Positions 1 through 64,000 of a stretch of 64,000 bases of DNA are shown here, piece after piece. A model generated the notes under the pieces. That model was not told the DNA's origin. It did not search any database and saw only the letters and a list, made by a program, of their open reading frames with translations. The position numbers were made by a program, and so were the translations under genes. How positions within the stretch are numbered: position 1 is the stretch's first letter; each line of letters opens with the position of its first letter. This stretch comes from a virus. The DNA is taken from positions 1 to 64,000 of IMG/VR virus record IMGVR_UViG_3300032242_000488. The stretch is one strand, 5' to 3'.

Positions 1-366
1 GCTCGCGAAGAAGGATTCGAAGATGTTGCCAAGCACTTTGAACACACAGCAGATCAAGAACTGCTACATGCATGGGGCCATTTAGAATTGCTAATCGGCA
101 AGCCATCAACAAAAGAATGTTTGGAAAAAGCCATTGAAGGCGAAACATATGAGTTCACTCAAATGTATCCACAGTTCCAAGCTATTGCTGAACGTGAAGG
201 CGAATTAGAAGCCGCAAAAGAAGCCGCAAGTCAAATTGAAGAATCAAAAGAACATGCCGCACAGTTTGCCGCAGTCTTAGCCAAAGCAGAGAAACGTTTC
301 AATGCTCTTAAGAAAGTTGAAGAACGTCATGCCAATGCATACAAACAAGTTTTGGAGACACTATAA
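1..366 (+). CDS. rubrerythrin (5' truncated by window edge)
   Basis: Frame open from base 1 (AREEGFEDVAKHFEHTADQELLHA...EGETYEFTQMYP...EESKEHA); ExxH di-iron motifs typical of rubrerythrin. Confidence 0.85.
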   Translation, partial: AREEGFEDVAKHFEHTADQELLHAWGHLELLIGKPSTKECLEKAIEGETYEFTQMYPQFQAIAEREGELEAAKEAASQIEESKEHAAQFAAVLAKAEKRFNALKKVEERHANAYKQVLETL

Positions 367-503
367 TGAACGATCAAGTATATATCTGTGTAGTCTGCGG
401 ACACGAACACAATGAAGAACTAGAAGGCAAGTGGGATGAATTAGATGAGTCCTTTACTTGTCCCGAGTGCGGTTGCGGTAAAGACGAATACGAGGCATTC
501 TGA
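366..503 (+). CDS. rubredoxin (45 aa, not in ORF track)
   Basis: MNDQVYICVVCGHEH...FTCPECGCGKDEYEAF; two CxxCG motifs; start overlaps the rubrerythrin stop. Confidence 0.85.
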   Translation: MNDQVYICVVCGHEHNEELEGKWDELDESFTCPECGCGKDEYEAF

Positions 504-898
504 TGTTAGACTGCCTAATACTCGGTGATTCAATCGCAGTGGGAACTGCACATTTTCGTCCGGAATGTGCTGTCTATGCTAAAAGCGGTATCAACAGCCA
601 CAACTGGTTGAACAAGAACGTAGACAAAAATCTAACTGCAAAAAGTGTTATCATTAGTCTTGGATCAAATGATCACAAAGGTGTAAAAACGTTTCACGAG
701 TTAATGGCAATTCGTCAGCTAACTGATGCAGGTAGGGTCTATTGGGTTCTACCTGCAAACAAACCGGAAGTACAAGAGATAGTTGAAATTATTGCTAAAA
801 ACTTTGGTGATACAATACTGCCTATTACTAGTCTAAGCAAAGACGGTGTACATCCTACAACTGCCGGATACAAAGAATTAGCGGAAAAATCCAGATAA
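503..898 (+). CDS. SGNH/GDSL-like hydrolase
   Basis: GDSIA, LGSND and DGVHP blocks. Confidence 0.8.
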   Translation: MLDCLILGDSIAVGTAHFRPECAVYAKSGINSHNWLNKNVDKNLTAKSVIISLGSNDHKGVKTFHELMAIRQLTDAGRVYWVLPANKPEVQEIVEIIAKNFGDTILPITSLSKDGVHPTTAGYKELAEKSR

Positions 899-905
899 AT
901 ACTGG

Positions 906-1454
906 ATGAAACAATATAACTTTGAAGATTACTTTTCTACAGTAACGATTCCCGAAACTTGGGAAACTTTGGACGAATTTATTGAATGGTTTATGGATTC
1001 CAGAATGCCATGGATGATTCCCGAAGACTCAGAAGTTTATGTTACTGACAACGCTAGTTCTATCATATTGTTTAGACACGATCGCTATCAAGTAGAACTA
1101 TATGTTAACTATCCCAAAAGTCATGTACCTTTGCACGGACACCCGGGCTTAGATGTAGCTACTATGCAAATTGGTAGAATGAATCCCATTCAATGGGGTA
1201 ATGCGGGCAAAGTATTAAAAAGTGGTAAAAAACATACTGCTAACCTAGCTAGTGAAAAAGGCACTGTGTTTTTAACATTTGAAAAGTGGCTACCAGGAAT
1301 ACCAATGACTGGAGCTTCAGTTCAATGGAGCGGAACTACAGTTGGGCCAATACACAGTGAATTAATTAAACGCCATTTTCCTAATGTAGAAATAATTAAC
1401 GGAGTTTCTAATTTAACTATTGAAATGATTCAGAAAACAGACCACAATGCCTGA
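906..1454 (+). CDS. hypothetical protein, possible cupin fold
   Basis: VPLHGHP motif; TAAATA at 896-901 just upstream. Confidence 0.5.
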   Translation: MKQYNFEDYFSTVTIPETWETLDEFIEWFMDSRMPWMIPEDSEVYVTDNASSIILFRHDRYQVELYVNYPKSHVPLHGHPGLDVATMQIGRMNPIQWGNAGKVLKSGKKHTANLASEKGTVFLTFEKWLPGIPMTGASVQWSGTTVGPIHSELIKRHFPNVEIINGVSNLTIEMIQKTDHNA

Positions 1455-1466
1455 ATTAAAAAAAAT

Positions 1467-2609
1467 ATGGAACTCTTTGACCCACATTCAAATGAATGGC
1501 TGTTAAACAAATTTAAAATATATAAAGACCTACAATCTAGAGATACGGCATATTATAGCAAAAAATATAAGATGTACGTCATCACTAGATATGAAGATGT
1601 TGTATATGCCCTAACGAACCCTGACTTGTTTATATCCGGTCAAGGAAATTTGATAGTTGAAGACCCCCGTAGATTTGGCCGGACCCTGGGTGCAAGTGAT
1701 AATCCTACTCACGATATATTAAAAAATATTGTAAAAAATGCATACGCAAAGCATAATTTAGAACGGATCTCATCGTTGTATAGGGAAAAAGTTAGAAACG
1801 AACTTTCCAACAAAACCTTAATAAATTTATCAGAAGTGGCTGATCAAACTACAGCATGGGCAATTGCAGAACTACTTAATTTACCGTATCCCAAAGAATA
1901 TATTAAAAATTTAGTAATAGATATACAACGACATGCGCCTCAGTGTGTTATGTATAACCAGAAAGCTGAATTGTTTGAAAAGTTGATGAAGATAGTAGAT
2001 CGTGCTATTAGTACAAATCAACCTGCTCAGGGTCCTGGAATGTATGAAGAGTACGTATTAGCAAACAGACTAAATCACCGGAATGGCCTATCGTTATTTA
2101 CTGGACCTACTATATCTGGTGCTAGCTCTATGACCGGTGCTATAGAATTTATGATATTAGATTTGTTTAGAGAAAATAAGTATCAAGATGTTTTAAATGA
2201 CCCGTCCCTAATTCCAAACGCAGTAACTGAATCTTTAAGATTTAATGCATCCACTGGACGATTTAGAAGGACAGTTAGCAATCCTATTAGACTACATGGT
2301 ATAGATTTATTAGCTGGTGACGCTGTAGCGTTATGTTATGATGCGGCCAATCGAGACTCGACAAAATGGGACAACCCTGATATGTTTGATTTAACTAGAA
2401 ATAATACTGGTATGGCATTTGGCCATGGATTGCATGCCTGCATTGCTCTATATTTTAGCAAATCACTTATGTCGGTCTTCTTAGAAGAGTTTATAAATAT
2501 AGTAGGGGCATATAAAGTTATTACAAAACACGAAGACTTGCAGTATGTAATAACTGCTAGCGGTAATGACGATATGATCTCAAATATCTATATAGAAAAA
2601 ATAAACTAA
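1467..2609 (+). CDS. cytochrome P450
   Basis: ExxR (ESLR), AANRD and heme-ligand motif FGHGLHACIA. Confidence 0.9.
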   Translation: MELFDPHSNEWLLNKFKIYKDLQSRDTAYYSKKYKMYVITRYEDVVYALTNPDLFISGQGNLIVEDPRRFGRTLGASDNPTHDILKNIVKNAYAKHNLERISSLYREKVRNELSNKTLINLSEVADQTTAWAIAELLNLPYPKEYIKNLVIDIQRHAPQCVMYNQKAELFEKLMKIVDRAISTNQPAQGPGMYEEYVLANRLNHRNGLSLFTGPTISGASSMTGAIEFMILDLFRENKYQDVLNDPSLIPNAVTESLRFNASTGRFRRTVSNPIRLHGIDLLAGDAVALCYDAANRDSTKWDNPDMFDLTRNNTGMAFGHGLHACIALYFSKSLMSVFLEEFINIVGAYKVITKHEDLQYVITASGNDDMISNIYIEKIN

Positions 2610-2716
2610 AATGTCTAAGATCCCTACAATCAAGCCCAATATACAAAAAACTAAACAAGTAGACCCACGTAAAACATACCATGGAATAATCCCTGTGGTT
2701 ATAATAGGAAAAAAGA

Positions 2717-3082
2717 ATGTTAACACCAATAATTAATATAGGTTTAGTAGCTAATATGTTTGTGAGACAAATGCACTTTAAAGAAGCCGGGGCATCTGAA
2801 CAGGGACATGCACACACATTTGATCATCTAACTTTATTAGCAAGCGGAAAATTGCAAGTAGAAGCAAACGGTGAGATTACAGAATATACTGCACCTACCA
2901 TGATTTACATTAATTCAGAAGTAGAGCATAAGTTGACGGCACTAGAACCTGAAACTGTAGCCTATTGCATACACGGCCTTCGAGACCTTGATAAGTCGGA
3001 TGATATTATTAGTCCGGACATGATTCCAAATGGTGTAGTTTATAAAAAATTAGCCGGGCAAGTGCTCGCAACTGGAGAATAA
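2717..3082 (+). CDS. cupin-domain protein
   Basis: GHAHTFDHLTLLASG...EHKL cupin motifs. Confidence 0.7.
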   Translation: MLTPIINIGLVANMFVRQMHFKEAGASEQGHAHTFDHLTLLASGKLQVEANGEITEYTAPTMIYINSEVEHKLTALEPETVAYCIHGLRDLDKSDDIISPDMIPNGVVYKKLAGQVLATGE

Positions 3083-3083
3083 T

Positions 3084-3338
3084 ATGTCTGTTACAATTAT
3101 AGTAAATTGGGCTAGCGTTAATGATAAAATAGACGGTCTCGAATTTGCTGCCGAACGCAAGGCCAAATTAGAATTAATGTATACGGAAGGTAAACTTATA
3201 GGATTTAAGCAAAATGATTTATCTGCCAAGGTATCGCTGACTTTTAACACTCAGTCGGACGCTGAAGAATGGAAAACATTTATCCAAGACCTTGCTACTA
3301 GATACAACAAAACCATTTTGTCTATTGTCACTATATAA
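3084..3338 (+). CDS. hypothetical protein
   Basis: GGAG RBS, coupled to upstream gene. Confidence 0.6.
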   Translation: MSVTIIVNWASVNDKIDGLEFAAERKAKLELMYTEGKLIGFKQNDLSAKVSLTFNTQSDAEEWKTFIQDLATRYNKTILSIVTI

Positions 3339-3370
3339 CCCTTCATTTTGGCCGGATATCGCCAGAGGTC

Positions 3371-3399
3371 TTGACAACGAGACTAAATAAAACTATAAT
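3371..3399 (+). promoter_or_regulatory. sigma70 promoter
   Basis: TTGACA-N17-TATAAT, perfect consensus. Confidence 0.85.
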
Positions 3400-3471
3400 A
3401 GAGTCATGTCAACAAAAGCTAGCGGCATCCGACTGTTGTAGAAATACAACAAACAAGATAGCCAAAAGTGG

Positions 3472-3500
3472 TTGACACAAGTGCAGAAAGGCACTATAAT
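3472..3500 (+). promoter_or_regulatory. sigma70 promoter driving leader and tRNA array
   Basis: TTGACA-N17-TATAAT, perfect consensus. Confidence 0.85.
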
Positions 3501-3557
3501 TAACACATGAACTAGCAATTCCGCTAGTAAATTTAAAAGGTTTAAAAGAGAAACAAA

Positions 3558-3707
3558 ATGCAATCGTTTAACAGACAACAATGTACGAAACATTCGATAG
3601 CCCAGGTGGGAGGCTTTATGCCCTCTTATTGGCTGGCGATTAATAGTACAAGTCTATCAAATGATCGTTTACCAGAGATTCAAAGGGTCCGGAGGACTGT
3701 CGTGTAA
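3558..3707 (+). CDS. putative attenuator leader peptide (49 aa)
   Basis: MQSFNRQQCTKHSIAQVGGFMPSYWLAINSTSLSNDRLPEIQRVRRTVV; all 20 amino acids; 3' end overlaps antiterminator strand AGGGTCC. Confidence 0.65.
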   Translation: MQSFNRQQCTKHSIAQVGGFMPSYWLAINSTSLSNDRLPEIQRVRRTVV

Positions 3708-3736
3708 CATACAAGTTAACACAACAAACTTCAAGG

Positions 3737-3771
3737 ACCCTAGGATTAAAACCCTGGGGTTTTTTGTTTTT
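3737..3771 (+). terminator. intrinsic terminator (attenuator)
   Basis: ACCCTAGG/CCTGGGGT stem followed by TTTTTGTTTTT; 5' arm can alternatively pair with 3684-3690. Confidence 0.8.
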
Positions 3772-3784
3772 AAGGAAAGGAAAA

Positions 3785-3961
3785 ATGAAAGAGATAGATC
3801 ATACAAAATTAAATGAACGTATTGTTGAACAGGCTTATGAAGCCGCTCTTAGTAATACTCTTACTAAAGAACAGCTTCAAAAACTTATTCAAGATAAGTT
3901 TGAACGTGCTAGAGTGTATCGCGAAGCAATGGCAAAAATGCCAACGTTTAGCGTAAACTAA
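3785..3961 (+). CDS. hypothetical protein (58 aa)
   Basis: AAGGAAAGGA RBS before ATG 3785. Confidence 0.6.
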   Translation: MKEIDHTKLNERIVEQAYEAALSNTLTKEQLQKLIQDKFERARVYREAMAKMPTFSVN

Positions 3962-4158
3962 AGTACAACGTGTGAAGATACCAGTAACGAGGACTGGGCC
4001 CTGCACGTAAAACATGGGGCGAACGGGCGGCCTACCGGATGGATTATCCTTGTGTGGATAAAAAAATGGTAGCGTATTAAAGCATTCTCAGGCCTTCGGG
4101 CAAGTGGGTTCATCCATGAAGAGTGCTTTAATACACACATTCTAAAGAGTGTGTTAAT

Positions 4159-4245
4159 GGAGGTTGTTCCCTATTGCCGGCTGTAACCCGGTAGGCATAA
4201 TAAGTAGGGTGGCGCCAAGTGGTTCGATTCCATCAACCTCCACCA
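4159..4245 (+). tRNA. non-canonical tRNA-Tyr(GTA)-like RNA
   Basis: 8-bp acceptor, 4-bp T stem, TTCGATT loop, CTGTAAC anticodon loop, CCA; no D arm. Confidence 0.6.
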
Positions 4246-4250
4246 AATTT

Positions 4251-4324
4251 CCTCTTGTAGTTAAATGGTATAACAGTCGGCTGATAACCGGCCATTACAA
4301 GTTCGATTCTTGTCGAGAGGACCA
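4251..4324 (+). tRNA. tRNA-Ile(GAT)
   Basis: Cloverleaf, loop CTGATAA, CCA. Confidence 0.9.
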
Positions 4325-4328
4325 AGTT

Positions 4329-4386
4329 TAGGATACTAACAGCAAATCTTAATCAACTTTCAAATGGTGAAAAAGAATGTATCCTG
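4329..4386 (+). ncRNA. ACAGCAA-scaffold RNA copy 1 (Glu-UUC loop)
   Basis: TAGGATAC/GTATCCTG stem, ACAGCAA, internal ATCAA-CTTTCAA-ATGGT. Confidence 0.75.
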
Positions 4387-4395
4387 TTTAATTAT

Positions 4396-4470
4396 ACTCC
4401 GGTCGTCTAGTGGCTAGGACGCCAGCCTTTCAAGTTGGAGAAGCGGGATCGAAACCCGTTCGGAGTACCA
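4396..4470 (+). tRNA. tRNA-Glu(TTC)
   Basis: Cloverleaf, loop CTTTCAA, variant T-loop ATCGAAA, CCA. Confidence 0.9.
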
Positions 4471-4474
4471 ATAT

Positions 4475-4549
4475 GCCGTTGTAGCTCTCTGGGAGGGTAA
4501 CTGATTGTCTATCAGATTTAGGCGAGTTCGATTCTCGTCAGCGGCGCCA
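4475..4549 (+). tRNA. tRNA-Asp(GTC), divergent
   Basis: Cloverleaf, loop TTGTCTA (pyrimidine at 37), CCA. Confidence 0.8.
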
Positions 4550-4555
4550 ATCTAT

Positions 4556-4634
4556 TCCGTGAAATCCAAGCATGGTGCAAGGACCTGACTGTTAATCAGT
4601 GATTAGGTGAGTTCGATCCTCACACACGGAGCCA
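4556..4634 (+). tRNA. tRNA-Asn(GTT), divergent
   Basis: Loop CTGTTAA, T arm, GCCA end. Confidence 0.8.
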
Positions 4635-4643
4635 ATACAATTT

Positions 4644-4718
4644 GGGGGCAGTAGCGGGCTACGGTTCTCCCTTGCAAGGAGGATGTCTAGAAGGGTTCAA
4701 CTCCCTCGGTCTCCACCA
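4644..4718 (+). tRNA. tRNA-Ala(TGC), divergent with reduced D loop
   Basis: G3:U70 pair, loop CTTGCAA, CCA. Confidence 0.75.
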
Positions 4719-4724
4719 AATTAT

Positions 4725-4800
4725 CTCGCATTCGGTTAGCGGCTATGCCACCTGGTTTGGGGCCAGGAGTTCGAAGGTTCGAGTCCTTCATGCGAGACCA
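4725..4800 (+). tRNA. tRNA-Pro(TGG)
   Basis: Cloverleaf, loop TTTGGGG, CCA. Confidence 0.85.
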
Positions 4801-4806
4801 AGTTAA

Positions 4807-4880
4807 GCCCTATTAGTTAAATGGTAGAACACCTGTTTTGTAATCAGGGGATGGCAGTTCGATTCTGTCATGGGGCACCA
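4807..4880 (+). tRNA. tRNA-Thr(TGT)
   Basis: Cloverleaf, loop TTTGTAA, CCA. Confidence 0.88.
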
Positions 4881-4883
4881 GTT

Positions 4884-4944
4884 TAGGATAGTAACAGCAA
4901 ATTAAAAAATCTTTTCTTGAAAAAAAGCCAAAAATGCTATCCTG
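4884..4944 (+). ncRNA. ACAGCAA-scaffold RNA copy 2 (Ser-UGA loop)
   Basis: TAGGATAGTA/TGCTATCCTG stem, ACAGCAA, internal CTTTT-CTTGAAA-AAAAG. Confidence 0.78.
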
Positions 4945-4973
4945 TTTTATTTTAATGTTCAAAGGAGAACGAC

Positions 4974-4994
4974 ATGAAACGTGCTAAACGTTAG
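4974..4994 (+). CDS. minigene MKRAKR
   Basis: AAAGGAG RBS at 4961-4967, ATG AAA CGT GCT AAA CGT TAG, followed by a strong hairpin. Confidence 0.4.
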   Translation: MKRAKR

Positions 4995-5056
4995 TGTCAT
5001 CCTAGACCCCCGTATGGTCCTGGATGGCACGTAAAAGAAAATCAATTACGAATCAT

Positions 5057-5132
5057 CCACAGCTGGCGTTAACGGTAGCGTACTCGGCTCTTAACCGATG
5101 AGGTGTCAGTTCAAATCTGACGCTGTGGACCA
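5057..5132 (+). tRNA. tRNA-Lys(CTT)
   Basis: Cloverleaf, loop CTCTTAA, CCA. Confidence 0.9.
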
Positions 5133-5135
5133 TAT

Positions 5136-5210
5136 GGGGGTATAACTTAACGGCTAAAGTAGTAGGCTTTTAACCTATTAATCAGAGTTCGATTCTCTGT
5201 GCCCCTACCA
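5136..5210 (+). tRNA. tRNA-Lys(TTT)
   Basis: Cloverleaf, loop CTTTTAA, CCA. Confidence 0.9.
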
Positions 5211-5296
5211 TATGAAAACATATTCGATACGGACATAGTCTGTGTGAGGCAAGATCACCTTCCTTTGACGAGAACGATCCGAGTGTGTTTCCATAT

Positions 5297-5371
5297 GGTA
5301 ATGTAGGACAATGGTAGTCTTCCTCCTTCATACGGAGAGTGTTACTGGTTCAAATCCAGTCATTACCACCA
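5297..5371 (+). tRNA. tRNA-Met/Ile2(CAT)
   Basis: Cloverleaf, loop TTCATAC, CCA; Met versus lysidine-Ile identity not resolved. Confidence 0.8.
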
Positions 5372-5376
5372 ATCAT

Positions 5377-5450
5377 GTATCCCTAGTGTAATGGCAGCAT
5401 TACAGTCTCCAAAACTGTCGGTCGGGGTTCGAGTCCCTGGGGGTACGCCA
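5377..5450 (+). tRNA. tRNA-Trp(CCA)
   Basis: Cloverleaf, loop CTCCAAA, GCCA. Confidence 0.9.
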
Positions 5451-5454
5451 TTTT

Positions 5455-5518
5455 AAGGATGTTAACAGCAAAAATTTATACATTGAACTTTTAATTCAAA
5501 CCGTAAAAATACATCCTG
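5455..5518 (+). ncRNA. ACAGCAA-scaffold RNA copy 3 (Lys-UUU loop)
   Basis: AGGATGT/ACATCCT stem, ACAGCAA, internal TTGAA-CTTTTAA-TTCAA. Confidence 0.78.
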
Positions 5519-5527
5519 TTTTTTTGT

Positions 5528-5601
5528 TCCCGGATAGTGTAGTGGTAACACAACAGACTTTGACTCTGCTATTGTAAGTTCGATTCTTACTCCGGGTGCC
5601 A
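5528..5601 (+). tRNA. tRNA-Gln(TTG)
   Basis: Cloverleaf, loop CTTTGAC, GCCA. Confidence 0.9.
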
Positions 5602-5607
5602 CATAAT

Positions 5608-5684
5608 CGGTCCTTAACTCAGCGGATTAGAGTGTCAGTCTTCGAAACTGAAGGTCGGGAGTTCGAATCTCTCAGGGCCGGCCA
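5608..5684 (+). tRNA. tRNA-Arg(TCG)
   Basis: Cloverleaf, loop CTTCGAA, CCA. Confidence 0.9.
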
Positions 5685-5690
5685 AAATTT

Positions 5691-5765
5691 ATCGCCATAG
5701 TATAATGAATAATACACTACGCTACGAACGTGGGAATAGAGGTTTGATTCCTTTTGGCGGTACCA
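5691..5765 (+). tRNA. tRNA-Arg(ACG)
   Basis: Cloverleaf, loop CTACGAA, T-loop TTTGATT, CCA. Confidence 0.85.
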
Positions 5766-5910
5766 ATGTTGTATCTAACACAAAGTCTGTGTTAATTTTT
5801 TGATATGTAGGTGTAAATGTTTTAACAGTGGTCCAGCAAGCGGGCGATTTATATTTGGTATCGGCCAACTGATCATATAAATTTTTTACAGCTTCTTCAA
5901 CAGTTATCAT
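5722..5910 (-). CDS. small hypothetical protein antisense to tRNA array
   Basis: TATAAATA late-type motif at 5916-5923 on minus strand; 3' end overlaps tRNA-Arg(ACG). Confidence 0.45.
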   Translation of the reverse strand: MITVEEAVKNLYDQLADTKYKSPACWTTVKTFTPTYQKINTDFVLDTTLVPPKGIKPLFPRS

Positions 5911-5922
5911 AATATTATTTAT

Positions 5923-5997
5923 AGTTCCTTAGCGTAGTGGTAGCGCAACACCTTGACATGGTGTGGGTCACTGGTTCGATCCCAGTAGGAACTACCA
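5923..5997 (+). tRNA. tRNA-Val(GAC)
   Basis: Cloverleaf, loop TTGACAT, CCA. Confidence 0.9.
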
Positions 5998-6010
5998 AGA
6001 CTTATTAGGT

Positions 6011-6081
6011 GTGGCCATAGTGTAATGGTAGCACTACATGTTGTGACCTTGTCAGTACGGGTTCAAATCCCGTTGGTCACC
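6011..6081 (+). tRNA. tRNA-His(GTG)
   Basis: Cloverleaf, loop TTGTGAC, C73; CCA not encoded; flanked by inverted repeat ACTTATTAGG/CCTAATAAGT. Confidence 0.82.
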
Positions 6082-6096
6082 CCTAATAAGTTTTTT

Positions 6097-6172
6097 GCCG
6101 CTTTAGCTGATGTGGTCATAGCACCGGTTTGAAGCACCGAGGAACCAGGTTCGATCCCTGGGGGCGGCACCA
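6097..6172 (+). tRNA. tRNA-Phe(GAA)
   Basis: Cloverleaf, loop TTGAAGC, CCA. Confidence 0.88.
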
Positions 6173-6212
6173 AGTTTTGTAGTAATGCAAATTTAAAAAC
6201 TTAAATATATGC

Positions 6213-6890
6213 ATGACTTTATATTTTCCTCAAGCAGATGCTACGTATGTACACATACCCAAAACCGGCGGAACAATGATGCGGGTTTGGGGGGAATTTA
6301 ATATTCCCGATAAAATGACAGAAGGTGTTTGTTTTAGATATCCAGGTACCACCGTTAATCGTCACTGGCAGTTAAACAAAATTAAAGAAGTTTGGCCAGA
6401 CCCTGGAACAGTTTTTACTTTTGTAAGAAATCCCTATGATAGATTAGTTAGCCAATTCCATTGGGTAGGCCAAGCCGCAAAGAAACGACTAAAAGAAAAA
6501 TATGATTACCATTTTGAAAAATCAATTAAATGGGATATTTTAGAATCAAAAAGCTACGACAAAGGATTTGATAGATATGTCAGGGCACTATACAACAAAG
6601 AGTATCACGAAATATGGTTTGACAAATGGCGCTACGAAAACGGATGGACAAGGGCCGATACTCAACTAAGTTGGTTGATCGGTGGTAAGGCCGATATAGT
6701 TATAAAACTAGAAGAAATTGATTCTAAGTTTTATATCATACAGGATCTGCTAGGTTGTAAAGAACCATTCCTAACGGCGCTTAATGCTAGCGAACACGAT
6801 CACTATTCTACATACTATACTGCGGAGACTAAAAAAATGGTCTCTGAAATGTTTAAAGAAGATCTAGATACATTTAATTACGATTTCTAG
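6213..6890 (+). CDS. sulfotransferase family protein
   Basis: HIPKTGGT (5'-PSB) and VRNPYDRLVS (3'-PB) PAPS-binding motifs. Confidence 0.85.
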   Translation: MTLYFPQADATYVHIPKTGGTMMRVWGEFNIPDKMTEGVCFRYPGTTVNRHWQLNKIKEVWPDPGTVFTFVRNPYDRLVSQFHWVGQAAKKRLKEKYDYHFEKSIKWDILESKSYDKGFDRYVRALYNKEYHEIWFDKWRYENGWTRADTQLSWLIGGKADIVIKLEEIDSKFYIIQDLLGCKEPFLTALNASEHDHYSTYYTAETKKMVSEMFKEDLDTFNYDF

Positions 6891-6898
6891 TATATAAT

Positions 6899-6975
6899 GC
6901 CCCTGTACGCTAATTGGTAGTGCGGGTAGACTTAAAATCTGCTGGATGGCGGTTCGAATCTGCCTAGGGGTACCA
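6899..6975 (+). tRNA. tRNA-Leu(TAA), short variable arm
   Basis: Loop CTTAAAA, variable region TGGAT, CCA. Confidence 0.85.
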
Positions 6976-6977
6976 GT

Positions 6978-8474
6978 TTATAAACTTAACTTTTTTTGTA
7001 TGTAGTTAGGGATATATTTTTCTGGAAAGTTCCTTTGGTATTGATGTGTCCCATTAAGTTTTAATTTTTCTTGGGTAGACAATGGCATACCATTATTATC
7101 ACATATTATGCCTATAAGTCCATTTCCATTTCCCTGTCCACCAAGTTTGTGCAGATTGTATTTTCCAACTTTTAGTAATAGAGTACAATCATTAGCAATA
7201 GCATCGGCTTCGTATATATTCATGTTATCATTTTCCCAAATGACTCCATCTGATGTGCCGACATTACATTTTTTTAACGGATCGGTGTTAGTGATATCAT
7301 CCATAATTCGATAACCGTATTTTGTAAAGTTTTTAGACAGTTCTGAGCCTCGAGGATCATCTGGATCTTGTATATAAAGAGCGTTCATCATCCATGAATG
7401 GTGGCTCCAATTAGCTTTGATCCACTTTGAAGTTTCTGCTAATGATTCTTTTGTCTCATAAGGTAATCCTGCAATAAGAGATATTTGAGGACGATATTCA
7501 AAACCTGCATGTTTTATAAAATAATTAGATACATCTATTAGGCCTTCTTTCATTTTAGAAACATCCATGCCCTTGCCAATGGCTTTGGCAGACTCTTGAT
7601 TGAAGGTTTCGATGCCATGGAAGTGTGCTAGGACTCTCATCCTTAATAATTCTTCTCTATCCTTAGGACGACTTATTAATAGATCGGCTCTAATATATGC
7701 CCAAAAATAAGGATCGTAGGGCAATGTTTCTACCATGTCTGCAAACTTTGTAACTTTTTCTGTGCTATCATTAAACGTGTCGTCAACGATAGCATAATCC
7801 TTCATTCCAAAGTGTTCATAATTGTATAGTAGCTGTTCTTTAATGCTATCTGCATTAGAGGTATAATCGCCTCTTACACCAAGAATAGGATAGTTGCAAA
7901 ATTTACAAGCAAATTTACAACCTCTGCTCATTTCAACTGTGCCAAATTCGTTCGGTAAAATAAAATCTCTATTTTGAAATTTTACAATAGGGCTTCGAAA
8001 TGGGTACGACTCATGAGCGTGTAGAGCATTGATAATTTTAGTATGACTGTTAACTACAGAAAGATCAAACTTAGGCCTGGTGCCGTTACTGAATAGATAT
8101 TTTAATAATACATCTAACGCATTTTCGCCGTAGCCTGCTATATGATAATCAACAAGTGGGTTATTACTAATTGGAGCTTGCCCGCCAGTTATCGTAACAA
8201 TGTGAGGCCATTTAATTTTAACATACGCAAGGATGACATTCATTGTATCTATAGCAGATGATCTATTAAATAAAAGTGAGATCCCGATAAATTTAGTGTT
8301 TGATGTTATTCTTGAATCAATAAGACTATAGAGTTGTTCGTTCGTAAAATACACAGTAAAATCGACTACTTCTACATCCCAAGATTGTTCTCTTAAATGT
8401 GATGCAATTCTGTGGGAACCTGCGCTTCTTTCTTTAAGACCGGCACAAACTGAAAAGATGATTGCATGATTCAT
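6978..8474 (-). CDS. radical SAM protein, B12-binding-like N-terminus
   Basis: CKFACKFC motif, DDTFN, GIETFN, LIAGLPYET; start moved to MNHAII after TATAAATA at 8479-8486. Confidence 0.85.
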   Translation of the reverse strand: MNHAIIFSVCAGLKERSAGSHRIASHLREQSWDVEVVDFTVYFTNEQLYSLIDSRITSNTKFIGISLLFNRSSAIDTMNVILAYVKIKWPHIVTITGGQAPISNNPLVDYHIAGYGENALDVLLKYLFSNGTRPKFDLSVVNSHTKIINALHAHESYPFRSPIVKFQNRDFILPNEFGTVEMSRGCKFACKFCNYPILGVRGDYTSNADSIKEQLLYNYEHFGMKDYAIVDDTFNDSTEKVTKFADMVETLPYDPYFWAYIRADLLISRPKDREELLRMRVLAHFHGIETFNQESAKAIGKGMDVSKMKEGLIDVSNYFIKHAGFEYRPQISLIAGLPYETKESLAETSKWIKANWSHHSWMMNALYIQDPDDPRGSELSKNFTKYGYRIMDDITNTDPLKKCNVGTSDGVIWENDNMNIYEADAIANDCTLLLKVGKYNLHKLGGQGNGNGLIGIICDNNGMPLSTQEKLKLNGTHQYQRNFPEKYIPNYIQKKLSL

Positions 8475-8541
8475 ACTATATTTATAGTTAAGAGTTGACC
8501 CTAAAAAATTTAAGTACACTAAGATAATAGAAATAAATATA

Positions 8542-9495
8542 ATGTTACCAATAAGGCCTAACATGAAAAAGAAACTCTGCTTAGTATATCAACTGTTTAC
8601 AAAGTGCAATATAGGTTGCAAGTACTGTTATAATTATTTTGATCAGGATGTACTTCCCTTCAATTATTATACATCCAAAGTTGGTAAACTTTTAGAATTA
8701 TACCATGATGAAACTTGTTTTGTTTTGAATGGCGGTGAGCCCTTGTTGCTTAAAGGATTTCAACATCTAGTAAATCAAGCGACTGAAAAAGCAAAAACAT
8801 ATACCTATACTAATGGTACTCTAAGTACATTGCACTATAAGAGATTTATTGATAGTCTTGAGCACAAAGACAAATTTTATATGACAATCAGTTTACACTG
8901 TATGGAAGTGCTAAGAGATAATAAATTACCTGAGAAGTACTTTAAAAATATTGAAGTTTTTGCTAAGAATATTCCCAACTTAAAAATCAACCTAGTAGTT
9001 GATGAAGAGTTTCAAGGTGAATACTTACAGGTAATTAGACAAACTATGAGAGAAATTAAACAAAAAACTTCTCTCAAATATGTTAATATTCTAATCGCTG
9101 ATCATATGTATGAAGATGAATTTAAACTATTGCGTTTGTTAAATCAAGATTTTATTGACTTTGTTGAAGAAATTGATAGCAATTTTACTTATAAAAATTG
9201 CATGTGGGACAATACTAGACAGTCATTAACAGAAATGATCAAAGACATAAAAGAAAATATCGTGTTAAAGTTAGCCGGAAAGGATTTCAAAATTCCATAT
9301 GAATATGAATTTGGACAAATATTTTTCTTAGAAAGTCCCGAAGGAATGATTATTCAGGAATTTTTAGGTGACGGACGTCAAGAACATAAAATACCGTTTG
9401 ATCAATTTGACGCATTTGTTGAAGATATCAAACCAAAAGTACAAAGCAAGCCTCTTAGAAAAATTACAACATTATCGTCTGTTGGAATAATCTAA
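8542..9495 (+). CDS. radical SAM protein
   Basis: CNIGCKYC, GGEPLL, TNG motifs; true start may be 8563. Confidence 0.85.
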   Translation: MLPIRPNMKKKLCLVYQLFTKCNIGCKYCYNYFDQDVLPFNYYTSKVGKLLELYHDETCFVLNGGEPLLLKGFQHLVNQATEKAKTYTYTNGTLSTLHYKRFIDSLEHKDKFYMTISLHCMEVLRDNKLPEKYFKNIEVFAKNIPNLKINLVVDEEFQGEYLQVIRQTMREIKQKTSLKYVNILIADHMYEDEFKLLRLLNQDFIDFVEEIDSNFTYKNCMWDNTRQSLTEMIKDIKENIVLKLAGKDFKIPYEYEFGQIFFLESPEGMIIQEFLGDGRQEHKIPFDQFDAFVEDIKPKVQSKPLRKITTLSSVGII

Positions 9496-9657
9496 TCACA
9501 AGTTGTTGATAAAGCGAAGTGCTTTGTTGACATTAGTAAAGTATCGCACAGTTAGTTCTATATCGTAGATATCACGAACCATAACGATACACACTCCCTC
9601 ATACAATGATAGATGAAAGTGCAATCCTGCAGGGGTAACGCTTTCGTATGTCTTCAT
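9496..9657 (-). CDS. small hypothetical protein (53 aa, not in ORF track)
   Basis: MKTYESVTPAGLHFHLSLYEGVCIVMVRDIYDIELTVRYFTNVNKALRFINNL; TAAATA upstream on minus strand. Confidence 0.5.
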   Translation of the reverse strand: MKTYESVTPAGLHFHLSLYEGVCIVMVRDIYDIELTVRYFTNVNKALRFINNL

Positions 9658-9667
9658 ATTAATATTT

Positions 9668-9742
9668 ACCGCTTTCGTTCAATGGACAGGACATGATTCT
9701 TCTAAATTCATAATAGTGGTTCGATTCCACTAGGCGGTGCCA
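9668..9742 (+). tRNA. tRNA-Arg(TCT)
   Basis: Loop CTTCTAA, A20, GCCA. Confidence 0.85.
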
Positions 9743-9746
9743 ATAT

Positions 9747-9820
9747 GCTCTTATAGTTTAATGGTAGAACACTCGCTTGGTATGCGAGCAATGGTAGTTC
9801 GATTCTACCTTGGAGCACCA
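9747..9820 (+). tRNA. tRNA-Thr(GGT)
   Basis: Loop TTGGTAT, CCA. Confidence 0.9.
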
Positions 9821-9821
9821 T

Positions 9822-9899
9822 GCCCCCTTAGCCCAATTGGTATGAGGCGTCTCTCTCAAAAGGAGAATCGTGTCGGTTCGAGTCCGACAGGGGGTACCA
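9822..9899 (+). tRNA. tRNA-Leu(CAA), short variable arm
   Basis: Loop CTCAAAA, variable region ATCGT, CCA. Confidence 0.85.
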
Positions 9900-9920
9900 A
9901 TATAATAAGTAAATGACAAT

Positions 9921-10010
9921 GGAAATGTGGCAGAGTCCGGTTTATTGCAACAGTCTTGAAAACTGTCGATCAGAAATGGTCCGTGAGTTCGAATCTCACC
10001 GTTTCCGCCA
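9921..10010 (+). tRNA. tRNA-Ser(TGA)
   Basis: Class II cloverleaf, loop CTTGAAA, GCCA. Confidence 0.93.
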
Positions 10011-10027
10011 ATAATCAAAAAAATATG

Positions 10028-10056
10028 TTGACAATGTCACAAAGTGATGTTATAAT
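10028..10056 (+). promoter_or_regulatory. sigma70 promoter
   Basis: TTGACA-N17-TATAAT. Confidence 0.85.
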
Positions 10057-10081
10057 ACATACATGTTAAGAAATTAACATA

Positions 10082-10093
10082 CGTTCTTTAAAA
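10082..10093 (+). promoter_or_regulatory. boxA-like antitermination site
   Basis: CGTTCTTTAAAA resembles rrn boxA TGCTCTTTAACA; lies in the leader of the tRNA operon. Confidence 0.55.
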
Positions 10094-10115
10094 ATTAATT
10101 ACAAGTAAAACTTGT

Positions 10116-10200
10116 GGACAGGTGGGTGAGTGGTTAATACCAGCAGACTGTAAATCTGCCCTCTTAGAGTACGATGGTTCGAATCCGTCCCTGTCCACCA
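10116..10200 (+). tRNA. tRNA-Tyr(GTA)
   Basis: Canonical class II, loop CTGTAAA, CCA. Confidence 0.93.
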
Positions 10201-10234
10201 TATTAAAGCATATTCTGCGAGTGTGTTTTAATAT

Positions 10235-10324
10235 GGAGCGGTGGCCGAACGGTAAGGCAGCGGATTGCTAATCCGTAGACTCATGAAAGTGGGTCACTGG
10301 GTTCGACTCCCAGTCGCTCCGCCA
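10235..10324 (+). tRNA. tRNA-Ser(GCT)
   Basis: Class II, loop TTGCTAA, GCCA. Confidence 0.93.
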
Positions 10325-10329
10325 TATTT

Positions 10330-10406
10330 GGAGTAGTAGCGCAGTTGGTTAGCGCACTGGCCTGTCACGCCGGGGGTCGCGGGTTCGAGTCCCGTCTACT
10401 CCGCCA
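10330..10406 (+). tRNA. tRNA-Asp(GTC)
   Basis: Canonical, loop CTGTCAC, GCCA. Confidence 0.95.
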
Positions 10407-10423
10407 GATATAGCAGACGGTAG

Positions 10424-10452
10424 TTGACAGCTACTAAATATTCTGCTATAAT
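10424..10452 (+). promoter_or_regulatory. sigma70 promoter
   Basis: TTGACA-N17-TATAAT. Confidence 0.8.
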
Positions 10453-10460
10453 AGTTATTT

Positions 10461-10535
10461 GCCGGATTAGCTCAGTGGTAGAGCAACCGCCTTGTAAGCG
10501 GTAGGTCGTCAGTTCAATCCCGACATCCGGCACCA
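10461..10535 (+). tRNA. tRNA-Thr(TGT)
   Basis: Canonical, loop CTTGTAA, CCA. Confidence 0.93.
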
Positions 10536-10544
10536 AAAGTTTTT

Positions 10545-10628
10545 GCCCTGGTGGTGGAATGGTAGACACGATGGTCTTAGAAGCCATTGTCGAAAGGCGT
10601 GGGAGTTCGAGTCTCCCCTGGGGCACCA
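10545..10628 (+). tRNA. tRNA-Leu(TAG)
   Basis: Class II, loop CTTAGAA, CCA. Confidence 0.93.
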
Positions 10629-10635
10629 TTTAGTT

Positions 10636-10709
10636 GCGGGATTAGTTTAATGGTAAAACAGCAGATTTCCAATCTTCGGTCAAGAGTTCGATTCTCTTAT
10701 CCCGCTCCA
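10636..10709 (+). tRNA. tRNA-Gly(TCC)
   Basis: Loop TTTCCAA, TCCA. Confidence 0.92.
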
Positions 10710-10733
10710 TAGTTTAATAACGTAAAGGTATAT

Positions 10734-10964
10734 ATGAGTAAACCAATCGGTCTTAGTCGCGGTCCAGAAATTGACACAGATTTATGTGTTGCTAACATTG
10801 GCAATAGATACAATCTTGTACTAGTAGCCGCACATCGCGCAAAGGAAATCAAGCGTCAACATAAAGACAGTGACAAGCGTGAACATGTTCACAGCAACAT
10901 CACAGCGTTACTTGAAATCCAAGCAGGCAAGGTTGGTGTTGACTATCTGAAGAGAATTAAATAA
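10734..10964 (+). CDS. rpoZ: RNA polymerase omega subunit homolog
   Basis: NRYNLVLVAAHRAKEI and ALLEIQAGKV match the omega consensus (NRFDLVLVAARRARQ...ALREIEEG). Confidence 0.8.
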   Translation: MSKPIGLSRGPEIDTDLCVANIGNRYNLVLVAAHRAKEIKRQHKDSDKREHVHSNITALLEIQAGKVGVDYLKRIK

Positions 10965-10967
10965 TTT

Positions 10968-11044
<77 letters not shown>

Positions 11045-11050
11045 ATATTT

Positions 11051-11125
11051 GCCTGGTTAGCTCAGGGGTAGAGCAACGCCTTTACACGGCGAAGGTCCGC
11101 GGTTCGAAACCGTGACCAGGTACCA
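11051..11125 (+). tRNA. tRNA-Val(TAC)
   Basis: Loop TTTACAC, CCA. Confidence 0.92.
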
Positions 11126-11143
11126 AATAACAAAAAGGAAAAT

Positions 11144-11374
11144 ATGTTAAAACCAAATAAGACGTTTAGGTTAAGTAAGACAGCAAAACGTATGATAGCA
11201 TTGATGAAAGGTTCTACAGCAGAACAACGTAATCAATACAAACGTATGATGATTCAGGCAGAGTTAGCGGCGGCTATTGTAGTCAAGCCAACTAAGACTG
11301 ATCGTAATGCGCCCCGTGGAACAGCTACTGGTACTACCGGTAGTCATGCTTACACAACACCAAGCGCAGAATAA
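11144..11374 (+). CDS. basic hypothetical protein
   Basis: AAGGA RBS; fills the gap between two tRNAs. Confidence 0.6.
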   Translation: MLKPNKTFRLSKTAKRMIALMKGSTAEQRNQYKRMMIQAELAAAIVVKPTKTDRNAPRGTATGTTGSHAYTTPSAE

Positions 11375-11381
11375 GATTTAT

Positions 11382-11457
11382 TCCCCAATAGCTCAGTCGG
11401 TAGAGTAGCAGACTGTTAATCTGTTGGTCCGTGGTTCGAGCCCACGTTGGGGAGCCA
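11382..11457 (+). tRNA. tRNA-Asn(GTT)
   Basis: Canonical, loop CTGTTAA, GCCA. Confidence 0.95.
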
Positions 11458-11465
11458 GATAATTT

Positions 11466-11541
11466 GGGGGTTTAGCTCAGTTGGGAGAGCGTTTGCTTTG
11501 CAAGCAAAATGTCGCAGGTTCGATCCCTGTAACCTCCACCA
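11466..11541 (+). tRNA. tRNA-Ala(TGC)
   Basis: Canonical, G3:U70, loop TTTGCAA. Confidence 0.95.
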
Positions 11542-11548
11542 AATATAT

Positions 11549-11624
11549 GCGGGAGTAGCTCAGTTGGTAGAGCATTACCTTGCCAAGGTAAATGTCGCGA
11601 GTTCGAACCTCGTCTCCCGCTCCA
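11549..11624 (+). tRNA. tRNA-Gly(GCC)
   Basis: Canonical, loop TTGCCAA, TCCA. Confidence 0.95.
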
Positions 11625-11630
11625 GAATAT

Positions 11631-11705
11631 GGAGCCATCGTCTATCGGTTAGGACATCAGGTTTTCATCCTGAGAAGAGGGGTTCGACTCCCCTTGGCTC
11701 TTCCA
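11631..11705 (+). tRNA. tRNA-Glu(TTC)
   Basis: Loop TTTTCAT, CCA. Confidence 0.9.
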
Positions 11706-11849
11706 GTTTTGTTTATGTGTGTACGGTTACCCATATGTGAGTAGCGAGTCGCCCAAGACACTTGTTACTGTACCTGATGCCCGTAGCAGACTTACGTCGA
11801 GTAAGTTCAGCAAGTAGCTTGGACACTACAAGCGATAAACAAATTCATT

Positions 11850-11941
11850 GCCAGCGAGACTTGACAGTCAGAGAGGTTTTATAAACCTTTTAGCGCCAGA
11901 TTAGCGTTCTTGAGAGGGTTTGATTCCCTCCGCTGGTACCA
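11850..11941 (+). tRNA. non-canonical tRNA with TAT anticodon (Ile-like)
   Basis: 7-bp acceptor, tiny D arm GACT-TGAC-AGTC, loop TTTATAA, long variable arm, T-loop TTTGATT, CCA. Confidence 0.6.
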
Positions 11942-11945
11942 GTTT

Positions 11946-12058
11946 TAGGATAGATGACAGCAAACCCTAGCGGCTAATACCCGCATCCAAAGGACCGGGG
12001 GAACCCAGTCGAGCATGTTCGCTAATCATGTAGAAAAAATCGGCAAAAGCCTATCCTG
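11946..12058 (+). ncRNA. ACAGCAA-scaffold RNA copy 4
   Basis: TAGGATAG/CTATCCTG stem, ACAGCAA, three internal hairpins. Confidence 0.72.
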
Positions 12059-12502
12059 TTAAAACCCCGTCTACACTTCTACGTTAAGGAAGTGCGTAAT
12101 TACAGTGACGATAACTGTACGGTGCATTGGATCTACCGCAAGGCCCATTTAAGGCGACTTGAAAAATCACAAAGGCGGGGACGTTTCCCGTCTAGATGGA
12201 AAAAGAACGTGGACAGAGTAACCGCTCAGTTTAGGGCTCATGTGGTGTGAGTAGCTAGACACTTTATTAAAGCAAACTAGAATCTGTAAAAAGATCAGGT
12301 TTGGTATCCCAGAAGCTCTTTGACATAGTCATAACTTTTAATACACCTTAGTTTGTTTTAATAAAGTAATTTTATACGTGCTCTTTGAGTAGCTACAGTG
12401 GAACACCGAAATACCGGTCAATGTCGACCATGTACCGGGACCGGCCATGAAGAGAGGGGCTACCGCGAATTCAAGCGTCACAGAGAGCACCTATAAAGTT
12501 AT

Positions 12503-12578
12503 CGCGGGGAGGGTCCGGTCACCAGCGTGGTCTCATAAGCCATTGCCATCCTTGGTTCAAATCCAAGCCCCGCAACCA
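12503..12578 (+). tRNA. initiator-like tRNA-fMet(CAT), divergent
   Basis: CGCGGGG acceptor with C1:A72 mismatch, loop CTCATAA, CCA. Confidence 0.8.
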
Positions 12579-12831
12579 TTTTTATCAGTAAGGAACTTAG
12601 GGTATCGGGAGTCCGTAATGGGAAGCATAAAAGGTCGGAAGCCTTTAATGTTTGATGATTATAAATCATACTCCAGCCGGGTGGTAGATCAGGACATACA
12701 GTCCGGGCGATCTTCAAAAGCAGTTGATACTCCATGTTTGCTAGACCAGTAGAGCGCGACTGTATGCCGCGGGTAGCCAAGTCTGACTTTCGTCGACCAA
12801 AACTCTCCAAGTTCCTTTCTAATAAAAATAT

Positions 12832-12909
12832 GCAACGGTGGCAGAGTGGCCCAATGCAACGGATTGCAAATCCGTAAAACCGTCAGTTCAAATCTGACCC
12901 GTTGCTCCA
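12832..12909 (+). tRNA. tRNA-Cys(GCA)
   Basis: Loop TTGCAAA, U73, CCA. Confidence 0.92.
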
Positions 12910-12970
12910 TTTAAAGCTGATTTTAACAAAAAAAGATAAGTACGTATATAACACACGGAGTAGCGAAATC

Positions 12971-13405
12971 ATGATTAAATTCATTAGGGATCTTTCTAAT
13001 AGTCTTTTAGAATATATTAAAGATGATCCGGTCCGACCGAATCTATCAGTTGACTTTAGAGTTAGTGACGGCCGAATGGTTATTGCCTTAATGGATGAAG
13101 AAACGCCTGCCGCAATGGTATGTGTTAGCCTACATGACTTTATTCCGGCGAGTGTAGAAGAACTTGCTACTACAGCAATGGAACCCACTACAGCTATATT
13201 CTATACTATTTGGAGTTATAGAGCTGGTAGTGGTAGAGATCTGTTATTCAAATCAGTAGAAGCTCTTAAGAAAGATTATCCAACACTCAACCGTTTTGTT
13301 ACACTAAGTCCAAAGACTGAAATGGCAAAGAAATTCCATCACAAAAACGGTGCTCAAACATTCCGTGAAAACGAAGATACCATTAACTATGAGTATCATA
13401 TCTAA
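12971..13405 (+). CDS. hypothetical protein, GNAT/malonyl-CoA decarboxylase-like fold
   Basis: TAIFYTIWS and FVTLSP motifs resemble the MCD C-terminal domain; start moved out of tRNA-Cys. Confidence 0.5.
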   Translation: MIKFIRDLSNSLLEYIKDDPVRPNLSVDFRVSDGRMVIALMDEETPAAMVCVSLHDFIPASVEELATTAMEPTTAIFYTIWSYRAGSGRDLLFKSVEALKKDYPTLNRFVTLSPKTEMAKKFHHKNGAQTFRENEDTINYEYHI

Positions 13406-13414
13406 ACTTCGGAC

Positions 13415-13443
13415 TTGACCTTTTGCATTAAAGAACGTATAAT
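13415..13443 (+). promoter_or_regulatory. sigma70 promoter
   Basis: TTGACC-N17-TATAAT. Confidence 0.7.
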
Positions 13444-13449
13444 AAGTAC

Positions 13450-13550
13450 GTGGTCGTAAGCAAATAGGCAAAGCTCCAATCCAGAAATGGTGAGGGACGG
13501 GACTAGGCTATTAGCCGTCTTTGTAGGTTCAAGCCCTACCGACCACACCA
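13450..13550 (+). tRNA. tRNA-like RNA (Leu-like, degenerate anticodon arm)
   Basis: Perfect acceptor GTGGTCG/CGACCAC, Leu-type D loop, T arm, CCA; 101 nt. Confidence 0.5.
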
Positions 13551-13567
13551 AATATAAAGGAAGCCGT

Positions 13568-13711
13568 ATGTCAAAACCAGACGAAGTATTGCAAAAAGCA
13601 TACGGCAGTATGCCAAAAGAAGTTGGCTACTCTATAGATTGGGATTTTATCCCCACCTGGAGAGGCGTCAAATATTACTGGTATATTCTGGTAAGAAAAC
13701 TCACACGATAA
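13568..13711 (+). CDS. small hypothetical protein
   Basis: AAAGGA RBS, MSKPDEVLQK... Confidence 0.5.
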   Translation: MSKPDEVLQKAYGSMPKEVGYSIDWDFIPTWRGVKYYWYILVRKLTR

Positions 13712-13712
13712 A

Positions 13713-13787
13713 CTCCCGGTAGTTCAATGGATAGAACCACTCTCTCCTAAAGAGTAAATGTGGGTTCGATTCCCGCCCAGGAGACCA
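13713..13787 (+). tRNA. tRNA-Arg(CCT)
   Basis: Loop CTCCTAA, CCA. Confidence 0.9.
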
Positions 13788-13819
13788 AAATTTATTTTGT
13801 ACAGGTTGTCCAAAATAGA

Positions 13820-13848
13820 TAGACACATAACAGTAAAGACGTTATAAT
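13820..13848 (+). promoter_or_regulatory. sigma70 promoter for ncRNA-DUF2828 operon
   Basis: TAGACA-N17-TATAAT. Confidence 0.7.
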
Positions 13849-13880
13849 AGACACATAGCAAGGAAACTTGTAAAGAGTTT

Positions 13881-14046
13881 TAGGATCGGTACAGCAATTC
13901 ATACATACTATGGAATGTTAGACACTGTGGTAGTTGGTGGAGCAGAGTGCGTAAAAACACCGAGCGTTGAAGTCAACTATTGAAACAAGACTAACGAGCA
14001 CAGAGTGATGGCCTGTGTAAAATAAAAGCAGTCAACAACGATCCTG
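13881..14046 (+). ncRNA. ACAGCAA-scaffold RNA copy 5
   Basis: TAGGATCG/CGATCCTG stem, ACAGCAA, multi-hairpin insert. Confidence 0.75.
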
Positions 14047-14053
14047 TTAGTCA

Positions 14054-14284
14054 TAGGATGACTACAGCAATTAAAATACTCTGAACTAACTGCTATAGAA
14101 GGTGGTCGCAGGACAGGCAGAAATGCTTTCTAGAAATAGACACCGAAGGAATAGATAGACTGGCAAAGCACCAGGTATGATTTACATACAGAAAAACATG
14201 TAATAGACAACATGAGTTGTTGTTAGGGTCTGGGTGCCATGATTGACCAGACCAGAAAATAAACAAATTGGCACGATCATCCTG
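14054..14284 (+). ncRNA. ACAGCAA-scaffold RNA copy 6
   Basis: TAGGATGA/TCATCCTG stem, ACAGCAA, insert with GAAA-capped hairpins and GGTCTGG/CCAGACC stem. Confidence 0.75.
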
Positions 14285-14294
14285 TTTAAAGTTT

Positions 14295-14351
14295 TAGAAT
14301 GTTAACAGCAACTTTAATTTTTCACGCATATCGAAAAGAAAATACATTCTG
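14295..14351 (+). ncRNA. ACAGCAA-scaffold RNA copy 7
   Basis: TAGAATGT/ACATTCTG stem (compensatory G-C to A-T change), ACAGCAA, internal TTTTC/GAAAA hairpin. Confidence 0.72.
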
Positions 14352-14365
14352 TAAAGGTAATTAAA

Positions 14366-15778
14366 ATGAACGCATTTGTAAACGCAGTAGCGAACCAAGA
14401 AGCCCGTACCGCAAACGGTATGAAGGCTCGTAAGTCAACAGCCAAGAAGACTGTTGATCTTTTCTATAACATCGGTGCAAGCCGTGGCAAGAACATTGTT
14501 CCTGCTTTCACAGCGGCTTATGTCGAAAACCAAGACGTAGCACTACGCATCGCACAATGGGCACGTGATGTCCGTGGTGGTGCAGGTGAACGTCAACTTT
14601 TCCGTGACATTCTTGTTCACTTGGAAAAGACTGACCCAGACGCCGCTTTAGCTTTGCTTCGCAAGGTTCCAGAAGTTGGTCGTTGGGATGACATCTTTGT
14701 CTTCACCAACCCTGACCTAAAGTCAGCCGCTTACACTATGCTTGGCGATGCCTTGCGTGAACGTAACGGCCTGGCTGCAAAGTGGACTCCTCGTAAGGGT
14801 CAAATTGCCGCTGAAGTTCGTGCCTTCTTTGGCATGACTCCAAAGCAATACCGTAAGAGCCTTGTGGCTCTTACAAAGGTTGTTGAAACCCAAATGTGTG
14901 CAGGAGATTGGGATAACATCAACTTCAGTCACGTTCCTTCTGTAGCGGCTCGCCAATACAAGAAGGCATTCAACCGTCACACACCTGCATTTGCAGAGTA
15001 TGTTGCCAAGTTGGTAAGTGGTGATAAGACTGTTAAGGTTAACGCCAACGCAATCTTCCCACATGATGTGTTGAAGGGAGTGATCGGTAGCTACCGTGCA
15101 AGTTTGGACAAGACAGAAACTGACCATGTGATCGCACAATGGGACAGCTTGCCAAACTACGTAGGCGATGCTAGCATCATGCCAATCGTAGACGTTAGCG
15201 GTTCTATGTCTTGCCCAGCAGGAAAGAACACTGGCGTAACTTGCATGGACGTTTCAGTCAGCTTGGGCTTGTACCTAGCAGACAAGAACAAGGGCGTGTT
15301 CAAGGACACATTCTTGACTTTCTCTAGCAAGCCAGAACTTGTTACTCTAAAGGGTAACATTGTTCAAAAGGTTGCCCAAATGTCTAGTAGCAACTGGGAT
15401 ATGAGCACTAACTTGCATGCCGCTATGGACAAGATCCTAAGCGTTGCAGTTAAGGGTTCAGTACCAGCAAGCGACATGCCAGCCATGTTGCTGATCTTGT
15501 CAGACATGCAGTTTGACCAATGTGCTCGTTACGACGACACAGCAATGCAGATGATCGAACGCAAGTTCGAAACAGCTGGATATGCTGTGCCACAAATTGT
15601 TTTCTGGAACCTAAACAGTTCAGACAACGTGCCTGTTAAGGCAGACAAGAGTGGTGCGGCACTGGTAAGTGGATTCAGTCCATCAATCATGACTAGCTTG
15701 CTAGCCGCTGATTTGGATCAGTTCACTCCAGAAGGTATCATGTTGAAGACTGTAATGAGTGATCGTTACGCTCTTTGA
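14366..15778 (+). CDS. DUF2828-family TROVE/Ro60-like protein with C-terminal vWA domain
   Basis: RDVRGGAGER, GRWDD, LAAKWTPR, VPSVA helical region; vWA MIDAS DVSGS, SDMQFD, VFWNL, VSGFS. Confidence 0.8.
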   Translation: MNAFVNAVANQEARTANGMKARKSTAKKTVDLFYNIGASRGKNIVPAFTAAYVENQDVALRIAQWARDVRGGAGERQLFRDILVHLEKTDPDAALALLRKVPEVGRWDDIFVFTNPDLKSAAYTMLGDALRERNGLAAKWTPRKGQIAAEVRAFFGMTPKQYRKSLVALTKVVETQMCAGDWDNINFSHVPSVAARQYKKAFNRHTPAFAEYVAKLVSGDKTVKVNANAIFPHDVLKGVIGSYRASLDKTETDHVIAQWDSLPNYVGDASIMPIVDVSGSMSCPAGKNTGVTCMDVSVSLGLYLADKNKGVFKDTFLTFSSKPELVTLKGNIVQKVAQMSSSNWDMSTNLHAAMDKILSVAVKGSVPASDMPAMLLILSDMQFDQCARYDDTAMQMIERKFETAGYAVPQIVFWNLNSSDNVPVKADKSGAALVSGFSPSIMTSLLAADLDQFTPEGIMLKTVMSDRYAL

Positions 15779-15791
15779 AAACCTAAGTTTT

Positions 15792-15818
15792 AATAGGACC
15801 TTCGGGTCCTATTTTTTT
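15792..15818 (+). terminator. intrinsic terminator
   Basis: AATAGGACC-TTCG-GGTCCTATT followed by T run. Confidence 0.9.
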
Positions 15819-15832
15819 AATTAAATATAGGC

Positions 15833-16471
15833 ATGCAAACAATTACTATTGCCGGAACAGACATTAATATCATAGAAGGACCAATTGGCATAACGATGTC
15901 AGGTGGTGCTGATAGCTCATTGCTATGTTATATACTAATGAAATATGCTACTGGACCAATACATATCATCAATTTTAGTGATCGGTATCGCCAATGGGTG
16001 TCTCCCGGAAATGTAGCAAATGTCGTTGGGTTTTGTGTTGACAACACTGGATTTGATAGTAGTAAGGTTTTTATGAATACATACTTCATGCCTCAGAAAA
16101 CTATTTCTGTAATGGCTGAACGAATTAAAAGTTATACAGAACAAAATATCGTTTCAATAGTATATGGTGCAACAACATCAACTCCACCTGAAGAAGATTT
16201 AAAACTTTTTAAAGTTAAGACTATTGATTATATATCGACTTCTAGAGATCCTAATGTTAGTAAAGAACTAGTAAGCCCAATAGGATATTATAGACCATTT
16301 TTTAATATAGATAAGAAACAAATCAAAAAGATGTACGATGAGCTTGGGCTAACTGAAACACTATTTCCAATAACTCGATCTTGTGATAACCCCAAAGTAA
16401 AAACAGGTCACTGTAATGGAAAATGTTGGTGGTGCGAAGAACGAAAATGGGCATTTGGCACTTATGAATAG
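15833..16471 (+). CDS. QueC-like PP-loop ATPase
   Basis: SGGADS PP-loop; C-terminal TRSC...HCNGKCWWC Zn cluster. Confidence 0.65.
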   Translation: MQTITIAGTDINIIEGPIGITMSGGADSSLLCYILMKYATGPIHIINFSDRYRQWVSPGNVANVVGFCVDNTGFDSSKVFMNTYFMPQKTISVMAERIKSYTEQNIVSIVYGATTSTPPEEDLKLFKVKTIDYISTSRDPNVSKELVSPIGYYRPFFNIDKKQIKKMYDELGLTETLFPITRSCDNPKVKTGHCNGKCWWCEERKWAFGTYE

Positions 16472-16505
16472 TGTTGTAGAAACACAACAACCATAAACCC
16501 TGCTA

Positions 16506-16534
16506 TTGACAGGGTTTTCTTTTGAGTTTATAAT
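16506..16534 (+). promoter_or_regulatory. sigma70 promoter overlapping terminator hairpin
   Basis: TTGACA-N17-TATAAT inside AAACCCTG/CAGGGTTT. Confidence 0.8.
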
Positions 16535-16540
16535 AGTCGT

Positions 16541-16768
16541 ATGTATAAAATAATAGGAAAAGAAGAAACATTCAAAGTTCTTACACTTAGTGAAGCAATG
16601 AATGTGGCCAAATCATTAAATGAGTTTGTGACTATTAAGGGTCCAGGCTTTGAAATTGTAGGCCTGTTTGGAGTCGATTCAATCAAAGACGGCAAATGCC
16701 CAGATGGCGTTGCCTATGATTGGAATAAAGCGAGCCGTATAGGTCGCGTTAAAAAGGAGAGAACGTAA
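16541..16768 (+). CDS. hypothetical protein
   Basis: ORF directly after promoter, coupled to next gene. Confidence 0.6.
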   Translation: MYKIIGKEETFKVLTLSEAMNVAKSLNEFVTIKGPGFEIVGLFGVDSIKDGKCPDGVAYDWNKASRIGRVKKERT

Positions 16769-17235
16769 TGCCCTGGATTGAAAACGTAGCCGCAAGTGAT
16801 ATCCCAATTGGATTCCATCACGATGCTGGCCCTAATAGTATGCTGATCAGCATTGTTGATCCTGCAAGCTGGCGCCCTGAAGCCAAACACCAATTCAAAG
16901 AGCGTCATGACTTTGAGTTTTTGGATGTAGAAGAAAAGGATGAAGTGCTGGAAGAAGCAATGAAGTGCAGTCAAGAGCAAGCAAATCAACTTGTGGCTCT
17001 TTTACAACACGCATTGGACAACCGTATGAATGTTGTTGTTCATTGCTTTGCGGGCATCTGCCGGTCGGGTGCGGTTTGTGAAGTTGGAGTCATGATGGGC
17101 TTTGACGATACAGAACGTTTCCGTAGTCCTAACCTGCTGGTCAAGCATCGCATGATGAAGGCTTTGGGTTGGACTTATGATCCAGATGAAAAACCAAATA
17201 TCGACGATTGGAGAACCTTTAAATCGGTTGACTAG
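16768..17235 (+). CDS. protein-tyrosine/dual-specificity phosphatase-like protein
   Basis: HCFAGICRS (HCxxGxxR) P-loop. Confidence 0.8.
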   Translation: MPWIENVAASDIPIGFHHDAGPNSMLISIVDPASWRPEAKHQFKERHDFEFLDVEEKDEVLEEAMKCSQEQANQLVALLQHALDNRMNVVVHCFAGICRSGAVCEVGVMMGFDDTERFRSPNLLVKHRMMKALGWTYDPDEKPNIDDWRTFKSVD

Positions 17236-17281
17236 GTGCAGGAATGATGTTATAATAACATTATAGCAACAAGGAGCGCAC

Positions 17282-17683
17282 ATGGATATTCGAGTTGAAG
17301 CACGTAGCCAAAAGAAGAAGAAGTTTATAGAAGCTATTCTTCCATCAATGGTCACACAGCTGGGTTTGGATAATAGCAGAAAATCTGTTCTAATCAGACT
17401 TGAGCAAGACTGTGCGGGTATGGGTTTTACTTTACCTATTGATCCTCTTGATAGTTACGTTGTAGTCATCAAGCCTTCAATGAGCATTAAGGATATTGGA
17501 CTTACACTTGCACACGAAATGGTTCATGTGCGACAGTTTGCCAAAGGTATCCTTAAGGTAAAGAATGGTGTAAACTATTGGAAGGGCAAAAAGTTTACCA
17601 AGCGAACTAAGTACTTGGATCAACCTTGGGAGCAGGATGCCTTTGCAAGACAAGAAATCATTTTTAGAAAATCAATCGAGTAA
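17282..17683 (+). CDS. zinc metallopeptidase-like protein
   Basis: LAHEMVHVRQ HExxH motif and PWEQDA; own promoter TTGACT-N17-TATAAT at 17228-17256. Confidence 0.7.
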   Translation: MDIRVEARSQKKKKFIEAILPSMVTQLGLDNSRKSVLIRLEQDCAGMGFTLPIDPLDSYVVVIKPSMSIKDIGLTLAHEMVHVRQFAKGILKVKNGVNYWKGKKFTKRTKYLDQPWEQDAFARQEIIFRKSIE

Positions 17684-17693
17684 AGGATACTAA

Positions 17694-17867
17694 ATGGCAG
17701 GCAAAGCAAAATCAGTTTATCTAACGATAACTAAAAAAGGTTCAATGAAAACAGAATTTCATAGAATGTTTTTTGATGCTAAGGGATACAACGAGTACGT
17801 TAAGTCGGAAGAGTTCAAAGACAAATGGCCTGCTAGTGAGTATAATATTATAAAAGAAGTTTATTAA
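17694..17867 (+). CDS. small hypothetical protein (57 aa, not in ORF track)
   Basis: AAGGA RBS, MAGKAKSVYLTITKK... Confidence 0.55.
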   Translation: MAGKAKSVYLTITKKGSMKTEFHRMFFDAKGYNEYVKSEEFKDKWPASEYNIIKEVY

Positions 17868-17882
17868 AGAAAGGAGGGCAAG

Positions 17883-18488
17883 ATGCCTAGTGTATTTTTA
17901 GTTAGCGACACGCATTTCGGACATACCGGCGTCTGCCGCTTCACCCGTAATGACGGTGTTACAAAGTTAAGGCCGTGGGACGATGCAGACGAGATGGATG
18001 AAGCCATGGTCAAGGCTTGGAACGAAAGAGTCAAGCCTACTGACAAGGTCTATCATTTAGGTGACGTAGTTATCAACCGCAAGGCTTTAAACATCATGAG
18101 TCGCTTAAACGGCGACAAGGTCTTAATCCGTGGCAACCACGACATCTTCCGTGATGACGAGTACCGTATGTATTTTCGAGAGTTACGTGCATATCATGTT
18201 ATGAACGGAATGATCTTAAGCCATATTCCGTTACACTCAGACTCAATGGGACGTTTTGGCACTAACATTCACGGTCACACTCATGCAAATCGCGTGAAGA
18301 AGGCTCGAGGTGTTGATGCTAGAACTGGAGAGATCTTATACAGTGATGAGAACGATGTCCGCTACCATTGCGTATGCGTAGAACAGACCCCGGACTTTGC
18401 TCCCATCTTGTTTGAAGATGTTATCCGTAACATCGAAGCTGAAGGTGGAAGTGTTGGATTTAAGAACGGTAACGGGCCTACAATGTAG
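17883..18488 (+). CDS. calcineurin-like metallophosphoesterase
   Basis: SDTHFGH, LGD, GNHD, HGHTH. Confidence 0.9.
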   Translation: MPSVFLVSDTHFGHTGVCRFTRNDGVTKLRPWDDADEMDEAMVKAWNERVKPTDKVYHLGDVVINRKALNIMSRLNGDKVLIRGNHDIFRDDEYRMYFRELRAYHVMNGMILSHIPLHSDSMGRFGTNIHGHTHANRVKKARGVDARTGEILYSDENDVRYHCVCVEQTPDFAPILFEDVIRNIEAEGGSVGFKNGNGPTM

Positions 18489-18509
18489 GCTCGTTTTTAA
18501 GGAGTTAAC

Positions 18510-18701
18510 ATGATTAGATTAAACGTATTTGAATTGGATAAGATCAAAAAAATCTGTGAAGAAGTTGGCACAGAATACTTTGAGTTGGAGCAGAATAATA
18601 AGTCCGGCATTGGTAGCATTCTTACCCTAACCTATGACACAGAGATTGCAGGACACTCTGCAAAGATTTCTATTGAAGTATCAGGTGTGGAGAACTGGTA
18701 A
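18510..18701 (+). CDS. hypothetical protein
   Basis: AAGGAG RBS. Confidence 0.6.
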   Translation: MIRLNVFELDKIKKICEEVGTEYFELEQNNKSGIGSILTLTYDTEIAGHSAKISIEVSGVENW

Positions 18702-18868
18702 TGAAAATTAAATTTGATAAAGACACAATGCCCGATCATTTGTACAATACGCTGTTACAGCATTTTGTAAATGAAGCAGTGGGTCTAGGTGTAGAAGTCA
18801 ACAAGTTTACCGAGTTTACCAACTGGGTAATTGAATGTGAAGTAGATGTAAAGGAAGCGGTGCATTAA
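18701..18868 (+). CDS. small hypothetical protein (55 aa, not in ORF track)
   Basis: TAATG coupling at both ends. Confidence 0.55.
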   Translation: MKIKFDKDTMPDHLYNTLLQHFVNEAVGLGVEVNKFTEFTNWVIECEVDVKEAVH

Positions 18869-19335
18869 TGCCTAAGTGTTATCAACTTATCGGAGTACCT
18901 TGTGCAGGCAAAAGCACTTGGACCAAGAGCCAAGAATGGATCTTGGGCATGGAGTACGTGAGTACTGATCACCATGTTGAAGTCTATGCTGAACAACAAG
19001 GTAAGACTTACTCGGAAGTGTTTAAGGATTACATGCCAACCGCAGTAGATCTAATGGCTAAAGAAGTCGTAGAAGCTCGTACAGCAGGTCGCGATATCAT
19101 TTGGGATCAGACTAGCACTACTGTTAAAAGTCGTACTCGTAAGTTTGCTATGCTTCCTGACTATTGGCATATTGCTGTGGTATTCCGTACACCTAAGATA
19201 GAAGTTTTAAAAGAACGTTTGGCTAGTAGAGAAGCAAGTGGAAAGATCGTCCCTTGGGAAGTTGTACAAGGTATGATTGATGCATGGGAAGAACCTACTA
19301 CTGAAGAAGGATTCAAAGAGATTTGGTATGTATGA
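18868..19335 (+). CDS. P-loop kinase (polynucleotide kinase/AAA_33-like)
   Basis: GVPCAGKST Walker A, WDQT, RxxxR lid. Confidence 0.8.
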   Translation: MPKCYQLIGVPCAGKSTWTKSQEWILGMEYVSTDHHVEVYAEQQGKTYSEVFKDYMPTAVDLMAKEVVEARTAGRDIIWDQTSTTVKSRTRKFAMLPDYWHIAVVFRTPKIEVLKERLASREASGKIVPWEVVQGMIDAWEEPTTEEGFKEIWYV

Positions 19336-19412
19336 TAACCAACATGGAGATAATTTTTAGAAGGTAATGATAAGTATTCTTACTTGTCGTTACCTTTTTT
19401 TTTGAATTTTAA

Positions 19413-19763
19413 ATGCTAACTGTCCTTTCCCTACTGCTACTCAAACACTGGTATGTTGATTTTGTACACCAGACAACAGACCACATCCAACACAAAGGTA
19501 TATACGGACACCCAAAAGGCCTTGAACACTCATTGTGGCACGGCTTTTATACCGCACTCATCTTCTTTTTGGTTCTGTCTTTTGAAGAAGCTGTTCTACT
19601 AGGTTTGGCTGATTTTGTCTTGCATTATCATATAGATTATGTTAAAATGCAATACGGGGAGAAAGATTTAAATGAGAAAAGATTCTGGAGCCATTTTGGC
19701 CTAGATCAATTTGCTCATCAAATCACTTATATTTTATTAACAGCAATCGCAATGGGACTTTAA
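19413..19763 (+). CDS. DUF3307-like membrane protein
   Basis: HWYVDF, HSLWHG, HYHIDYVK, GLDQFAH. Confidence 0.7.
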   Translation: MLTVLSLLLLKHWYVDFVHQTTDHIQHKGIYGHPKGLEHSLWHGFYTALIFFLVLSFEEAVLLGLADFVLHYHIDYVKMQYGEKDLNEKRFWSHFGLDQFAHQITYILLTAIAMGL

Positions 19764-20296
19764 TGGCACAGCACTTAATGGTAGACTTGGAAACACTAGA
19801 TACAAAGACTACAGCAACAATTCTAACTCTGGGAGCAGTAAGGTTTGATCCTTTTACCAATGCTCCAATGAAAGAGCTTTATCTACGTGTAGACATCGAT
19901 AGCCAAGACAAACTAGGCTGTACTGTCAGTGACGATACACTCAAATGGTGGAGTTCTCAAAATACTGATGTTAAAGAAGAAGCATTTAATCCCTTAAACC
20001 GTATTCCAATCCACGAAGTTATCAATCAGTTTCATGCACTGGCTTGGGGCTGTAGTCATTTCTGGTCACATGGCGCTACATTTGACTTGATGATTTTACA
20101 GAACATTTATGAAAAATTAGGTCGTGCATATCCTTGGAACTTCTGGGAGATGCGAGATACTCGTACATTATTTGAGTTAGCAGATCCAGATATGCCACAG
20201 GACTCAAAACACAATGCCTTAGAAGATGCAAAACGTCAAGCAATCGGAGTGAAGAATGTCTATAGAAAAATTGGATTTACCGGATACAAGCGTTGA
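19763..20296 (+). CDS. DEDDh 3'-5' exonuclease (Rv2179c/ExoVIII-like)
   Basis: MVDLET, GATFD, RDTRT, HNALEDA. Confidence 0.85.
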   Translation: MAQHLMVDLETLDTKTTATILTLGAVRFDPFTNAPMKELYLRVDIDSQDKLGCTVSDDTLKWWSSQNTDVKEEAFNPLNRIPIHEVINQFHALAWGCSHFWSHGATFDLMILQNIYEKLGRAYPWNFWEMRDTRTLFELADPDMPQDSKHNALEDAKRQAIGVKNVYRKIGFTGYKR

Positions 20297-20843
20297 AGTA
20301 AGCTCTAGTCCAGAACTTCATACCTTTCAAAAAGAAGGGTATATCCAACGCTGTGAGGAAGAGGGCAAGGAGCCTAATCCCGACTATGTTAACATGTACA
20401 AGACTTGGCGTGAACAAGAAGCAGAGGAAATTAAAGATCCCAAGTGGAGGAAAGATAATCTCGAATATGATCTTCGCAGTACTGATTGGATATTAGAAAA
20501 AGCTCGTACTAACGATAACTATGCCCAAAATATCTATGCGGCCCTATGTAATATGCGTTGGCAACGTATTGGTATGTGGCCTGCTCTTAAAGATGAATAT
20601 TGGTCTTGCAGTTGGAGAAGTGCAGGAGGAGTTGTTGCTGACATGTTAGGTAAAGGCGATTACATTGACTGGTACTGTAGTGGCATTGGTAGTCAAGACA
20701 CTGGATACGGATTAAGTGATAAGAAGCCAGAACTTGACGAAGACGGTAGAACCTATGTACCGGAAGGTCTAGTAACTGAAGAAATACGTAAAGACTTCCA
20801 AACACTAGGATGGGTACCTAGTGAATGGCCAGACGAAGATTAA
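20256..20843 (+). CDS. hypothetical phage protein
   Basis: Long ORF in operon. Confidence 0.65.
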   Translation: MSIEKLDLPDTSVEVSSSPELHTFQKEGYIQRCEEEGKEPNPDYVNMYKTWREQEAEEIKDPKWRKDNLEYDLRSTDWILEKARTNDNYAQNIYAALCNMRWQRIGMWPALKDEYWSCSWRSAGGVVADMLGKGDYIDWYCSGIGSQDTGYGLSDKKPELDEDGRTYVPEGLVTEEIRKDFQTLGWVPSEWPDED

Positions 20844-20851
20844 ATACACAT

Positions 20852-21019
20852 ATGAAAACAACTTATCTAGTAGAAGAACTATTCGAAGACATTGAAGGTG
20901 ATCCTGACAATGTTATATTTAAAATCCCACCTGAAATTTGTGAACTACAGGGTTGGAAAGAAGGCGACACAATGCACATTGAAGTCGTTGAAGGCTCAAT
21001 GATCATCAAAAAAATATGA
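20852..21019 (+). CDS. AbrB/MazE-like small protein
   Basis: KIPPEICELQGWKEGD swapped-hairpin pattern; TAAATA upstream. Confidence 0.55.
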   Translation: MKTTYLVEELFEDIEGDPDNVIFKIPPEICELQGWKEGDTMHIEVVEGSMIIKKI

Positions 21020-21231
21020 GCAAAGAAGATTTAATCGAGTTGGAAGGTCTCATTTCCGAAGTACTTCCGGCTAACATGTTTCGAGTTACTTTGGAAAATA
21101 AACACACTATCACCTGCTATACCAACGGCAGACTTCGACAAAATAAAATCAAAATGATTTTAGGTGATCGTGTTAGAGTAGAAATGTCACCCTATGATAT
21201 GTCAAAAGGACGTATCACCTATCGTCTCTAA
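21016..21231 (+). CDS. infA: translation initiation factor IF-1
   Basis: MSKEDLIELEG...LPANMFRVTLEN...GDRVRVEMSPYDMSKGRITYR. Confidence 0.95.
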   Translation: MSKEDLIELEGLISEVLPANMFRVTLENKHTITCYTNGRLRQNKIKMILGDRVRVEMSPYDMSKGRITYRL

Positions 21232-21313
21232 ACTAAATATTTGTGCGAACACTTGCTAGGACATGAACTAGCATGACGCACTTGCAACCCATTAATAAAG
21301 GAGATGAAATATT

Positions 21314-22360
21314 ATGGCGCAATTACATACAGCAACTCTCACCGCTGAGGAATTTGAAACACTATTTGGATTCCCAGAGTCTAGTGGATTATTTGAAAAT
21401 TCACAATTCCGATTAGTACTTAATAAATTTGGCAGATGCTATTGGCTATTAAGCATAGACAATTTGCAAGGTCCTCGATTTAGTGGAGTCAATGTCTACT
21501 ATCAAGGCAACAATAGTCGACTAATTAGAACCATTTATCCGAATGCCAGACGTATTATTGACGTCGGTGCTAACGTAGGCAACAACACTATTGCCTATGC
21601 TGAATGGGCAGAGAATGTAGAGTCGTTTGAACCCACACCAACTACACTGACCATGCTCAAAGCCAATATTGAAATTGCCAAAAAGAGCAACCTACATGGT
21701 ATCTATTGGCAGGGTGATCAAAATCAAGGTCAGATATTCCGAGATCCCGCACCCGCTGTAGGTTGGTACTATTGGAAAGGTGTTCCGCAAAGCATGAACA
21801 TCAAGGCCAATATCAACTTACATGAAGTAGCAGTCACTAATAGAAACGTAGGCACTATTGGTATTCAAGATCATCCCGAACACGGTGGTCATAACTTTGC
21901 AGTCTACAATACTACACAGGTTAAAAAAGCACAGCATGTGGTCAATGTACCTGCTAGAACCATTGACAGTTTCAACTTTGAAGATGTTGATGCTATTAAG
22001 ATTGACGTAGAAGGTAGCGAACTATTTGTAATCGAAGGTGCTAAAGACACTATTGACAAATATCGTCCAAGCGTACAGGTAGAGATTGTTCCAAAACAAT
22101 GCGGACAATATGGATATCATCCACAAGACCTATATGATTTCTTTGCTCAAAGAGATTATGTATGCGTATGTGCAGTTCGAAAGCCAGCCAATCCAGAACA
22201 ACGCGGATTGTTTTTTGGAAAAGATATTGGAATGACCCATCAACAAATTCCAAAATATATGGATAGACTGTTTGTACCACGTGAAGTACACCTAGCTACA
22301 GACTACGGTGCTATGGAACAAGCAGACAACAAGTTCGAATCTTTATTCGATTTTGGTTAA
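21314..22360 (+). CDS. FkbM-family methyltransferase
   Basis: IDVGANVG, FEP, IKIDVEGSE. Confidence 0.85.
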   Translation: MAQLHTATLTAEEFETLFGFPESSGLFENSQFRLVLNKFGRCYWLLSIDNLQGPRFSGVNVYYQGNNSRLIRTIYPNARRIIDVGANVGNNTIAYAEWAENVESFEPTPTTLTMLKANIEIAKKSNLHGIYWQGDQNQGQIFRDPAPAVGWYYWKGVPQSMNIKANINLHEVAVTNRNVGTIGIQDHPEHGGHNFAVYNTTQVKKAQHVVNVPARTIDSFNFEDVDAIKIDVEGSELFVIEGAKDTIDKYRPSVQVEIVPKQCGQYGYHPQDLYDFFAQRDYVCVCAVRKPANPEQRGLFFGKDIGMTHQQIPKYMDRLFVPREVHLATDYGAMEQADNKFESLFDFG

Positions 22361-22368
22361 ATTGAGTT

Positions 22369-22406
22369 AAAAGGGTGTTGACAAACACCCTTTTTTATTG
22401 TATAAT
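22369..22406 (+). promoter_or_regulatory. terminator hairpin overlapping sigma70 promoter
   Basis: AAAAGGGTGTT-GACA-AACACCCTTTTTT containing TTGACA (22378), TATAAT at 22401. Confidence 0.8.
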
Positions 22407-22490
22407 AACAGCACAGTAAGAAAACAGTCTATGACTAGATCCTTATTGTTTTTATCAACCCAATGCGTCTTTGACGCTTAAAGGAAAACC

Positions 22491-24182
22491 ATGTCAATTA
22501 GTGAAACTATTGCCCTCCAATCTGCAGAGGCGCATATCAAAACTCAGTCTACAATTTCAAAGACTGTTCAATCAAATTTTACTCCCCCAATTCAAGAAGT
22601 ATACTATAATCCAGATTTGGATAAAATAGAATTTTCTGATGACTTTCGTTACACTATCGAAATAGTTCCAAACTATGAACTGATCTATGAAGGTTGTACA
22701 GAAGATATGAATGCGGCATTTGGTTTAGATCTTGATACTACACCTTACGAAATTTCGCAATTATCCGACTCTATGAAAAAAGGTATTAAGGATAGATTAA
22801 AGACCGCGTTGAACGGAACTAATAAATGGTTCAATGCTAATATTCAAAATACTGACGAAGTTAAGGCGGCAGCAGATGAGATACGAGAAATGCTTAAGGC
22901 AATTGCTTATTCTAAATGTTTCTTTGTCGAAGACGAGGCAGGAGTAGTTCGCGGCGTCCGCCCACCGACATCTTTCAAAGTACAAGCAGGAATGAGCAAT
23001 GTCCCTTGGAAATTTATGTATATTGATTTTAAAGCCCAACGTTGGACCGATATTGCTCACGTTGTTGACAAATTACTCGATTATGATTCTCTTAAAAACT
23101 TAGGTTCATCCGGTCGATTTGATCCTTCCGGTCTTCGAGTTGATATTAATGATGGACGTCATAGTGCAATGCTATTAGCACTTACTGGTTGTCCTTATTG
23201 TTTAGTATCTGGACCAGTTAGCGATAAACGATCTGTTAATATGATTGTTTTTACTGTAAAAAATTCATTAGCAAAACCGGTGTCTCCATACGACGAGCTT
23301 CATACTGTTTTAGGCAAAGCAGAACTTGAGCGAGATGAAGGCGGAGTACATACTATTGATACACGTATCTATACGCTGTCTGCTTCTAAATTTAGAACAT
23401 CTGACAAACAAGTTTATGAAATGTTTCAACTATTAAATAAATTTAGTATTGAACTAGTACCACCAGAATTGGGTAAAGTTAATCGTCGTGCTCTACAACC
23501 TGCACAATGGTATCGCGTTGATAAATTAATTGAATTTATTCAAAATACAAAATATTGCTCTTGGAAACACGATCAAGAAATTAACGACACATTATTGTTT
23601 GATGCTTTATATATTATGAAAGAACAAATTATCGATAATGGCGGCTACGCGGCACACGAGTTAATTTGGGCTATTTTAGAACTATTTGCAATAACAGAGA
23701 AGACCTCCGGACTTACTGAAGTTAAGCGAAAAAAAATGCGCGAGGCTGTTATAGAAGCTCTTAAAGAATGGTTACCTAAAGTGAACGCAAATGCTCCTCG
23801 TAAGATGATGGATCGGTCTTATTACTTCTACGAGCAATGGGGTTCTGCAAGCAAACGTGTTCCTGCTACACATTCACTGTCGGCTCTAGAGCCAACAAAG
23901 AAAAAACATATTGATACATTCCTAGCAACAGGTCTTTGGTCAATTATTAATGAATGCTCAAAGTTAACGAAGACTCAAAAGGCATTGTTTGATTGTCCCG
24001 AACTCACTTGGATTATTTCTCAGCAGGATGGCTCTCTTAAAGAACATACTGGACAACTGCTTGACGATCGCAATTTACCATTTAGTTTTGATAACAGTTT
24101 TAAAACTGTAGTTACTAAAAAAACTAAAATGGCATCTGTCACTGTAGTTGGAGATGATGAAGATGAATCAGACGACGAATAA
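22491..24182 (+). CDS. hypothetical protein, possible ParB/DGQHR-like domain
   Basis: AQR...INDGRHS motif; otherwise unrecognised. Confidence 0.5.
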   Translation: MSISETIALQSAEAHIKTQSTISKTVQSNFTPPIQEVYYNPDLDKIEFSDDFRYTIEIVPNYELIYEGCTEDMNAAFGLDLDTTPYEISQLSDSMKKGIKDRLKTALNGTNKWFNANIQNTDEVKAAADEIREMLKAIAYSKCFFVEDEAGVVRGVRPPTSFKVQAGMSNVPWKFMYIDFKAQRWTDIAHVVDKLLDYDSLKNLGSSGRFDPSGLRVDINDGRHSAMLLALTGCPYCLVSGPVSDKRSVNMIVFTVKNSLAKPVSPYDELHTVLGKAELERDEGGVHTIDTRIYTLSASKFRTSDKQVYEMFQLLNKFSIELVPPELGKVNRRALQPAQWYRVDKLIEFIQNTKYCSWKHDQEINDTLLFDALYIMKEQIIDNGGYAAHELIWAILELFAITEKTSGLTEVKRKKMREAVIEALKEWLPKVNANAPRKMMDRSYYFYEQWGSASKRVPATHSLSALEPTKKKHIDTFLATGLWSIINECSKLTKTQKALFDCPELTWIISQQDGSLKEHTGQLLDDRNLPFSFDNSFKTVVTKKTKMASVTVVGDDEDESDDE

Positions 24183-24762
24183 TATCGTCGATACGGTTAC
24201 TGAGCGGGTAAGATACTTGCTCAGTAACCCTCCTGCAGGATTTTCTACTCCTCGGGTGTCGGCGGAATACTATCATAAAGACCTCTTTTGTACTAAAATG
24301 CGTAATACGTATGGAACAAAAGAAATTGCAGAATTAGTTACTGAAGAAGATTCAAAATATTATGCCGATTATAGACTGCCATGGGCTTACATGAGTGCTA
24401 GCAGATATAATCTAGACTATTGGGGTTTGTACGAAATGTGTGATTATGAAGATCCATATTTTAAAGTTCCTCAAGATTATAGATTAGGATTGAATGACGG
24501 TGTTTATAAAGTAGATATGTCTATTAAAGATGCAACTATGAGAAACAGTGAAATGTATAAACCTAGTGTTGAGCATATTGTTCCTACTTCACTCGGCGGC
24601 CCGTCGAGTGATTTAAAAAATATTATGATTCTTCCTCTTAAAATTAACAAAATTTTAAGTAATCTTACTCCAACTGAGGTAGGTATTTTCTTAAAAGGTA
24701 TAAATGACAATACTTATAATCAAAGAATTTCCGAAGCAGAAAGTATGTTTTTAAAACATTGA
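24148..24762 (+). CDS. HNH-motif protein
   Basis: SVEHIVPTSLGG...NIMILPLKIN. Confidence 0.6.
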   Translation: MEMMKMNQTTNNIVDTVTERVRYLLSNPPAGFSTPRVSAEYYHKDLFCTKMRNTYGTKEIAELVTEEDSKYYADYRLPWAYMSASRYNLDYWGLYEMCDYEDPYFKVPQDYRLGLNDGVYKVDMSIKDATMRNSEMYKPSVEHIVPTSLGGPSSDLKNIMILPLKINKILSNLTPTEVGIFLKGINDNTYNQRISEAESMFLKH

Positions 24763-24783
24763 TATTTAATATAAGGAATAATT

Positions 24784-25014
24784 ATGAAAGTTGTTAGCAT
24801 ATCAGATAAGAGTAAAGAAAAAAAGAAAGCGGATCTTTTAGAGATTCTCGATCACCTACGTGCTCAAGTAGAAGAAGGAACCATTACTGAGTTTGTAGCC
24901 GCTAGCATAGATGAAGAAGGTGACGTACAAATACATGCGGCCTGCGCTGATTTTCCGGGTGCGGTTGGTCTGTTTGAAATTGGTAAACACATTCTAATTA
25001 CACAGGAAGCATAA
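24784..25014 (+). CDS. hypothetical protein
   Basis: AAGGA RBS. Confidence 0.65.
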   Translation: MKVVSISDKSKEKKKADLLEILDHLRAQVEEGTITEFVAASIDEEGDVQIHAACADFPGAVGLFEIGKHILITQEA

Positions 25015-25712
25015 TGTCTAGCCTAAAAGAAATGCCTTTTGCAGTGGTAGAGGCATTGAGTTTTGCCTGTTGTATCTATAGAGAAAAAGGCTATACCAGT
25101 GCGAGCAGTTATACAGCAGGAGATCAGCAGACTTATACTAATAAGGACATGCTGACCTTTGAACTCATGCCACAGCTTGCCGGAAGCACATATCTACTAA
25201 AGTTTACACCTACAGTAGAAGACATTGATCAAGCGTTGGCCATTATCAAACACTTCCGCAAGTTGAGTTTTGGTGTTATTGGTGATACACTCAATGACTA
25301 CATGGGCAGAGTATTCAGTGTTACTCAAAATGAAAACATCACAATGAAAGACTTTGGAGTGCTGGCCAGCGTTCCACAAGTGTATGATCGTGAAATAAAC
25401 GAGAAACAGGTCAAGGCCGCAATCAAAGACACAGTAAAAGCCTACTTGGGACAAGAGGGTGATACGATTGTACTCAATATCCGATACATACAGAGCAAAC
25501 CTGTTCCACAGATTGGCTGTTTTAGTCATACTGCTATTACTGATGGCAACTATTTGGTAAGTTTTTTGAGCAAAGAACTACTAGGCATTGCTGGTTCTAG
25601 TCAACAAATACGAGCCAAAGTCAAAAAACATTCAGTAAACTTTACCTCCAAAACGCCCGAAACACAGTTAAATTATGTCAAAGTACTTGACAGAGAGTTT
25701 GTTTGGCAGTAA
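25014..25712 (+). CDS. hypothetical protein, possible C-terminal OB fold
   Basis: Coupled ORF; AKVKKH...ETQLNYVK ending. Confidence 0.6.
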   Translation: MSSLKEMPFAVVEALSFACCIYREKGYTSASSYTAGDQQTYTNKDMLTFELMPQLAGSTYLLKFTPTVEDIDQALAIIKHFRKLSFGVIGDTLNDYMGRVFSVTQNENITMKDFGVLASVPQVYDREINEKQVKAAIKDTVKAYLGQEGDTIVLNIRYIQSKPVPQIGCFSHTAITDGNYLVSFLSKELLGIAGSSQQIRAKVKKHSVNFTSKTPETQLNYVKVLDREFVWQ

Positions 25713-25739
25713 AATATAATTTTAAATAGAAAGAATACC

Positions 25740-27068
25740 ATGAGCGATCCTTGCCAAAATGTATTGTCCACACTAGAAGATCATAATAGTCGTTTGGACA
25801 AAGAAGCTATTATACTAGCACAAGCCGAAGCAGGTAATCATCAGTTCTTTCAAGGGTGCCGAATGGCATTCGATGCAATGGTCACATTTGGCCTAAAACA
25901 GATACCGGAGAAAACAGATGAGGATGGCCCTGGGTTTAGTTGGGATAGTTTTATTGTGCTTGCTGGCCGTTTACGCAATCGTGACCTCACCGGTAACAAT
26001 GCCCGTGATGCCGTTGCTCAAGCCATAACACAGGCAACAAAGAGTCAATGGAATGGATGGTACCGACGCATCCTTATCAAGGACTTGCGAGCAGGTTTCA
26101 GTGAGAAAACAATCAACAAAGTGGTGGAGAAGAAATATGCTGACTATGCTATTCCTGTATTCAGTTGTCAGCTTGCTCACGATAGTGCTAATCATGAGTC
26201 GAAGGTATCGGGCAAAAAACTTATCGAAGTTAAACTCGATGGCGTTCGAGTTATTACTATTGTACGTAGTGATGGTCGGGTGGATATGTTCAGTCGAAAT
26301 GGTAAAGAACTTGCTAATTTTCCGCACATTGTAGAACAGATTAGTAACGTAATCAAACAAAAAGGTTCTAGCAAGAGTATGGATGTAGTGCTAGACGGTG
26401 AGATTATGTCTAGCAGTTTCCAAGACTTGATGACACAAGTGCATCGTAAGAGTGATGTTAAGGCCAATGATGCTATCCTTAACCTGTTTGACGTACTGCC
26501 CTTAGAAGATTTTGAAAAAGGTTTCTACGACAAGGATCAGACCACACGTAGTAAAATGGTACAGTTTTGGGTAGAGACTAATCATGCCTTGTTGCCTAAT
26601 GTTACATGTCTTGCTAACGAGTTGGTTGATTTAGATACACCAGAAGGACAGTTACGTTTCAAAGAAATTAACGCACAGGCCATCGTTGGCGGTTATGAAG
26701 GCATCATGATCAAAGATCCAACTGCTGGTTATGAATGTAAACGTAGTGTCTCTTGGTTAAAGTTGAAACCATTTATTGAAGTCTCTTTGGAGGTTAAAGA
26801 TGTTGAAGAAGGTACAGGAAAAAATATTGGACGTCTCGGTGCTCTTGTATGCGAGGGTATTGACGATGGCAAATCAATTCGAGTCAATGTGGGAAGTGGT
26901 TTTACTGATGATCATCGCATTAGTTATTGGAATGCTAGGGATAGTCTCGCTGGTAACATTGTAGAAGTACGTGCTGATGCTGTAACACAAAATCAAGACG
27001 GAACATATAGTTTGCGCTTCCCTCGCTTTAAGGGATTCAGGGGCTTTGAGCCCGGAGAGAAAATATGA
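25740..27068 (+). CDS. ATP-dependent DNA ligase
   Basis: KLDGVR, DGEI, FD, EGIMIK, WLKLK, SLRFPRF motifs. Confidence 0.95.
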   Translation: MSDPCQNVLSTLEDHNSRLDKEAIILAQAEAGNHQFFQGCRMAFDAMVTFGLKQIPEKTDEDGPGFSWDSFIVLAGRLRNRDLTGNNARDAVAQAITQATKSQWNGWYRRILIKDLRAGFSEKTINKVVEKKYADYAIPVFSCQLAHDSANHESKVSGKKLIEVKLDGVRVITIVRSDGRVDMFSRNGKELANFPHIVEQISNVIKQKGSSKSMDVVLDGEIMSSSFQDLMTQVHRKSDVKANDAILNLFDVLPLEDFEKGFYDKDQTTRSKMVQFWVETNHALLPNVTCLANELVDLDTPEGQLRFKEINAQAIVGGYEGIMIKDPTAGYECKRSVSWLKLKPFIEVSLEVKDVEEGTGKNIGRLGALVCEGIDDGKSIRVNVGSGFTDDHRISYWNARDSLAGNIVEVRADAVTQNQDGTYSLRFPRFKGFRGFEPGEKI

Positions 27069-27673
27069 AACAAGAACTAGACGCATTGCTATGCGAGAAG
27101 TATCCTAAGATGATGATCAACCGCAACAAGGACATGAAAGAAACTTGTATGTGTTGGGGCTTTGAGTGCGGTGATGGTTGGTATAATATCCTTAACCAAC
27201 TTATGGGCAATATCCAACATCACATCGATTGGAAACAAAAACAGCATGATTGGGCCGTCAAGTATAACGAAATGGCACAAGCTGGCAAGAGTGGTAATGC
27301 GGAATTGTTTGCTGATTTGGTTGCTAAAGAGTACGCAGACCAGCCAACTATCGGTGCAGACTACATCCGTGAACGTTGCAAAGAAATGATTAAGAATCCT
27401 TTGCGTGATGTTCCAGAACTTGTTCCCCAAGTGACATTAGATCAAGTAAAAGAAAAGTTTGGTACCTTGCGTTTTTACTACACAGGCGGTGATGACTATA
27501 TTAGAGGAATGGTTACTATGGCAGAAGCTATGAGTGGCACCACTTGCGAGAGCTGTGGCAATCCTGGAGAACGTAAAGGTGGAGGTTGGGTGCGTACTAT
27601 TTGCCAACCCTGCGAAACTAAACGTGAAGAAGAACGTGCTCGATACGCAAAGCAAAATGGCTTTGAAGAATGA
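27065..27673 (+). CDS. conserved phage hypothetical protein
   Basis: ECGDGW, QVKEKFGTLRFY, CESCG...C. Confidence 0.7.
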   Translation: MKQELDALLCEKYPKMMINRNKDMKETCMCWGFECGDGWYNILNQLMGNIQHHIDWKQKQHDWAVKYNEMAQAGKSGNAELFADLVAKEYADQPTIGADYIRERCKEMIKNPLRDVPELVPQVTLDQVKEKFGTLRFYYTGGDDYIRGMVTMAEAMSGTTCESCGNPGERKGGGWVRTICQPCETKREEERARYAKQNGFEE

Positions 27674-27722
27674 CACACAAGGACACTTAGGTGTCAAATC
27701 AATAAAGCCCACGTTTGAAGTT

Positions 27723-28010
27723 ATGGTATTTGACGGTGTAGCTCATCGAATACACAAAGCAACAGTACACAGATTCCTAATGGGAGATGTCGAAGATCCG
27801 GACTTGTATGCAGGCGAACCACTTTGGAAATGGCAACAAAGTGAGATGGGACAGTGGGTTATGGCTCGAGCGGTTGACACGCCTGAATGGCACAGAATGG
27901 CAGACATGATGAACTATGGCTACCAATATGCCATTGTTGCCAAACTAAAAGAAAAAGATTACACCTATTGGATTCTTAAATGGGGTAATGATGTTGACAA
28001 AAAACGTTAA
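27723..28010 (+). CDS. hypothetical protein
   Basis: 3' part of the 27534 ORF; start uncertain. Confidence 0.5.
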   Translation: MVFDGVAHRIHKATVHRFLMGDVEDPDLYAGEPLWKWQQSEMGQWVMARAVDTPEWHRMADMMNYGYQYAIVAKLKEKDYTYWILKWGNDVDKKR

Positions 28011-28028
28011 ATGTAGTATAATACTAAT

Positions 28029-28889
28029 ATGAAAATCAAACTTGTATCAGACTTGCACTTGGAGTTTAGTGACATTAACATCACTAATGACGACAACTGC
28101 GATGTCCTTATTCTAGGTGGCGACATTATGATCGCACAGGATCTACACGATCATCCAGAGTTGAGCAATACTGCCGATCAACGGGCTATTGCCGCGGGTA
28201 CTGGGTTGGGCCGTAGACAAGAACGTGCTCAAAGATTCCGCGACTTTTTTAAGCGTTGTTCATTCCAGTTTCCTCATGTAATCTACATTGCAGGTAACCA
28301 TGAATTTTATAATGGAAAGTTCTATGCTGGTATTGACTACCTGCGTGAAGAGTGCGCCAAGTATCCCAACATTTACTTTTTAGAATGTGATACTAAGGTC
28401 ATCGACGATGTGACATTTATTGGCGGTACACTCTGGACTGACATGAACAAGGGTGATCCTTTGACCATGCATGCCATTGAAGGTATGATGAACGATTTTC
28501 GTATCATCCGCAACGACTTTAGAAACTATGCCCCTATGAGTGCTAGGGACGTTGCTGGCCGCCATGCTAGAACATTGCAGTACTTTAGAAGTGTACTTGC
28601 AGAACAGCATGACAAGAAGTTTGTTGTGGTTGGGCACCACAGTCCTAGTTTCCAAAGTGCTCATGAAATGTATAAGCATGAAACATTGATGAACGGTGGC
28701 TATCACAGTGATTTGAGTGAGTTCATTTTGGATCACCCGCAGATCAAACTGTGGACACATGGTCATACCCATCACCCTTTTGACTACATGATTGGTGAAA
28801 CTCGTGTTGTATGCAACCCACGTGGTTATGAAAACGACGGTTACAGCGAGGACACTGGCTGGAACCCTAACATAGTATTGGAAGTATAA
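28029..28889 (+). CDS. calcineurin-like metallophosphoesterase
   Basis: SDLHLE, GD, GNHE, HHSP, HGHTH, NPRGY; promoter TTGACA-N17-TATAAT at 27994-28022. Confidence 0.9.
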   Translation: MKIKLVSDLHLEFSDINITNDDNCDVLILGGDIMIAQDLHDHPELSNTADQRAIAAGTGLGRRQERAQRFRDFFKRCSFQFPHVIYIAGNHEFYNGKFYAGIDYLREECAKYPNIYFLECDTKVIDDVTFIGGTLWTDMNKGDPLTMHAIEGMMNDFRIIRNDFRNYAPMSARDVAGRHARTLQYFRSVLAEQHDKKFVVVGHHSPSFQSAHEMYKHETLMNGGYHSDLSEFILDHPQIKLWTHGHTHHPFDYMIGETRVVCNPRGYENDGYSEDTGWNPNIVLEV

Positions 28890-29329
28890 TGAAAATCGGA
28901 CTTAGTTATAGCCGTTGCGTTAGAGATATCGTCGACGGTAAGGTGGACATCGACGATGTTCTAGTGTTAATCACTCGTACAGATTTTGATCCGCGTGATG
29001 CAGATCAGTGGCAAGGTATTTGGGAAGGCTACGGTGGCGGAACCGACAATGCTTACAGCAGTGGATTCTTTAGTACGAGTAATCCTGAATGGGCGGGATA
29101 CCACGATGAGGATCAGTTTCGATCAGTAAGTATTGAACTATGGGAAAGTGGTAAACTGCACCAGCCACGCAAATTTGGCACACACCCACAGCGTCGGCCT
29201 GAGATTTGGTTAGAGGCAGTCTTGCCTAGCAGTGAACTAGAACGTAACCCTGCGGCTAAGACAGCTTGGGACAAGTTCCAGATGATAGCTGGATTGACTA
29301 ACGTAGAATTGGATGACAAGTACAAATGA
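28889..29329 (+). CDS. hypothetical protein
   Basis: Coupled ORF. Confidence 0.65.
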   Translation: MKIGLSYSRCVRDIVDGKVDIDDVLVLITRTDFDPRDADQWQGIWEGYGGGTDNAYSSGFFSTSNPEWAGYHDEDQFRSVSIELWESGKLHQPRKFGTHPQRRPEIWLEAVLPSSELERNPAAKTAWDKFQMIAGLTNVELDDKYK

Positions 29330-29694
29330 TTAAAGGATTAATGGGAACCACCGGTATAACAGTAGCAGGCGGCAACACAAGCCTGCCCTACGTTAGCCAA
29401 AGTGGCACTAACCCTATACAGGGTATGATTCGCATATGGGGGTCGGATATGCAAGTGTTTGACGGCAACAGTTGGATGAATCTCAGCTCTAGTTATGCCA
29501 CTGTGAGTTTAGACCCAGAAACACAGGACTTGTTACAATGGGCACGTACACAAAGAACTCTACAGTTGAACAGACAAACACTATTAAAAAATAATCCTGC
29601 ACTTGCGAAAGCCTATGAAGCTGTTTTACGTGCAGAAGAAAACTTTGATTTACTTGCAACCATTGCTGGAGAATACGAGCATGTCGAACGTTAA
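29326..29694 (+). CDS. hypothetical protein
   Basis: ATGA-coupled ORF. Confidence 0.6.
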   Translation: MIKGLMGTTGITVAGGNTSLPYVSQSGTNPIQGMIRIWGSDMQVFDGNSWMNLSSSYATVSLDPETQDLLQWARTQRTLQLNRQTLLKNNPALAKAYEAVLRAEENFDLLATIAGEYEHVER

Positions 29695-29917
29695 GATTAG
29701 ATACGGCGATCAATGTAGTGTTAAAAACATTGCCAGTGGTAAAAGCGTTGACGCAGAAGTTATGTCCTTTAACGAAGGTCGTAATCTAACAGTTGTCCTA
29801 AACAAAAGCGTAAAGATTCTTATGAACTGGAATGGTCGTATGTATGAAGGACGTTCAGCAGGTATGGACTTTACCAGCGACGGACCTAAGGGTCAACAAT
29901 ATTCGGAGGGAAGATGA
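29681..29917 (+). CDS. hypothetical protein
   Basis: GGAG RBS before MSNVKIRY. Confidence 0.6.
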   Translation: MSNVKIRYGDQCSVKNIASGKSVDAEVMSFNEGRNLTVVLNKSVKILMNWNGRMYEGRSAGMDFTSDGPKGQQYSEGR

Positions 29918-30627
29918 GCAACGTATTAGAAGTAACTGATTGGATCAAAGACTTTGAGCTGTCAACAACCTATAACGAAAAACCCGAAACTTATAAGTTT
30001 GATCTGTTAGAAGCGGCTGTTGTTCTATATGATCATGCTCCGGCATTTTTAAGCATTGAGGAATCAAGAGTATTAGATGCTATCGATCAATCAGTTAAAG
30101 ATCGTGCAGAAGCCATTCGCAAGTTTTATACCAAGCAATGGTTTTGGACTTCACTGTCAAGTAATAGAAGCATGAGCGCATTCCGTCAACGTGCTCACTA
30201 CCTGTTGGAAAGCCGAACTCGAGAGGTCTTGAAGAAGGATATAGGTATATATGTAAAACTACCATGGTTCTACGAAGAAGATATGATCTATAACGATTTT
30301 AAAAAGACATTAAAGACAACCAAAGATATTCCAACTGTTAATCACGGCAGGAACAAAGTAGAAGTTGCTATTAAATTTTTAAAGACATCAAATGGTTGGC
30401 AAGGCAAACGTCGAACAACCAAGTATTGGTTTAAAGATGACCGTGACTATCTGTATTGTATCGATTTAGAAATGACCAACCCTCTAATGAGCATGTTTGA
30501 CGAAGCTGTTAAAGAACGTAGCACTTGCAAATTTGAAACAGTCATACAGACTGATCGCATTGATCAACTATATTTTTACAAACTACACCAATATAAACTC
30601 TTAAAGGAAACAAATGAAATTTCGTAA
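29914..30627 (+). CDS. hypothetical protein
   Basis: GGAGG RBS, coupled. Confidence 0.65.
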   Translation: MSNVLEVTDWIKDFELSTTYNEKPETYKFDLLEAAVVLYDHAPAFLSIEESRVLDAIDQSVKDRAEAIRKFYTKQWFWTSLSSNRSMSAFRQRAHYLLESRTREVLKKDIGIYVKLPWFYEEDMIYNDFKKTLKTTKDIPTVNHGRNKVEVAIKFLKTSNGWQGKRRTTKYWFKDDRDYLYCIDLEMTNPLMSMFDEAVKERSTCKFETVIQTDRIDQLYFYKLHQYKLLKETNEIS

Positions 30628-30898
30628 GAAGCCGGTTGTTATAGAAGCCGTACAATTTTTCTTTACAGATGAATCAGTATCGCAGTTAGAAGAATTCTGC
30701 GGAGAATCTCTAGGCAACATTCGAAAAGAGCATGACACTAGTCCTGCTGAAGCAGAGATTCGTACATTAGAAGATGGAACCCATCTAACTGTTAAACATA
30801 TTGCCACTGAAGGTGATTGGATTATTAAGGGTGTGCAAGGTGAGTTCTATGCTTGCAAGTCAGATATTTTTGAACAAACATATGAAAAGGTAGAATAA
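30614..30898 (+). CDS. conserved phage protein
   Basis: [14 protein letters not shown]...TLE...[25 protein letters not shown], a common phage family pattern. Confidence 0.75.
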
Positions 30899-30899
30899 G

Positions 30900-31493
30900 A
30901 TGTCCAATTTAGTACCAATGGTAGTTGAGTCTACTAGTAAAGGTGAACGTGCATATGACATTTACTCACGTTTATTAAAAGATCGTATTGTCATGTTAGA
31001 CACAGATGTTAACGAACATTCTGCTAGCCTAGTGGTTGCACAAATGCTGTTCTTAGAAAGCGAAGATCCAAACAAGGACATTAGTTTCTTTATCAACAGT
31101 CCGGGTGGTGTTATCACTGCTGGTATGGCCATCTATGACACGATGCAGTTTATCAAGTGTGATGTGCAGACCATTGTTATGGGACAGGCTTGTAGCATGG
31201 GATCGTTCTTAGCCCAGGCGGGTGCGGCAGGCAAGCGTAAAATACTGCCATATGCTCGTCATATGATCCATCAGCCTAGTGGGGGCGCTCGAGGTATGCA
31301 AAGCGACATTGAAATCCAATACAAAGAGATCACCAAGATGAAGACTATCTTAACTGAACTCTATGTTAAACATAATACCAAGGGCAAGACCTATGCAGAC
31401 TTTGAACGCGATATGGATCGTGATACCTTTATGTCAGCACAAGAGTCACTAGACTACGGTCTATGTGATGAGATTATTACTAAACGCCCATGA
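30900..31493 (+). CDS. clpP: ATP-dependent Clp protease proteolytic subunit
   Basis: [35 protein letters not shown]. Confidence 0.95.
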
Positions 31494-32056
31494 CCGTACT
31501 GTTTGAACACGGCTGGGAAACAGTTGAAACTTTTGACTTCAGTAGCCTAATCACTGCTGAGGATCAAAGGCTTGCAATGACTGATATTGAGAGAGTTATT
31601 GCCGATGGTAACTATTTTAAAAATAGTCCTGCCTATCAAACTAATATCAATATCTTCAATCATCCCGGAGAACATTGGTTAAAGTTTAGAATGAGCTTTA
31701 CATTCAGTTGCTTTATGTATCTAAAGAAAGAAGTAAAGATTGATCAAATACAGGCATGGAGTTTTATGACTTCAAATGCGATTGTAGAGGACAGAGATAA
31801 TCTTTGGCACACACATCAATACGGAAGTGAACGAGCATTATCAGGTATTTGGTATTTGCATATCCCAGATGATGTTGAAGATAAAAGCCAGTGCGGTACA
31901 GAGTTTGCCGTCAACGGCGTAGATAATCCCGAACGTTGGGTGGCACCTCCACAGGACTTTAGTTGGCTAATCTATCCGGGTAAAACTTGGCACAGACCCA
32001 TGCCTCCACAATCAAGTAAAAACAGATTTATCATTGCCGCTGATATGGTATTTTAA
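31490..32056 (+). CDS. 2OG-Fe(II) oxygenase-like protein
   Basis: WHTH...LSGIWYL...GTEF...WHRP...RFIIA. Confidence 0.6.
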
Positions 32057-32063
32057 GGAACAT

Positions 32064-32369
32064 ATGACAAATATAACAGATGTAGTAGACTTTAACGAAA
32101 CATGGTACTCAACAGCTACCGAAGAAGAACGTAAAACATTTCGTGAATGGCTACTAGGCGTACTCAATCAGCACGAGACCGTAACCGTTACCTTTAAGAA
32201 AGTGGACGGAACTATTCGTGAAATGAAGTGTACGCTCAAAGAAGGTGTTCGGCCAGAAGTAAAAGATCCAAAAACTTCGGACACATTATGCACAGTTTGG
32301 GCAACGGATGTCACTGCTTGGCGCAGTTTCAAGTTCGAAAACATTACCAAAATCGACTTTAGCCTCTAA
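32064..32369 (+). CDS. WYL-like/SH3-fold small protein
   Basis: VTFKKVDGTIREMKCTL...WRSFK. Confidence 0.6.
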   Translation: MTNITDVVDFNETWYSTATEEERKTFREWLLGVLNQHETVTVTFKKVDGTIREMKCTLKEGVRPEVKDPKTSDTLCTVWATDVTAWRSFKFENITKIDFSL

Positions 32370-32446
32370 GTCTAGCCCAAAATAGGTTGACAAAGCGGCC
32401 GTTTGACTATATAATATGTTTATTGTTTAGTTAACTAGGAGCAAAA

Positions 32447-33652
32447 ATGGCAACAAAGACAGCAACAAAAACTCGTGTAACCAAAAAGCAAGTTACAGCC
32501 CACCGTACTCGTGCAGTTAAAGACCACAGTCCTGTTTGGGAAGGTTGCGAAACTTGGGATGACAATACATTCCACCGTCACTTTAAACGCTCAATGGATT
32601 ACTATCGCCTAGAATCCGAAATTAAAACTTACAAGCCAACAGTGGTCAAATGGATGGAAACTGTAGGTTGTACCAAAGATGATATTGCGGCTTTCAAGAA
32701 AGTCAAAGACAATCGTATCAATACCACAATGGGTGCTGTTGCCGCTTGTTTGAATCGTGGCATGACTCCACAGCGTCCTGGTTTCAATAACGGCCGAGAT
32801 ACAGCCGCTTGGTTACGTGCTGAGATTGTTAAGGTACTTGCAGAAGGCAAGGACGACGTTGATCCAGAAACACTAGCCGCTGAGAAAGAAGCCGCTAAGG
32901 CCCAAGTCTATACTCCTTCAATCCAAGAACGTCTACGTGAAGTTGCACTTGGCATGACTGATGAGATTGAAAAGGCCTATGAGTCTTTTAGTATGGATCC
33001 AGAAAACTTTGATCCAAAAGCATTTAAGGTTCTTAACTTATTGAAGAGTCAGCAGGCAAAGGCCGCACATGCTCGCGTCATTCGCGACTTTTATGCTCAA
33101 GACCTAGCAGAGTTAGAAGAACTTGCCAGTGGCAAAGCAGACGAACAGTTACGTGAAGGTTACTCACACCGTAGCAAAAAGCAAATTAAGGCATTCATTG
33201 CGTTTTTAACTGAAGTGCAAAATGCCTGCACAATGCTCATGCAAGAAGCCAAAGTTAACCGGGCGCCACGTGCTAAGAAGGCGGTTCCTGCAGAAAAGAT
33301 TGTTGGCAAACTCAAATACATGAAGACTAACGAGCCGTTGAAGTTGGTTAGTATTAACCCTGCAGATATTCTGGGTGCAAAAGAGCTGTGGGTTTACAAT
33401 ACCAAGAACCGCAAGTTGGGTCGTTATGTGGCCAAAGAGTACGGCGACCTTGGTGTAAAAGGTGCTAGTATTATTAACTTTGATGAAAATCTCAGCATAC
33501 AAAAGACTGTACGCAAACCAGAAGAAAAACTCAAAGAGTTTAAAGCCGCTGGTAAGGTTGCATTGCGTAAGTTCTTAGACGAGATTAATGCTACAGATAC
33601 CAAGTTAAACGGTCGTCTTAACGAAGAAACACTACTGCTCAAAGTACAGTAA
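32447..33652 (+). CDS. conserved phage hypothetical protein
   Basis: AGGAG RBS; promoter TTGACA-N17-TATAAT at 32387-32415. Confidence 0.75.
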   Translation: MATKTATKTRVTKKQVTAHRTRAVKDHSPVWEGCETWDDNTFHRHFKRSMDYYRLESEIKTYKPTVVKWMETVGCTKDDIAAFKKVKDNRINTTMGAVAACLNRGMTPQRPGFNNGRDTAAWLRAEIVKVLAEGKDDVDPETLAAEKEAAKAQVYTPSIQERLREVALGMTDEIEKAYESFSMDPENFDPKAFKVLNLLKSQQAKAAHARVIRDFYAQDLAELEELASGKADEQLREGYSHRSKKQIKAFIAFLTEVQNACTMLMQEAKVNRAPRAKKAVPAEKIVGKLKYMKTNEPLKLVSINPADILGAKELWVYNTKNRKLGRYVAKEYGDLGVKGASIINFDENLSIQKTVRKPEEKLKEFKAAGKVALRKFLDEINATDTKLNGRLNEETLLLKVQ

Positions 33653-33719
33653 GAGCTGTTTATGTGTTACTAAACCAACTTTACAGGCATAGATAAATAC
33701 TCTAAAGTGGAGTATTTCT

Positions 33720-36700
33720 ATGTCTGTGATTAGTGCTGACGCATTTAGAAGAATTGTTTTAGTTGATAACCTTGGTACGACCCAACCCGCCTTAAGAGCA
33801 GATGACCGCAGTGACACATTAACAATTCGTGCTGGTCAGGGTATCACTATTCTAAAGGACGAAGGTGACGTAAACGCAGGATTTACCATCTACAATACAG
33901 GCGATCCGGGCCCTACAAGTTTTGACGATATACTAGAAGTTGCAACAATCGGTCAACGTCCGCAACCGCCCGGTGTAAGTTGGAAGGCAGTAGAAGTTGG
34001 TAAGTTAACTGTACAGGATTACTTACCAGATAATATAACAAAAACTACACGTATGGTCTATTCAGGCCACGGGTTACAAGCACCTACTAATACTAATATC
34101 TCCCTAAAGGTTACCGGCAGTGGCATAATCATTGTAGACGGAACTACCGCACTACAGTTACCTATTGGAGATACTGCTAGTCGTCCGGGAACAACAATTG
34201 GAACAGTTCAAGCAGGACAAATCCGCTTTAACTCTGAAATACCAAGATTTGAAGGCTATGATGGTCGTGGATGGAACACACTTGGCGGTGTAAGCTCTAT
34301 CGATGGTGGCACAACTATTGCTCCAGATCCTACATTACCTATATTAAACTTTAATGCTAATGGCTACCTAGTAGCCACAATGAGCAGTTTAAATACAAAA
34401 ATCTTTAGTCCAGGGCTGGTAATCCCAACTGGTACTACTGCTGAACGCCCGCCTGCTCTTGTTGGACAAATTCGTTTCAATACTCAAAATACTCAGTTTG
34501 AAGGATACAATGGCAGTGGTTGGTCAAGTCTAGGCGGTGTTCGAGACATTGCTGGCAATACTTATATTATTCCAGAACTTGGTCCAGGTACACACGAGAA
34601 CACACTATATTTTGTAACCAATGCTAACCTAGCTCTTACCTTAGATGGCAGTAGACTATCACTACAAAACGGTCGTGCTCTTACATTTAGAGAAGGCATT
34701 GCCAGCGGTAATCAAACAGCAACTATTTCTCCGCCTGATAACATTACATCGAGTTATAATCTTAAATTGCCTACTAGTTTAGGACCTGCTGGTAGTGTTC
34801 TAAGTGTAGACGGAACTGGTCAATTGGCATTTGTTAATTCCGATTCAGGCGCGGGCAGTAAGATCAACGTATCAGATATCTATGGCGATGATGGCAATGA
34901 CGGATTTAGTCGTCCGGTTAGAACACTAAAACGTGCGTTACAAATAGCATCCGGTTATGTTTATAGCCCGACATTTATCTATGAAGAAGCAGTATGCCGA
35001 CGTGATGCTGGACTTATTATTGACAGCCTAGGCTGGGATCTAGTTACTGGATCAAACTGGAGATCACAAAAAAGTGGTCTTACATATTATAATGCTACAG
35101 CATCAACTGTGGTTACTAGTCAGAAAGCTCAAACAATACAGGCGGTATCTTTCTTAAAAAGAAAAGTATTAGATCTTACAACAGCCAATCTGACAGCAAC
35201 AACTACTCTTACCAGTCGTGCAAATGAAATCATTGCTATATTAACTAACGGTGTTGGTGCAGCCAGTGCAGTATCGATGCCTACACCAGCAGGAACTGCT
35301 AGCGGCATTTCAAACGCCAAAGACTTGTTGTTGGCCAATAGAGACTTTTTAGTAGCAGAAACTATTGCATGGATCAACTATCAAGCGGCAAACAATATTT
35401 TACCATTTGATAAAAGTATCATCTATGATCAAACCAAATGTCGTAGAGATACCGGATTAATTTTAGATGCTGTTGGATTTGATATTGCTCTAGGCACAAA
35501 CTATAATGCTGTAACTACCGGATTAGCATATCAAAGATATTCTTATGCAACATTACCAGCACAAAAAACAGTAACTCTTTCTGCTATAAATTATGCTAAA
35601 TCAAGTGTACTAGCACTAGCAGGTGTAAGTGCAGACACTACTGCCACAAGTCGTGCGGGTGCGGCATTTAATGAGATCATTGACATAATAACCAATGGGG
35701 TTGTCAATACCTCAACTAGTGCCGATACGCTGATATTCCCAACACCAACTGGAGCAAGTCCAAATAAAACACACGCAAAAGATCAACTAGTAGCTAATAA
35801 GGATTTTCTAAAGGCTGAAATCATTGCCTGGTTAAACTTAAATTATCCATCAGTTGCTGTTGATCCTACATCGTTTAGTAGAGACACTGGCCTTATTATT
35901 GATGCATTATGTTATGATATACTGTACGATGGAAATAGTGCAAGTATTACAGTTGCACAATCATATTTTTTAACTAATGGATCTCAAGTAATTCCTCTAT
36001 ATCAAAGAGCTGCCACTGTTGCTGCCTTTAATAGACTAACTGAAATAGCACAACAAGTTATTATTAAAGATGCCGTTCAAGTTACCGCCGGTAATACTGT
36101 TAGTCAAGACATTAGTAATCTTGCAGGATCATCAACAGAAACAGGTGCTGTTGCTACATTAATTTCATATATTACCAGTTGCATTACAGCCAATACCACT
36201 GCTGGACTACCATCAGTAACATTACCGTCAGTAACATGGGCCGCATCGGCATTACAAACAGCTAAGACTAGTATTGCATCTGCTCGATCGACTATTGTCG
36301 AAGGTACTATCAGTTATATTAATTCTAGTAATCCATTTACTTACAACAGTGACAAGTGTGCTAGAGATACTGCGTTTATTGTTAACTCAGTAACTTACGA
36401 TTTGATCTATGGTGGTAATAGTCAAAGTTTAGATGCTGGATTAAAATACTATAGTAGCGTAACTGGGTTGACGCTGATTGGTTCTCAGAATGTTCAAACC
36501 GCGGCTGCATTAGAAAGACTACGCACAGTATCAATACAGATTGCACAAAATATTGCTGTTACTAAGACATCAGGTAATACGCAAAATCAAGTAACAGGAT
36601 CTGCAGGTAGTAGTGCGGCAGCGGCCATTGTTTCAGCTAGATTATCAGAGATTATTGCTGTAGTAGGAAGTGGAGTAAGTTATGCTCCTGCATTACAAGA

Positions 36701-39700
36701 TCCAACACTTACAATTGATCCGACACTAGGTGCTATTCAAACAACGATTACAAACTCTAAAGATCGTATTGCTGACAACGTTGTTGCCTACACAAGTAAT
36801 TATAAACCAAACGGCAAGAAGATTGTTATACAAGTGTCTGCCGGTAACTATGTTGAAGACAATCCAGTTATTATTCCGGACAACACAACAGTTAAAGGTG
36901 CAAGTCTTCGTGCATGTGATATCCGTCCATTAAACGCTAACCAGGACATGTTCCGTTTACGTAACGGTTCATACTTTGGCGAATTCACATTCCGAGATGC
37001 TGTTGACGATAGAGGTGTTCCAGTATACACATTTGACTACTCTATAGCCTTTGACGATGCTACAGATATCAACACTGATCGTTTAGGCTATATTAACATG
37101 CCGATCAGCAAGCCAATTATCTCAGTATCGCCATATATTCAAAACGTTTCCATCTTATCATTCTTAGGCGGTAATGGTGTTAAGGTCGACGGTAATCTAG
37201 TCGAAACACCTAACATTCCTATTATTAGAGAAACTGCCGAATACCCATTAAGTGGTCCTGCACCTGAACAAGGTAAGTCAATGGTTGCTAACGCATTTAC
37301 CACATTGAGCTTTGGTGGTACAGGTTGGCGTGTTATCAACGATGCGTATGCTCAGATCGTATCGTGCTTCCAGATTTTCATGTTGAACGGTTCGTATGCA
37401 CAGTCAGGTGGATACTTGTCTATTACCAACTCTGCTACCAACTTTGGTGTGTATGCGCTTCGTGCGTCTGGTTACAGTCCAAATGCCTTTGCCTTTGACA
37501 AGGGATATATTGCCAGCACCGGTACTAGCAACAGCAAACAAACACTTACTACCTTAGGATTCGGCCGTCAGCCAACACAAGATTATGTTATCCGAGTTAG
37601 AAGTCCCAACTACAAAATTGCCTATGACTTGTTATTGGCCAGCAAATTGTCAATACAAAATGCAACTATTTCCTGGATCAATTCACATTACCCAAGTTTA
37701 GTCTACAACAATTCAACTTGTTTTAGAGACGTTGGTTTGATTATTGATGCTGTGGCATTCGATACATTTACAGGTGGTAACAGTAGAAGTGTTGAGGCAA
37801 CTACCAGCTACTACAAAGGTTCTACATCAAGTCAAATAGTCATTACGGGGCAGTTAACAGAAACTATTGCGGCTATTAACTATGCTAGGGGACTTGCACT
37901 AACTGCTGTTTCTAATACTGGATTAGGCTCATATGTTGGCACTAAATTTGATATTATCACTGCTGGTCTTGCTGATCCTGCAGGAGTGCCAACATCAGTT
38001 GCGTATAGTAGTGTAGGAGATATAACCAACAGTTATAAACCAGCATCAGTTACCGTGTCATTTGATGCGGCAACTAATGTAAACCCAACACTTGATACTA
38101 TCACCGTTATTGCTCATGGCTTCACTAATGGACAGGGTATTGTCTACAACTCAAATGGCAATACAGACCTTCCTGGATTAAACAATGAGCAGACCTATTA
38201 TGTCAGCTATGTTGATCAAGATAGTTTTAGATTAACATTTGATGATAGCGGTAGTGTTTCAGTAAACATTAGAGCAACAGGTACCGGCACACACGTATTC
38301 TTTAAAAATATTCAAGAATTTTATGTAGATGAAATTTTAGACAGTCACCATACATATCAGCAGTTGACTTTACAAGCAGGATCATACAACTTTGTACCGG
38401 GAAGTTCAATTACTGGTGTCACCGGGACTAGTACTAATAATGCCTTTGTCTACAGCTATGATCCAATCGGATATAAACTAATTATTAGTTTGAACAAAGT
38501 TACTGTAGGCGCTAGTGTTATTCGTAATGCCTTTGCCGCTAATAGTACCATTGACTCGGATAACGGAGCGCCGGCCACTCATAATATTGTAGTCAGCGAT
38601 GTCAGCGCAATCAACAACTTATATTCTGCAACATTCAGTATTCAGGGCACCACTGGCAACGGACAGTTGACCAATTTAAATACCTTAGCCAATAAACAAA
38701 TTTGGTTACATCGTCCTAGTATTGTTAACAGTTCTGGACACACTTGGGAATATGCCGGATCGGGTATTGACTATAATGCCTTGCCACAAAACGGTGGGCA
38801 GAGCATTTACAAGTATGAGCAATATTCAGACTTACCAGGCCGAGTTTACTCTTCAGGTACTAACGAACTAGGCGACTTTAAAGTCGGTGACTTCATTAAA
38901 GCTGAAAACAAAACTGGTAACGTTAGCTTTACCAACAAGGTGTCAGTTGCACAGCTAGATGCCCTACGTCTAGCTGTGGGTAATATTGTTATTGACTTTA
39001 TCAGTGATGACGTTGGCCTAGGCGATAATGAACCAGGTGGTGCAAGTAACAGTCGACTAACTACACAGTTGGCCATACGCACATTCTTGTCAAACAGACT
39101 AGGCGGATTTATTGACAAGGCTGTAAGTACTAACGCTGTTCCGGGTGCGGTTATTCAGCTAAACAGTTCTGGTCAGATTAATCCAGACTTACTACCTGCG
39201 GTACGTGCGTTTAACTCAGCTAAGAGCAAGGGATTCTATAGTCGCTTGTCACTAGTTGAAGAAGTACCTGCATACGATTTCTTAAACGGTGACATTGTAA
39301 CAGAAGAATACTCAACTGTTCAATTGACTCTTAGTGCAAATATTACAGCACTGCAAGGTGCAACAGTTACACAAGCAGTCACAGGAGTCTCTGCCTATTT
39401 GATCAGTGACATTATTGCATCAAATGTTATTACTGTTGCAAGTCCGACTGCTAATTTTAGTGCTAATTTTAATACCGTTAACAACTTGACCATCGCCGGT
39501 AATGCAACTCCGGGTGTTGGCGGTGTTGCTGTCCGTCCTACATTAGTAGGAACTGTTGCTAGCAACGTGCCAGCAAACTATGTTCTATCAAATGCCAACG
39601 AAGGACAGTATTTAAAATTAGTTGCTACAGGCTCTTATAGTTTTACTAACGGTGCCATTATAACTAGTGCCAATGATAATATTCAAGGAACAGTAACTTC

Positions 39701-42700
39701 AACTCGCTATGGTGTAATAGCCACAGTTGACAATGCAAGTATCACTCCAGGAAGTGGATATACTCCATTATCAGGAACTGTAACATATAGTCTAGTTCCA
39801 TTAACAAATATTACCAGCAGTGGTAGCGGTGCTACTGCTGATATCACTGTTACCAACGGTGTAGTTACTAGTGTTGACGTTCGTCGTGGTGGTCTTAGCT
39901 ATGCAGTAGGTGATGTGTTGTCTGCATCAACTCCTAGCTTAGGAGGTACAGGTAGTGGATTCCGTATTCCGGTTACCACTATTGAAAAACGTGTCTATGT
40001 AAGTCTACTAGGTGGCGAGCGTTTTACAGCTACTCTAGCAAGTCCAAACTTTATTGCAGATAACAATGCGCCAGTAAAAGCCATTACTGCTAGTGGTACT
40101 ATTACAAAATCATTTAATGCTCAGTCAACTGGGCTAGGCGGAAACGTTGATTATACCAGTAGTAGAATTACTATTACCACTCACGGGTTTTCAGACGGAG
40201 ATCCAGTTAAGTATGTAAGCAGTCCAAACACTGCCATTGATCCACTAGTTAATGCTACTATCTATTATGCTAAGAGATACGATGCTAATACTATTGAACT
40301 TTACAAAGACTACTCACTAATACAAAAAGTCATATTTACTGGCTCAAGTACTGGTACACATACATTAACTATTTTTAATGTTAACATACTAGACGATTCT
40401 TTCTACTATGCCGGTCATGGGTTAGTCACTGGTGATCCAGTAAGACTTACAGGATCTAGTTTGCCAGTATCAAATGGAACTGCTATTGTAACTGGTACAT
40501 TCTTCTTTGTCGGATCAGTTACTACTAACTCATTTACTATCCATGCCGCACGTAGTGAAGCATTGTCGAGTATTAACGGCTTGTTTACCAACAAGATTCC
40601 ATTAGATACGACAGGTAGTGGAACACTATCATTTACCAAACAAAACGTACAAGTGTACGGAACAACTAATACTAGCTCAACCAATCCAGCTAACTGGAGT
40701 CCGTTGAGTGCTACAACTATTGATGCTTCTAGTATTACTGGTGGTGTTATCTCTACAAGTCGACTAGCAGGTTCAGGTAGTGCTAACAACTCAACATATC
40801 TACGTGGCGATAGTCAATGGCATACTGCTGTTCAAAGTATATTTGAAGATGGAACACCGATCACACTAACTGGTTCATATACTACAACTAATAGTAAAAA
40901 CTACTATTATGGCGATGTACAAATTGACATTGAGAAAGTTGACAATATCAGTGGTGATGATAATTATACCAATTTGGGTGTAGCTAAATTCCGTAAGACA
41001 CAATTTGCTGTAGGAACTAGTATTTCAGCAGGTGAAGTTTATATTAAAGACGGTGTAGTTGATGCTGGCACGCTAGACAGCCTAGACAGTAGCTATTTCT
41101 TAAATCCTGCCAACTTGACCAGTAACGTGCCTGTTACACGTGGTGGTACTAATATAGGCTCATATGGTGTAGGTGACATACTGTACGCTTCTGCTACTAG
41201 TATTTTAAGTAAGGTACCTATTGGTCCTTCTAATACTATTCTAACCAGTGACGGTACAAAACCTAGTTGGCAGTCTAGCCTAACAGTAGATGGTGCGCTG
41301 ACAATTGGCAGTACTGCTGATCAAGCTCTTATTGTTACTACAGGTGGAGCACAAATTGGTGGCAATATATGGATTGGTAAGAACGCATACTTAACAGGTG
41401 ATCTAAATGTCACAGGCAATGTAAACATCAAAGGATCAATTCTAACCATTAACTCAACCACAGTTAACGTCGATGATAAGAACATTGAGTTGGGTAGCGT
41501 ATCGACTATAATGGGTCTAAGCGGAACTATCAGTGGAAATACTGTAGCAGGACTATTAGATACTACTGGATTAGTCAGCGGAATGAAATTGGTTAAAACC
41601 ACAGGTGCTGGAGCATTTGGTGGTGATACAGTTATCAATACTGTTGTCAATCCAACGACAATTACTATAATACCAACAACTACCAACACCAACGGTGTTA
41701 TTACATTTGATGTATTGGCCGCAACCAATGCTACGGCAGACGGTGGTGGCATTACACTAAAAGGTACAACTGACAAGACATTCAATTGGGTCAACTCAAC
41801 TAGTGCTTGGACTAGCTCCGAGCATATGAATCTTGCTTCTAGTAAGGAATATCGAATTGGTAATGTAGCAGTATTAACAAGTACAAAGGTATTAGGAAAA
41901 CTACCAGGTGGAACTTCATCTGGCGATCTAGTTGATATCGATAGCGCACAGACATTAACCAATAAGACTTTAACTAATCCGATAATTAGCGGAACCAACA
42001 CAAGTATTACTAGCATCGGTACATTGGCTATTCGAGATGCTAGTGCGGCCTATGATGTTACTCTAGCAGCCAATAGTTCAACTGCACTGACCGCAGGTCG
42101 CACACTAACATTTGATATGGTCAACGCGGCCAGAACAATCAAGTTGGGCGGCAATTTAACTCTAGCCAATAACTTTACCACTGTCGGTAATGCCATAACG
42201 CTAAATGTCAGCGGAGCAACTAGCGTCACAGTACCAACTACAGGTACACTGGCTACACTAGATGGCGCAGAAACATTTACCAACAAGACACTAACAAGTC
42301 CGGTAATTGGAACTATTGTTAACACTGGTACACTAACACTGCCAACTAGCACAGATACTATTGTTGGTCGTGCTACTACTGATACATTGTCTAATAAGAC
42401 ATTAACATTACCTAAGATCAATAATACTGATGCATCGTTTACCTATAACTTTGCTGTCGGTGCTATTAATGCTAACCGTACAATTACATTACCGGTGCTA
42501 ACAGGTAATGATACATTTGCATTTACCGGCCAAGCTCAAACATTTACCAACAAGACATTTACGGATGCAAGTACCTACTTCCAAGACGAAGGTGACACTA
42601 CTAAGAAGTTACAATTCCAATTAAGCGGAATTACTAGTGGTGTTACTCGTACAATGACTATTCCTGATGTCAACGGAACTATAGTAACAACTGGTGATAC

Positions 42701-44453
42701 CGGATCTATAACAAGTACTATGATTGCTGATGGTACTATTGTTAACGGCGACATCAATGCAAGTGCGGCCATTGCATACAGCAAACTAAGTTTAGGTAAT
42801 AGTATTGTCAATGCTGACGTTAACTCGGCGGCGGCCATTGCATACAGCAAACTAAGTTTAGGTAATAGTATTGTCAATAGTGATGTCAGTACTTCTGCCG
42901 CTATTGCCTATAGCAAATTAAATCTATCAGCAAGTATTGTCAATGCCGATATTAGTGCAACAGCGGCTATCGCAACAAGTAAGATCAGCGGCCTGGCAGC
43001 ATCTGCAACTACTGACACTACTAACGCTGGTAATATTACTAGCGGTACTTTACCAAATGCACGATTAAGTTCTGTTCCAAACTCTGCCCTAGCCTATAGT
43101 AGTGTCACTATTGGGTCAACTCCTATTAGTCTAGGTAGTTCAAGCACTACACTAGCCGGATTGTCTAGTGTAACATCGACTACATTTATTGGAGCATTAA
43201 GTGGCAATGCTACTACAGCAACCAACGGAGTTGTTACTACAGGTAGTTATAGTGACCCAAGTTGGTTAACCATTAGCAAGAGCAAAGTTGGCTTAGGTAA
43301 CGTTGATAATACTGCTGATGCAAACAAATCAGTTAACTATGCAACTAGTGCAGGTAGTGCAGGTAACGCAACTACAGCCGGCGGTTTAGCAGTGGCCACT
43401 GGTCGCAATAATAGTGCTAATCAAATTGTGCGTACAGATGGTAATGGTTATTTACAAACAGGTTACATCAACTCTAGCAACGGTGATGAGGGCAATAATA
43501 GTAGCCCAAGTAGAGTCTGGGGTACAAATGGTAGTGATAGTTATCTACGTACATACTTAACTAGTGCGCTAAGTGTTAGCTATGCGGCATCTGCTGGTGC
43601 AGTAGCATGGAGTAGTGTAAGTGGCAAACCAACCACAGTCAGTGGTTTTGGAATTACTGATGCAATTACTACAAGCAATATTGGTTCGCAATCAGTTAAC
43701 TATGCTACTAGTGCAGGCAGTGTAAGCGGTACTGTGGCTCGTGCAACCCTAGCAGATAATGCAACCAATGCGACTAGCGCAAATAACGCAACCTATGCAC
43801 GTTATGTTTATGACAACGGCACCTACAGCGGCGGTGCCGCTTATAGAGAACCATCTGGTATGTATGTTGCCTATGCGGCATCAGCAGGTAGTGCTCCGGC
43901 TAGTGACGTCTACTCTTGGGCTAAACAACCTAACCCACCTGCGTCAGGTACTGCAACCTATGTAGGTGCTAGTGGATATAGTGCTGTGTCAGGAACAGTT
44001 ACCTTAGCAGGCAGTGGTGGAACTAGTGTTACACAAAGTGGTAACACCATTTATATTTCATCCAATACTACTGCGGTATACGCGGCTGACTTGGCTGAAA
44101 ATTATCAAGCAGATGCAGTCTATGAACCCGGAACTGTGCTAATGTTTGGTGGAGAGTTTGAAGTAACTCTAGCAGACGAAGATACTATTCGAGTTGCTGG
44201 TATTGTTTCCACAGACCCTGCTTACTTGATGAACATTGGATTAGAAGGTGATCGTGTTGTTGCTCTTGCGCTGACTGGTCGTGTACCATGTAAGGTTAAA
44301 GGCAAGATCCGCAAGGGCGATATGTTAGTTTCCGCTGGCGGCGGATATGCCCGTGCTACTGATAACCCAAAACTAGGCGCAATCATTGGAAAAGCACTAG
44401 AAGACTTCGACGGCGAAGAAGGTGTTATCGAAGTAGTAGTAGGAAGAATTTAA
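33720..44453 (+). CDS. giant virion structural protein (tail fibre-like, 3577 aa)
   Basis: T/S/G-rich, GQIRFN...FEGY repeats, CxRDxG repeats, C-terminal ADLAENY...GRVP domain; TAAATA at 33694. Confidence 0.8.
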   Translation: MSVISADAFRRIVLVDNLGTTQPALRADDRSDTLTIRAGQGITILKDEGDVNAGFTIYNTGDPGPTSFDDILEVATIGQRPQPPGVSWKAVEVGKLTVQDYLPDNITKTTRMVYSGHGLQAPTNTNISLKVTGSGIIIVDGTTALQLPIGDTASRPGTTIGTVQAGQIRFNSEIPRFEGYDGRGWNTLGGVSSIDGGTTIAPDPTLPILNFNANGYLVATMSSLNTKIFSPGLVIPTGTTAERPPALVGQIRFNTQNTQFEGYNGSGWSSLGGVRDIAGNTYIIPELGPGTHENTLYFVTNANLALTLDGSRLSLQNGRALTFREGIASGNQTATISPPDNITSSYNLKLPTSLGPAGSVLSVDGTGQLAFVNSDSGAGSKINVSDIYGDDGNDGFSRPVRTLKRALQIASGYVYSPTFIYEEAVCRRDAGLIIDSLGWDLVTGSNWRSQKSGLTYYNATASTVVTSQKAQTIQAVSFLKRKVLDLTTANLTATTTLTSRANEIIAILTNGVGAASAVSMPTPAGTASGISNAKDLLLANRDFLVAETIAWINYQAANNILPFDKSIIYDQTKCRRDTGLILDAVGFDIALGTNYNAVTTGLAYQRYSYATLPAQKTVTLSAINYAKSSVLALAGVSADTTATSRAGAAFNEIIDIITNGVVNTSTSADTLIFPTPTGASPNKTHAKDQLVANKDFLKAEIIAWLNLNYPSVAVDPTSFSRDTGLIIDALCYDILYDGNSASITVAQSYFLTNGSQVIPLYQRAATVAAFNRLTEIAQQVIIKDAVQVTAGNTVSQDISNLAGSSTETGAVATLISYITSCITANTTAGLPSVTLPSVTWAASALQTAKTSIASARSTIVEGTISYINSSNPFTYNSDKCARDTAFIVNSVTYDLIYGGNSQSLDAGLKYYSSVTGLTLIGSQNVQTAAALERLRTVSIQIAQNIAVTKTSGNTQNQVTGSAGSSAAAAIVSARLSEIIAVVGSGVSYAPALQDPTLTIDPTLGAIQTTITNSKDRIADNVVAYTSNYKPNGKKIVIQVSAGNYVEDNPVIIPDNTTVKGASLRACDIRPLNANQDMFRLRNGSYFGEFTFRDAVDDRGVPVYTFDYSIAFDDATDINTDRLGYINMPISKPIISVSPYIQNVSILSFLGGNGVKVDGNLVETPNIPIIRETAEYPLSGPAPEQGKSMVANAFTTLSFGGTGWRVINDAYAQIVSCFQIFMLNGSYAQSGGYLSITNSATNFGVYALRASGYSPNAFAFDKGYIASTGTSNSKQTLTTLGFGRQPTQDYVIRVRSPNYKIAYDLLLASKLSIQNATISWINSHYPSLVYNNSTCFRDVGLIIDAVAFDTFTGGNSRSVEATTSYYKGSTSSQIVITGQLTETIAAINYARGLALTAVSNTGLGSYVGTKFDIITAGLADPAGVPTSVAYSSVGDITNSYKPASVTVSFDAATNVNPTLDTITVIAHGFTNGQGIVYNSNGNTDLPGLNNEQTYYVSYVDQDSFRLTFDDSGSVSVNIRATGTGTHVFFKNIQEFYVDEILDSHHTYQQLTLQAGSYNFVPGSSITGVTGTSTNNAFVYSYDPIGYKLIISLNKVTVGASVIRNAFAANSTIDSDNGAPATHNIVVSDVSAINNLYSATFSIQGTTGNGQLTNLNTLANKQIWLHRPSIVNSSGHTWEYAGSGIDYNALPQNGGQSIYKYEQYSDLPGRVYSSGTNELGDFKVGDFIKAENKTGNVSFTNKVSVAQLDALRLAVGNIVIDFISDDVGLGDNEPGGASNSRLTTQLAIRTFLSNRLGGFIDKAVSTNAVPGAVIQLNSSGQINPDLLPAVRAFNSAKSKGFYSRLSLVEEVPAYDFLNGDIVTEEYSTVQLTLSANITALQGATVTQAVTGVSAYLISDIIASNVITVASPTANFSANFNTVNNLTIAGNATPGVGGVAVRPTLVGTVASNVPANYVLSNANEGQYLKLVATGSYSFTNGAIITSANDNIQGTVTSTRYGVIATVDNASITPGSGYTPLSGTVTYSLVPLTNITSSGSGATADITVTNGVVTSVDVRRGGLSYAVGDVLSASTPSLGGTGSGFRIPVTTIEKRVYVSLLGGERFTATLASPNFIADNNAPVKAITASGTITKSFNAQSTGLGGNVDYTSSRITITTHGFSDGDPVKYVSSPNTAIDPLVNATIYYAKRYDANTIELYKDYSLIQKVIFTGSSTGTHTLTIFNVNILDDSFYYAGHGLVTGDPVRLTGSSLPVSNGTAIVTGTFFFVGSVTTNSFTIHAARSEALSSINGLFTNKIPLDTTGSGTLSFTKQNVQVYGTTNTSSTNPANWSPLSATTIDASSITGGVISTSRLAGSGSANNSTYLRGDSQWHTAVQSIFEDGTPITLTGSYTTTNSKNYYYGDVQIDIEKVDNISGDDNYTNLGVAKFRKTQFAVGTSISAGEVYIKDGVVDAGTLDSLDSSYFLNPANLTSNVPVTRGGTNIGSYGVGDILYASATSILSKVPIGPSNTILTSDGTKPSWQSSLTVDGALTIGSTADQALIVTTGGAQIGGNIWIGKNAYLTGDLNVTGNVNIKGSILTINSTTVNVDDKNIELGSVSTIMGLSGTISGNTVAGLLDTTGLVSGMKLVKTTGAGAFGGDTVINTVVNPTTITIIPTTTNTNGVITFDVLAATNATADGGGITLKGTTDKTFNWVNSTSAWTSSEHMNLASSKEYRIGNVAVLTSTKVLGKLPGGTSSGDLVDIDSAQTLTNKTLTNPIISGTNTSITSIGTLAIRDASAAYDVTLAANSSTALTAGRTLTFDMVNAARTIKLGGNLTLANNFTTVGNAITLNVSGATSVTVPTTGTLATLDGAETFTNKTLTSPVIGTIVNTGTLTLPTSTDTIVGRATTDTLSNKTLTLPKINNTDASFTYNFAVGAINANRTITLPVLTGNDTFAFTGQAQTFTNKTFTDASTYFQDEGDTTKKLQFQLSGITSGVTRTMTIPDVNGTIVTTGDTGSITSTMIADGTIVNGDINASAAIAYSKLSLGNSIVNADVNSAAAIAYSKLSLGNSIVNSDVSTSAAIAYSKLNLSASIVNADISATAAIATSKISGLAASATTDTTNAGNITSGTLPNARLSSVPNSALAYSSVTIGSTPISLGSSSTTLAGLSSVTSTTFIGALSGNATTATNGVVTTGSYSDPSWLTISKSKVGLGNVDNTADANKSVNYATSAGSAGNATTAGGLAVATGRNNSANQIVRTDGNGYLQTGYINSSNGDEGNNSSPSRVWGTNGSDSYLRTYLTSALSVSYAASAGAVAWSSVSGKPTTVSGFGITDAITTSNIGSQSVNYATSAGSVSGTVARATLADNATNATSANNATYARYVYDNGTYSGGAAYREPSGMYVAYAASAGSAPASDVYSWAKQPNPPASGTATYVGASGYSAVSGTVTLAGSGGTSVTQSGNTIYISSNTTAVYAADLAENYQADAVYEPGTVLMFGGEFEVTLADEDTIRVAGIVSTDPAYLMNIGLEGDRVVALALTGRVPCKVKGKIRKGDMLVSAGGGYARATDNPKLGAIIGKALEDFDGEEGVIEVVVGRI
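42765..42878 (+). repeat. 66-bp-period tandem coding repeat
   Basis: GCGGCCATTGCATACAGCAAACTAAGTTTAGGTAATAGTATTGTCAAT occurs twice; further degenerate IVNxD...AAIAxSK units follow. Confidence 0.8.
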
Positions 44454-44481
44454 ACGATAAATATTCTAAAGAGAACTGATT

Positions 44482-46005
44482 ATGAGCCAATTGCTTTCCA
44501 TTGTTGATGATAAAATTGTTATTGAAAAACTAAGTCTAAAATATCTAGACGGCAACACCATGCACGTCGGAAACATGGATATCAAAGGCGGATTAAAAGT
44601 TGTTCAAAGTGTATCTTTTGACACTGATCTAAGAGTACGCGGCACACTAGATGTAGATACAATCAATGTTAAAAATCTCAACAGAGGAGATGCTAGTCAA
44701 TTAGATGCATTTACATTTAGTGCAGAAGCAGAGTCAGGGCTAGACGGTCGAGGCGTAGTTTGGGGAGTCGGCGATAATCATTATCAATTGGTTTTTAAAG
44801 CAGAGCCTCGAAGAATTTATTCAAGTGAGTCATTTGATATTGATAAAAATGCTCGATATCAGATTGACGGTATTGATGTATTGTTAAAAGACAGCTTGGG
44901 TAGTTCAATTAAACGATCAAAGCTAACTGAAGTTGGCACCCTTACAGGCTTAGAAGTAGACGGTAATACCAATCTAGGCAATGTGGTTATAGTAAACAGT
45001 TACCTTAATCGTGTAGGTGTTAACACTGAGATTCCAAATGCCGCGTTCAGCGTTATGGAAAATGGCATTGAGATTGTTGTTGGTACTGAGGACAATCGTG
45101 CTATCATTGGAACTTGGGGTAATCAAACATTAGATATTGTCACTGATAATACTTCTAGAATTAATATCCAAGGCAATACGGTAACATTTGGCAGCGAAGC
45201 TAGCAAAAACGCACAGGTTAAGATCAACGGAACACTGACTGTAGACAGTATCATTAGTGATGTGCGAGTTGAAAGAACTGCTCCTATTGAATTTTTAGAA
45301 GACAATAATAATAGTGTTTATAGCAAGGGATTAATTTGGAAAACCAAAGGAGCAGTGGCTAGACAGTTTTTCTTAATGCCAAATCCTGATAGATTCTACA
45401 GTACAGAATCAATCGACCTTGCTAGCGGAAACTATTTTAGTATTGGTAAGAATTTAGTTATTAGTGAAACAGCCATAGGAGAAGGTGTTAAAAACAGTAG
45501 TTTAGAAACACTAGGCACACTATCAAGTCTAACAGTTGGTGGTGATGTCAATCTAAGCGATGCTATAAAAGTTATTAGCTCAGAAGCCATTGCCAATAGA
45601 TCATTTACTGTGGCATCAGGGGAAGTAACTCTTAGATTAAATGCCGACAGTATCAATGCTAGCGATAGCATTAGAGTGTTTGTCAAAGACACACAAGAAT
45701 TAGCAGTTACCAATACAGGTATAACTATCGGTAACAAAAACAATACTTCTAGAACCATAAACGCATATGGTAAACTAGCAGTAAATATTACTCATCCAGA
45801 CCCAGATGCGGCATTTAGCGTTGAAGGTCCGGTAGTAATGAACGGCAAAAAGTTTGTAACCACAGATGCTATGCCAACCTCAGGCGAATGGTCAGTGGGT
45901 GACATTGCTTGGAACTCTACTCCACAAACAGCCAGCTACATCGGTTGGGTATGTGTGGCTAGCGGCAATCCTGGTATTTGGAAACCTTTTGGACAGATTG
46001 CCTAA
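44482..46005 (+). CDS. putative virion structural protein
   Basis: SxLxxxGTLxxLxV repeats; C-terminal GWVCVASGNPGIWKPFG; TAAATA upstream. Confidence 0.65.
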   Translation: MSQLLSIVDDKIVIEKLSLKYLDGNTMHVGNMDIKGGLKVVQSVSFDTDLRVRGTLDVDTINVKNLNRGDASQLDAFTFSAEAESGLDGRGVVWGVGDNHYQLVFKAEPRRIYSSESFDIDKNARYQIDGIDVLLKDSLGSSIKRSKLTEVGTLTGLEVDGNTNLGNVVIVNSYLNRVGVNTEIPNAAFSVMENGIEIVVGTEDNRAIIGTWGNQTLDIVTDNTSRINIQGNTVTFGSEASKNAQVKINGTLTVDSIISDVRVERTAPIEFLEDNNNSVYSKGLIWKTKGAVARQFFLMPNPDRFYSTESIDLASGNYFSIGKNLVISETAIGEGVKNSSLETLGTLSSLTVGGDVNLSDAIKVISSEAIANRSFTVASGEVTLRLNADSINASDSIRVFVKDTQELAVTNTGITIGNKNNTSRTINAYGKLAVNITHPDPDAAFSVEGPVVMNGKKFVTTDAMPTSGEWSVGDIAWNSTPQTASYIGWVCVASGNPGIWKPFGQIA

Positions 46006-46058
46006 CCACAATCGTTGACTTTGTCTAATAAAAGTGTATAATTATTAGACACACACAA

Positions 46059-46098
46059 AGAGGACTCTATGGCATCATCCCTCTATAAACACTCTGCA
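46059..46098 (+). promoter_or_regulatory. candidate preQ1-I-like riboswitch
   Basis: AGAGG/CCTCT P1 stem followed by ATAAA tail, possible GCA/TGC pseudoknot; in 5' leader of queD. Confidence 0.5.
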
Positions 46099-46135
46099 GT
46101 CATCAAACTTGCTACCTTAATAAAGGAGACTAGAG

Positions 46136-46651
46136 ATGGCAAAATTTTATTCAACAAAAACTTACGGCAACGATAGGGGTCTATCATGCTGTTTTAGACA
46201 GTGGAGAGCGACCCATAGTCACTGCTCAACACTTCACGGATACTCAATCGGTATTAAACTAATATTTGAATGCGATACACTAGATGACAAAAACTGGTGT
46301 ATGGACTTTGGTGGTCTTAAAGAATTCAAAGCATGGGCAGACTACATGTTTGATCACACTTTGGTAATTGCAGAAGATGATCCTCATCTAGAATTTTTCA
46401 ATGATATGAAAAACATATTCAGCAAAGATTCTGCCGATCCTACAAGCGATGTTCCTTATAAACGAGGAGCTATTTGCGATCTACGTATTGTAGAAGGTGT
46501 AGGCTGTGAAATGTTTGCCAAAATGGCCTACGACAAAATGGCTGAACTACTAGCGTCTGGAGACATGCGCTATCCAATCAATCCAACTGTAAGGGTTAAA
46601 TCTGTGGAAGTATTTGAACACGGTGCTAACTCAGCTACATACGAAGGTTAA
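46136..46651 (+). CDS. queD: 6-carboxy-5,6,7,8-tetrahydropterin synthase (QueD/PTPS family)
   Basis: HCSTLHGY, DFGGLK, FDH, GCE, VFE motifs. Confidence 0.8.
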   Translation: MAKFYSTKTYGNDRGLSCCFRQWRATHSHCSTLHGYSIGIKLIFECDTLDDKNWCMDFGGLKEFKAWADYMFDHTLVIAEDDPHLEFFNDMKNIFSKDSADPTSDVPYKRGAICDLRIVEGVGCEMFAKMAYDKMAELLASGDMRYPINPTVRVKSVEVFEHGANSATYEG

Positions 46652-46720
46652 CTCTTTCGGGCTTGACTTATATAGACATACATGCTATAATGCTGTATGT
46701 CTATTTTTTGATTGGTTACT

Positions 46721-47749
46721 ATGATTAAGCGTATTGGATTTGCTTGTAAATGGATTGACGGTCCTAGCCAAATTAATGGCATTAAACAAACGGACACGGC
46801 TAAACAATACAACACAGGTACCACAACAGTAGCATGGCTTAAACGTCAAACACGTGATGTAGCAGAACAGAAATTATGGGACTTAATGGTAAGTAACATT
46901 GAAGCTACACAAAAACTCGTAGATCGAGTAGGAGAGTTAAATGAAAATCTTAGGATGGTTCGGCTTAGCAGTGATATTCTTCCTGTATACACTCAACCCG
47001 ACTTTAGCTACTTCTGGCGAAGAGCCGATGTTATTGACTATCTCGAGCGCAATTTTATCCTTGTTGGCGATAGTGCTCGTGCAAGCAATACCCGTCTTAG
47101 TATGCATCCTGGTCAGTTTACTGTGCTTGCTAGCATTGATCCGGGCATTGTCCAACGATCAATAGAGGAATTTGAATATCATGCTGATATGGCAAAATGG
47201 ATGGGTTATGGCCGCACCTTTCAGGACTTTAAGATCAACGTCCACATATCGGGTAGAGCCGGTCCCGAAGGTATTAGAAATGCCTACAAAAGACTTACCC
47301 CCGAAGCCAGGAATTGTATTACAATTGAAAACGAAGAAAACTCATGGGGGTTAGATGATTGCACTAGTCTTGGAGACATATTGCCTATTGTGCTTGATAT
47401 ACATCATCACTGGATTCGCGAAGGAGAGTACTTACTTCTCACCGATGATCGTGTTAGCAAGGTGCTTGATAGTTGGCGTGGTCTCCGCCCTACTATGCAT
47501 TATAGTCTTAGTCGTGAAGACGTTATTGTGGGGCATTCAACTACCAGTAGGCCAGACATGGCAACACTACTTCTAGAAGGCTACAAAAAACAAAAGCTCA
47601 GAGCACACTCTAACTTCTACTGGAATATTCCAGCAAACGAATGGGCATTGAGCTTTTTAGATCGCTTTGACATCATGTGTGAATCTAAAGCGAAAAACCT
47701 AGCAAGTGCTAGGCTATTCGATCAAGCTAAAGAACTAAGTCTTATTTAG
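46721..47749 (+). CDS. uvsE: UV-damage endonuclease
   Basis: RIGFAC, RLSSD, RLSMHPGQF, IENEE, DIHHH, HYS, RAHS, MCESKAK. Confidence 0.9.
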   Translation: MIKRIGFACKWIDGPSQINGIKQTDTAKQYNTGTTTVAWLKRQTRDVAEQKLWDLMVSNIEATQKLVDRVGELNENLRMVRLSSDILPVYTQPDFSYFWRRADVIDYLERNFILVGDSARASNTRLSMHPGQFTVLASIDPGIVQRSIEEFEYHADMAKWMGYGRTFQDFKINVHISGRAGPEGIRNAYKRLTPEARNCITIENEENSWGLDDCTSLGDILPIVLDIHHHWIREGEYLLLTDDRVSKVLDSWRGLRPTMHYSLSREDVIVGHSTTSRPDMATLLLEGYKKQKLRAHSNFYWNIPANEWALSFLDRFDIMCESKAKNLASARLFDQAKELSLI

Positions 47750-47996
47750 GTGCTTTTGGAGCACGTGGCTTTTTAGCCGCAGAAGCCTTTTTAGCAGCCG
47801 GTGCTTTCTTAGCGGCCGGCTTTTTCTTGGCTGGTGCTTCAGCTACTACCGGGATTGCTTCTGCTATAGGAGCAACTTCCACTGTTGGTGCCACTTCAAC
47901 TACTGGTGCTACTTCAACTTTATACTCAGCTACTGGAGCTGGTGTCTCTACAACTGCTGGTTTGCCTGTAAAGAACTCTTTGATTGCTTTGAACAT
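47742..47996 (-). CDS. Ala/Lys/Pro-rich small protein
   Basis: VEVAP and AAKK repeats; AGGAGG RBS and TATAAATA upstream on minus strand. Confidence 0.7.
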   Translation of the reverse strand: MFKAIKEFFTGKPAVVETPAPVAEYKVEVAPVVEVAPTVEVAPIAEAIPVVAEAPAKKKPAAKKAPAAKKASAAKKPRAPKAPK

Positions 47997-48022
47997 TTTA
48001 ATGTCCTCCTTTGTTAGTTTAT

Positions 48023-48310
48023 TTATAATCTGCTAATATCATCTAGACTGCTAACGGGCGTGTCCCATATGTGTTTGCGTTCTACGCCACGTTTTTGGGC
48101 AAAGCGTTTGCTGTCACAGTTTTTACACACATGAAAATAGTTGTTGCTAAGTCTAGCGGGATCCATTGATCCTTTTAGTCTAGTAAAAACTTCTTTGCAG
48201 TTATCACAACGCAACACTACAATTGATCTCTTACGAACATACTCATGCTTATGCCCTAGTTTACTAGTTCTTTCATGAGTGGTTTTTTCTACATCTATTT
48301 TGATGAACAT
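48023..48310 (-). CDS. small Zn-finger protein
   Basis: CDNC...CKNC; TAAATA at 48316-48321 on minus strand. Confidence 0.6.
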   Translation of the reverse strand: MFIKIDVEKTTHERTSKLGHKHEYVRKRSIVVLRCDNCKEVFTRLKGSMDPARLSNNYFHVCKNCDSKRFAQKRGVERKHIWDTPVSSLDDISRL

Positions 48311-48379
48311 ATAGCTATTTACATTAAGGTTATAAAACGGAAAGATAAATATCATATACAAGACTTATTGGAGCATTCA

Positions 48380-51300
48380 ATGGCACGTAAAATAGTAGAC
48401 ATCGGCGTAGAAGGTAATGACGGTACTGGTGACAGTATTCGCGAAGGTTTTAGAAAAGTTAATGAAAACTTTAAAGAAATCTATGCTGTATTTGGACAAG
48501 AAGGCACTCTAGCATTTTTAAATCTAGGTGATGTAGAAGCTGGACAGCTCAAGAATTACTCTGCTATAGCTAATCAACTGCCAATTGTCAACAGTCAGGG
48601 TAGCGGAATCAAATTTAAGCCTATGGTTGGTGCTAACGGTTTAACAATTGCCTATCCAGATGATCCTGCTGATCCTAACTATAATAAGATTGTTTTAACA
48701 CAACAGCGTTCTACTTCAGAATTAGGCTCTGCAGATATCCCTGGAAAATTTGGTAATGTTGTAGATGGTCAAGGATTTTTGCTTGGAAACATTGCAGATC
48801 CTACGCAAGCCAACGTACTAAATTGGAACAGCGGGTTTGGCCGTTCTGGACAAACTGTTATTGGTGCTGAGAAATTCCCTGTTCCTTTAGGCTTTGCTGA
48901 TAATCGATATATTAACAAAGGTACAGTAGCAGGCGAGCAAGCTGATGCAATGGTTGGCTATTTGTCCGTACCGGCAGGTGCTTCTGGCGATCAAGTGGCG
49001 CAGGCTGCTGAAACTGTATTAAAAGCCGGTGCAACAATGACCGGCAAACTATTCCTAAGCGATCACCCGGGTGATCTAGCAGGTGCCGGAAATCCGTTAG
49101 GTGTTGATGACAAGCAAGCGGCTACAAAATATTATGTAGATACAACTGCATACTCAAGTAAAGTTAACTTGTATGTTAGCAGTAACGGCGATGATTCACA
49201 GGTCAAGACTCCTCCAGGAAAAGAAGGAAGAGCATTTGCCTATGCCTTCCAATCTCTAGTAGCGGCTTGTTTAAAAGCTGAACAGCTGATTGACGACAGT
49301 CCATGGGAAACTGGACCCTATCGACAATTAATTGCCTACGGAGGCGGAAAATACTATTCTGAGATCGTCAGCGGTGGTATTATTATTGGCGGTGGATTGA
49401 ACGGAACTACTCGTATTAAATTTAATAACGATAGCGGTAGCCCTGTTGATCAAGGTGTTGCAAACAACAAAGATATTATTCCAGGAAAAATAGTTGTAGG
49501 CCGCAATAGTGGCGCTAGAGGATTTATTGTCAAGTATGGAACAATTGATAATACAGACTATGTTGACCTAAGAGATGTTACAGGATCATTTGAAACAGGT
49601 GAAAACTTGTTCTTTGATCAAGCTGTTAAACGTTTAGAAATTTCTATCTTCATCGAGTCCGGAACTTACTACGAAGATTATCCGATCCGTATTCCACGTA
49701 ATTGTTCTATTCTAGGTGATGAATTCCGCCGTACAGTTATCCGTCCTGCAGACCGTGTGAGTAAGAGCCCATGGGCAGGTACTTGGTTCTATCGTGACTT
49801 AGAATTTGATAACCTAAAAATTGCTGAAACAAACTGGGGTTATCATTATCTAACTGACCCAACAAACAAAGCATCGACCCCAAAAAATAACAAAGACATT
49901 GACGTATTTTTATGTAATGACGCTACTATTATTCGTCAAATCAGCGCACAGGGACATGGCGGTTTCATGATGGTGCTTGACCCTAATGGTCAAATTTTAA
50001 CCAAATCCCCTTACTGTCAACAGTCAGGTTGTTTCTCTGGGTCATTAAACAAACAAGCATTCCGAGGTGGACAATACGTTGACGGCCAAGCTGGCAGTAT
50101 GCCTGTAACCACAGTTAGTGCTAATTTTAATCAAACTGAGATTACCGTAACTGATGCGTTCCGTGTGCCACAAACACCTACTGCATTCTTTGTTAAAGGT
50201 AAGAGATACAAAGTTGATACTTTTACTGATAACGGATTAGGCTATAGAGGGGCTAGAGAACTATTATTATTAAACAAAGAATTTATTGTTGCTGAAACCA
50301 TTGCCTATGTCAATGATGTTGTAACACCAACATTTGTATATGACGCAATTCAGTTTAGTATTGATGTTGGTAAAATTGTTAATGCCGTTGCCTGGGATAT
50401 TGTACTTGACAGTAATATTCAATCTATTTTATTTGCCGAATCTTATGTTACTCTACCGTCACAAAAATCTGCAATATTAGTTGCACTCAATTATGTAAAA
50501 GATTCCTTATCATCGTTATTATCATCTAATGCAACTGCGGCTGCTCGAGCCCGTGCTAAGATGGATATTATCATCCAAATAATTACATACGGAGTTGAAG
50601 ATCGAACTATTCTTGATGCAAGCTCTTGGAGTTACGACGGCACTACAATCAGTGTCACTAAGAGTTCAGGTCACGGTCTAGGAGCAGGATGGTCAGTAAA
50701 GATTGTAGATGCTACTGCATCTACCAATGCACCGAATGGTGTATTTAATGTTGCTTCCGTTGTAAACGATAACACGTTTACCTATGTAGTTACAAATGCA
50801 CCAACTGGCACTGCTGGTGGTACTCTTAGATTTACTAGCTCGCCTATTCCAATTAGATCAATTCCAAATCCGCCAGTGGATCCGCAAGCACTACCAGCAA
50901 CCACTGCCGGTATTCAAAATAGTCTTGCATTACTAATTGCCAATAGAGAATTAATCAAAGCTGAATATATTGCCTATATTCAAACATACTACTCAGATTT
51001 CTTATTTGGTACTAGAGGTGTTGTTGGCTATATTAGAGATGCTGACAGAATTGTCAATGCCGTCATCTATGATACCATCTACGGTGGTACAAGCCAAACT
51101 GTGCTAGTTGCTCGAGGTTTCTTTGATAGTGAAGGCAAATCAACCATATCAACCGAAGTTACACAGATATACAACGGATTAGAATGGATTAGAGATGTTG
51201 CTGGCCAAGTGGTTACTGATACGCAAATTACCAATCTGTTGCAAGTGTCTGTAAAACAAGTTAGAGGAACAGCTGGTACTAGTGCAATAGCCACCTCAGT

Positions 51301-54300
51301 ACAAGATAATTTTAATTATATTATCACCGCTATTCGATTCGGTCAGGACACACTACCCGCTGTTGCTTACCCCGGTATCGAAAACGTAGCAACTACCCTC
51401 CAATCGGCTAAGAGTCTAATAGACATAAATGTAAACACTATTCGCTCAAATACTATTGCGTTTATTAACAGCAAATATCTTTATAATATATATGCGGCAC
51501 AAAGAGATATTAGATTCTTAATCGACGATCTTGCACATGATATTGTCTACACCGGCAATCTCAACATGGTCGAGCACGGTCTAGGATATTTTGTAGGAGA
51601 TGCAAAATTAGTAAGTGATGCTGAACGTCCAAGAACATTGGCTATTCTAGATTACCTAAAGCAATTGGCATTATATGTTGTTGACAACAAAGATATACCA
51701 AGTCCACAATTAGTTAATGTTGGCGCTTTGGTTATTGGACAAACTTACAAAATTAATACTGTTGGCTCAACAGTCTGGACAGCGTTGGGATCAGTTGATA
51801 GTGTTCATAACACTGTCTTTACTGCAACTGCTACCGGTCTAGTCACTGCTGGACACTTTGTAGTAGGTCGTGCGTATACTATTGTATCAAGAGGTAATCC
51901 AAATAATCTAACCAACTTTATCAACATTGGATCTCCAAGCAATTCTGTTGGGACTGCATTTATTGCCACAGGTGTTGGTACAGGAACTGGTACTGCTATT
52001 CAAGGTACTGGTAATGCTAGACTAGCCAGCGGCAGTGATTTCTACAGAAGACAGTTTGCCATCAGCCAAACAATTCAGTTAGTATCAAGCGGAGCAGGGC
52101 CTGCTACTATTGTGCCAAGTTTAACTTGGGTCAATACTAATTTAGTTAATGCTTTCCAAAGATTAGAAACTGACAAGACTGCAATCGAGGCAGCTATTGT
52201 TACATGGATCAATAACAACATTGCCGGAAATACAAATAACCCCGGAAGTATCTGGTACGGATTTAGTTACAACAGCGGAGAATTTAGTAAAACTGTAGGT
52301 GCAATAATTGATGTTGTTGGTTACGATATGATGTTTAACAGCAACTTTAGAAGTAGCAGATTTGGTATAGACTACTATACCGCTAATCTATCTAGTCTGT
52401 CTACATCTATTGCGGCTTTTGGTTACTTGAAAAATTATCTATTATCAACAGTTACATCAGCTAGCTATGGCGACACAGCCAATACTAGAGTTGGTGATAA
52501 GATGGATATTATTTTATCAATCCTTGCCACCGGATCTGGTGCAGTACCTGCATATCTATTGCCAAGTCCAACAGGTTTTGATATAGATTACAGCAATGCA
52601 AAACGATTAATCAGCGATAATAAGGCATTTATAGTTGACGAAATAACTACATGGATAGCCGCACAAATTGCAGGTAACATTACTCCGTTTACTACTCAGT
52701 TCCAATATGATGCAACAGCGTTTTCAAATGGTGTGTCCCGTGTTATAGATGCTATTCTTTATGACTTAACCTATGGTGGAAATTTAGAAACCATAGTTGC
52801 TGCCAATGCAAACTTTGTGATCACTGATACTGCATTAGGTACAGGACAAAAAGATAAAAGCATTGCTGCCTATGCACGATTAGAAGAAGTCATCGGTAAG
52901 GTAGCACAAGCAGTTACAGTGTTAGATAAACATACTGCCATTTTACAAACCACAGCAGTATCCGGAGGCGGACTAACTACTTCAGTTGCATTTGCACAAG
53001 CTCGTGTAGAAGATATAATTAAACAACTTAATATTACAAAAGTTGACAGCAAACCACAATTAGAGTCATTAGTTAATACCACTAGAACAATGGTTGCAAA
53101 TACCGAGCCGTCAACTTATATTGCGGCTAAAGATCTATTAGTTGCTAACCGTTCATTTATACAAGCTGAAGTTTATAACTACTTAAAATACACTTACACA
53201 TTCCCTATCACTCAGACAACTAACAATCAGTTAGTAACTGCTAGTACTGCTAAGATGAGAGTTGGTATGCCGGTTCAATTCCTTGGCACTGACCCATTCC
53301 AAGTGACTATCTTAACAGCATCAACTCCACTACTAGTAGATGGAAAGTATGTGGTTACTTTTGAATTTGCAAGACAACGAGTTAGACCTGATTCAACAAA
53401 AGATTATGAAATACAAGGAAATGCAAACGGACTATATAACCTAATTGTACCAGTTGCTATTGTTCCTGACCAAGCAACAACTGATACTACAACTACTAGT
53501 ATCACCGTAGTATATCCGTTTAATCCTGGAGTATTTGATTACGCTAATCAAACAACTATTCGTGTATCGGGTGGTACATTTGGCGGTGTTAATCGCGATG
53601 CCAAGTACTACGTTAAAGAAATTAAGAGTCTAACTAACTTTACAATTTCAGAAACAATTAATGGATCAACTCCTGGCGCACTATTTTCATTAGACAGTGA
53701 TACAGGATCAATGTATTGCAGATTTGCATTTGACGAAGCTACTTGTAGAAGAGACACAGGATTCTTAGTCAGTAACATTTCTACTGATATACTCTACGGT
53801 GGTCGATACAATACTATTAAAGCAGGTAAGAGATTCTTAGCCGCAAGTTCTGTGCTAGTTGTAACAGAACAAAGTGTCGAGTGCCGAGCTGGTATTAGTT
53901 ATATAGATACTCTAGCACAGACAATTATTAATAATCAAGCTCCGTTGGTAAACTATCAATCATTGAATAATGTTGCCCTAATAGAAACAGTCACTCAAAC
54001 TATTGATACTACTAAGGTAGGAGGCAGTGCGGCAGGCACTACAATTACCGGACTAGTTGCACTAGTTAATAACATTATTTTAAACGGTAAGACATGGACT
54101 AACGATACTAATAATATCCCAGATGCTGTTGTATATCCAAAATATGTTTTACAACTAAATGAAGAAACTCCGTATAGCACAACAATATCAGGAGCACTCC
54201 CCGATGAGATTGTCATGCAGGCAGCTGGTAATACCAGTATGTTGTCAAATGACTGGACACAATTAAACGACCTAGCCTACGGACTAGTTGCTACAAACAA

Positions 54301-57300
54301 CGGATTAATTGAAACAGTTTCTGTGTTCACTTACTACTGCTGGACAGCATACTATTCACGCAACGGTGGACAGATTCGTTCAGTTGCAGGTTCTAATGCC
54401 AACGGAGAATATGGTCTTGTTGCAGAAGGTAGCGATCCGTTTGAAGTTCCAGACTCTGTTAATCTATCTAATGATATGCCGCAGGTGGCAAGAGTTTACA
54501 AAGCAGGACCATTCTCAGCAGAGATGGCCAAAACAAAGACCACTGTTTATATTGACACATACAATTACTTGCCTTACAACGTAAGTGAAATTGAAATTAA
54601 TCATGGTTACACTATTGTTGACGGTGCAGTTACTGGTATTGGTATTACTAGATACGAAGTTGCTGGCGTGGTTGATGCTTCAGGTACCTACTTCTCAACA
54701 GCGCAACCAACAGCCGGTACTCCAACATACAACAGCGGAACTGGCAAATACAGAGTTCAATTTACGTTCCCTGCAAAAACTTATATTCCAGATACAGGTA
54801 GATACTATACTATTACCGGTAATGCTAATACAGCATATAACAATAATTTAACTGGTTGGTTATGCGTAGCGTCTGATACAAGTCATATTACTTTAGAATT
54901 TACCAGTGTTAATCCTGGAACATTTAGTACTGTAACAGCCACTACACTTAAACTAAAGAAAGGTACAATCCTTAGATTAAATCTAAACACTAGCGGAAGT
55001 AATAGTACCATTGCTAGTGGTTTGCAAGCTGACCTTGCTGACAATCAATTGGTTGTTATTAGACCAAATCAAAACTTTAAGTTCTATAATGTTGACAACA
55101 TTAGCCCAACACGACCAAGTACTGCATTAACATTTAGAGGTGATCCTTTAGATAATGCCAGTGCTCCTGTATATCGTGTACTAGCATTTGGTACTAAAGA
55201 TCCGTTAAGCGATGCAATGACGTTGACCTTTAATACAATTTATAATGCATCAAGTGCTAGTAATGTTATTACTGTACCGTCAACTGTGCCTTTACGTGCA
55301 GGTATGACATTGTCAATAGTTAGCGGAACTGGTAGCTTGTCTGATACTGCAACTGTTTTAGCCATCACTAGTGACACTACATTTACAGTCAGCCCACCTC
55401 CTGCGGTAGCTCTAGTGAACGCAACTTTACAAGCAGAGTCGCCAACACTTAACGATGTTATTCTAACATTTGACTCTGGTTATAGCTATATTGGTCTAGT
55501 CATTGATCAGGATCATAATACATTAACAGAGGCAGCGGCAGGTATAGACGGTGGAAGCACTACTCGAACACTAGGTTCACAGATCGGTGACCAATGGCTT
55601 GCTATTAGAAAAATTAATAGTGCCGGAGAATTACAACGTATATTAACTGGCCAAATGTGTTTTGGTTGGAATGGGCGTGTTCACAGAATTTCCAATTATC
55701 TAACCAGAACTATTAGTAGTACTGAAGGTTACGGCATTATACAAATTAACGAAGTCACTGATGATGCTAGTAGAGGTTACCAAGATATTAGCGGATACGG
55801 ATATACAGGTATCACTGCTCCAACACGACCAGGTGAAGGTTATAATGTTACAACGGCCACATATGATTCCGATGCTCAACTAATAACTTATACAATTAGT
55901 GGTTTAGAAACTGCTCCAAACACAGCTAGATTTACAGGTGCTATTTCTGCTATTTCTCCGATTGGAGCAACTGGTGGGACATTAACTGTTAGTAGTATTA
56001 GTTCTGGAACCATGTTAATAGGATCTACTATTACTGGTATTACTGGTACTAGTGTAACTGCTGGAACTAGAATAACTGCGCAGGTAACATGTTCTGCGGC
56101 ATCAATATATAATTCTAGTGCAACAGGAACTAGCGGATCATATACGCTAACATTAAGTGCAGGATCAGTTAACATTCTAAATGGACAATTTGTTTCTGGT
56201 AATGCGGCAATTATCGACGGCTTACCTGCTAATACATATGTGACAAATGTTAGCGGTAATACAGTTACATTAAGCAACGCATTGACTAAAAATTTCTCTG
56301 CTACTGTTTACTTCTATACTGCTGGCTTAGCTGGTATATATGCTGTTGATAAGTCGCAAACAGTATCAAGTCAAGCAATGGGTGTTCACTACACTGTCTA
56401 CGGTAACAGTAACGCTAGTTATGATATCGCTGGACCGATACTAACTTCAACTTATCAGTCATTGACTATTGCGGCTGCTAAGGCTACCGTTGTTGGAACA
56501 GTTTCAGGATTATACTTAACTGTTAACTATGTAAGTGGTAATACCATACAGCTTGGTCAAAGCGTTAGTGGTACTGGATTAAATGCAGGAACATATATTG
56601 TATCACAAAGTTCTGGAACTGCGGGCGGTGCAGGAGTGTATCTATTAAACACAGTTGCTAATATTGTAACACCGACATTTACTGGAGCTATCAATAACTT
56701 GAGCAGTGGTGCTGGTAATGTTCTAACTGTTAGCGCAGTGGCCAGCGGTACTATCTTAGTTGGTGCTGACATTCAGAAAACTGCAGGTAGTGGTGTGACC
56801 GCTGGCACTACTATTACAGGACAGCTTACTGGTGTAACTGCATTTACAACTACTGCTACAGGTACACAAGGTACATTTATATTAACAGTTGCGTCAGTTG
56901 GTACTGCACCTGCAGGAGTTATCAAAGGACAGCTAGTTACTGGTAGTGGCATTCCAAATGACACATACGTTAGCGATATTAACTTAACAGGTATTACCCT
57001 AACTAGAGCACTAACCGGTAATGCTACTGGAGGTACTTACACATTTGCAACAGCTGGATCAACCGGTACATACTCTGTAGATACTAGCCAATTGGCCACA
57101 TCGGGCGAAATGAAGGCTGTGTTTATAGCGATACCTGGGGCATTTGGTTCAACTAGTGCTACACGTATTTTCCCAACAGAGAAATTATATAATCCTTCAC
57201 TAGTACAAGATAACACAATTACTATCCGTACTGGTCTAAGTGCAGGTGAACCGGCAGACATTATTGTTAACATTAGTACTTGCCGTGTTACTGGCCACGA

Positions 57301-60300
57301 CTTTAGTGATATTGGTACAGGTGGTTATAACCAATCTAACTATCCAAATAAAGTTTATGGTCCAGGTAAAGCAAAGAATCAAAAGAAAGAAGTTGCTGAA
57401 CGCGGTACAGGTCGTGTATTCTGGGTCGCTACTGACCAAGACGGATTCTTCCGTGTAGGTCGATTCTTTACAGTTGATCAAGGTACCGGTACTGTTACAT
57501 TTGCGGCTTCATTGGCACTGAGTAACTTGGACGGTCTTGGATTTAAACGTGGTCGTGCTATTAATGAATTCTCAGATGATGACACATTCCAAGATTTATC
57601 AGATACCAAAGTTCCAACAGAACATGCCATTGACGGTTATCTAAATCGTCGATTAGGTATTGATCGCAATAACATTGTTATCAGCGAAGGAACTCTAGGA
57701 GCAGGATTTTTAGATCGTAACGGTATTCTAGAAATGAATGCCAACTTGAGACTTGGTGGACATTATGTTGAGAACTTAGGTGAAATTACACCTACTACTC
57801 CGTTCAACTATGCAGTTACAAAACGCTATGTTGATGGTCAACAAATGTCTGACGCATCAGTGGATGTTGACGGACATGTTAATAATGATCTGTTAATATA
57901 CAACTATGATAGAGCAACACCGGCATGGGTCAATGCCAGGAGCTCAAGCCCTAATAGTCAAATATATGTTGAATTAATTGCTGATAAAGAACTTGACATT
58001 CGTGTTAAACGTGAAACTATCAGCAACAGTCAAGTTAGAGAAGATGCTAACATATCACAAAATAAAGTTGATATTAACGTGGCTAATGAGCAACGCGATC
58101 AAGGCGTACTACTGTCTAGTGTACAACTGACCAGCGGATATGTAGTAGCTACAGCAGATGCTCCTACAGGTAAATCTCCACATTGCTTGGTCAAATTATC
58201 TGTAAATGGTACACCTACTGCACTATCAACTAATATTTGGTATACCGTATCAGGAAACAGCAACCTAAACTACAATGGTAAGTTCCTATGTGTAAGTTCT
58301 AGTCCACGAGTTGGCGGGGCTAATGCGTATGTAATATTAGAATATCCTGAGAATCCAGGTGTGTTTGGTGGTTCTACTACTACTGTAACTCCTTGGGAAA
58401 CAACTGTTACCACACAATTAGACCACGGACTAGTTGCAGGAGATAATATTTTAATTACCGATTCAGTTGTAGCATCAGTTAGCCTATCTGCAACAGGTTC
58501 AATTAACAGCCGTCAACTAATACTAAGTTCGCAAAATAGTGGAATTGGTACTGGACAACTAGTTACAGGTATCGGTATTCCAGACAACACCTATGTAGTA
58601 TCAGTTGATCAGGCCAACGTTACATTGAGTGAAAAATTAACTAAAGCAGTCAATGGCGTTTGTGTATTTGCATCTAATATTAATGGCAATTGGTTGATTA
58701 AATCTGTTCCGTCTACTAATTCTTTTGTAATATCTCTTGATACAAGACTGTCAGGAGCATTTACATTAACTACTGCTCGAGCAACCAAACTGGGACTATC
58801 AACATTTAACAAAAATCAATTTGCAGTGACAAATGGTTTTGTATCGTTAGAAACAAGTTCTACTGATGCAGTGACAGCCGCAATCAATGCCAATAGTAAT
58901 ATAGTAACTATATCGAGCAGTGACATGGCTAAGGTCAGCGTTGGTCATGTGATTACTATTAGATCTAATGCTAGCCTAGTGACCATTCCAACAACTGCAT
59001 TGGCCAATCCAACAGGCATTGACAACGGTGTTCAACCACAGCCAATGACTGTAACTGCCATTACCAGTGCTACTACATTTACTGTATCGGTAGCATTTAG
59101 TGGATCTGGTTCAGCGGCTAGTGCTATACTGAATATTATTTCAGGTGTACCGTTATCAAGCCTACAACAAGTTGAAACAGACAGCATTATTGGTAATCTT
59201 AGCGGAAGTAGAACTAGTCCTAATACAGTAACTAGCGGACAAATTGTCAAAGCTGGTGACGGTATTAAGAACATACAGTTTAATGATGATTTATTAGCTG
59301 ACGTAAATGTACGCGGTATTATGAGTATTATCGCAAGAGACACTGTATACCCGCACAAGAATACATATGGCGTTTGGAACGTAACTAAAACAGGTGCTGG
59401 TAATAGTGTTGTTCGTACAACCAACGAAGGTGCAATTGAAGCTACTCAATATATCTTGGATGGTAAGAAAGCTATTGATACATCAAGTGGAGCCAACATT
59501 GACTTCTTTACACCAGGATTGGCCAAGTTCTTAACAGCCAACGGTAATGACAGTGTTGCGGCCGCTCCTACTATTTCAATTGGTACATTTACAACAGCAG
59601 TTAATACCAGTGCAACAAGTAACACCAACGGTGCAATTACTGTTGTGTCTATTGCTAACATGTACATTGGACAAGAGTTATCATTCAGTGGCACACCATT
59701 TGGTGGCATTAGTGTTGGAACATACTATATTGTTTCTATAAATTCAGGTTCTAACACAATAAGCATCAGCACAAGCGACACATTGTCTCCTGTGTTTACT
59801 GGAACTACTGCTAATGGTTCAATGACTGTAACTGGTACTATTACTAACCCAGGGGTACTAAACGGTCAGGTGTATGTGCCAAACTTAAAAGCATATGGTA
59901 CTGTAACATTTAATCCTATTAATGCCAACATCAGTTTACAGCCACGTTCAACAAACGGATCAACTGGTACTATCACCATGTTCCCTGCTGTTAACGGTAG
60001 TATCAATAATATGGCAATTGGTGCGCTTTCTGAATCAACTGGTAAGTTTACCACTGTTGAGATTACCAGCGTAACAGATGCTGTTAATTCTACAACTGGT
60101 CCGTTAAAAGTTGCAGGTGGCGCAGCCATTGCTAAGAAATTATTTGTAGGCGGAAACTTTGAAGTTACTGGAAATGCACTAGTAACAGGTGACCTAACTG
60201 TTAAGGGCGTAACAACTACTGTTAATTCAAATACAGTTAACATTGCTGATAAGAATATTGTACTTGCAGGCGTTACAACATCACCAAGAATCAGTTGTGA

Positions 60301-62485
60301 CATTGATTCCAGCGGTACTGTAACCAACATGCTTGCTGAAAACGGTCTAGCAATTACTGGTCTAATTCCAGGTATGGTTATTACTAAAGATGGCACTGTT
60401 GGCCCAACTAACAATGCTGTGCTTGGTACCGGTGGTGCTGTAGCAACTATTGCTACAATCATTAGTCCAACTAGTATTACTATTACAGTATCAGCAGGAT
60501 CTATTACAGCTGGCAAGTTGATCTTTACTGCCGCAGGTGGTAACGATACAACAGGTGATGGTGGTGGTATTACTGTCAAGGCTGCGGCTGATAAAACCAT
60601 AATATGGGTAGCCGCTACCAATCGTTGGACAACAAACGTTGGAATTGAAACTCCAAATATTACTGTTACCAATGGATTTGGTGCAGATACTGTTACTGCT
60701 AAAACATTGATCATTACTGATAACACAACATTGGGTAATGCAAATACTGACACTATTACCGTAAACAGTCAGTTTGTAAATGGTACACAATTAAAAACTG
60801 CACAGACTGCAGGTAACACATTAAACATATCTGCTTATGATACCAACGATACTGTATATAGAGATCTAATTAAAGTCACAGCTGGTGATACTCCATATGT
60901 AACTATTAACTCTAATGGCCTTGGCACAATTGATGGTATTGATATTGGTCAAACTAGTGAGAAGAAAGGTAAGTTTAGTATACTAGCCACTACTGATACT
61001 ACTACGTTTGGTGCCGCAGTAACAATGACCACTGCTAACAAGACAGTAACATTTAGCCCAACTGGTACTGGTACAGTGTCTGTTGAGCCGGCAGCGGCTC
61101 TAAGTTTAAAATCAACAGGTGCCGCAGTTACAATTACATCATATACCACAGGTAATATGGACGGTATAGCAATTGGTGTTAACAATGCCAAGGATGGTAC
61201 ATTTGCCAACTTGACCAGCACCGGTGCGGTACAGTTTACACGCAACGGTCAAGGTACAACTACAACTGACATAGCTCATACATTAAAAGTTACAGGTGGT
61301 GCAGGGTTTAGTGGAAACGTATATGCGGCCAAGTTCTACGGTGCATTTGAAGTGCCAGCAGGTAGTGGTACAATCAAGGGACAAATTGACGGTGCTGATC
61401 AAGTTAAGACTGTTACAGCAAGCGACGGTGCTGGTCCATATTATGTGGCATTTGTTAATAGTAATAACGGATCAGCCGCAAACTCAACTGTATACACTGA
61501 TGGTTCATTAAGCTATAATGCTAGTACCAATACACTAACCACTGATAACTTTGTAGGTACTGCAACTAAGGCAACAAACTTAACAGGCGGTAGTTTAGGT
61601 TCAATTCATTATCAGACGGCAGCTAGTACATCAGGGATACTAGCTCCAAATACCAGTACAACGCCTAAGTATTTAAAATCAACAGGCGATGGTGCAAACG
61701 GTACTGCACCATCTTGGACACAGATTGTGGCAGCTGATATTGGTGATTTTGCTACTGCTGTTGGTAGTTATATTGGCTCTGGAACAACAATTCAAGCTAA
61801 CGCGGCAACAGCCAGCAAGTGGGCCACTGCTCGCACAATTTCATTTACTGGAGGAGCCACCGGTAGTGTATCTATCGATGGTAGTGCTAACGTAAGTTGT
61901 CAGTTAACTCTAGGGGCGGCAGCGGCAGATACTGTAAAAATTACAGAAGAAGCCACAACTGGATTTACTAGATACTTGACATTTACCAGTCAAAACGTTA
62001 GCGGTCAACAAGGTAGTATGTCTGTTGATGGCGACTTAACTTACAAGCCAAGTACTAATACATTAACATCTACTTATTTTGCAGGTACTGCTAGCTCTGC
62101 CAATTACGGTGACTTGGCAGAAAAGTATCTAGCAGATGCAGAATATGAGGAAGGCACTGTGTTAGTGTTTGGCGGAGATGAAGAAGTAACTCAAAGCACA
62201 GTTTTTAATGATCGTAGAGTTGCTGGTGTTATATCTCTAAAAGCGGCATATACTATGAACAACGATTTGTCAGGCGATCACGTGGCTGTTGTTGCACTAC
62301 AAGGTCGTGTACCAGTTAAAGTAATTGGTCGTGTACAAAAAGGCGACATGCTAGTAACTAGTGGCAAACCAGGATATGCTATTGTTAATAACGACCCACG
62401 AGTTGGTACAGTTATTGGTAAAGCACTAGCAGTAAAAACAACAGACGGCGAAGGCGTTGTCGAAGCTGTTGTAGGTAAACATTAA
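48380..62485 (+). CDS. giant virion structural protein (baseplate/tail fibre-like, ~4700 aa)
   Basis: N-terminal IGVEGNDGTGDSIREGF (T4 gp9/gp10-type); C-terminal DLAEKY...GRVP domain; GGAG RBS, TAAATA at 48346. Confidence 0.8.
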   Translation: MARKIVDIGVEGNDGTGDSIREGFRKVNENFKEIYAVFGQEGTLAFLNLGDVEAGQLKNYSAIANQLPIVNSQGSGIKFKPMVGANGLTIAYPDDPADPNYNKIVLTQQRSTSELGSADIPGKFGNVVDGQGFLLGNIADPTQANVLNWNSGFGRSGQTVIGAEKFPVPLGFADNRYINKGTVAGEQADAMVGYLSVPAGASGDQVAQAAETVLKAGATMTGKLFLSDHPGDLAGAGNPLGVDDKQAATKYYVDTTAYSSKVNLYVSSNGDDSQVKTPPGKEGRAFAYAFQSLVAACLKAEQLIDDSPWETGPYRQLIAYGGGKYYSEIVSGGIIIGGGLNGTTRIKFNNDSGSPVDQGVANNKDIIPGKIVVGRNSGARGFIVKYGTIDNTDYVDLRDVTGSFETGENLFFDQAVKRLEISIFIESGTYYEDYPIRIPRNCSILGDEFRRTVIRPADRVSKSPWAGTWFYRDLEFDNLKIAETNWGYHYLTDPTNKASTPKNNKDIDVFLCNDATIIRQISAQGHGGFMMVLDPNGQILTKSPYCQQSGCFSGSLNKQAFRGGQYVDGQAGSMPVTTVSANFNQTEITVTDAFRVPQTPTAFFVKGKRYKVDTFTDNGLGYRGARELLLLNKEFIVAETIAYVNDVVTPTFVYDAIQFSIDVGKIVNAVAWDIVLDSNIQSILFAESYVTLPSQKSAILVALNYVKDSLSSLLSSNATAAARARAKMDIIIQIITYGVEDRTILDASSWSYDGTTISVTKSSGHGLGAGWSVKIVDATASTNAPNGVFNVASVVNDNTFTYVVTNAPTGTAGGTLRFTSSPIPIRSIPNPPVDPQALPATTAGIQNSLALLIANRELIKAEYIAYIQTYYSDFLFGTRGVVGYIRDADRIVNAVIYDTIYGGTSQTVLVARGFFDSEGKSTISTEVTQIYNGLEWIRDVAGQVVTDTQITNLLQVSVKQVRGTAGTSAIATSVQDNFNYIITAIRFGQDTLPAVAYPGIENVATTLQSAKSLIDINVNTIRSNTIAFINSKYLYNIYAAQRDIRFLIDDLAHDIVYTGNLNMVEHGLGYFVGDAKLVSDAERPRTLAILDYLKQLALYVVDNKDIPSPQLVNVGALVIGQTYKINTVGSTVWTALGSVDSVHNTVFTATATGLVTAGHFVVGRAYTIVSRGNPNNLTNFINIGSPSNSVGTAFIATGVGTGTGTAIQGTGNARLASGSDFYRRQFAISQTIQLVSSGAGPATIVPSLTWVNTNLVNAFQRLETDKTAIEAAIVTWINNNIAGNTNNPGSIWYGFSYNSGEFSKTVGAIIDVVGYDMMFNSNFRSSRFGIDYYTANLSSLSTSIAAFGYLKNYLLSTVTSASYGDTANTRVGDKMDIILSILATGSGAVPAYLLPSPTGFDIDYSNAKRLISDNKAFIVDEITTWIAAQIAGNITPFTTQFQYDATAFSNGVSRVIDAILYDLTYGGNLETIVAANANFVITDTALGTGQKDKSIAAYARLEEVIGKVAQAVTVLDKHTAILQTTAVSGGGLTTSVAFAQARVEDIIKQLNITKVDSKPQLESLVNTTRTMVANTEPSTYIAAKDLLVANRSFIQAEVYNYLKYTYTFPITQTTNNQLVTASTAKMRVGMPVQFLGTDPFQVTILTASTPLLVDGKYVVTFEFARQRVRPDSTKDYEIQGNANGLYNLIVPVAIVPDQATTDTTTTSITVVYPFNPGVFDYANQTTIRVSGGTFGGVNRDAKYYVKEIKSLTNFTISETINGSTPGALFSLDSDTGSMYCRFAFDEATCRRDTGFLVSNISTDILYGGRYNTIKAGKRFLAASSVLVVTEQSVECRAGISYIDTLAQTIINNQAPLVNYQSLNNVALIETVTQTIDTTKVGGSAAGTTITGLVALVNNIILNGKTWTNDTNNIPDAVVYPKYVLQLNEETPYSTTISGALPDEIVMQAAGNTSMLSNDWTQLNDLAYGLVATNNGLIETVSVFTYYCWTAYYSRNGGQIRSVAGSNANGEYGLVAEGSDPFEVPDSVNLSNDMPQVARVYKAGPFSAEMAKTKTTVYIDTYNYLPYNVSEIEINHGYTIVDGAVTGIGITRYEVAGVVDASGTYFSTAQPTAGTPTYNSGTGKYRVQFTFPAKTYIPDTGRYYTITGNANTAYNNNLTGWLCVASDTSHITLEFTSVNPGTFSTVTATTLKLKKGTILRLNLNTSGSNSTIASGLQADLADNQLVVIRPNQNFKFYNVDNISPTRPSTALTFRGDPLDNASAPVYRVLAFGTKDPLSDAMTLTFNTIYNASSASNVITVPSTVPLRAGMTLSIVSGTGSLSDTATVLAITSDTTFTVSPPPAVALVNATLQAESPTLNDVILTFDSGYSYIGLVIDQDHNTLTEAAAGIDGGSTTRTLGSQIGDQWLAIRKINSAGELQRILTGQMCFGWNGRVHRISNYLTRTISSTEGYGIIQINEVTDDASRGYQDISGYGYTGITAPTRPGEGYNVTTATYDSDAQLITYTISGLETAPNTARFTGAISAISPIGATGGTLTVSSISSGTMLIGSTITGITGTSVTAGTRITAQVTCSAASIYNSSATGTSGSYTLTLSAGSVNILNGQFVSGNAAIIDGLPANTYVTNVSGNTVTLSNALTKNFSATVYFYTAGLAGIYAVDKSQTVSSQAMGVHYTVYGNSNASYDIAGPILTSTYQSLTIAAAKATVVGTVSGLYLTVNYVSGNTIQLGQSVSGTGLNAGTYIVSQSSGTAGGAGVYLLNTVANIVTPTFTGAINNLSSGAGNVLTVSAVASGTILVGADIQKTAGSGVTAGTTITGQLTGVTAFTTTATGTQGTFILTVASVGTAPAGVIKGQLVTGSGIPNDTYVSDINLTGITLTRALTGNATGGTYTFATAGSTGTYSVDTSQLATSGEMKAVFIAIPGAFGSTSATRIFPTEKLYNPSLVQDNTITIRTGLSAGEPADIIVNISTCRVTGHDFSDIGTGGYNQSNYPNKVYGPGKAKNQKKEVAERGTGRVFWVATDQDGFFRVGRFFTVDQGTGTVTFAASLALSNLDGLGFKRGRAINEFSDDDTFQDLSDTKVPTEHAIDGYLNRRLGIDRNNIVISEGTLGAGFLDRNGILEMNANLRLGGHYVENLGEITPTTPFNYAVTKRYVDGQQMSDASVDVDGHVNNDLLIYNYDRATPAWVNARSSSPNSQIYVELIADKELDIRVKRETISNSQVREDANISQNKVDINVANEQRDQGVLLSSVQLTSGYVVATADAPTGKSPHCLVKLSVNGTPTALSTNIWYTVSGNSNLNYNGKFLCVSSSPRVGGANAYVILEYPENPGVFGGSTTTVTPWETTVTTQLDHGLVAGDNILITDSVVASVSLSATGSINSRQLILSSQNSGIGTGQLVTGIGIPDNTYVVSVDQANVTLSEKLTKAVNGVCVFASNINGNWLIKSVPSTNSFVISLDTRLSGAFTLTTARATKLGLSTFNKNQFAVTNGFVSLETSSTDAVTAAINANSNIVTISSSDMAKVSVGHVITIRSNASLVTIPTTALANPTGIDNGVQPQPMTVTAITSATTFTVSVAFSGSGSAASAILNIISGVPLSSLQQVETDSIIGNLSGSRTSPNTVTSGQIVKAGDGIKNIQFNDDLLADVNVRGIMSIIARDTVYPHKNTYGVWNVTKTGAGNSVVRTTNEGAIEATQYILDGKKAIDTSSGANIDFFTPGLAKFLTANGNDSVAAAPTISIGTFTTAVNTSATSNTNGAITVVSIANMYIGQELSFSGTPFGGISVGTYYIVSINSGSNTISISTSDTLSPVFTGTTANGSMTVTGTITNPGVLNGQVYVPNLKAYGTVTFNPINANISLQPRSTNGSTGTITMFPAVNGSINNMAIGALSESTGKFTTVEITSVTDAVNSTTGPLKVAGGAAIAKKLFVGGNFEVTGNALVTGDLTVKGVTTTVNSNTVNIADKNIVLAGVTTSPRISCDIDSSGTVTNMLAENGLAITGLIPGMVITKDGTVGPTNNAVLGTGGAVATIATIISPTSITITVSAGSITAGKLIFTAAGGNDTTGDGGGITVKAAADKTIIWVAATNRWTTNVGIETPNITVTNGFGADTVTAKTLIITDNTTLGNANTDTITVNSQFVNGTQLKTAQTAGNTLNISAYDTNDTVYRDLIKVTAGDTPYVTINSNGLGTIDGIDIGQTSEKKGKFSILATTDTTTFGAAVTMTTANKTVTFSPTGTGTVSVEPAAALSLKSTGAAVTITSYTTGNMDGIAIGVNNAKDGTFANLTSTGAVQFTRNGQGTTTTDIAHTLKVTGGAGFSGNVYAAKFYGAFEVPAGSGTIKGQIDGADQVKTVTASDGAGPYYVAFVNSNNGSAANSTVYTDGSLSYNASTNTLTTDNFVGTATKATNLTGGSLGSIHYQTAASTSGILAPNTSTTPKYLKSTGDGANGTAPSWTQIVAADIGDFATAVGSYIGSGTTIQANAATASKWATARTISFTGGATGSVSIDGSANVSCQLTLGAAAADTVKITEEATTGFTRYLTFTSQNVSGQQGSMSVDGDLTYKPSTNTLTSTYFAGTASSANYGDLAEKYLADAEYEEGTVLVFGGDEEVTQSTVFNDRRVAGVISLKAAYTMNNDLSGDHVAVVALQGRVPVKVIGRVQKGDMLVTSGKPGYAIVNNDPRVGTVIGKALAVKTTDGEGVVEAVVGKH

Positions 62486-62497
62486 AAGGAAACAACT

Positions 62498-63292
62498 ATG
62501 TCAGTTCCATTTGAAATCCAAGACAATCTTGTCAACGTTGGCGTAGTTGCCAACGACGGTACAGGTGATGATCTTAGAAATGCATTTTTAAAAATTAACG
62601 GAAACTTCCTATACTTAGGTAATAGATTAGGAACAGATCCTAGTGGAACTAACTTAGGATCCACCGGCGAGTCAGTGTTTAAAGAAGTTGTAGATTTTCA
62701 ATATCGATTTAGAAAGATCGATGCTGATGGCAACCTGCATGTTAGACTCGTAGGCGATGTTATTACCTTAGAGTTCAAACCAAATAGTGCTGTTGATTTT
62801 CACGGCCAGGCTATTACTAATGCTAGTGCCGTAACTGCTACAAGTTTTACCGGTAATCTAAGTGGTAATGTAACGGGTAATGTAAGCGGTAATGCTCACA
62901 CAGTGGATAACGGTGTTTACACAACCGGTGATCAAACAATTGGTGGAGTTAAAACATTTAACTCTAGAATAAACGGTGATATTAACGGAAATGCACATAC
63001 AGTAGATGACGGAGTTTACACCCGGGGAAATCAGAACATAGATGGTTTTAAAACTTTCCTCCAACCTATAGCAGGACTATTATCAGGCAATGTAACAGGA
63101 TTTATTAGAAGTCCAGGCCAAACTGCTTACGTGGATGTAAGCAACTTAGAAAGACGAATAAATACATTTGACTACGGAGTTATCAATCCAGTGTTTGTGG
63201 ATCCTATAAGCTACTATTTGTACGCAGTAGGAACTGATATGGGCACATTCAATAACCCTAGCGAATTTAGCATAGACGCTGGAACTATATAA
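62498..63292 (+). CDS. baseplate/tail-associated protein
   Basis: NVGVVANDGTGDDLRNAF; two GNAHTVDxGVYT repeats. Confidence 0.7.
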   Translation: MSVPFEIQDNLVNVGVVANDGTGDDLRNAFLKINGNFLYLGNRLGTDPSGTNLGSTGESVFKEVVDFQYRFRKIDADGNLHVRLVGDVITLEFKPNSAVDFHGQAITNASAVTATSFTGNLSGNVTGNVSGNAHTVDNGVYTTGDQTIGGVKTFNSRINGDINGNAHTVDDGVYTRGNQNIDGFKTFLQPIAGLLSGNVTGFIRSPGQTAYVDVSNLERRINTFDYGVINPVFVDPISYYLYAVGTDMGTFNNPSEFSIDAGTI

Positions 63293-63303
63293 CGGAGAAT
63301 ATA

Positions 63304-64000
63304 ATGGCATTACAAATTAGACGCGGACCAACAGCAGACAGAACAAGCAAAGTATTTGCTGAGGGCGAATTAGTTTACGACACGCAAGAAAAAGCAGTAT
63401 ACATCGGCGACGGTACTACTTCTGGTGGTAAGGCAGCATCATCTTATACTGACGAGCGAGCAGTTGATGCAGTAGGTGCGGCACTGGTTGCTGGTACTGG
63501 TAATGTTGTTTTCACCTATGGAACAACACAAGATAATGCCAATAGAATAGATGCAACTGTTACTTTAGACGGCATCGGTCTTACTGCAATTAATCAAGAC
63601 ACAAGTCCACAGCTTGGCGGTAATTTAAGTTTAAATAGTCACAATATTACAGGTACAGGTAGCATTAATATTACCGGTGATGCTACTGCTACTAACTTCT
63701 ACGGTGAACTACACGGTAATGCGGCTACTGTTACTAACGGTATCTATGCTGGACAGAAGTTTCATATTGGTACTACAGAAATTGATATTGGCAGAGTATC
63801 TGCAACACAAACATTAACTGGCACAAATATTGATGGTAACGCCGGTGGAAACGCAGCCACTGCAACTAAATTGGCAGCTACTAAAAACATCAACGGTGTA
63901 GCATTTGACGGTAGTGCCGATGTTACAGTAATAACACAAGGCACAGGAGTTACTGTTAGCGGAAGCACTATTAGTATTGGTCAAGCTGTTGCTACCACTA
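63304..64000 (+). CDS. tail fibre-like protein (runs off window end)
   Basis: MALQIRRGPTADRTSKVFAEGELVYDT...IGDG N-terminal motif; GGAG RBS. Confidence 0.7.
   Translation, partial: MALQIRRGPTADRTSKVFAEGELVYDTQEKAVYIGDGTTSGGKAASSYTDERAVDAVGAALVAGTGNVVFTYGTTQDNANRIDATVTLDGIGLTAINQDTSPQLGGNLSLNSHNITGTGSINITGDATATNFYGELHGNAATVTNGIYAGQKFHIGTTEIDIGRVSATQTLTGTNIDGNAGGNAATATKLAATKNINGVAFDGSADVTVITQGTGVTVSGSTISIGQAVATT

Follow-up and report, generated by a model that had tools for sequence, protein, structure and literature searches.

The DNA analyzed here, referred to as the window, comprised the initial 64 kb of an uncultured virus record of 167.5 kb with an estimated completeness of 46%, and no match to this virus was found when a collection of cultured phages was searched at the DNA and protein levels. 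The window carried 37 tRNA genes at 4251–13787, which jointly covered all 20 amino acids. Auxiliary genes encoding a cytochrome P450, a cupin, and a sulfotransferase flanked and interrupted the tRNA region (1467–3082 and 6213–9495), and the same stretches encoded two radical-SAM enzymes, one of them B12-binding and located on the minus strand. In addition, the plus strand contained two giant ORFs, one of 3577 aa at 33720–44453 and one of 4736 aa at 48275–62485. The region ahead of the tRNA genes was composed of the following features.

3371–3399, plus strand: promoter P1, TTGACA-17-TATAAT, 12 of 12 consensus positions matched
3435–3450, plus strand: hairpin GTTGTA-GAAA-TACAAC between P1 and P2, a single match in the window
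3472–3500, plus strand: proximal promoter P2, TTGACA-17-TATAAT, 12 of 12 consensus positions matched
3511–3528, plus strand: predicted hairpin near the 5' end of the P2 transcript
3546–3551, plus strand: weak purine-rich Shine-Dalgarno-like AAGAGA, 6 nt ahead of the ATG
3558–3707, plus strand: leader ORF with an ATG start, 49 codons, and all 20 amino acids
3684–3695, plus strand: putative antiterminator 5' strand, AGGGTCC then GAGG, inside the last codons of the ORF
3697–3725, plus strand: inner antiterminator hairpin, including the stop codon TAA (3705–3707)
3729–3741, plus strand: putative antiterminator 3' strand, CTTC..GGACCCT, its last 5 nt being the start of the terminator 5' arm
3737–3771, plus strand: intrinsic terminator, 8-bp stem, 8-nt loop, and T6GT5
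3785–3961, plus strand: gene of a 58-aa protein, the first gene presumed to be regulated, with the RBS AAGGAAAGGA at 3772–3781
4159–6172, plus strand: first tRNA block, a Tyr-like tRNA (4159–4245) followed by 16 tRNAs

The initial annotation had described two perfect promoters, a 49-codon ORF with a weak RBS, and a terminator, and these elements were recovered. Both promoters matched the consensus completely, the ORF began 57 nt past P2, and its RBS was only Shine-Dalgarno-like. The counts of 20 amino acids and 37 distinct codons were reproduced, and each of the Arg, Ser, Thr, Leu, and Ile codons that had been listed was found in the ORF. The leader was free of codon runs, with every amino acid present and many present exactly once. 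Moreover, it engaged 29 of the 31 phage anticodon species, 25 of those within codons 1–40. The full 20-residue set was already contained in these 40 codons, and codons 41–49 encoded the antiterminator 5' strand. The terminator stem was formed by 3737–3744 pairing with 3753–3760, and the reported complementarity between the 3' end of the ORF and the terminator 5' arm was confirmed as pairing of 3684–3695 with 3729–3741. The terminator had also been placed just before the tRNA array; it does precede the array, but not directly, as the 58-aa gene and approximately 200 nt intervene.

All 20 residues are expected in 1.7% of random 49-mers with the phage amino-acid composition, and 2 of 400 small ORFs in this genome contained them. 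Thus, the window ORF alone was mildly unusual and constituted weak evidence, and the decisive signal was the comparison with relatives. The other all-20 small ORF of the genome (G000:C1:88206–88373, 55 aa) showed no match to the covariance model of the candidate switch described below and, being outside such a context, is probably a product of chance.

Conservation of the module in freshwater relatives

Relatives were gathered using the 58-aa protein as an anchor, which yielded 45 viral contigs and 71 metagenome contigs, and all 116 originated from lake or other freshwater samples. The module consisting of promoter, ORF, terminator, and 58-aa gene was present in all 116 loci, and wherever a checked locus extended far enough downstream, the module was found at the head of the tRNA array. 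When five genome records, including a 96%-complete genome of 356 kb, were searched with the covariance model, one copy of the switch was found per record, and each match was at the head of the tRNA array. Further copies in front of other tRNA blocks of the window genome were sought and rejected, as none were found. In several relatives, a permuted tmRNA was observed 0.3–3 kb upstream of the leader module (L021:1902–2318, L024:2565–2981, L026:3229–3655, L042:1049–1447, and L048:1630–2061); these relatives consequently carry a ribosome-rescue RNA adjoining the tRNA region.

The promoters were similarly conserved. A promoter matching at least 10 of 12 positions with a 17-nt spacer preceded the leader ORF in every relative, the mean match being 11.5 of 12, and tandem promoters (two or three, each matching at least 11 of 12 and approximately 80–100 nt apart) were found in 53 of 74 relatives. 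A hairpin like that at 3435–3450 was located directly upstream of a promoter in L044, L046, and L053. The stem of the 3511–3528 hairpin varied in sequence among the relatives, with pairing retained as judged by eye. In 14 of 78 relatives, distributed over several lineages, a 5' UTR was absent and the ATG was positioned 6–10 nt past the -10 box. The placement of the ATG at the predicted transcript start in these 14 distinct leaders is, as far as can be read from sequence, the signature of a leaderless mRNA.

Antiterminator and terminator helices

The core of the antiterminator 5' strand corresponded to codons 43–46 of the window leader, with a weaker extension back to 3672. When paired, the antiterminator sequestered 5 nt at the start of the terminator 5' arm, or 7 nt with the peripheral extension. 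In the minimum-free-energy fold of the whole P2 transcript, the antiterminator was formed and the terminator was absent, and the fold of the leader was 4.7 sd below shuffled controls (z = -4.7). The same preference was predicted for the relatives. Among 38 distinct viral-contig sequences, the mean stability was -27 kcal/mol for the antiterminator and -13 kcal/mol for the terminator, and the antiterminator was the minimum-free-energy fold in 36. Furthermore, 4–8 nt of the terminator arm were occupied by the antiterminator in 77 of 77 sequences, and at least 5 nt in 76.

Covariation of the helices was scored on a covariance-model alignment together with an anchor-based analysis; plain MAFFT alignment put the helices out of register. 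It had been anticipated that relatives would show covarying antiterminator pairs, and indeed both the antiterminator and the terminator helices covaried while sharing nucleotides. The covariation score of the antiterminator was 0.208 compared with 0.133 in shuffles, with none of 500 shuffles reaching 0.208, and slid partners gave at most 0.085. The ORF end of a lineage paired with its own terminator flank at -17.4 kcal/mol, compared with -13.9 kcal/mol when combined with flanks of a different core sequence. The inner hairpin was built from other sequences in the relatives and still paired, with changes on both sides in 7 of 8 pairs. In the case of the terminator, 99% of cells were paired and compensatory changes were found in 5 of 8 pairs (0 of 500 shuffles). 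The fifth nucleotide of the terminator arm, which is shared by both helices, covaried with both partners.

A conserved upstream anti-antiterminator or pause hairpin was also sought in the ORF body, where the consensus structure was weak (-2.25 kcal/mol) and showed little covariation. Since no such conserved hairpin was found, the untranslated RNA would be expected to read through. Moreover, as the naked RNA is predicted to prefer the antiterminator, termination should need a ribosome running to the end of the ORF. No Rfam family matched the leader, and no T-box or other cis-regulatory family was detected in 1–15000 at E values up to 1.

Composition and coding of the leader peptide

Among 77 distinct full-length leaders of 34–51 aa, 68 contained all 20 amino acids and the remainder held 18 or 19. 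In controls from the same loci, the full set was absent from each of the 73 58-aa proteins encoded next to the leaders and present in 4 of the 661 other ORFs with lengths of 34–51 aa. The leaders were divided into nine lineages with less than 50% mutual identity, six of which had all-20 members, and all-20 versions of 35 and 38 aa existed, for which the chance expectations are 0.09% and 0.2%. Cys was present exactly once in 37 of 38 leaders, distributed over 13 alignment columns, and His and Tyr were spread over 13 and 12 columns, respectively. On a minimum spanning tree, 101 single-copy positions were changed, and in 95 of these cases the same residue was found elsewhere in the descendant.

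The maintenance of the set was further evaluated with an edge test conditioned on each parent, in which the changed residues were redrawn at random. The full set was kept or regained on 31 of the 40 informative edges, namely, those on which the last copy of a residue was hit, compared with approximately 4 expected. The corresponding P of about 1e-29 to 1e-34 assumes independence and is too small, because the sequences share kinship. Single-copy positions changed at a rate of 18% and multi-copy positions at 25%. These patterns indicate that the complete 20-amino-acid set is maintained by selection.

Relatives had been expected to keep this diversity in both amino acids and codons. Amino-acid diversity was kept through the relocation of single-copy residues, and the diversity of codons and isoacceptors exceeded that obtained by synonymous resampling. 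The number of distinct codons per leader was above the resampled values with a mean z of +1.5, both Arg codon boxes were used in 68 of 77 leaders versus 46 expected, and both Leu codon boxes in 69 of 77 versus 55 expected. The leaders that fell short of 20 residues might have belonged to phages without the matching tRNA. This explanation was rejected, as the missing residues did not follow the tRNA gaps: the L040 record was without Phe, Lys, Gln, His, Pro, and Val tRNAs and its leader was without Phe only, and the L056 record was without Lys and Phe tRNAs and its leader was without Lys only. Accordingly, the sensor seems to audit decoding overall and not to mirror the array.

The related expectation that the peptide itself would not be conserved was borne out in part. 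Residues relocated, as expected; yet a pN/pS of 0.4 and the invariant Trp and Asp-Arg, together with the recurrent motif W..IN..LS.DR.PE, pointed to partial conservation. Because single-copy positions change less than multi-copy positions, this conservation may be explained by the all-20 constraint itself. The same features would also suit a gene that simply encodes a small protein and ends in its own terminator, in which the long hairpin would act as a 3' stabiliser and the all-20 set would be retained by descent. However, the single-copy residues were almost never lost upon relocation, and all 20 were kept in 35-aa versions with less than 50% identity to the window leader. Searches of Pfam, PHROGs, and NCBIfam gave nothing convincing for the peptide, and the hairpin competes with the terminator and does not simply precede it. 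Purifying selection on single-copy codons is predicted by the all-20 constraint as well. An ordinary small protein is considered an improbable explanation.

Several observations suggest that the ORF is translated. The ATG and the ATG-to-stop frame were kept in every locus, and the indels between relatives were in-frame in codon alignments. The pN/pS of 0.4 applied to the N-terminal and core parts, and a value of 0.8 was obtained for the tail. From these signs in the sequence, we infer translation of the leader ORF. Synonymous change was lower in the ORF core (pS of 0.15) than in the N-terminal part (0.28), which, together with a fold well under the shuffled controls, could also be expected of a small RNA without coding function whose 3' end is set by the terminator, with the ORF being incidental. 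Such an RNA would not account for an open frame that persists in every locus despite heavy divergence, for leaderless forms in which the predicted transcript starts at the ATG, or for a selected amino-acid composition. In addition, the consensus structure of the ORF body was weak, and no Rfam family was matched. It is therefore regarded as very improbable that the locus encodes a non-coding RNA.

The position of the set within the ORF was also informative. The stop codon was inside the antiterminator in every leader, and the core 5' strand started 21–34 nt before the stop in long leaders and 11–12 nt before it in the short families. In 58 of 65 all-20 leaders, the set had been completed 7 nt or more before the start of the antiterminator strand, compared with 11 expected from a random residue order, and roughly nine tail codons contributed no new residue. 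Completion of the set ahead of the antiterminator strand is what a stall sensor needs. This completeness may be partly due to the G+C-rich antiterminator strand, in which rare residues could hardly be encoded. Glu was the usual last-added residue, just 9–11 nt ahead of the antiterminator core, and a stall at Glu may fail to free the antiterminator strand.

Proposed attenuation of the first tRNA block

The locus is best described as a candidate transcription attenuator of the ribosome-mediated type, with a leader peptide that forms a "pangram" by including each of the 20 amino acids; we assign this reading a probability of roughly 70%. Arguments against it are the weak Shine-Dalgarno-like stretch, the lack of a conserved pause or anti-antiterminator hairpin in the ORF body, the closeness of Glu to the antiterminator core, the further promoters past the 58-aa gene and inside the array, and incomplete leaders that do not follow the tRNA gaps of their phages. 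The attenuator interpretation in the initial annotation was supported by the retained diversity, the covarying helices, and the naked RNA favouring the antiterminator, and the selected composition and the competing helices are poorly accounted for by the other explanations considered. In the proposed mechanism, strong tandem sigma-70 promoters would produce transcripts that open with the 49-codon test ORF, and the last nine codons with the next 35 nt would form a long antiterminator hairpin that captures the terminator 5' arm. Smooth translation to the stop codon would melt the antiterminator 5' strand, so that the terminator forms and transcription stops at approximately 3771. If a ribosome were delayed in the first ~40 codons, or never loaded, the antiterminator would form and RNA polymerase would continue through the 58-aa gene to the tRNA genes of the first block. 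These first ~40 codons hold all amino acids and most classes of isoacceptors, so transcription of the tRNAs should increase when any single charged tRNA is scarce or damaged, and restored decoding would shut it off. The outcome would be a negative feedback loop on decoding capacity.

The arrangement downstream of the terminator is consistent with such control. Among the loci checked with sufficient downstream sequence, nearly all had an array starting 190–300 nt past the 58-aa gene, and in two it started approximately 0.9 kb further on. No terminator was found between the 58-aa gene and the first tRNA in the window or in 72 relatives, and no strong promoter was present before the first tRNA in 56 of the 72 or in the window. 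Thus, the first tRNA block would depend on read-through. An extra strong promoter was located past the 58-aa gene in 16 of 72 relatives, and promoters were found inside the array of the window at 10028 and 10424. Given these further promoters, the switch would gate the first block only.

The first tRNA-like gene was at 4159, and the first tRNA called by ARAGORN at 4251. The gene at 4159–4245 was missed by ARAGORN and resembled tRNA-Tyr, with a GUA anticodon arm and an ACCA end; a search of 4158–4242 against Rfam gave only a weak tRNA-Sec-like match. In most relatives, a canonical tRNA-Tyr was the first tRNA at the same distance past the 58-aa gene. The preceding ~200 nt (3962–4158) contained no plausible gene and several G+C-rich hairpins, e.g., GCC-TTCG-GGC near 4092, and matched no Rfam family. 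Within the array, 11850–11941 encoded a tRNA-Ile of 92 nt (anticodon UAU) whose extra arm was long, and this tRNA recurred across the clade (e.g., L012:4472–4563). A tRNA with a four-base anticodon (ttga) was called by ARAGORN at L052:5105–5173, which could represent a miscall or a tRNA resembling frameshift suppressors.

The 58-aa protein was highly conserved, with a mean column identity of 78%, and was modelled as two helices (predicted, pLDDT of 77). Searches of Pfam, PHROGs, and NCBIfam gave nothing convincing for this protein, and neither an Atlas search nor a PDB fold search with its model returned a match. Since it is the first and most conserved downstream gene, the same switch might serve this protein, with the tRNAs as passengers. 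In that case, general translation capacity or transcription-translation coupling would be reported, for example, for the timing of host takeover, and defence would not be the trigger. The promoters that some relatives place before their tRNAs agree with this, as does a leader composition that does not follow the phage tRNA repertoire. However, a sensor of general capacity needs no complete set, yet all 20 amino acids are actively maintained; moreover, the module is always at the head of the tRNA array, without a terminator separating the 58-aa gene from it. We consider this version unlikely.

As for the biological role of the candidate pangram attenuator, it is tentatively suggested, at somewhat less than even odds, that it functions as a universal self-tuning tRNA homeostat and as a counter-defence. 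The leader would then be a test message with which the phage surveys, in a single round of translation, how all amino acids and most isoacceptor classes are decoded. Whenever any tRNA became short, e.g., through cleavage by an anticodon nuclease, the tRNA operon and the 58-aa factor would be turned on, and the system would subsequently reset. The involvement of a host tRNA-cleaving defence as the trigger is a conjecture.

Comparison with known systems and implications

Bacterial rRNA and tRNA operons are driven by tandem P1–P2 promoters and are regulated at initiation by ppGpp/DksA and nucleotide sensing. The phage locus resembles them in that near-consensus tandem promoters approximately 80–100 nt apart drive a stable-RNA operon, and differs in that an attenuator follows the promoters. 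The T-box riboswitch binds one uncharged tRNA directly without a ribosome, and the pheST leader senses Phe only. With T-box and pheST leaders, which control aminoacyl-tRNA synthetase genes, the phage element would share the coupling of the tRNA or charging pool to the read-through of translation-apparatus genes, whereas no T-box match was obtained in the phage leader region.

The trpL, hisL, and pheL leaders and the multivalent ilvGMEDA and thr leaders contain runs of one to three amino acids. These classical leaders of amino-acid operons possess a 1:2 pause or anti-antiterminator hairpin, and their targets are biosynthetic enzymes. Like the trp, his, and ilv leaders, the phage locus comprises a promoter-proximal mini-ORF and mutually exclusive hairpins, with ribosome position proposed to decide between them. 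Unlike these leaders, the phage leader has no runs, contains all 20 residues approximately once each, and is followed by tRNA targets, and no region-1 (1:2) hairpin was found in it.

The closest known system is the whiB7/wblC uORF attenuator of Actinobacteria, in which the amino acids of the uORF set which starvations are sensed (bioRxiv 10.1101/2023.06.02.543512). In that system, a stall anywhere in the uORF leads to read-through, and loss of the start codon raises expression (bioRxiv 10.1101/2023.06.02.543512). The whiB7 uORF of M. smegmatis contains 19 of the 20 amino acids, and uORF composition varies by species, is Ala-enriched, and is not fixed at all 20 (bioRxiv 10.1101/2023.06.02.543512). 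Similar to whiB7, the phage leader is a long uORF of mixed composition (34–51 codons) before an antiterminator/terminator pair, and read-through is predicted as the default, the antiterminator being approximately twice as stable as the terminator. The target is different, as whiB7 is a bacterial transcription factor and the phage leader precedes a 58-aa helical protein and then tRNA genes. No sequence relationship between the two was indicated, the phage leader being without an Rfam match; the two would work alike without belonging to one family. A full-text literature search, which was not exhaustive, returned no account of such an element or of such control of tRNA genes.

Leader-peptide attenuation is textbook knowledge, but the examples described so far respond to one or a few amino acids, their targets being enzymes or regulators. 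Here, a full 20-amino-acid set is kept by selection in a mini-ORF of 35–51 codons before tRNA genes. To our knowledge, no earlier case of tRNA genes under ribosome-mediated attenuation exists, and the present locus, if the mechanism holds, would be the first. Because the promoters are of the E. coli consensus type and the element is only ~300 nt, the mechanism is directly testable. If the mechanism holds, the element would also provide a compact and portable readout of how well any given amino acid is decoded. Phage tRNAs are increasingly linked to escape from tRNA-targeting defences, and the proposed attenuation, if true, would explain how the tRNA arrays of tRNA-rich giant phages are regulated.

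Follow-up and report, generated by a model that had tools for sequence, protein, structure and literature searches.

The window analysed here is a 64,000-nt stretch of the virus record IMGVR_UViG_3300032242_000488, from a giant lake phage; it carries seven small RNA elements, all on the plus strand, which share a common handle and differ in their inner parts. Elements 1−4 are embedded in an array of 37 tRNA genes (4251−13787, all plus strand), and elements 5−7 stand in tandem ahead of a plus-strand gene (14366−15778) for a 470 aa protein with a predicted Ro60 fold. RNA-end enzymes are encoded after this gene. A sigma-70-like promoter match on the plus strand (13820−13848; 11 of 12 positions, a consensus match only) lies about 33 nt upstream of RNA 5 and could drive RNAs 5−7 and the gene as a single transcript.

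Copies 1−4 start 3−5 nt past the CCA of tRNA-Ile, -Thr, -Trp, and -Ile, respectively, and tRNAs resume 8−10 nt downstream of copies 1 and 3; the first-pass annotation had placed these copies right after the tRNA ends, correctly, at a slightly narrower spacing of 3−4 nt. Scores below are from R1, a covariance model built from this phage's clade and other metagenomic contigs only. RNA 1 (4329−4386, 58 nt, 63.2 bits) occupies the spacer between tRNA-Ile and tRNA-Glu; its 5' strand (4329−4336), ACAGCAA (4339−4345), and 3' strand with the following G (4379−4386) frame a cargo that is a weak 4-bp hairpin. RNA 2 (4884−4944, 61 nt, 65.2 bits) lies 3 nt past tRNA-Thr; by eye, its cargo folds into a 5-bp stem capped by an anticodon-like loop of 7 nt (CUUGAAA). 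RNA 3 (5455−5518, 64 nt, 58.8 bits), between tRNA-Trp and tRNA-Gln, carries a 5-bp stem whose 7-nt loop, CUUUUAA, makes it resemble the anticodon arm of tRNA-Lys(UUU). RNA 4 (11946−12058, 113 nt, 24.2 bits, E 0.009) begins 4 nt past a 92-nt tRNA-Ile(tat) and has a multi-hairpin cargo to which no known family was matched. RNA 5 (13881−14046, 166 nt) opens the tandem trio, and its cargo is kept in 33 distinct orthologues at a mean identity of 0.75; that of RNA 6 (14054−14284, 231 nt) is kept in 22 at 0.72. One terminator-like match occurs on the minus strand inside copy 6. RNA 7 (14295−14351, 57 nt, 71.4 bits) lies in the 5' leader of the Ro60-like gene, its end 14 nt before the ATG at 14366, and the ribosome-binding site begins 2−3 nt past its helix; the tandem arrangement of copies 5−7 before a TROVE-like gene had been recognized in the first-pass annotation.

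The handle consists of a closing helix of 7−8 bp that joins the 5' and 3' ends in all seven copies, with compensatory changes between copies, and of an invariant, unpaired ACAGCAA located 2−3 nt past the 5' strand (counting a 7-bp arm); between the handle strands lies a variable cargo of about 30−200 nt. The inner 2−3 bp of the helix vary among copies yet remain paired, and in copy 7 one outer pair is A-U instead of G-C, both sides having changed; this A-U pair is present in all listed relatives. An A-rich tract precedes the 3' strand, and the RNAs end in CUGU. A search of the window for A[GA][GA]AT, 3−7 nt, and ACAGCAA returns exactly seven plus-strand sites (4330, 4885, 5456, 11947, 13882, 14055, and 14296) and none on the minus strand; for each of the seven, a segment that pairs perfectly, by Watson-Crick rules, with the 7-nt 5' arm lies 45−225 nt downstream and precedes a G. 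Such a partner is expected by chance at roughly 0.7% per site (a rough estimate). These results bear out the seven plus-strand elements, the covarying stem, and the invariant motif of the first-pass annotation. The wider pattern described there, (T)AGGAT to ATCCTG and a T run, holds overall; the leading T is replaced by A in copy 3, and the T run amounts to 1−7 T and is not a terminator, the conserved end being CUGU. ACAGCAA by itself has 35 occurrences in the window, where 14.7 would be expected, and a stricter 16-nt pattern applied to the entire 167.5-kb record gives five forward matches, no reverse matches, and no control matches.

The predicted folds of the elements leave the handle-flanking segments unpaired, and, as sought in Y RNA and YrlA, the two ends of each RNA pair into a terminal stem that adjoins a large internal loop. 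Fold energies of the elements are no better than those of shuffles (z −0.2 to −1.8); the case therefore depends on comparative data. An Rfam search of the seven elements matched no family, consistent with the unannotated family that had been proposed.

Anticodon arms are mimicked by two of the window cargos, those of RNAs 2 and 3. In 38 of 94 distinct short members, which are interrelated so that the counts are not independent, a stem of 4 bp or more closes an anticodon-like loop of 7 nt; shuffled sequences would give 1.2. A tRNA-body-like domain (T arm and D arm) is found in none of the window's seven cargos, in a record that is 46% complete; such cargo is present in close relatives and in FelixO1 and Snenia, each of the latter two having one handle-bearing RNA with a permuted, YrlA-like tRNA-like cargo. 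The Snenia cargo matches Rfam YrlA at 39.3 bits (E 2e-5), under the family cut-off of 69.

The protein encoded at 14366−15778 is assigned to the Pfam families DUF2828 and DUF7788, and its structure is predicted with confidence (pLDDT 91.7, pTM 0.90) to comprise a HEAT-repeat ring and, at the C terminus, a vWA domain whose MIDAS site is intact; residues D276, S278, S280, T348, and D380 of this site are invariant among 70 homologues. Twelve PDB fold matches are listed at E ≤ 0.001 (the tool's own count is 13), and all 12 listed are Ro60/TROVE structures, with TM-scores of 0.36−0.64. The predicted model thus gives the protein a Ro60 fold, in line with the TROVE-like gene of the first-pass annotation, in Pfam families other than TROVE: a Pfam search returned only DUF7788 and DUF2828 with no TROVE match, phmmer against the PDB found no Ro60, and in a profile search Ro60 came up at no better than E 0.035, along about 50 residues of the vWA part. 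This protein is the presumed partner of the handle.

Model R1 detects the handle in all eight DUF2828 phages tested, which come from five host phyla: FelixO1, Listeria LP-125, mycobacteriophage Snenia, RSP15, Synechococcus phage BUCT-ZZ01, KVP40, Aeh1, and GAP32. In the first four of these and BUCT-ZZ01 the R1 handle is found beside the gene or in a tRNA array; LP-125 has three handles in tandem immediately upstream of the gene, as in the window. The helix sequence changes from phage to phage and ACAGCAA is kept, with the variants TCAGCAA in RSP15, KVP40, and Aeh1 and a single GCAGCAA in BUCT-ZZ01; the G after the 3' strand is kept in most of these phages and is AG in Snenia. KVP40, Aeh1, and GAP32 belong to a control set of nine tRNA-rich phages picked before gene content was looked up; these three carry the gene and give R1 matches at E < 0.01, and the other six (T4, T5, Bxz1, S-PM2, LP65, and rV5) have neither the gene nor a significant R1 match. 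In GAP32 the RNAs lie in the tRNA region about 200 kb from the gene; the link between RNA and gene is therefore not merely physical. In the converse direction, of 34 metagenomic contigs selected solely for the RNA motif, 27 carry a DUF2828 gene at 45−90% identity, among them three of three complete genomes. The check proposed in the first-pass annotation, a covariance model and co-occurrence with DUF2828, thus came out in its favor (8/8 with the gene, 0/6 without), although many positive genomes may share ancestry and the counts may be inflated accordingly. The flanks of 80 related DUF2828 loci contain 228 complete elements on the gene strand and none on the opposite strand. In 62 distinct short members, a sample selected for pairing and not independent, pairing holds throughout at all seven core positions of the helix, and at four of them both sides have changed; sliding the partner by 1−3 columns lowers pairing to 34−53%. 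The proposal of a modular Y-RNA-like family tied to the DUF2828 gene, in which one handle would present different cargos, is supported by these comparisons, the Rfam result, the protein fold, and the YrlA-like cargos.

Contigs from four freshwater RNA libraries fall on copies 1, 4, 5, 6, and 7, one spanning RNA 4 and another bridging copies 6 and 7; they come from relatives, cannot show RNA ends, and may include DNA carry-over, and lend weak support to expression. In Listeria phage CKA15, highly abundant non-coding transcripts have been reported within 2 kb upstream of its homologue (PMC12282133); by our own reckoning, the sole abundant region with published coordinates maps to a ROOL RNA and not to a handle array. 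In Bas63, a phage of the FelixO1 type, the Ro60-like protein gp130 counteracts the Ppl defence system (PMC11482910). Two papers surmise "Y RNAs" near such phage genes; neither defines the handle family.

The seven elements are best read as small non-coding RNA genes, the handle of which most likely docks on the Ro60-fold protein, much as the terminal stem of Y RNA docks on Ro60, with the cargo displayed; the handle RNAs are probably an undescribed relative of the Ro60/Y-RNA particle. The cargos observed comprise look-alikes of anticodon arms and larger folded domains; scrambled tRNA bodies occur in other phages. RNAs 1−4 would be transcribed with the tRNAs and freed by tRNA end-processing, and RNAs 5−7 would be made within the leader of the mRNA for the protein itself, behind the putative promoter. 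Since copy 7 abuts the ribosome-binding site, it could let the protein repress its own translation. The particle may offer tRNA-like baits or decoys in a contest between phage and host over tRNAs, or may guide RNA-end enzymes to their targets.

The position of copies 1−4 in tRNA spacers, repeated amid the tRNAs of RSP15, FelixO1, KVP40, Aeh1, and GAP32, would also suit punctuation or stability hairpins of a tRNA operon, read by general RNases with no dedicated protein partner. We consider this improbable: the unpaired 7-mer stays the same in phages whose hosts (Gram-negative, Gram-positive, actinobacterial, and cyanobacterial) differ in their RNase sets, the six tRNA-rich phages that lack DUF2828 have no such element, and copies 5−7, like the arrays of LP-125, Snenia, and BUCT-ZZ01, border the protein gene and not tRNAs. 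The handle might instead be bound by another host or phage factor that co-occurs with DUF2828, or be purely a cis operator of the DUF2828 mRNA; co-occurrence cannot separate DUF2828 from genes linked to it, RNA-end enzymes follow the gene, and copy 7 is placed in the leader, adjoining the ribosome-binding site. A purely cis role is at odds with copies 1−4 lying 2−10 kb upstream and with the distant copies of GAP32. As for another factor, RtcB, the sole companion candidate searched, was not found in the available part of the genome, and Bxz1 has no handle despite a canonical Ro60 and YrlA, which ties the handle to the DUF2828 branch; this second account is likewise improbable.

That the elements act at the DNA level, as miniature transposons, promoter or terminator units, or retron-like templates, is exceedingly improbable and largely refuted. 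Their inverted-repeat ends, the short T runs past the 3' arm, and AT-rich interiors with loose −35/−10-like words (by eye) invite such a reading; however, the arms covary from copy to copy, where a miniature inverted-repeat transposon would keep them constant and have copies on both strands; every copy lies on one strand (seven here, 228 in relatives), and the conserved motif is on one side only. A scan found no promoter or terminator inside the short elements, and an intrinsic terminator, defined as a GC-rich hairpin with 5 or more T behind it, was rejected: no terminator-like site occurs at the plus-strand 3' end of any element, the T runs go down to 1−2, and tRNAs follow copies 1 and 3 directly. 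No reverse transcriptase was found in the record, against a retron.

Among known systems, Ro60 (Rsr) and its Y RNAs share with the window a protein built of a ring of HEAT repeats and a vWA domain; the comparison set comprises animal Y RNAs, Deinococcus Yrn1, bacterial and mycobacteriophage YrlA/YrlB (Rfam RF02553; Chen et al. 2014, PMC4201824), and the Ro60 with Yrl1/Yrl2 of Thermus phage phiLo (PMC12135203). There, too, several small RNAs stand beside the gene on the same strand, an end stem bears the conserved feature and the remainder varies, and some cargos mimic tRNA parts, as does the permuted tRNA body in FelixO1 and Snenia. The window protein differs in being DUF2828/DUF7788 with marginal sequence similarity to Ro60, and the conserved feature of its RNAs is the unpaired ACAGCAA by the helix, not a bulged Ro60-binding helix or CGAA motif; Rfam models of Y RNA (RF00019) and YrlA (RF02553) do not match the elements even at E ≤ 5−10. 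Unlike in the known systems, some window cargos are bare anticodon-arm look-alikes and many copies sit within tRNA arrays. The tRNA arrays of T4 and T5 also yield stable small RNAs that are not tRNAs (species 1 and 2, rnaC/rnaD, in T4; RNA I, RNA III, and RNA1 in T5), transcribed along with the tRNAs and presumably freed by their processing; these are ruled out as family members because neither phage has a DUF2828 gene or a significant handle match (none in T5, best E 0.78 in T4).

The Dictyostelid Class I RNAs (RF01414) are likewise about 60 nt with a short end-joining stem of roughly 6 bp, which copies 1, 2, 3, and 7 fit, and have an unpaired conserved motif right after the 5' strand (CUUACAGCAA in the Rfam consensus, CUAACAGCAA in window copy 1), an A-rich tract before the 3' strand, a CUG(U) end, a variable middle, and stem covariation. 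Elements 1, 2, and 7 are the top three RF01414 matches of the 167-kb record, element 1 being the best; the scores (22.8, 20.7, and 17.3 bits) are far under the gathering score of 41.5, and the alignment covers model positions 1−56 with ACAGCAA and the final CUG kept. Class I RNAs belong to eukaryotes, where a dedicated promoter element, DUSE, lies about 60 nt upstream of the genes; the phage elements are situated within tRNA operons or downstream of a sigma-70-like promoter match. Class I RNAs have been reported absent outside Dictyostelia, and their only known binder is Rnp1A, an RRM protein (Kjellin et al. 2021, PMC7919456). A bolder idea, tentative and on present evidence rather unlikely, is that the phage handle RNAs and Class I RNAs form one family with the same kind of protein reader, the phage particle displaying look-alikes of anticodon arms and tRNA bodies as decoys or baits against tRNA-attacking host enzymes; if true, social amoebae would not be alone in having Class I RNAs, the partner and function of which could become approachable via the DUF2828 (Ro60-like) family.

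Seven RNA elements on the + strand (copies 1-7: 4329-4386, 4884-4944, 5455-5518, 11946-12058, 13881-14046, 14054-14284 and 14295-14351) share a handle, composed of a 7-8 bp end-to-end closing helix, an unpaired ACAGCAA after the 5′ strand and a CUGU 3′ end, which encloses a variable cargo. A pattern for the 5′ half (A[GA][GA]AT, 3-7 nt, ACAGCAA) has seven + strand sites and zero - strand sites in the window; at each of the seven the 7-nt arm has an exact reverse complement 45-225 nt further along, with G immediately after it, a coincidence put at about 0.7% for each site. The strict 16-nt pattern has no further occurrence in the 167.5-kb record, its reversed control has 0 matches, and ACAGCAA by itself is 2.4 times as frequent in the window as expected; a permissive search for stems of 7 bp or more beside ACAGCAA was discarded because permuted 7-mers also gave a stem in 36% of cases. 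The first-pass annotation had placed every element correctly. The inner 2-3 bp of the closing stem vary among copies yet remain paired, ACAGCAA is unpaired in the predicted folds, and CUGU forms the 3′ end of all seven copies. The outer five helix pairs are constant, except for one G-C to A-U change in copy 7. Fold energies of the window elements are non-significant against shuffles (z -0.16 to -1.8). The seven elements are almost certainly genuine structured RNA modules. Two weak handle-like candidates are found beyond the window (110530-110593 and 117522-117578), each with a 7-bp end stem then G, and ACAGCAA or GCAGCAA past the 5′ strand; R1, a covariance model of the handle, gives no match to either at E ≤ 1.

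Several DNA-level readings of the repeats were considered and rejected. By eye the 3′ arm resembles a -10 element preceded at 17 nt by a -35-like word, but this arm covaries with its partner, and a promoter scan detects no promoter-like site within the short copies. A terminator reading was rejected too: the T runs after the copies are just 1-7 long, too short for a terminator, and tRNAs lie directly after. A retron-like origin was rejected as the 167.5-kb record holds no reverse transcriptase, and mobile elements of the MITE type are disfavoured by the covarying arms and the single orientation of all copies.

The structured-RNA reading extends to relatives of the virus. Around 80 related loci, whose DUF2828 protein is 86-95% identical, flanks of 10 kb hold 228 complete elements on the strand of the gene and 0 on the opposite strand; in the 216 distinct sequences obtained by pooling all loci, G is also strongly depleted past ACAGCAA and the 3′ strand is preceded by an A-rich tract. 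Seven core helix pairs are paired without exception in 62 distinct short members, with both-side changes at four, and sliding the 3′ partner by 1-3 columns reduces pairing to 34-53%; this set was chosen for pairing, and its helix statistics are therefore descriptive. Phages of several host phyla provide the independent test of the helix: its sequence is wholly different there and still pairs. No handle RNA family is described in the literature retrieved for DUF2828, for ACAGCAA with phage or for Class I RNA with bacteriophage.

The presumed partner of the handle is encoded at 14366-15778 (+), a 470 aa protein matching the Pfam families DUF7788 (E 7e-50) and DUF2828 (E 8e-26), with no match to Pfam TROVE. 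Given 69 homologues drawn from 1.84 billion searched representatives, AlphaFold2 yields a confident model (pLDDT 91.7, pTM 0.90), and the MIDAS residues are invariant among the aligned homologues. All 12 matches listed by Foldseek against the PDB at E ≤ 0.001 (13 by the count of the tool) are Ro60/TROVE structures (highest TM-score 0.64), among them the Ro60 proteins of Xenopus, human and Thermus phage phiLo and the Rsr of Deinococcus; isolated vWA domains come next in the ranking. A PDB sequence search yielded nothing useful and the sequence-level link to Ro60 is marginal; taken with the fold matches, the modeled product therefore has the Ro60 fold but belongs to a sequence family of its own. 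Phages commonly encode DUF2828 proteins: 706 of 50,697 phage records hold a homologue detected by tblastn, 6,232 cluster representatives match at E ≤ 0.001, and a protein atlas search matches DUF2828 phage clusters only. To our knowledge, the RNA partners of DUF2828 proteins have never been defined. The genes 3′ of the Ro60-like gene (15833-20296, + strand) encode a PP-loop (QueC-like) ATPase, a DSP-type phosphatase, a metallophosphoesterase, an AAA_33 kinase, a DUF3307 protein and an Rv2179c-like 3′-5′ exoribonuclease; the set fits RNA-end chemistry and looks like an RNA-end processing or repair module. RtcB was not found in the 167.5-kb IMG/VR record, which is judged 46% complete.

R1 was built solely from metagenomic short elements, and it detects the handle in five named DUF2828 phages, each match having been read in sequence. 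Ralstonia phage RSP15 carries four handles in its tRNA array, FelixO1 has four in a tRNA array immediately 3′ of the DUF2828 gene, and mycobacteriophage Snenia has three immediately 3′ of the gene; immediately 5′ of it are three tandem handles in Listeria phage LP-125 and two in Synechococcus phage BUCT-ZZ01. The helix sequences of the five are mutually unrelated while ACAGCAA is kept, with the variants TCAGCAA in RSP15 and GCAGCAA in one BUCT-ZZ01 copy. As a control, nine tRNA-rich phages were chosen by name before their gene content was looked up: KVP40, Aeh1 and GAP32 have both a DUF2828 gene and R1 matches at E < 0.01 each, and T4, T5, Bxz1, S-PM2, LP65 and rV5 have neither the gene nor the handle. 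The handle is thus present in 8/8 phages with DUF2828 and 0/6 without. Bxz1 has a canonical Ro60 with YrlA (Chen et al. 2014, PMC4201824) and no handle, therefore the handle is specific to the DUF2828 branch; in GAP32 about ten handle RNAs occupy a tRNA-bearing region about 200 kb away from the gene, therefore the association is independent of close linkage.

The converse selection gives a similar picture: among 34 IMG/VR contigs selected purely for holding a complete RNA element, 27 encode the protein (45-90% identity), including all three complete genomes (235, 350 and 524 kb), and the seven that do not are fragments of 7-28 kb. The elements are very likely functionally tied to the Ro60-like gene, and the protein probably binds the handle directly, in the manner of Y RNA. 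The modular Y-RNA-like interpretation of the first-pass annotation, in which one protein-binding handle presents differing cargos, is supported by this comparative evidence.

Copies 5-7 lie in tandem, the end of copy 7 being 14 nt short of the ATG at 14366. A near-consensus sigma-70-like promoter (13820-13848) is located about 33 nt 5′ of copy 5, and a scan found no terminator-like site from there to the Ro60-like gene, an arrangement that probably makes copies 5-7 part of the leader of the gene. The ribosome-binding site begins 2-3 nt past the helix of copy 7, and this arrangement, together with the A-U variant pair, is retained in every relative listed; the placement suggests feedback control of the gene. 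Parts of the window occur in 16 freshwater metatranscriptome runs, with contigs on copies 1, 4, 5, 6 and 7 in four runs from four studies, one spanning the 6-7 junction; the contigs derive from relatives (90-99% identity) and report presence only, with ends, strand and level not readable, and the contig-free stretches (6426-9372 and 16109-16500) are uninformative.

The cargos of the short elements frequently resemble parts of tRNA. A hairpin of at least 4 bp with a 7-nt loop is found in 54/94 distinct short members, compared to 17 expected from shuffles, and the anticodon-loop form (pyrimidine, U, three bases, purine, any base) in 38/94 compared to 1.2 expected, with orthologues counted repeatedly. 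The cargo of copy 3 has a 5-bp stem and the loop CUUUUAA, the form of the tRNA-Lys(UUU) loop; that of copy 2 has a 5-bp stem with the loop CUUGAAA, and copies 1 and 7 hold other small hairpins. The cargos of copies 4-6 are 85-200 nt, conserved among relatives and without an Rfam match. In FelixO1, Snenia and some close relatives one cargo consists of a T arm then a D arm, predicted to form a permuted tRNA body like that of YrlA; the Snenia example scores 39 bits against the Rfam YrlA model, below the cut-off. This cargo type is a tie between the handle family and Y RNA biology. The anticodon-arm and tRNA-body mimics point to phage-host conflict over tRNAs, in which the particle may present tRNA mimics, or it may guide RNA-end enzymes.

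The record of which the window is the first 64 kb has close relatives from freshwater metagenomes that reach about 350 kb, therefore the virus is a jumbo phage. Its 37 tRNA genes in the window (4251-13787) are all on the + strand; copies 1-4 start 3-5 nt past a tRNA CCA end, and copies 1 and 3 occupy the entire spacer to the next tRNA. The handle family may account for some unannotated spacers of phage tRNA arrays. The long inter-tRNA stretches at 12062-12502 and 12579-12831 have no Rfam match and just short mechanical ORFs (about 50-100 aa), and may hold additional RNAs of a new type; RNA-library contigs cover 12084-12200. An 85-nt sequence (4158-4242) matches the tRNA-Sec model weakly, as does a 92-nt "tRNA-Ile(tat)" (11850-11941), and a 98-nt tRNA-like sequence (13450-13547; 31 bits, permissive scan only) lies directly behind a strong sigma-70-like promoter (13415-13443). 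Before and within the tRNA array (1467-9495) are genes for a P450, a sulfotransferase, a B12-binding radical SAM enzyme (- strand) and a second radical SAM enzyme, a set that is unusual for a phage.

Two published phage studies come near to the handle RNAs. A multi-omics study of Listeria phage CKA15 reported very abundant non-coding transcripts <2 kb upstream of an Rsr-like gene, detected the Rsr-like protein in virions and suggested the RNAs as possible Y RNAs; the only abundant non-coding region given coordinates in its text is 26,236-26,727 (PMC12282133). By homology this region maps to ROOL RNA and the handle array to 25,256-25,577, therefore the abundance is not yet attributable to handle RNAs. 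In the LP-125 sequence (L207) a ROOL RNA match (1471-2022; 87.4 bits, slightly below the cut-off of 99.1) lies 5′ of both the handle array (by about 600 nt) and the DUF2828 gene (by about 1 kb), and corresponds by position to the most highly transcribed non-coding region reported for CKA15. In the FelixO1-type phage Bas63, knockout screening showed the Ro60-like gp130, directly 5′ of tRNAs, to counter the Ppl defence, and the authors guessed that some "tRNAs" near gp130 might be Y RNAs (PMC11482910); gp130 matches the FelixO1 gene by position and description. A searchable handle turns the vague idea of Y RNAs nearby into a covariance model, defined binding mutants and a cargo catalogue.

Annotated stable RNAs of T5 (285-645 of its sequence, L210) and T4 (909-1001, L209) are located in tRNA clusters like copies 1-4, but do not match the handle model and are not family members; both phages are without DUF2828. 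The nearest known system is the Ro60/Y RNA particle, which has the same design but differs in protein family, conserved RNA feature and Rfam models; none of the seven elements matches Y RNA or YrlA in Rfam, and the elements are therefore not filed as members of either. The other likeness is to the dictyostelid Class I RNAs, which measure about 60 nt, show compensatory changes in their stem, carry an unpaired motif of 11 nt and end in CUGU (PMC7919456). Their Rfam consensus comprises a 6-bp stem starting with G, CUUACAGCAA, A-rich sequence ahead of the 3′ strand and CUG at the end; copy 1 aligns with it end to end, and elements 1, 2 and 7 are the top three matches of the model in the whole 167.5-kb record, at 17-23 bits, far under the 41.5 cut-off for membership. 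This likeness suggests where to seek the partner of the long-unexplained Dictyostelium Class I RNAs.

What the first reader, a model, noticed from the sequence alone, without database searches (positions are those of the whole stretch)
4352..5499. Scaffold RNAs display isolated tRNA anticodon stem-loops (Glu-UUC, Ser-UGA, Lys-UUU)
Seen: copy 2 carries CTTTT-CTTGAAA-AAAAG (4911-4927) and copy 3 carries TTGAA-CTTTTAA-TTCAA (5483-5499), both perfect 5-bp stems with 7-nt loops. Copy 1 carries ATCAA-CTTTCAA-ATGGT (4352-4368, 4 of 5 pairs). Each loop is identical to the anticodon loop of a real tRNA in this window (Ser 9955-9961, Lys 5167-5173, Glu 4427-4433). Weaker cases are CAT in copy 7 and GCT/AAT loops in copy 4. 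Known: PrrC and PARIS AriB cut tRNA-Lys, and RloC cuts wobble-U tRNAs including Glu. Inference: anticodon decoys that titrate or bait defence nucleases or modification enzymes, possibly held by the Ro60-like protein.
Basis: partly seen in the sequence, partly recalled or inferred. Interest (0 to 1): 0.9.

Follow-up and report, generated by a model that had tools for sequence, protein, structure and literature searches.

The report
Anticodon-arm mimics on phage Y-like RNAs
Two, possibly three, ~60-base RNA genes in this jumbo phage's tRNA array carry a copy of a tRNA anticodon arm on a conserved "handle" that travels with a Ro60-shaped protein gene; the family seems undescribed, and the RNAs may bait or block enzymes that read or cut tRNA anticodons.

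Summary
All three hairpins sit at the stated coordinates, and their loops equal the loops of the window's tRNA-Glu, tRNA-Ser and tRNA-Lys.

Copies 2 and 3 are far beyond chance. Of 74 distinct short homologues in related phages, 48 have a 4-5 bp stem closing a 7-nt C-U-NNN-A-A loop, against 0.28 expected. The stems covary. Positions 32, 33 and 36-38 are fixed, while 34-35 vary and avoid A.

Copy 1 (Glu) is doubtful, because a different hairpin is the conserved one in its family. The "weaker cases" in copy 7 fail, and those in copy 4 show no support.

These RNAs are the smallest members of the "7-bp stem + ACAGCAA ... CUGU" handle family. Other members carry whole, circularly permuted tRNAs. 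The handle tracked a DUF2828 gene in 6 of 6 cultured phages that have one and in none of 4 that lack it. That protein models as Ro60. The only Rfam look-alike is the Dictyostelium Class I RNA, below threshold.

The decoy function is untested. I found no published description. This scan has already reported the same family and the same anticodon-arm mimics in many other genomes.

The parts
4330..4387 (+). Handle RNA copy 1. It has a 7-bp closing stem AGGATAC/GTATCCT, the spacer TA, ACAGCAA, a 33-nt cargo and GT. It lies 5 nt after tRNA-Ile and 8 nt before tRNA-Glu.
   Evidence: RF01414 full-length sub-threshold hit of 22.8 bits
4352..4368 (+). It has 4 pairs and an A.A mismatch closing the loop. 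It competes with the conserved hairpin TTTC-AAATGGT-GAAA.
4885..4945 (+). Handle RNA copy 2, with stem AGGATAG/CTATCCT and a 36-nt cargo. It lies 4 nt after tRNA-Thr.
   Evidence: RF01414 hit of 20.7 bits
4911..4927 (+). Anticodon-arm mimic in copy 2: a 5-bp stem CTTTT/AAAAG and the loop C-U-UGA-A-A. Homologues carry UGA, CGA or GUA on the same stem.
5456..5519 (+). Handle RNA copy 3, with stem AGGATGT/ACATCCT and a 39-nt cargo. It lies 5 nt after tRNA-Trp and 8 nt before tRNA-Gln.
5483..5499 (+). Anticodon-arm mimic in copy 3: a 5-bp stem TTGAA/TTCAA and the loop C-U-UUU-A-A. A lower helix, 5475-5479 with 5503-5507, is supported by compensatory changes in its family.
11947..12059 (+). Handle RNA copy 4, with an 87-nt structured cargo that is not tRNA-like. 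It follows tRNA-Ile-UAU.
13820..13848 (+). Sigma-70-like promoter match (11 of 12) in front of copies 5-7 and the DUF2828 gene.
13882..14047 (+). Handle RNA copy 5, with a 141-nt cargo.
14055..14285 (+). Handle RNA copy 6, with a 206-nt cargo.
14296..14352 (+). Handle RNA copy 7, with stem AGAATGT/ACATTCT. Its 32-nt cargo has a variable-loop hairpin of about 9 nt that is not anticodon-like. It ends 14 nt before the gene.
   Evidence: RF01414 hit of 17.3 bits
14366..15778 (+). Gene for a 470-aa DUF2828 + DUF7788 protein. It is predicted to have a Ro60-like ring plus a vWA domain, with the MIDAS residues D276, S278 and S280 invariant.
15792..15813 (+). Terminator-like hairpin followed by a T run, after the gene.

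Best explanation
Copies 2 and 3, and less surely copy 1, are the minimal members of a phage small-RNA family. The family is built from a constant handle and a variable cargo.

The handle is a covarying 7-bp terminal stem, then 2-3 nt, then the unpaired ACAGCAA, and a 3' end reading CUGU. In these copies the cargo is a mimic of a tRNA anticodon arm: a 5-bp stem and a 7-nt loop C32-U33-N34-N35-(U/A)36-A37-A38.

The RNAs sit in tRNA slots of the array. They are presumably co-transcribed with the tRNAs and released by the tRNA-processing enzymes; this step is inferred. The handle is most likely the docking site of the Ro60-shaped DUF2828 protein encoded at 14366-15778. That is inferred from co-occurrence and from the analogy with Ro60 and Y RNA. 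The RNAs would then be Y-RNA analogues.

Proposed mechanism (inferred, not shown): the particle presents a free anticodon arm to proteins that read anticodon loops. The most likely targets are host tRNA-cutting defence nucleases, which the RNA would bait, titrate or sense. The displayed 34-35 dinucleotide would set the specificity.

My odds:
- the hairpins are selected anticodon-arm mimics: 0.9
- the handle partners the DUF2828 protein: 0.75
- the target is an anticodon nuclease (decoy or sensor): about 0.35
For: The mimicry is selected.
- 48 of 74 distinct homologues have CU-NNN-AA loops, against 0.28 expected.
- The stems are 5 or 4 bp and never longer.
- The stems covary.
- In the copy-3 family, positions 32, 33, 36, 37 and 38 are almost invariant, while 34 and 35 are among the most variable columns.
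- Positions 34-35 carry A in 1 of 50 cells although the flanks are 54% A, and they are G/C-enriched.
- Thirteen different triplets occur.
- One syntenic slot carries different triplets in close relatives. The slot Ile-GAU > element > Trp-CCA holds UUU, GCU or UCU. The slot Phe > element > Lys-CUU holds UUU or UGU.

The hairpin is an anticodon arm by homology. In the same family, cargos of 89-107 nt run in the order anticodon arm, variable region, T arm, capped acceptor stem, D arm. After un-permuting, ARAGORN of 29 of them tRNAs, reading the hairpin as the anticodon (Arg-UCU, Ile-GAU, Trp-CCA, Cys-GCA and others).

The elements occupy tRNA slots, 4-6 nt after one tRNA and 7-10 nt before the next.

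The structure is at RNA level. All copies lie on the tRNA strand, and G-U pairs are kept in the helices.

The protein link is consistent.
- Copies 5-7 lie between a promoter match and the gene.
- The AF2 model has pLDDT 89.9, and its 13 best PDB matches are all Ro60.
- A covariance model of the short elements finds full-length hits in all six DUF2828-bearing cultured phages tested (RSP15, BUCT194, Serratia BF, Ochrobactrum OC, Astolliot and KVP40). It finds none in T4, CcrColossus or phage G, and only a partial weak hit in T5.
- CU-NNN-AA hairpins recur in BUCT194, Serratia BF and Astolliot.

Known background: Ro60 binds Y RNAs, and bacterial and phage YrlA mimics tRNA (PMC4201824; PMC12135203).
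Against: - No expression, processing, binding, cleavage or modification data exist.
- Copies 1-3 lie 9-10 kb from the protein gene.
- No RNA ligase or RtcB gene was found in the record, which is only 46% complete. No anticodon nuclease of the unknown host is known.
- Variation is confined to positions 34-35, with 36-38 fixed within each family. That would also fit a partner which reads only the generic loop frame.
- An unmodified decoy may be a poor ligand for nucleases that need modified wobble bases, and it would have to compete with abundant tRNA.
- RSP15 has C at position 33 in two such loops. That departs from the tRNA rule.
- The homologues are related, so the counts are not independent events.
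Confidence: 0.5

Rival explanations
1. The RNAs are substrate mimics or adaptors for housekeeping anticodon readers rather than for defence nucleases. The loop frame is read by A37- or wobble-modifying enzymes (U36-A37-A38 marks t6A substrates and A36-A37-A38 marks i6A substrates), by synthetase anticodon-binding domains, or by the ribosome. The RNAs would titrate, recruit or report on these proteins.
For: Each family keeps positions 36-38 fixed, as U-A-A in the copy-3 family and A-A-A in the copy-2 family. Only positions 34-35 vary. Those frames are the known determinants of the two main A37 hypermodification classes; this last point rests on my own knowledge. YrlA is itself modified by tRNA enzymes (PMC4201824).
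Against: Positions 34-35 are not neutral. A is nearly absent and G/C are enriched. Triplets are swapped in the same slot between close relatives. Both point to selection on triplet identity. It is also unclear what a phage would gain by sponging modification enzymes.
Confidence: 0.2
2. The RNAs are repair or quality-control adaptors. The Ro60-like particle uses pieces of tRNA (anticodon arms or whole permuted tRNAs) to recognise, pair with or escort damaged or nicked tRNAs. It would hand them to ligases or exonucleases, as Ro60, Y RNA and PNPase do for misfolded RNA.
For: The protein has a Ro60-like fold. In Serratia phage BF the DUF2828 gene lies next to an annotated RNA ligase gene, and a tRNA nucleotidyltransferase gene lies about 3 kb away. 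Bacterial rsr-yrlBA is part of an RNA-repair operon that responds to damaged tRNA (PMC7790460).
Against: No ligase or RtcB gene was found in this partial record. A free anticodon arm has no obvious way to pair with a broken tRNA. Nothing has been tested.
Confidence: 0.15
3. The anticodon likeness is inherited and has no role in recognition. On this view the short forms are reduced descendants of permuted-tRNA cargos, and the hairpin only caps and stabilises the handle RNA.
For: Full permuted tRNAs occur on the same handle. Copy-7-type elements work with a plain, variable hairpin.
Against: Loop size and positions 32, 33 and 36-38 are kept across very distant phages: a freshwater jumbo clade, a Vibrio schitovirus, a Serratia jumbo phage and a Pseudomonas phage. 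Meanwhile the stems covary. A mere cap would not hold a 7-nt CU..AA loop.
Confidence: 0.1
4. The hairpins are chance structures in AT-rich spacers, or they are terminators or processing hairpins.
For: The spacers are AT-rich, and each hairpin is weak on its own (-0.7 to -3 kcal/mol).
Against: The motif occurs 48 times against 0.28 expected. The stems covary. The motif is conserved in unrelated phage families. No T run follows the hairpins, and they lie inside a larger conserved stem.
Confidence: 0.01

Closest known systems
YrlA-type Y RNAs with Ro60/Rsr of bacteria and phages (Rfam RF02553; Chen et al. 2014, PMC4201824; Thermus phage phiLo Ro60-Yrl, PMC12135203)
   Same: Both are small RNAs whose 5' and 3' ends close a stem that serves as a protein platform. 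Both are encoded beside a ring-plus-vWA protein gene and carry a module that mimics tRNA. In relatives the cargo has T and D arms and a capped acceptor stem, as in YrlA. The protein here models as Ro60.
   Different: The platform is ACAGCAA next to a 7-bp stem, not the GNCGAAN0-1G helix. The protein is DUF2828/DUF7788 and shows no detectable sequence match to solved Ro60. RF02553 does not hit the window. The module displayed here is the anticodon arm, which is the part of tRNA that YrlA lacks. Many copies are scattered through a tRNA array.
Class I RNAs of dictyostelid social amoebae (Rfam RF01414; Kjellin et al. 2021, PMC7919456)
   Same: Both are about 60 nt long, with a conserved 5' G paired to the C of a conserved 3' CUGU. 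Both have a covarying terminal stem of 6-7 bp, followed at once by an unpaired motif ending ACAGCAA (Dictyostelium CCUUACAGCAA), and then a variable AU-rich body. RF01414 is the only non-tRNA Rfam family that aligns to these elements end to end, and it does so repeatedly. The BUCT194 element contains CUUACAGCAAU exactly.
   Different: Every score is below the gathering cut-off of 41.5 bits; the best is 31.2. The phage RNAs lie in tRNA arrays, not behind a DUSE promoter. The known Class I binder is an RRM protein, Rnp1A. I could not test whether dictyostelids have a DUF2828 protein or whether Class I RNAs display anticodon-like loops. Homology and convergence remain unresolved.
mRNA and viral anticodon-arm mimics, such as the E. 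coli thrS operator (recalled from my own knowledge)
   Same: An isolated stem-loop copies a tRNA anticodon arm so that it is read by a protein that normally reads tRNA.
   Different: Those mimics are cis-regulatory elements for a single synthetase. Here the mimics are free-standing, multi-copy small RNAs with interchangeable triplets on a protein-binding handle.

Membership tests
tRNA anticodon stem-loop (canonical form) | A 5-bp stem closing a 7-nt loop | tested here: met
   Copies 2 and 3 are perfect. Homologues have 5 bp in 35 cases and 4 bp in 13, and never more. Copy 1 has only 4 pairs, with an A.A mismatch at the loop.
tRNA anticodon stem-loop (canonical form) | U33, a purine at 37, and C/U32 with A38 | tested here: met
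   C-U-NNN-A-A occurs in all three window copies and in 48 of 74 homologues. RSP15 is an exception, with C33.
tRNA anticodon stem-loop (canonical form) | Sits as the anticodon arm within a tRNA body | tested here: met
   This is not so in the window's short copies. In related elements on the same handle the hairpin is the anticodon arm of a permuted tRNA that ARAGORN recognises.
Y RNA / YrlA (RF02553) | Covariance-model score at or above the gathering cut-off (69 bits) | tested here: not met
   There is no hit in the window. BUCT194 gives sub-threshold hits of 25.6 and 23.5 bits.
Y RNA / YrlA (RF02553) | Ro60-binding helix with the GNCGAAN0-1G motif | tested here: not met
   The conserved motif is ACAGCAA next to the stem.
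Y RNA / YrlA (RF02553) | Encoded next to, and bound by, a Ro60 protein | tested here: inconclusive
   Copies 5-7 abut a gene whose product models as Ro60. RNA and gene co-occur in 6 of 6 carriers and in none of 4 non-carriers. Binding was not tested.
Dictyostelium Class I RNA (RF01414) | Covariance-model score at or above the gathering cut-off (41.5 bits) | tested here: not met
   Window copies score 22.8, 20.7 and 17.3 bits. The best phage element scores 31.2 bits.
Dictyostelium Class I RNA (RF01414) | A 5' G paired to the C of a 3' CUGU, a covarying stem of about 6 bp, and an 11-nt motif ending ACAGCAA right after the stem | tested here: met
   All seven window copies have these features. 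The family features are taken from PMC7919456.
Dictyostelium Class I RNA (RF01414) | DUSE promoter, dictyostelid genome, Rnp1A binding | not testable with these tools
   No eukaryotic genomes are held. The phage copies lie in tRNA arrays or behind a sigma-70-like promoter.
Ro60 / TROVE protein | HEAT-repeat ring plus vWA fold | tested here: met
   The AF2 model has pLDDT 89.9. Foldseek ranks 1-13 are all Ro60, with E 5.6e-9 to 4.9e-6 and TM 0.39-0.64.
Ro60 / TROVE protein | Sequence-level membership (a Pfam TROVE hit or a match to solved Ro60) | tested here: not met
   Pfam gives DUF2828 and DUF7788 only. phmmer against PDB finds nothing at E up to 1.
Ro60 / TROVE protein | MIDAS motif DxSxS in the vWA domain | tested here: met
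   D276, S278 and S280 are invariant in 48 homologues.

The most novel reading that the evidence does not exclude
The ACAGCAA handle RNAs of phages are true relatives of the orphan Class I RNAs of social amoebae. On this reading, Class I RNAs are Y-RNA-like partners of a Ro60-shaped (DUF2828-type) protein. The phage versions form a programmable counter-defence library. Each handle displays a tRNA part, and the anticodon-arm versions are retargeted by swapping two loop bases to neutralise or sense different tRNA-cutting immune nucleases.
Probability: 0.25. Interest if true: 0.9.

Novelty: new variant of a known kind. Interest (0 to 1): 0.8.

Why it matters
Phage tRNA arrays are now read as counter-measures to tRNA-targeting defences. 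Free anticodon arms carried on a protein-binding handle would be a second, RNA-based layer of that contest. They would also be the first Y-RNA-like particles to display the decoding end of tRNA.

The family is widespread. It occurs in freshwater jumbo phages and in cultured Vibrio, Serratia, Pseudomonas, Ralstonia and Ochrobactrum phages, including KVP40. It is absent from Rfam under any bacterial or phage name. It would give DUF2828, a large family of unknown function, an RNA partner.

The handle also offers the first outside lead to the function of Dictyostelium Class I RNAs. All of this can be tested directly in cultured phages.

Tried and rejected
- **Adjacency to the cognate tRNA.** I checked whether each mimic sits next to its cognate tRNA. 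It does only sporadically: UUC sits before tRNA-Glu in the window and in L058, and GUU sits after tRNA-Asn in L166. Most mimics do not, and the neighbours vary.
- **Match to a phage tRNA.** The displayed triplet matches a tRNA in the same locus in 18 of 22 loci with at least 25 tRNAs. Such arrays cover most anticodons, so this is not informative.
- **H-type pseudoknot.** I considered ACAG pairing with CUGU and rejected it on geometry, since no linker would cross the first stem.
- **Functional armless tRNA.** Rejected: there is no CCA or free acceptor end, and the 3' end is a conserved CUGU.
- **Rfam.** No family reaches threshold on the elements.
- **T-arm or tRNA-like features in the window's long cargos (copies 4-6).** None were found.
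- **RNA ligase and RtcB genes in the record.** None were found, but the record is only 46% complete.
- **Literature.** Searches for DUF2828, ACAGCAA, TROVE/vWA with phage tRNA arrays, and permuted tRNA with Ro60 found no description of these RNAs.
- **DUF2828 in Dictyostelium.** I could not determine whether it has one. The protein atlas listed only viral-dominated clusters.
Full report
**Setting.** The window is the first 64 kb of a 167.5-kb viral record that CheckV rates 46% complete. Its relatives are freshwater jumbo phages of 345-356 kb. ARAGORN finds 37 tRNA genes between 4.2 and 13.8 kb, all on the + strand.

**The scaffold.** Seven elements share one architecture. They lie at 4330-4387, 4885-4945, 5456-5519, 11947-12059, 13882-14047, 14055-14285 and 14296-14352.
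- Each opens with a 7-bp stem beginning AG.
- A 2-3-nt spacer follows, then the invariant ACAGCAA.
- The cargo is 32-206 nt.
- The complementary stem arm follows, then GT, so the 3' end reads CUGU.
- The stem differs between copies yet always pairs: AGGATAC/GTATCCT, AGGATAG/CTATCCT, AGGATGT/ACATCCT, AGGATCG/CGATCCT, AGGATGA/TCATCCT and AGAATGT/ACATTCT.

Copies 5-7 lie in tandem between an 11/12 sigma-70-like promoter match (13820-13848) and a 470-aa gene (14366-15778). A terminator-like hairpin follows that gene.

**The observation.** Their loops equal those of tRNA-Glu, tRNA-Ser-UGA and tRNA-Lys-UUU in the window, while the stems are unrelated to those tRNAs. This identity is weak evidence on its own, because 18 of the 37 resident tRNAs use the CU..AA frame.

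**Test on homologues.** I fetched 80 loci through the neighbouring protein and 119 loci through the handle pattern. I then extracted every element with a perfect closing stem.
- Of 74 distinct short elements of the tRNA-array type, 70 have a hairpin with a 7-nt loop.
- 48 of the 74 have a stem of at least 4 bp closing C-U-NNN-A-A. Composition-preserving shuffles give 0.28 on average and at most 2 in 200.
- The 34 distinct copy-7-type elements have none.
- The stem is 5 bp in 35 cases and 4 bp in 13, and never longer.
- On an alignment of 51 elements the hairpin stem is 90% paired. Four of its five pairs change on both sides; one pair, for example, occurs as GC 21, AU 11, UA 9 and CG 8. No shuffle of 500 and no slid register approaches the observed covariation.
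- I chose this set for having the hairpin. That inflates the percentage paired but not the variety of pair types.

**Pattern inside the loop.** In the copy-3 family (34 distinct members), positions 32, 33, 36, 37 and 38 are nearly invariant as C, U, U, A, A. Positions 34 and 35 are among the most variable columns of the whole RNA.
- On one unchanged stem (UAGA/UCUA) the loop reads UUU, UGU, UCU, AUU or CUU.
- The copy-2 family keeps C-U-N-N-A-A-A on CUUUU/AAAAG, with UGA, CGA or GUA.
- Thirteen triplets occur overall, and UUU is the commonest.
- Positions 34-35 are not drifting neutrally. A fills 1 of 50 cells while the flanking cargo is 54% A. G plus C is 46%, against 19% in the flanks (Fisher p from 1e-3 to 1e-8; the sequences are related, so these are not independent events).
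- One syntenic slot carries different triplets in close relatives. The slot Ile-GAU > element > Trp-CCA holds UUU, GCU or UCU. The slot Phe-GAA > element > Lys-CUU holds UUU or UGU.

**Copy 1.** Its family is marked by the conserved UGGUGAAA. A hairpin UUUC-(..UGGU)-GAAA can form in 6 of 6 members, including the Ralstonia and Vibrio phage copies. I treat the Glu reading as unproven.

**Why the hairpin is an anticodon arm.** In relatives, 29 cargos of 61-125 nt on the same handle contain a T arm followed by a capped helix. After rotating these cargos at that cap and trimming the linkers, ARAGORN of them tRNAs. Twelve are called robustly with one anticodon: Arg-UCU five times, Ile-GAU twice, Trp-CCA twice, and Cys-GCA, Ile-UAU and Leu-UAA once each. 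In most of these the CU-NNN-AA hairpin next to the handle is the anticodon arm. The short copies in the window are therefore the arm-only form of a family that otherwise displays whole, circularly permuted tRNAs.

**Placement.** The elements sit in tRNA slots, 4-6 nt after one tRNA and 7-10 nt before the next, and the neighbours vary. G-U pairs in the helices and the single-strand orientation argue for structure at the RNA level.

**The partner protein.**
- The gene product matches only DUF2828 and DUF7788 in Pfam.
- It has no sequence match to any solved structure.
- An AlphaFold model built from 48 homologues has pLDDT 89.9. Its 13 best PDB matches are all Ro60: Thermus phage phiLo, Xenopus, human and Deinococcus.
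- The vWA MIDAS residues D276, S278 and S280 are invariant.

**Co-occurrence of RNA and gene.** A covariance model of the short elements finds full-length matches in five distant cultured phages that carry DUF2828: Ralstonia RSP15, Vibrio BUCT194, Serratia BF, Ochrobactrum OC and Pseudomonas Astolliot (E from 1e-10 to 6e-4). I then searched five control phages that also carry tRNA genes.
- KVP40 has a full-length match, and it alone among the five has a DUF2828 gene.
- T4 has no match.
- CcrColossus and phage G have no match; published work reports Ro60 homologues and Y-RNA-like RNAs in both (PMC12135203).
- T5 has only a partial weak hit.

CU-NNN-AA arms recur in BUCT194 (GCU, UCU), Serratia BF (UUU, GUU) and Astolliot (UUU, directly before tRNA-Lys). 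RSP15 has CC-NNN-AA variants. In BUCT194 the stretch upstream of the gene also holds a tRNA whose anticodon loop is replaced by a 48-nt insert carrying ACAGCAA, plus two sub-threshold YrlA matches.

**Relation to known families.** The logic is that of Ro60 with YrlA-type Y RNAs, which mimic the T, D and acceptor parts of tRNA (PMC4201824). Three things differ: the platform motif, the protein family at sequence level, and the displayed part.

The only Rfam family that aligns end to end with the elements is Dictyostelium Class I RNA (RF01414). Window copies score 22.8, 20.7 and 17.3 bits. BUCT194 elements score 31.2 and 26.1, KVP40 scores 27.4 and RSP15 scores 21.4. All are below the 41.5-bit cut-off. 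The defining features given by Kjellin et al. match one for one: a 5' G paired to the C of a 3' CUGU, a covarying stem of about 6 bp, a motif ending ACAGCAA, a variable body and a length of about 60 nt. That paper holds Class I RNAs to be unique to dictyostelids. I cannot decide between homology and convergence. I also could not test whether dictyostelids encode a DUF2828 protein. One paper reports DUF2828 proteins with mimivirus-like matches.

**Function.** What is shown is a selected, widely conserved anticodon-arm mimic on a handle that co-occurs with a Ro60-shaped protein. What is inferred is that the protein binds the handle, and that the arm is offered to an anticodon-reading protein.
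- I favour a bait, decoy or sensor role against tRNA-cutting host defences, at about 0.35. The displayed triplet is swapped rapidly and non-neutrally, Lys-UUU dominates, and the RNAs are made together with a large replacement tRNA set.
- The fixed 36-38 frame equally suits A37-modifying enzymes or other generic readers.
- A repair-adaptor role is suggested by the annotated RNA ligase gene next to DUF2828 in Serratia BF.
- No ligase was found in this partial record, and no expression data could be obtained.

**Prior work.** I found no published description. Within this scan, the handle family and its anticodon-arm mimics have already been reported and followed up in many other genomes, with the same conclusions. 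I consulted those notes only after my own analysis was done.

Noticed in passing
window 4158-4242, 4555-4640 and 13450-13547: Three tRNA-like genes that ARAGORN missed. 4158-4242 matches the tRNA-Sec model at 27.6 bits, below threshold. 4555-4640 reads as an Asn-GUU tRNA with an odd D region. 13450-13547 matches the tRNA model at 31.3 bits, above the 29-bit cut-off.
   Followed up: no
G000:C1:160421-160436 (outside the window; locus L008): An eighth match to the handle pattern, AGAATACCTACAGCAA, lies far from the tRNA array. I did not check it for a closing stem.
   Followed up: no
L216:3090-3560 (Vibrio phage BUCT194, upstream of its DUF2828 gene): Nested tRNA-like bodies are joined to handles. 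One is a tRNA (50.1 bits) whose anticodon loop is replaced by a 48-nt insert holding a back-to-front handle. Another handle's cargo appears to be the 3' half and the 5' half of a second tRNA, separated by the first. There are also two sub-threshold YrlA matches.
   Followed up: partly
L215:6147-6275 (Ralstonia phage RSP15): A handle RNA whose cargo has a perfect T arm, an acceptor 3' strand with GCCA, and then an acceptor 5' strand and D arm. This is a YrlA-like permuted tRNA. RSP15's two arm-only elements have C rather than U at loop position 33.
   Followed up: partly
L217:6097-9305 (Serratia phage BF): The DUF2828 gene, annotated 'RNA-binding protein', lies next to an annotated RNA ligase gene. 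A tRNA nucleotidyltransferase gene lies about 3 kb downstream.
   Followed up: no
W08 (Vibrio phage KVP40) 168943-169677 and 176663-176722: The well-studied phage KVP40 carries a DUF2828 gene and, about 7 kb away, one full-length handle RNA (28.6 bits). It is a convenient model for experiments.
   Followed up: partly
window 4946-5056: Between copy 2 and tRNA-Lys-CUU lies a 111-nt spacer with a short ORF-like stretch (ATGAAACGTGCTAAACGTTAG) and a GC-rich hairpin. Its nature is unknown.
   Followed up: no
window 11707-11843 and 12061-12830: Long non-coding, apparently structured stretches lie between tRNAs. They have no Rfam match beyond noise.
   Followed up: no
window 15833-16471, 6978-9495, 1467-2609: The neighbouring genes include a QueC-like PP-loop protein directly after the DUF2828 gene, two radical-SAM proteins (one with a B12-binding domain), a sulfotransferase-like protein and a cytochrome P450-like protein.
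   Followed up: no
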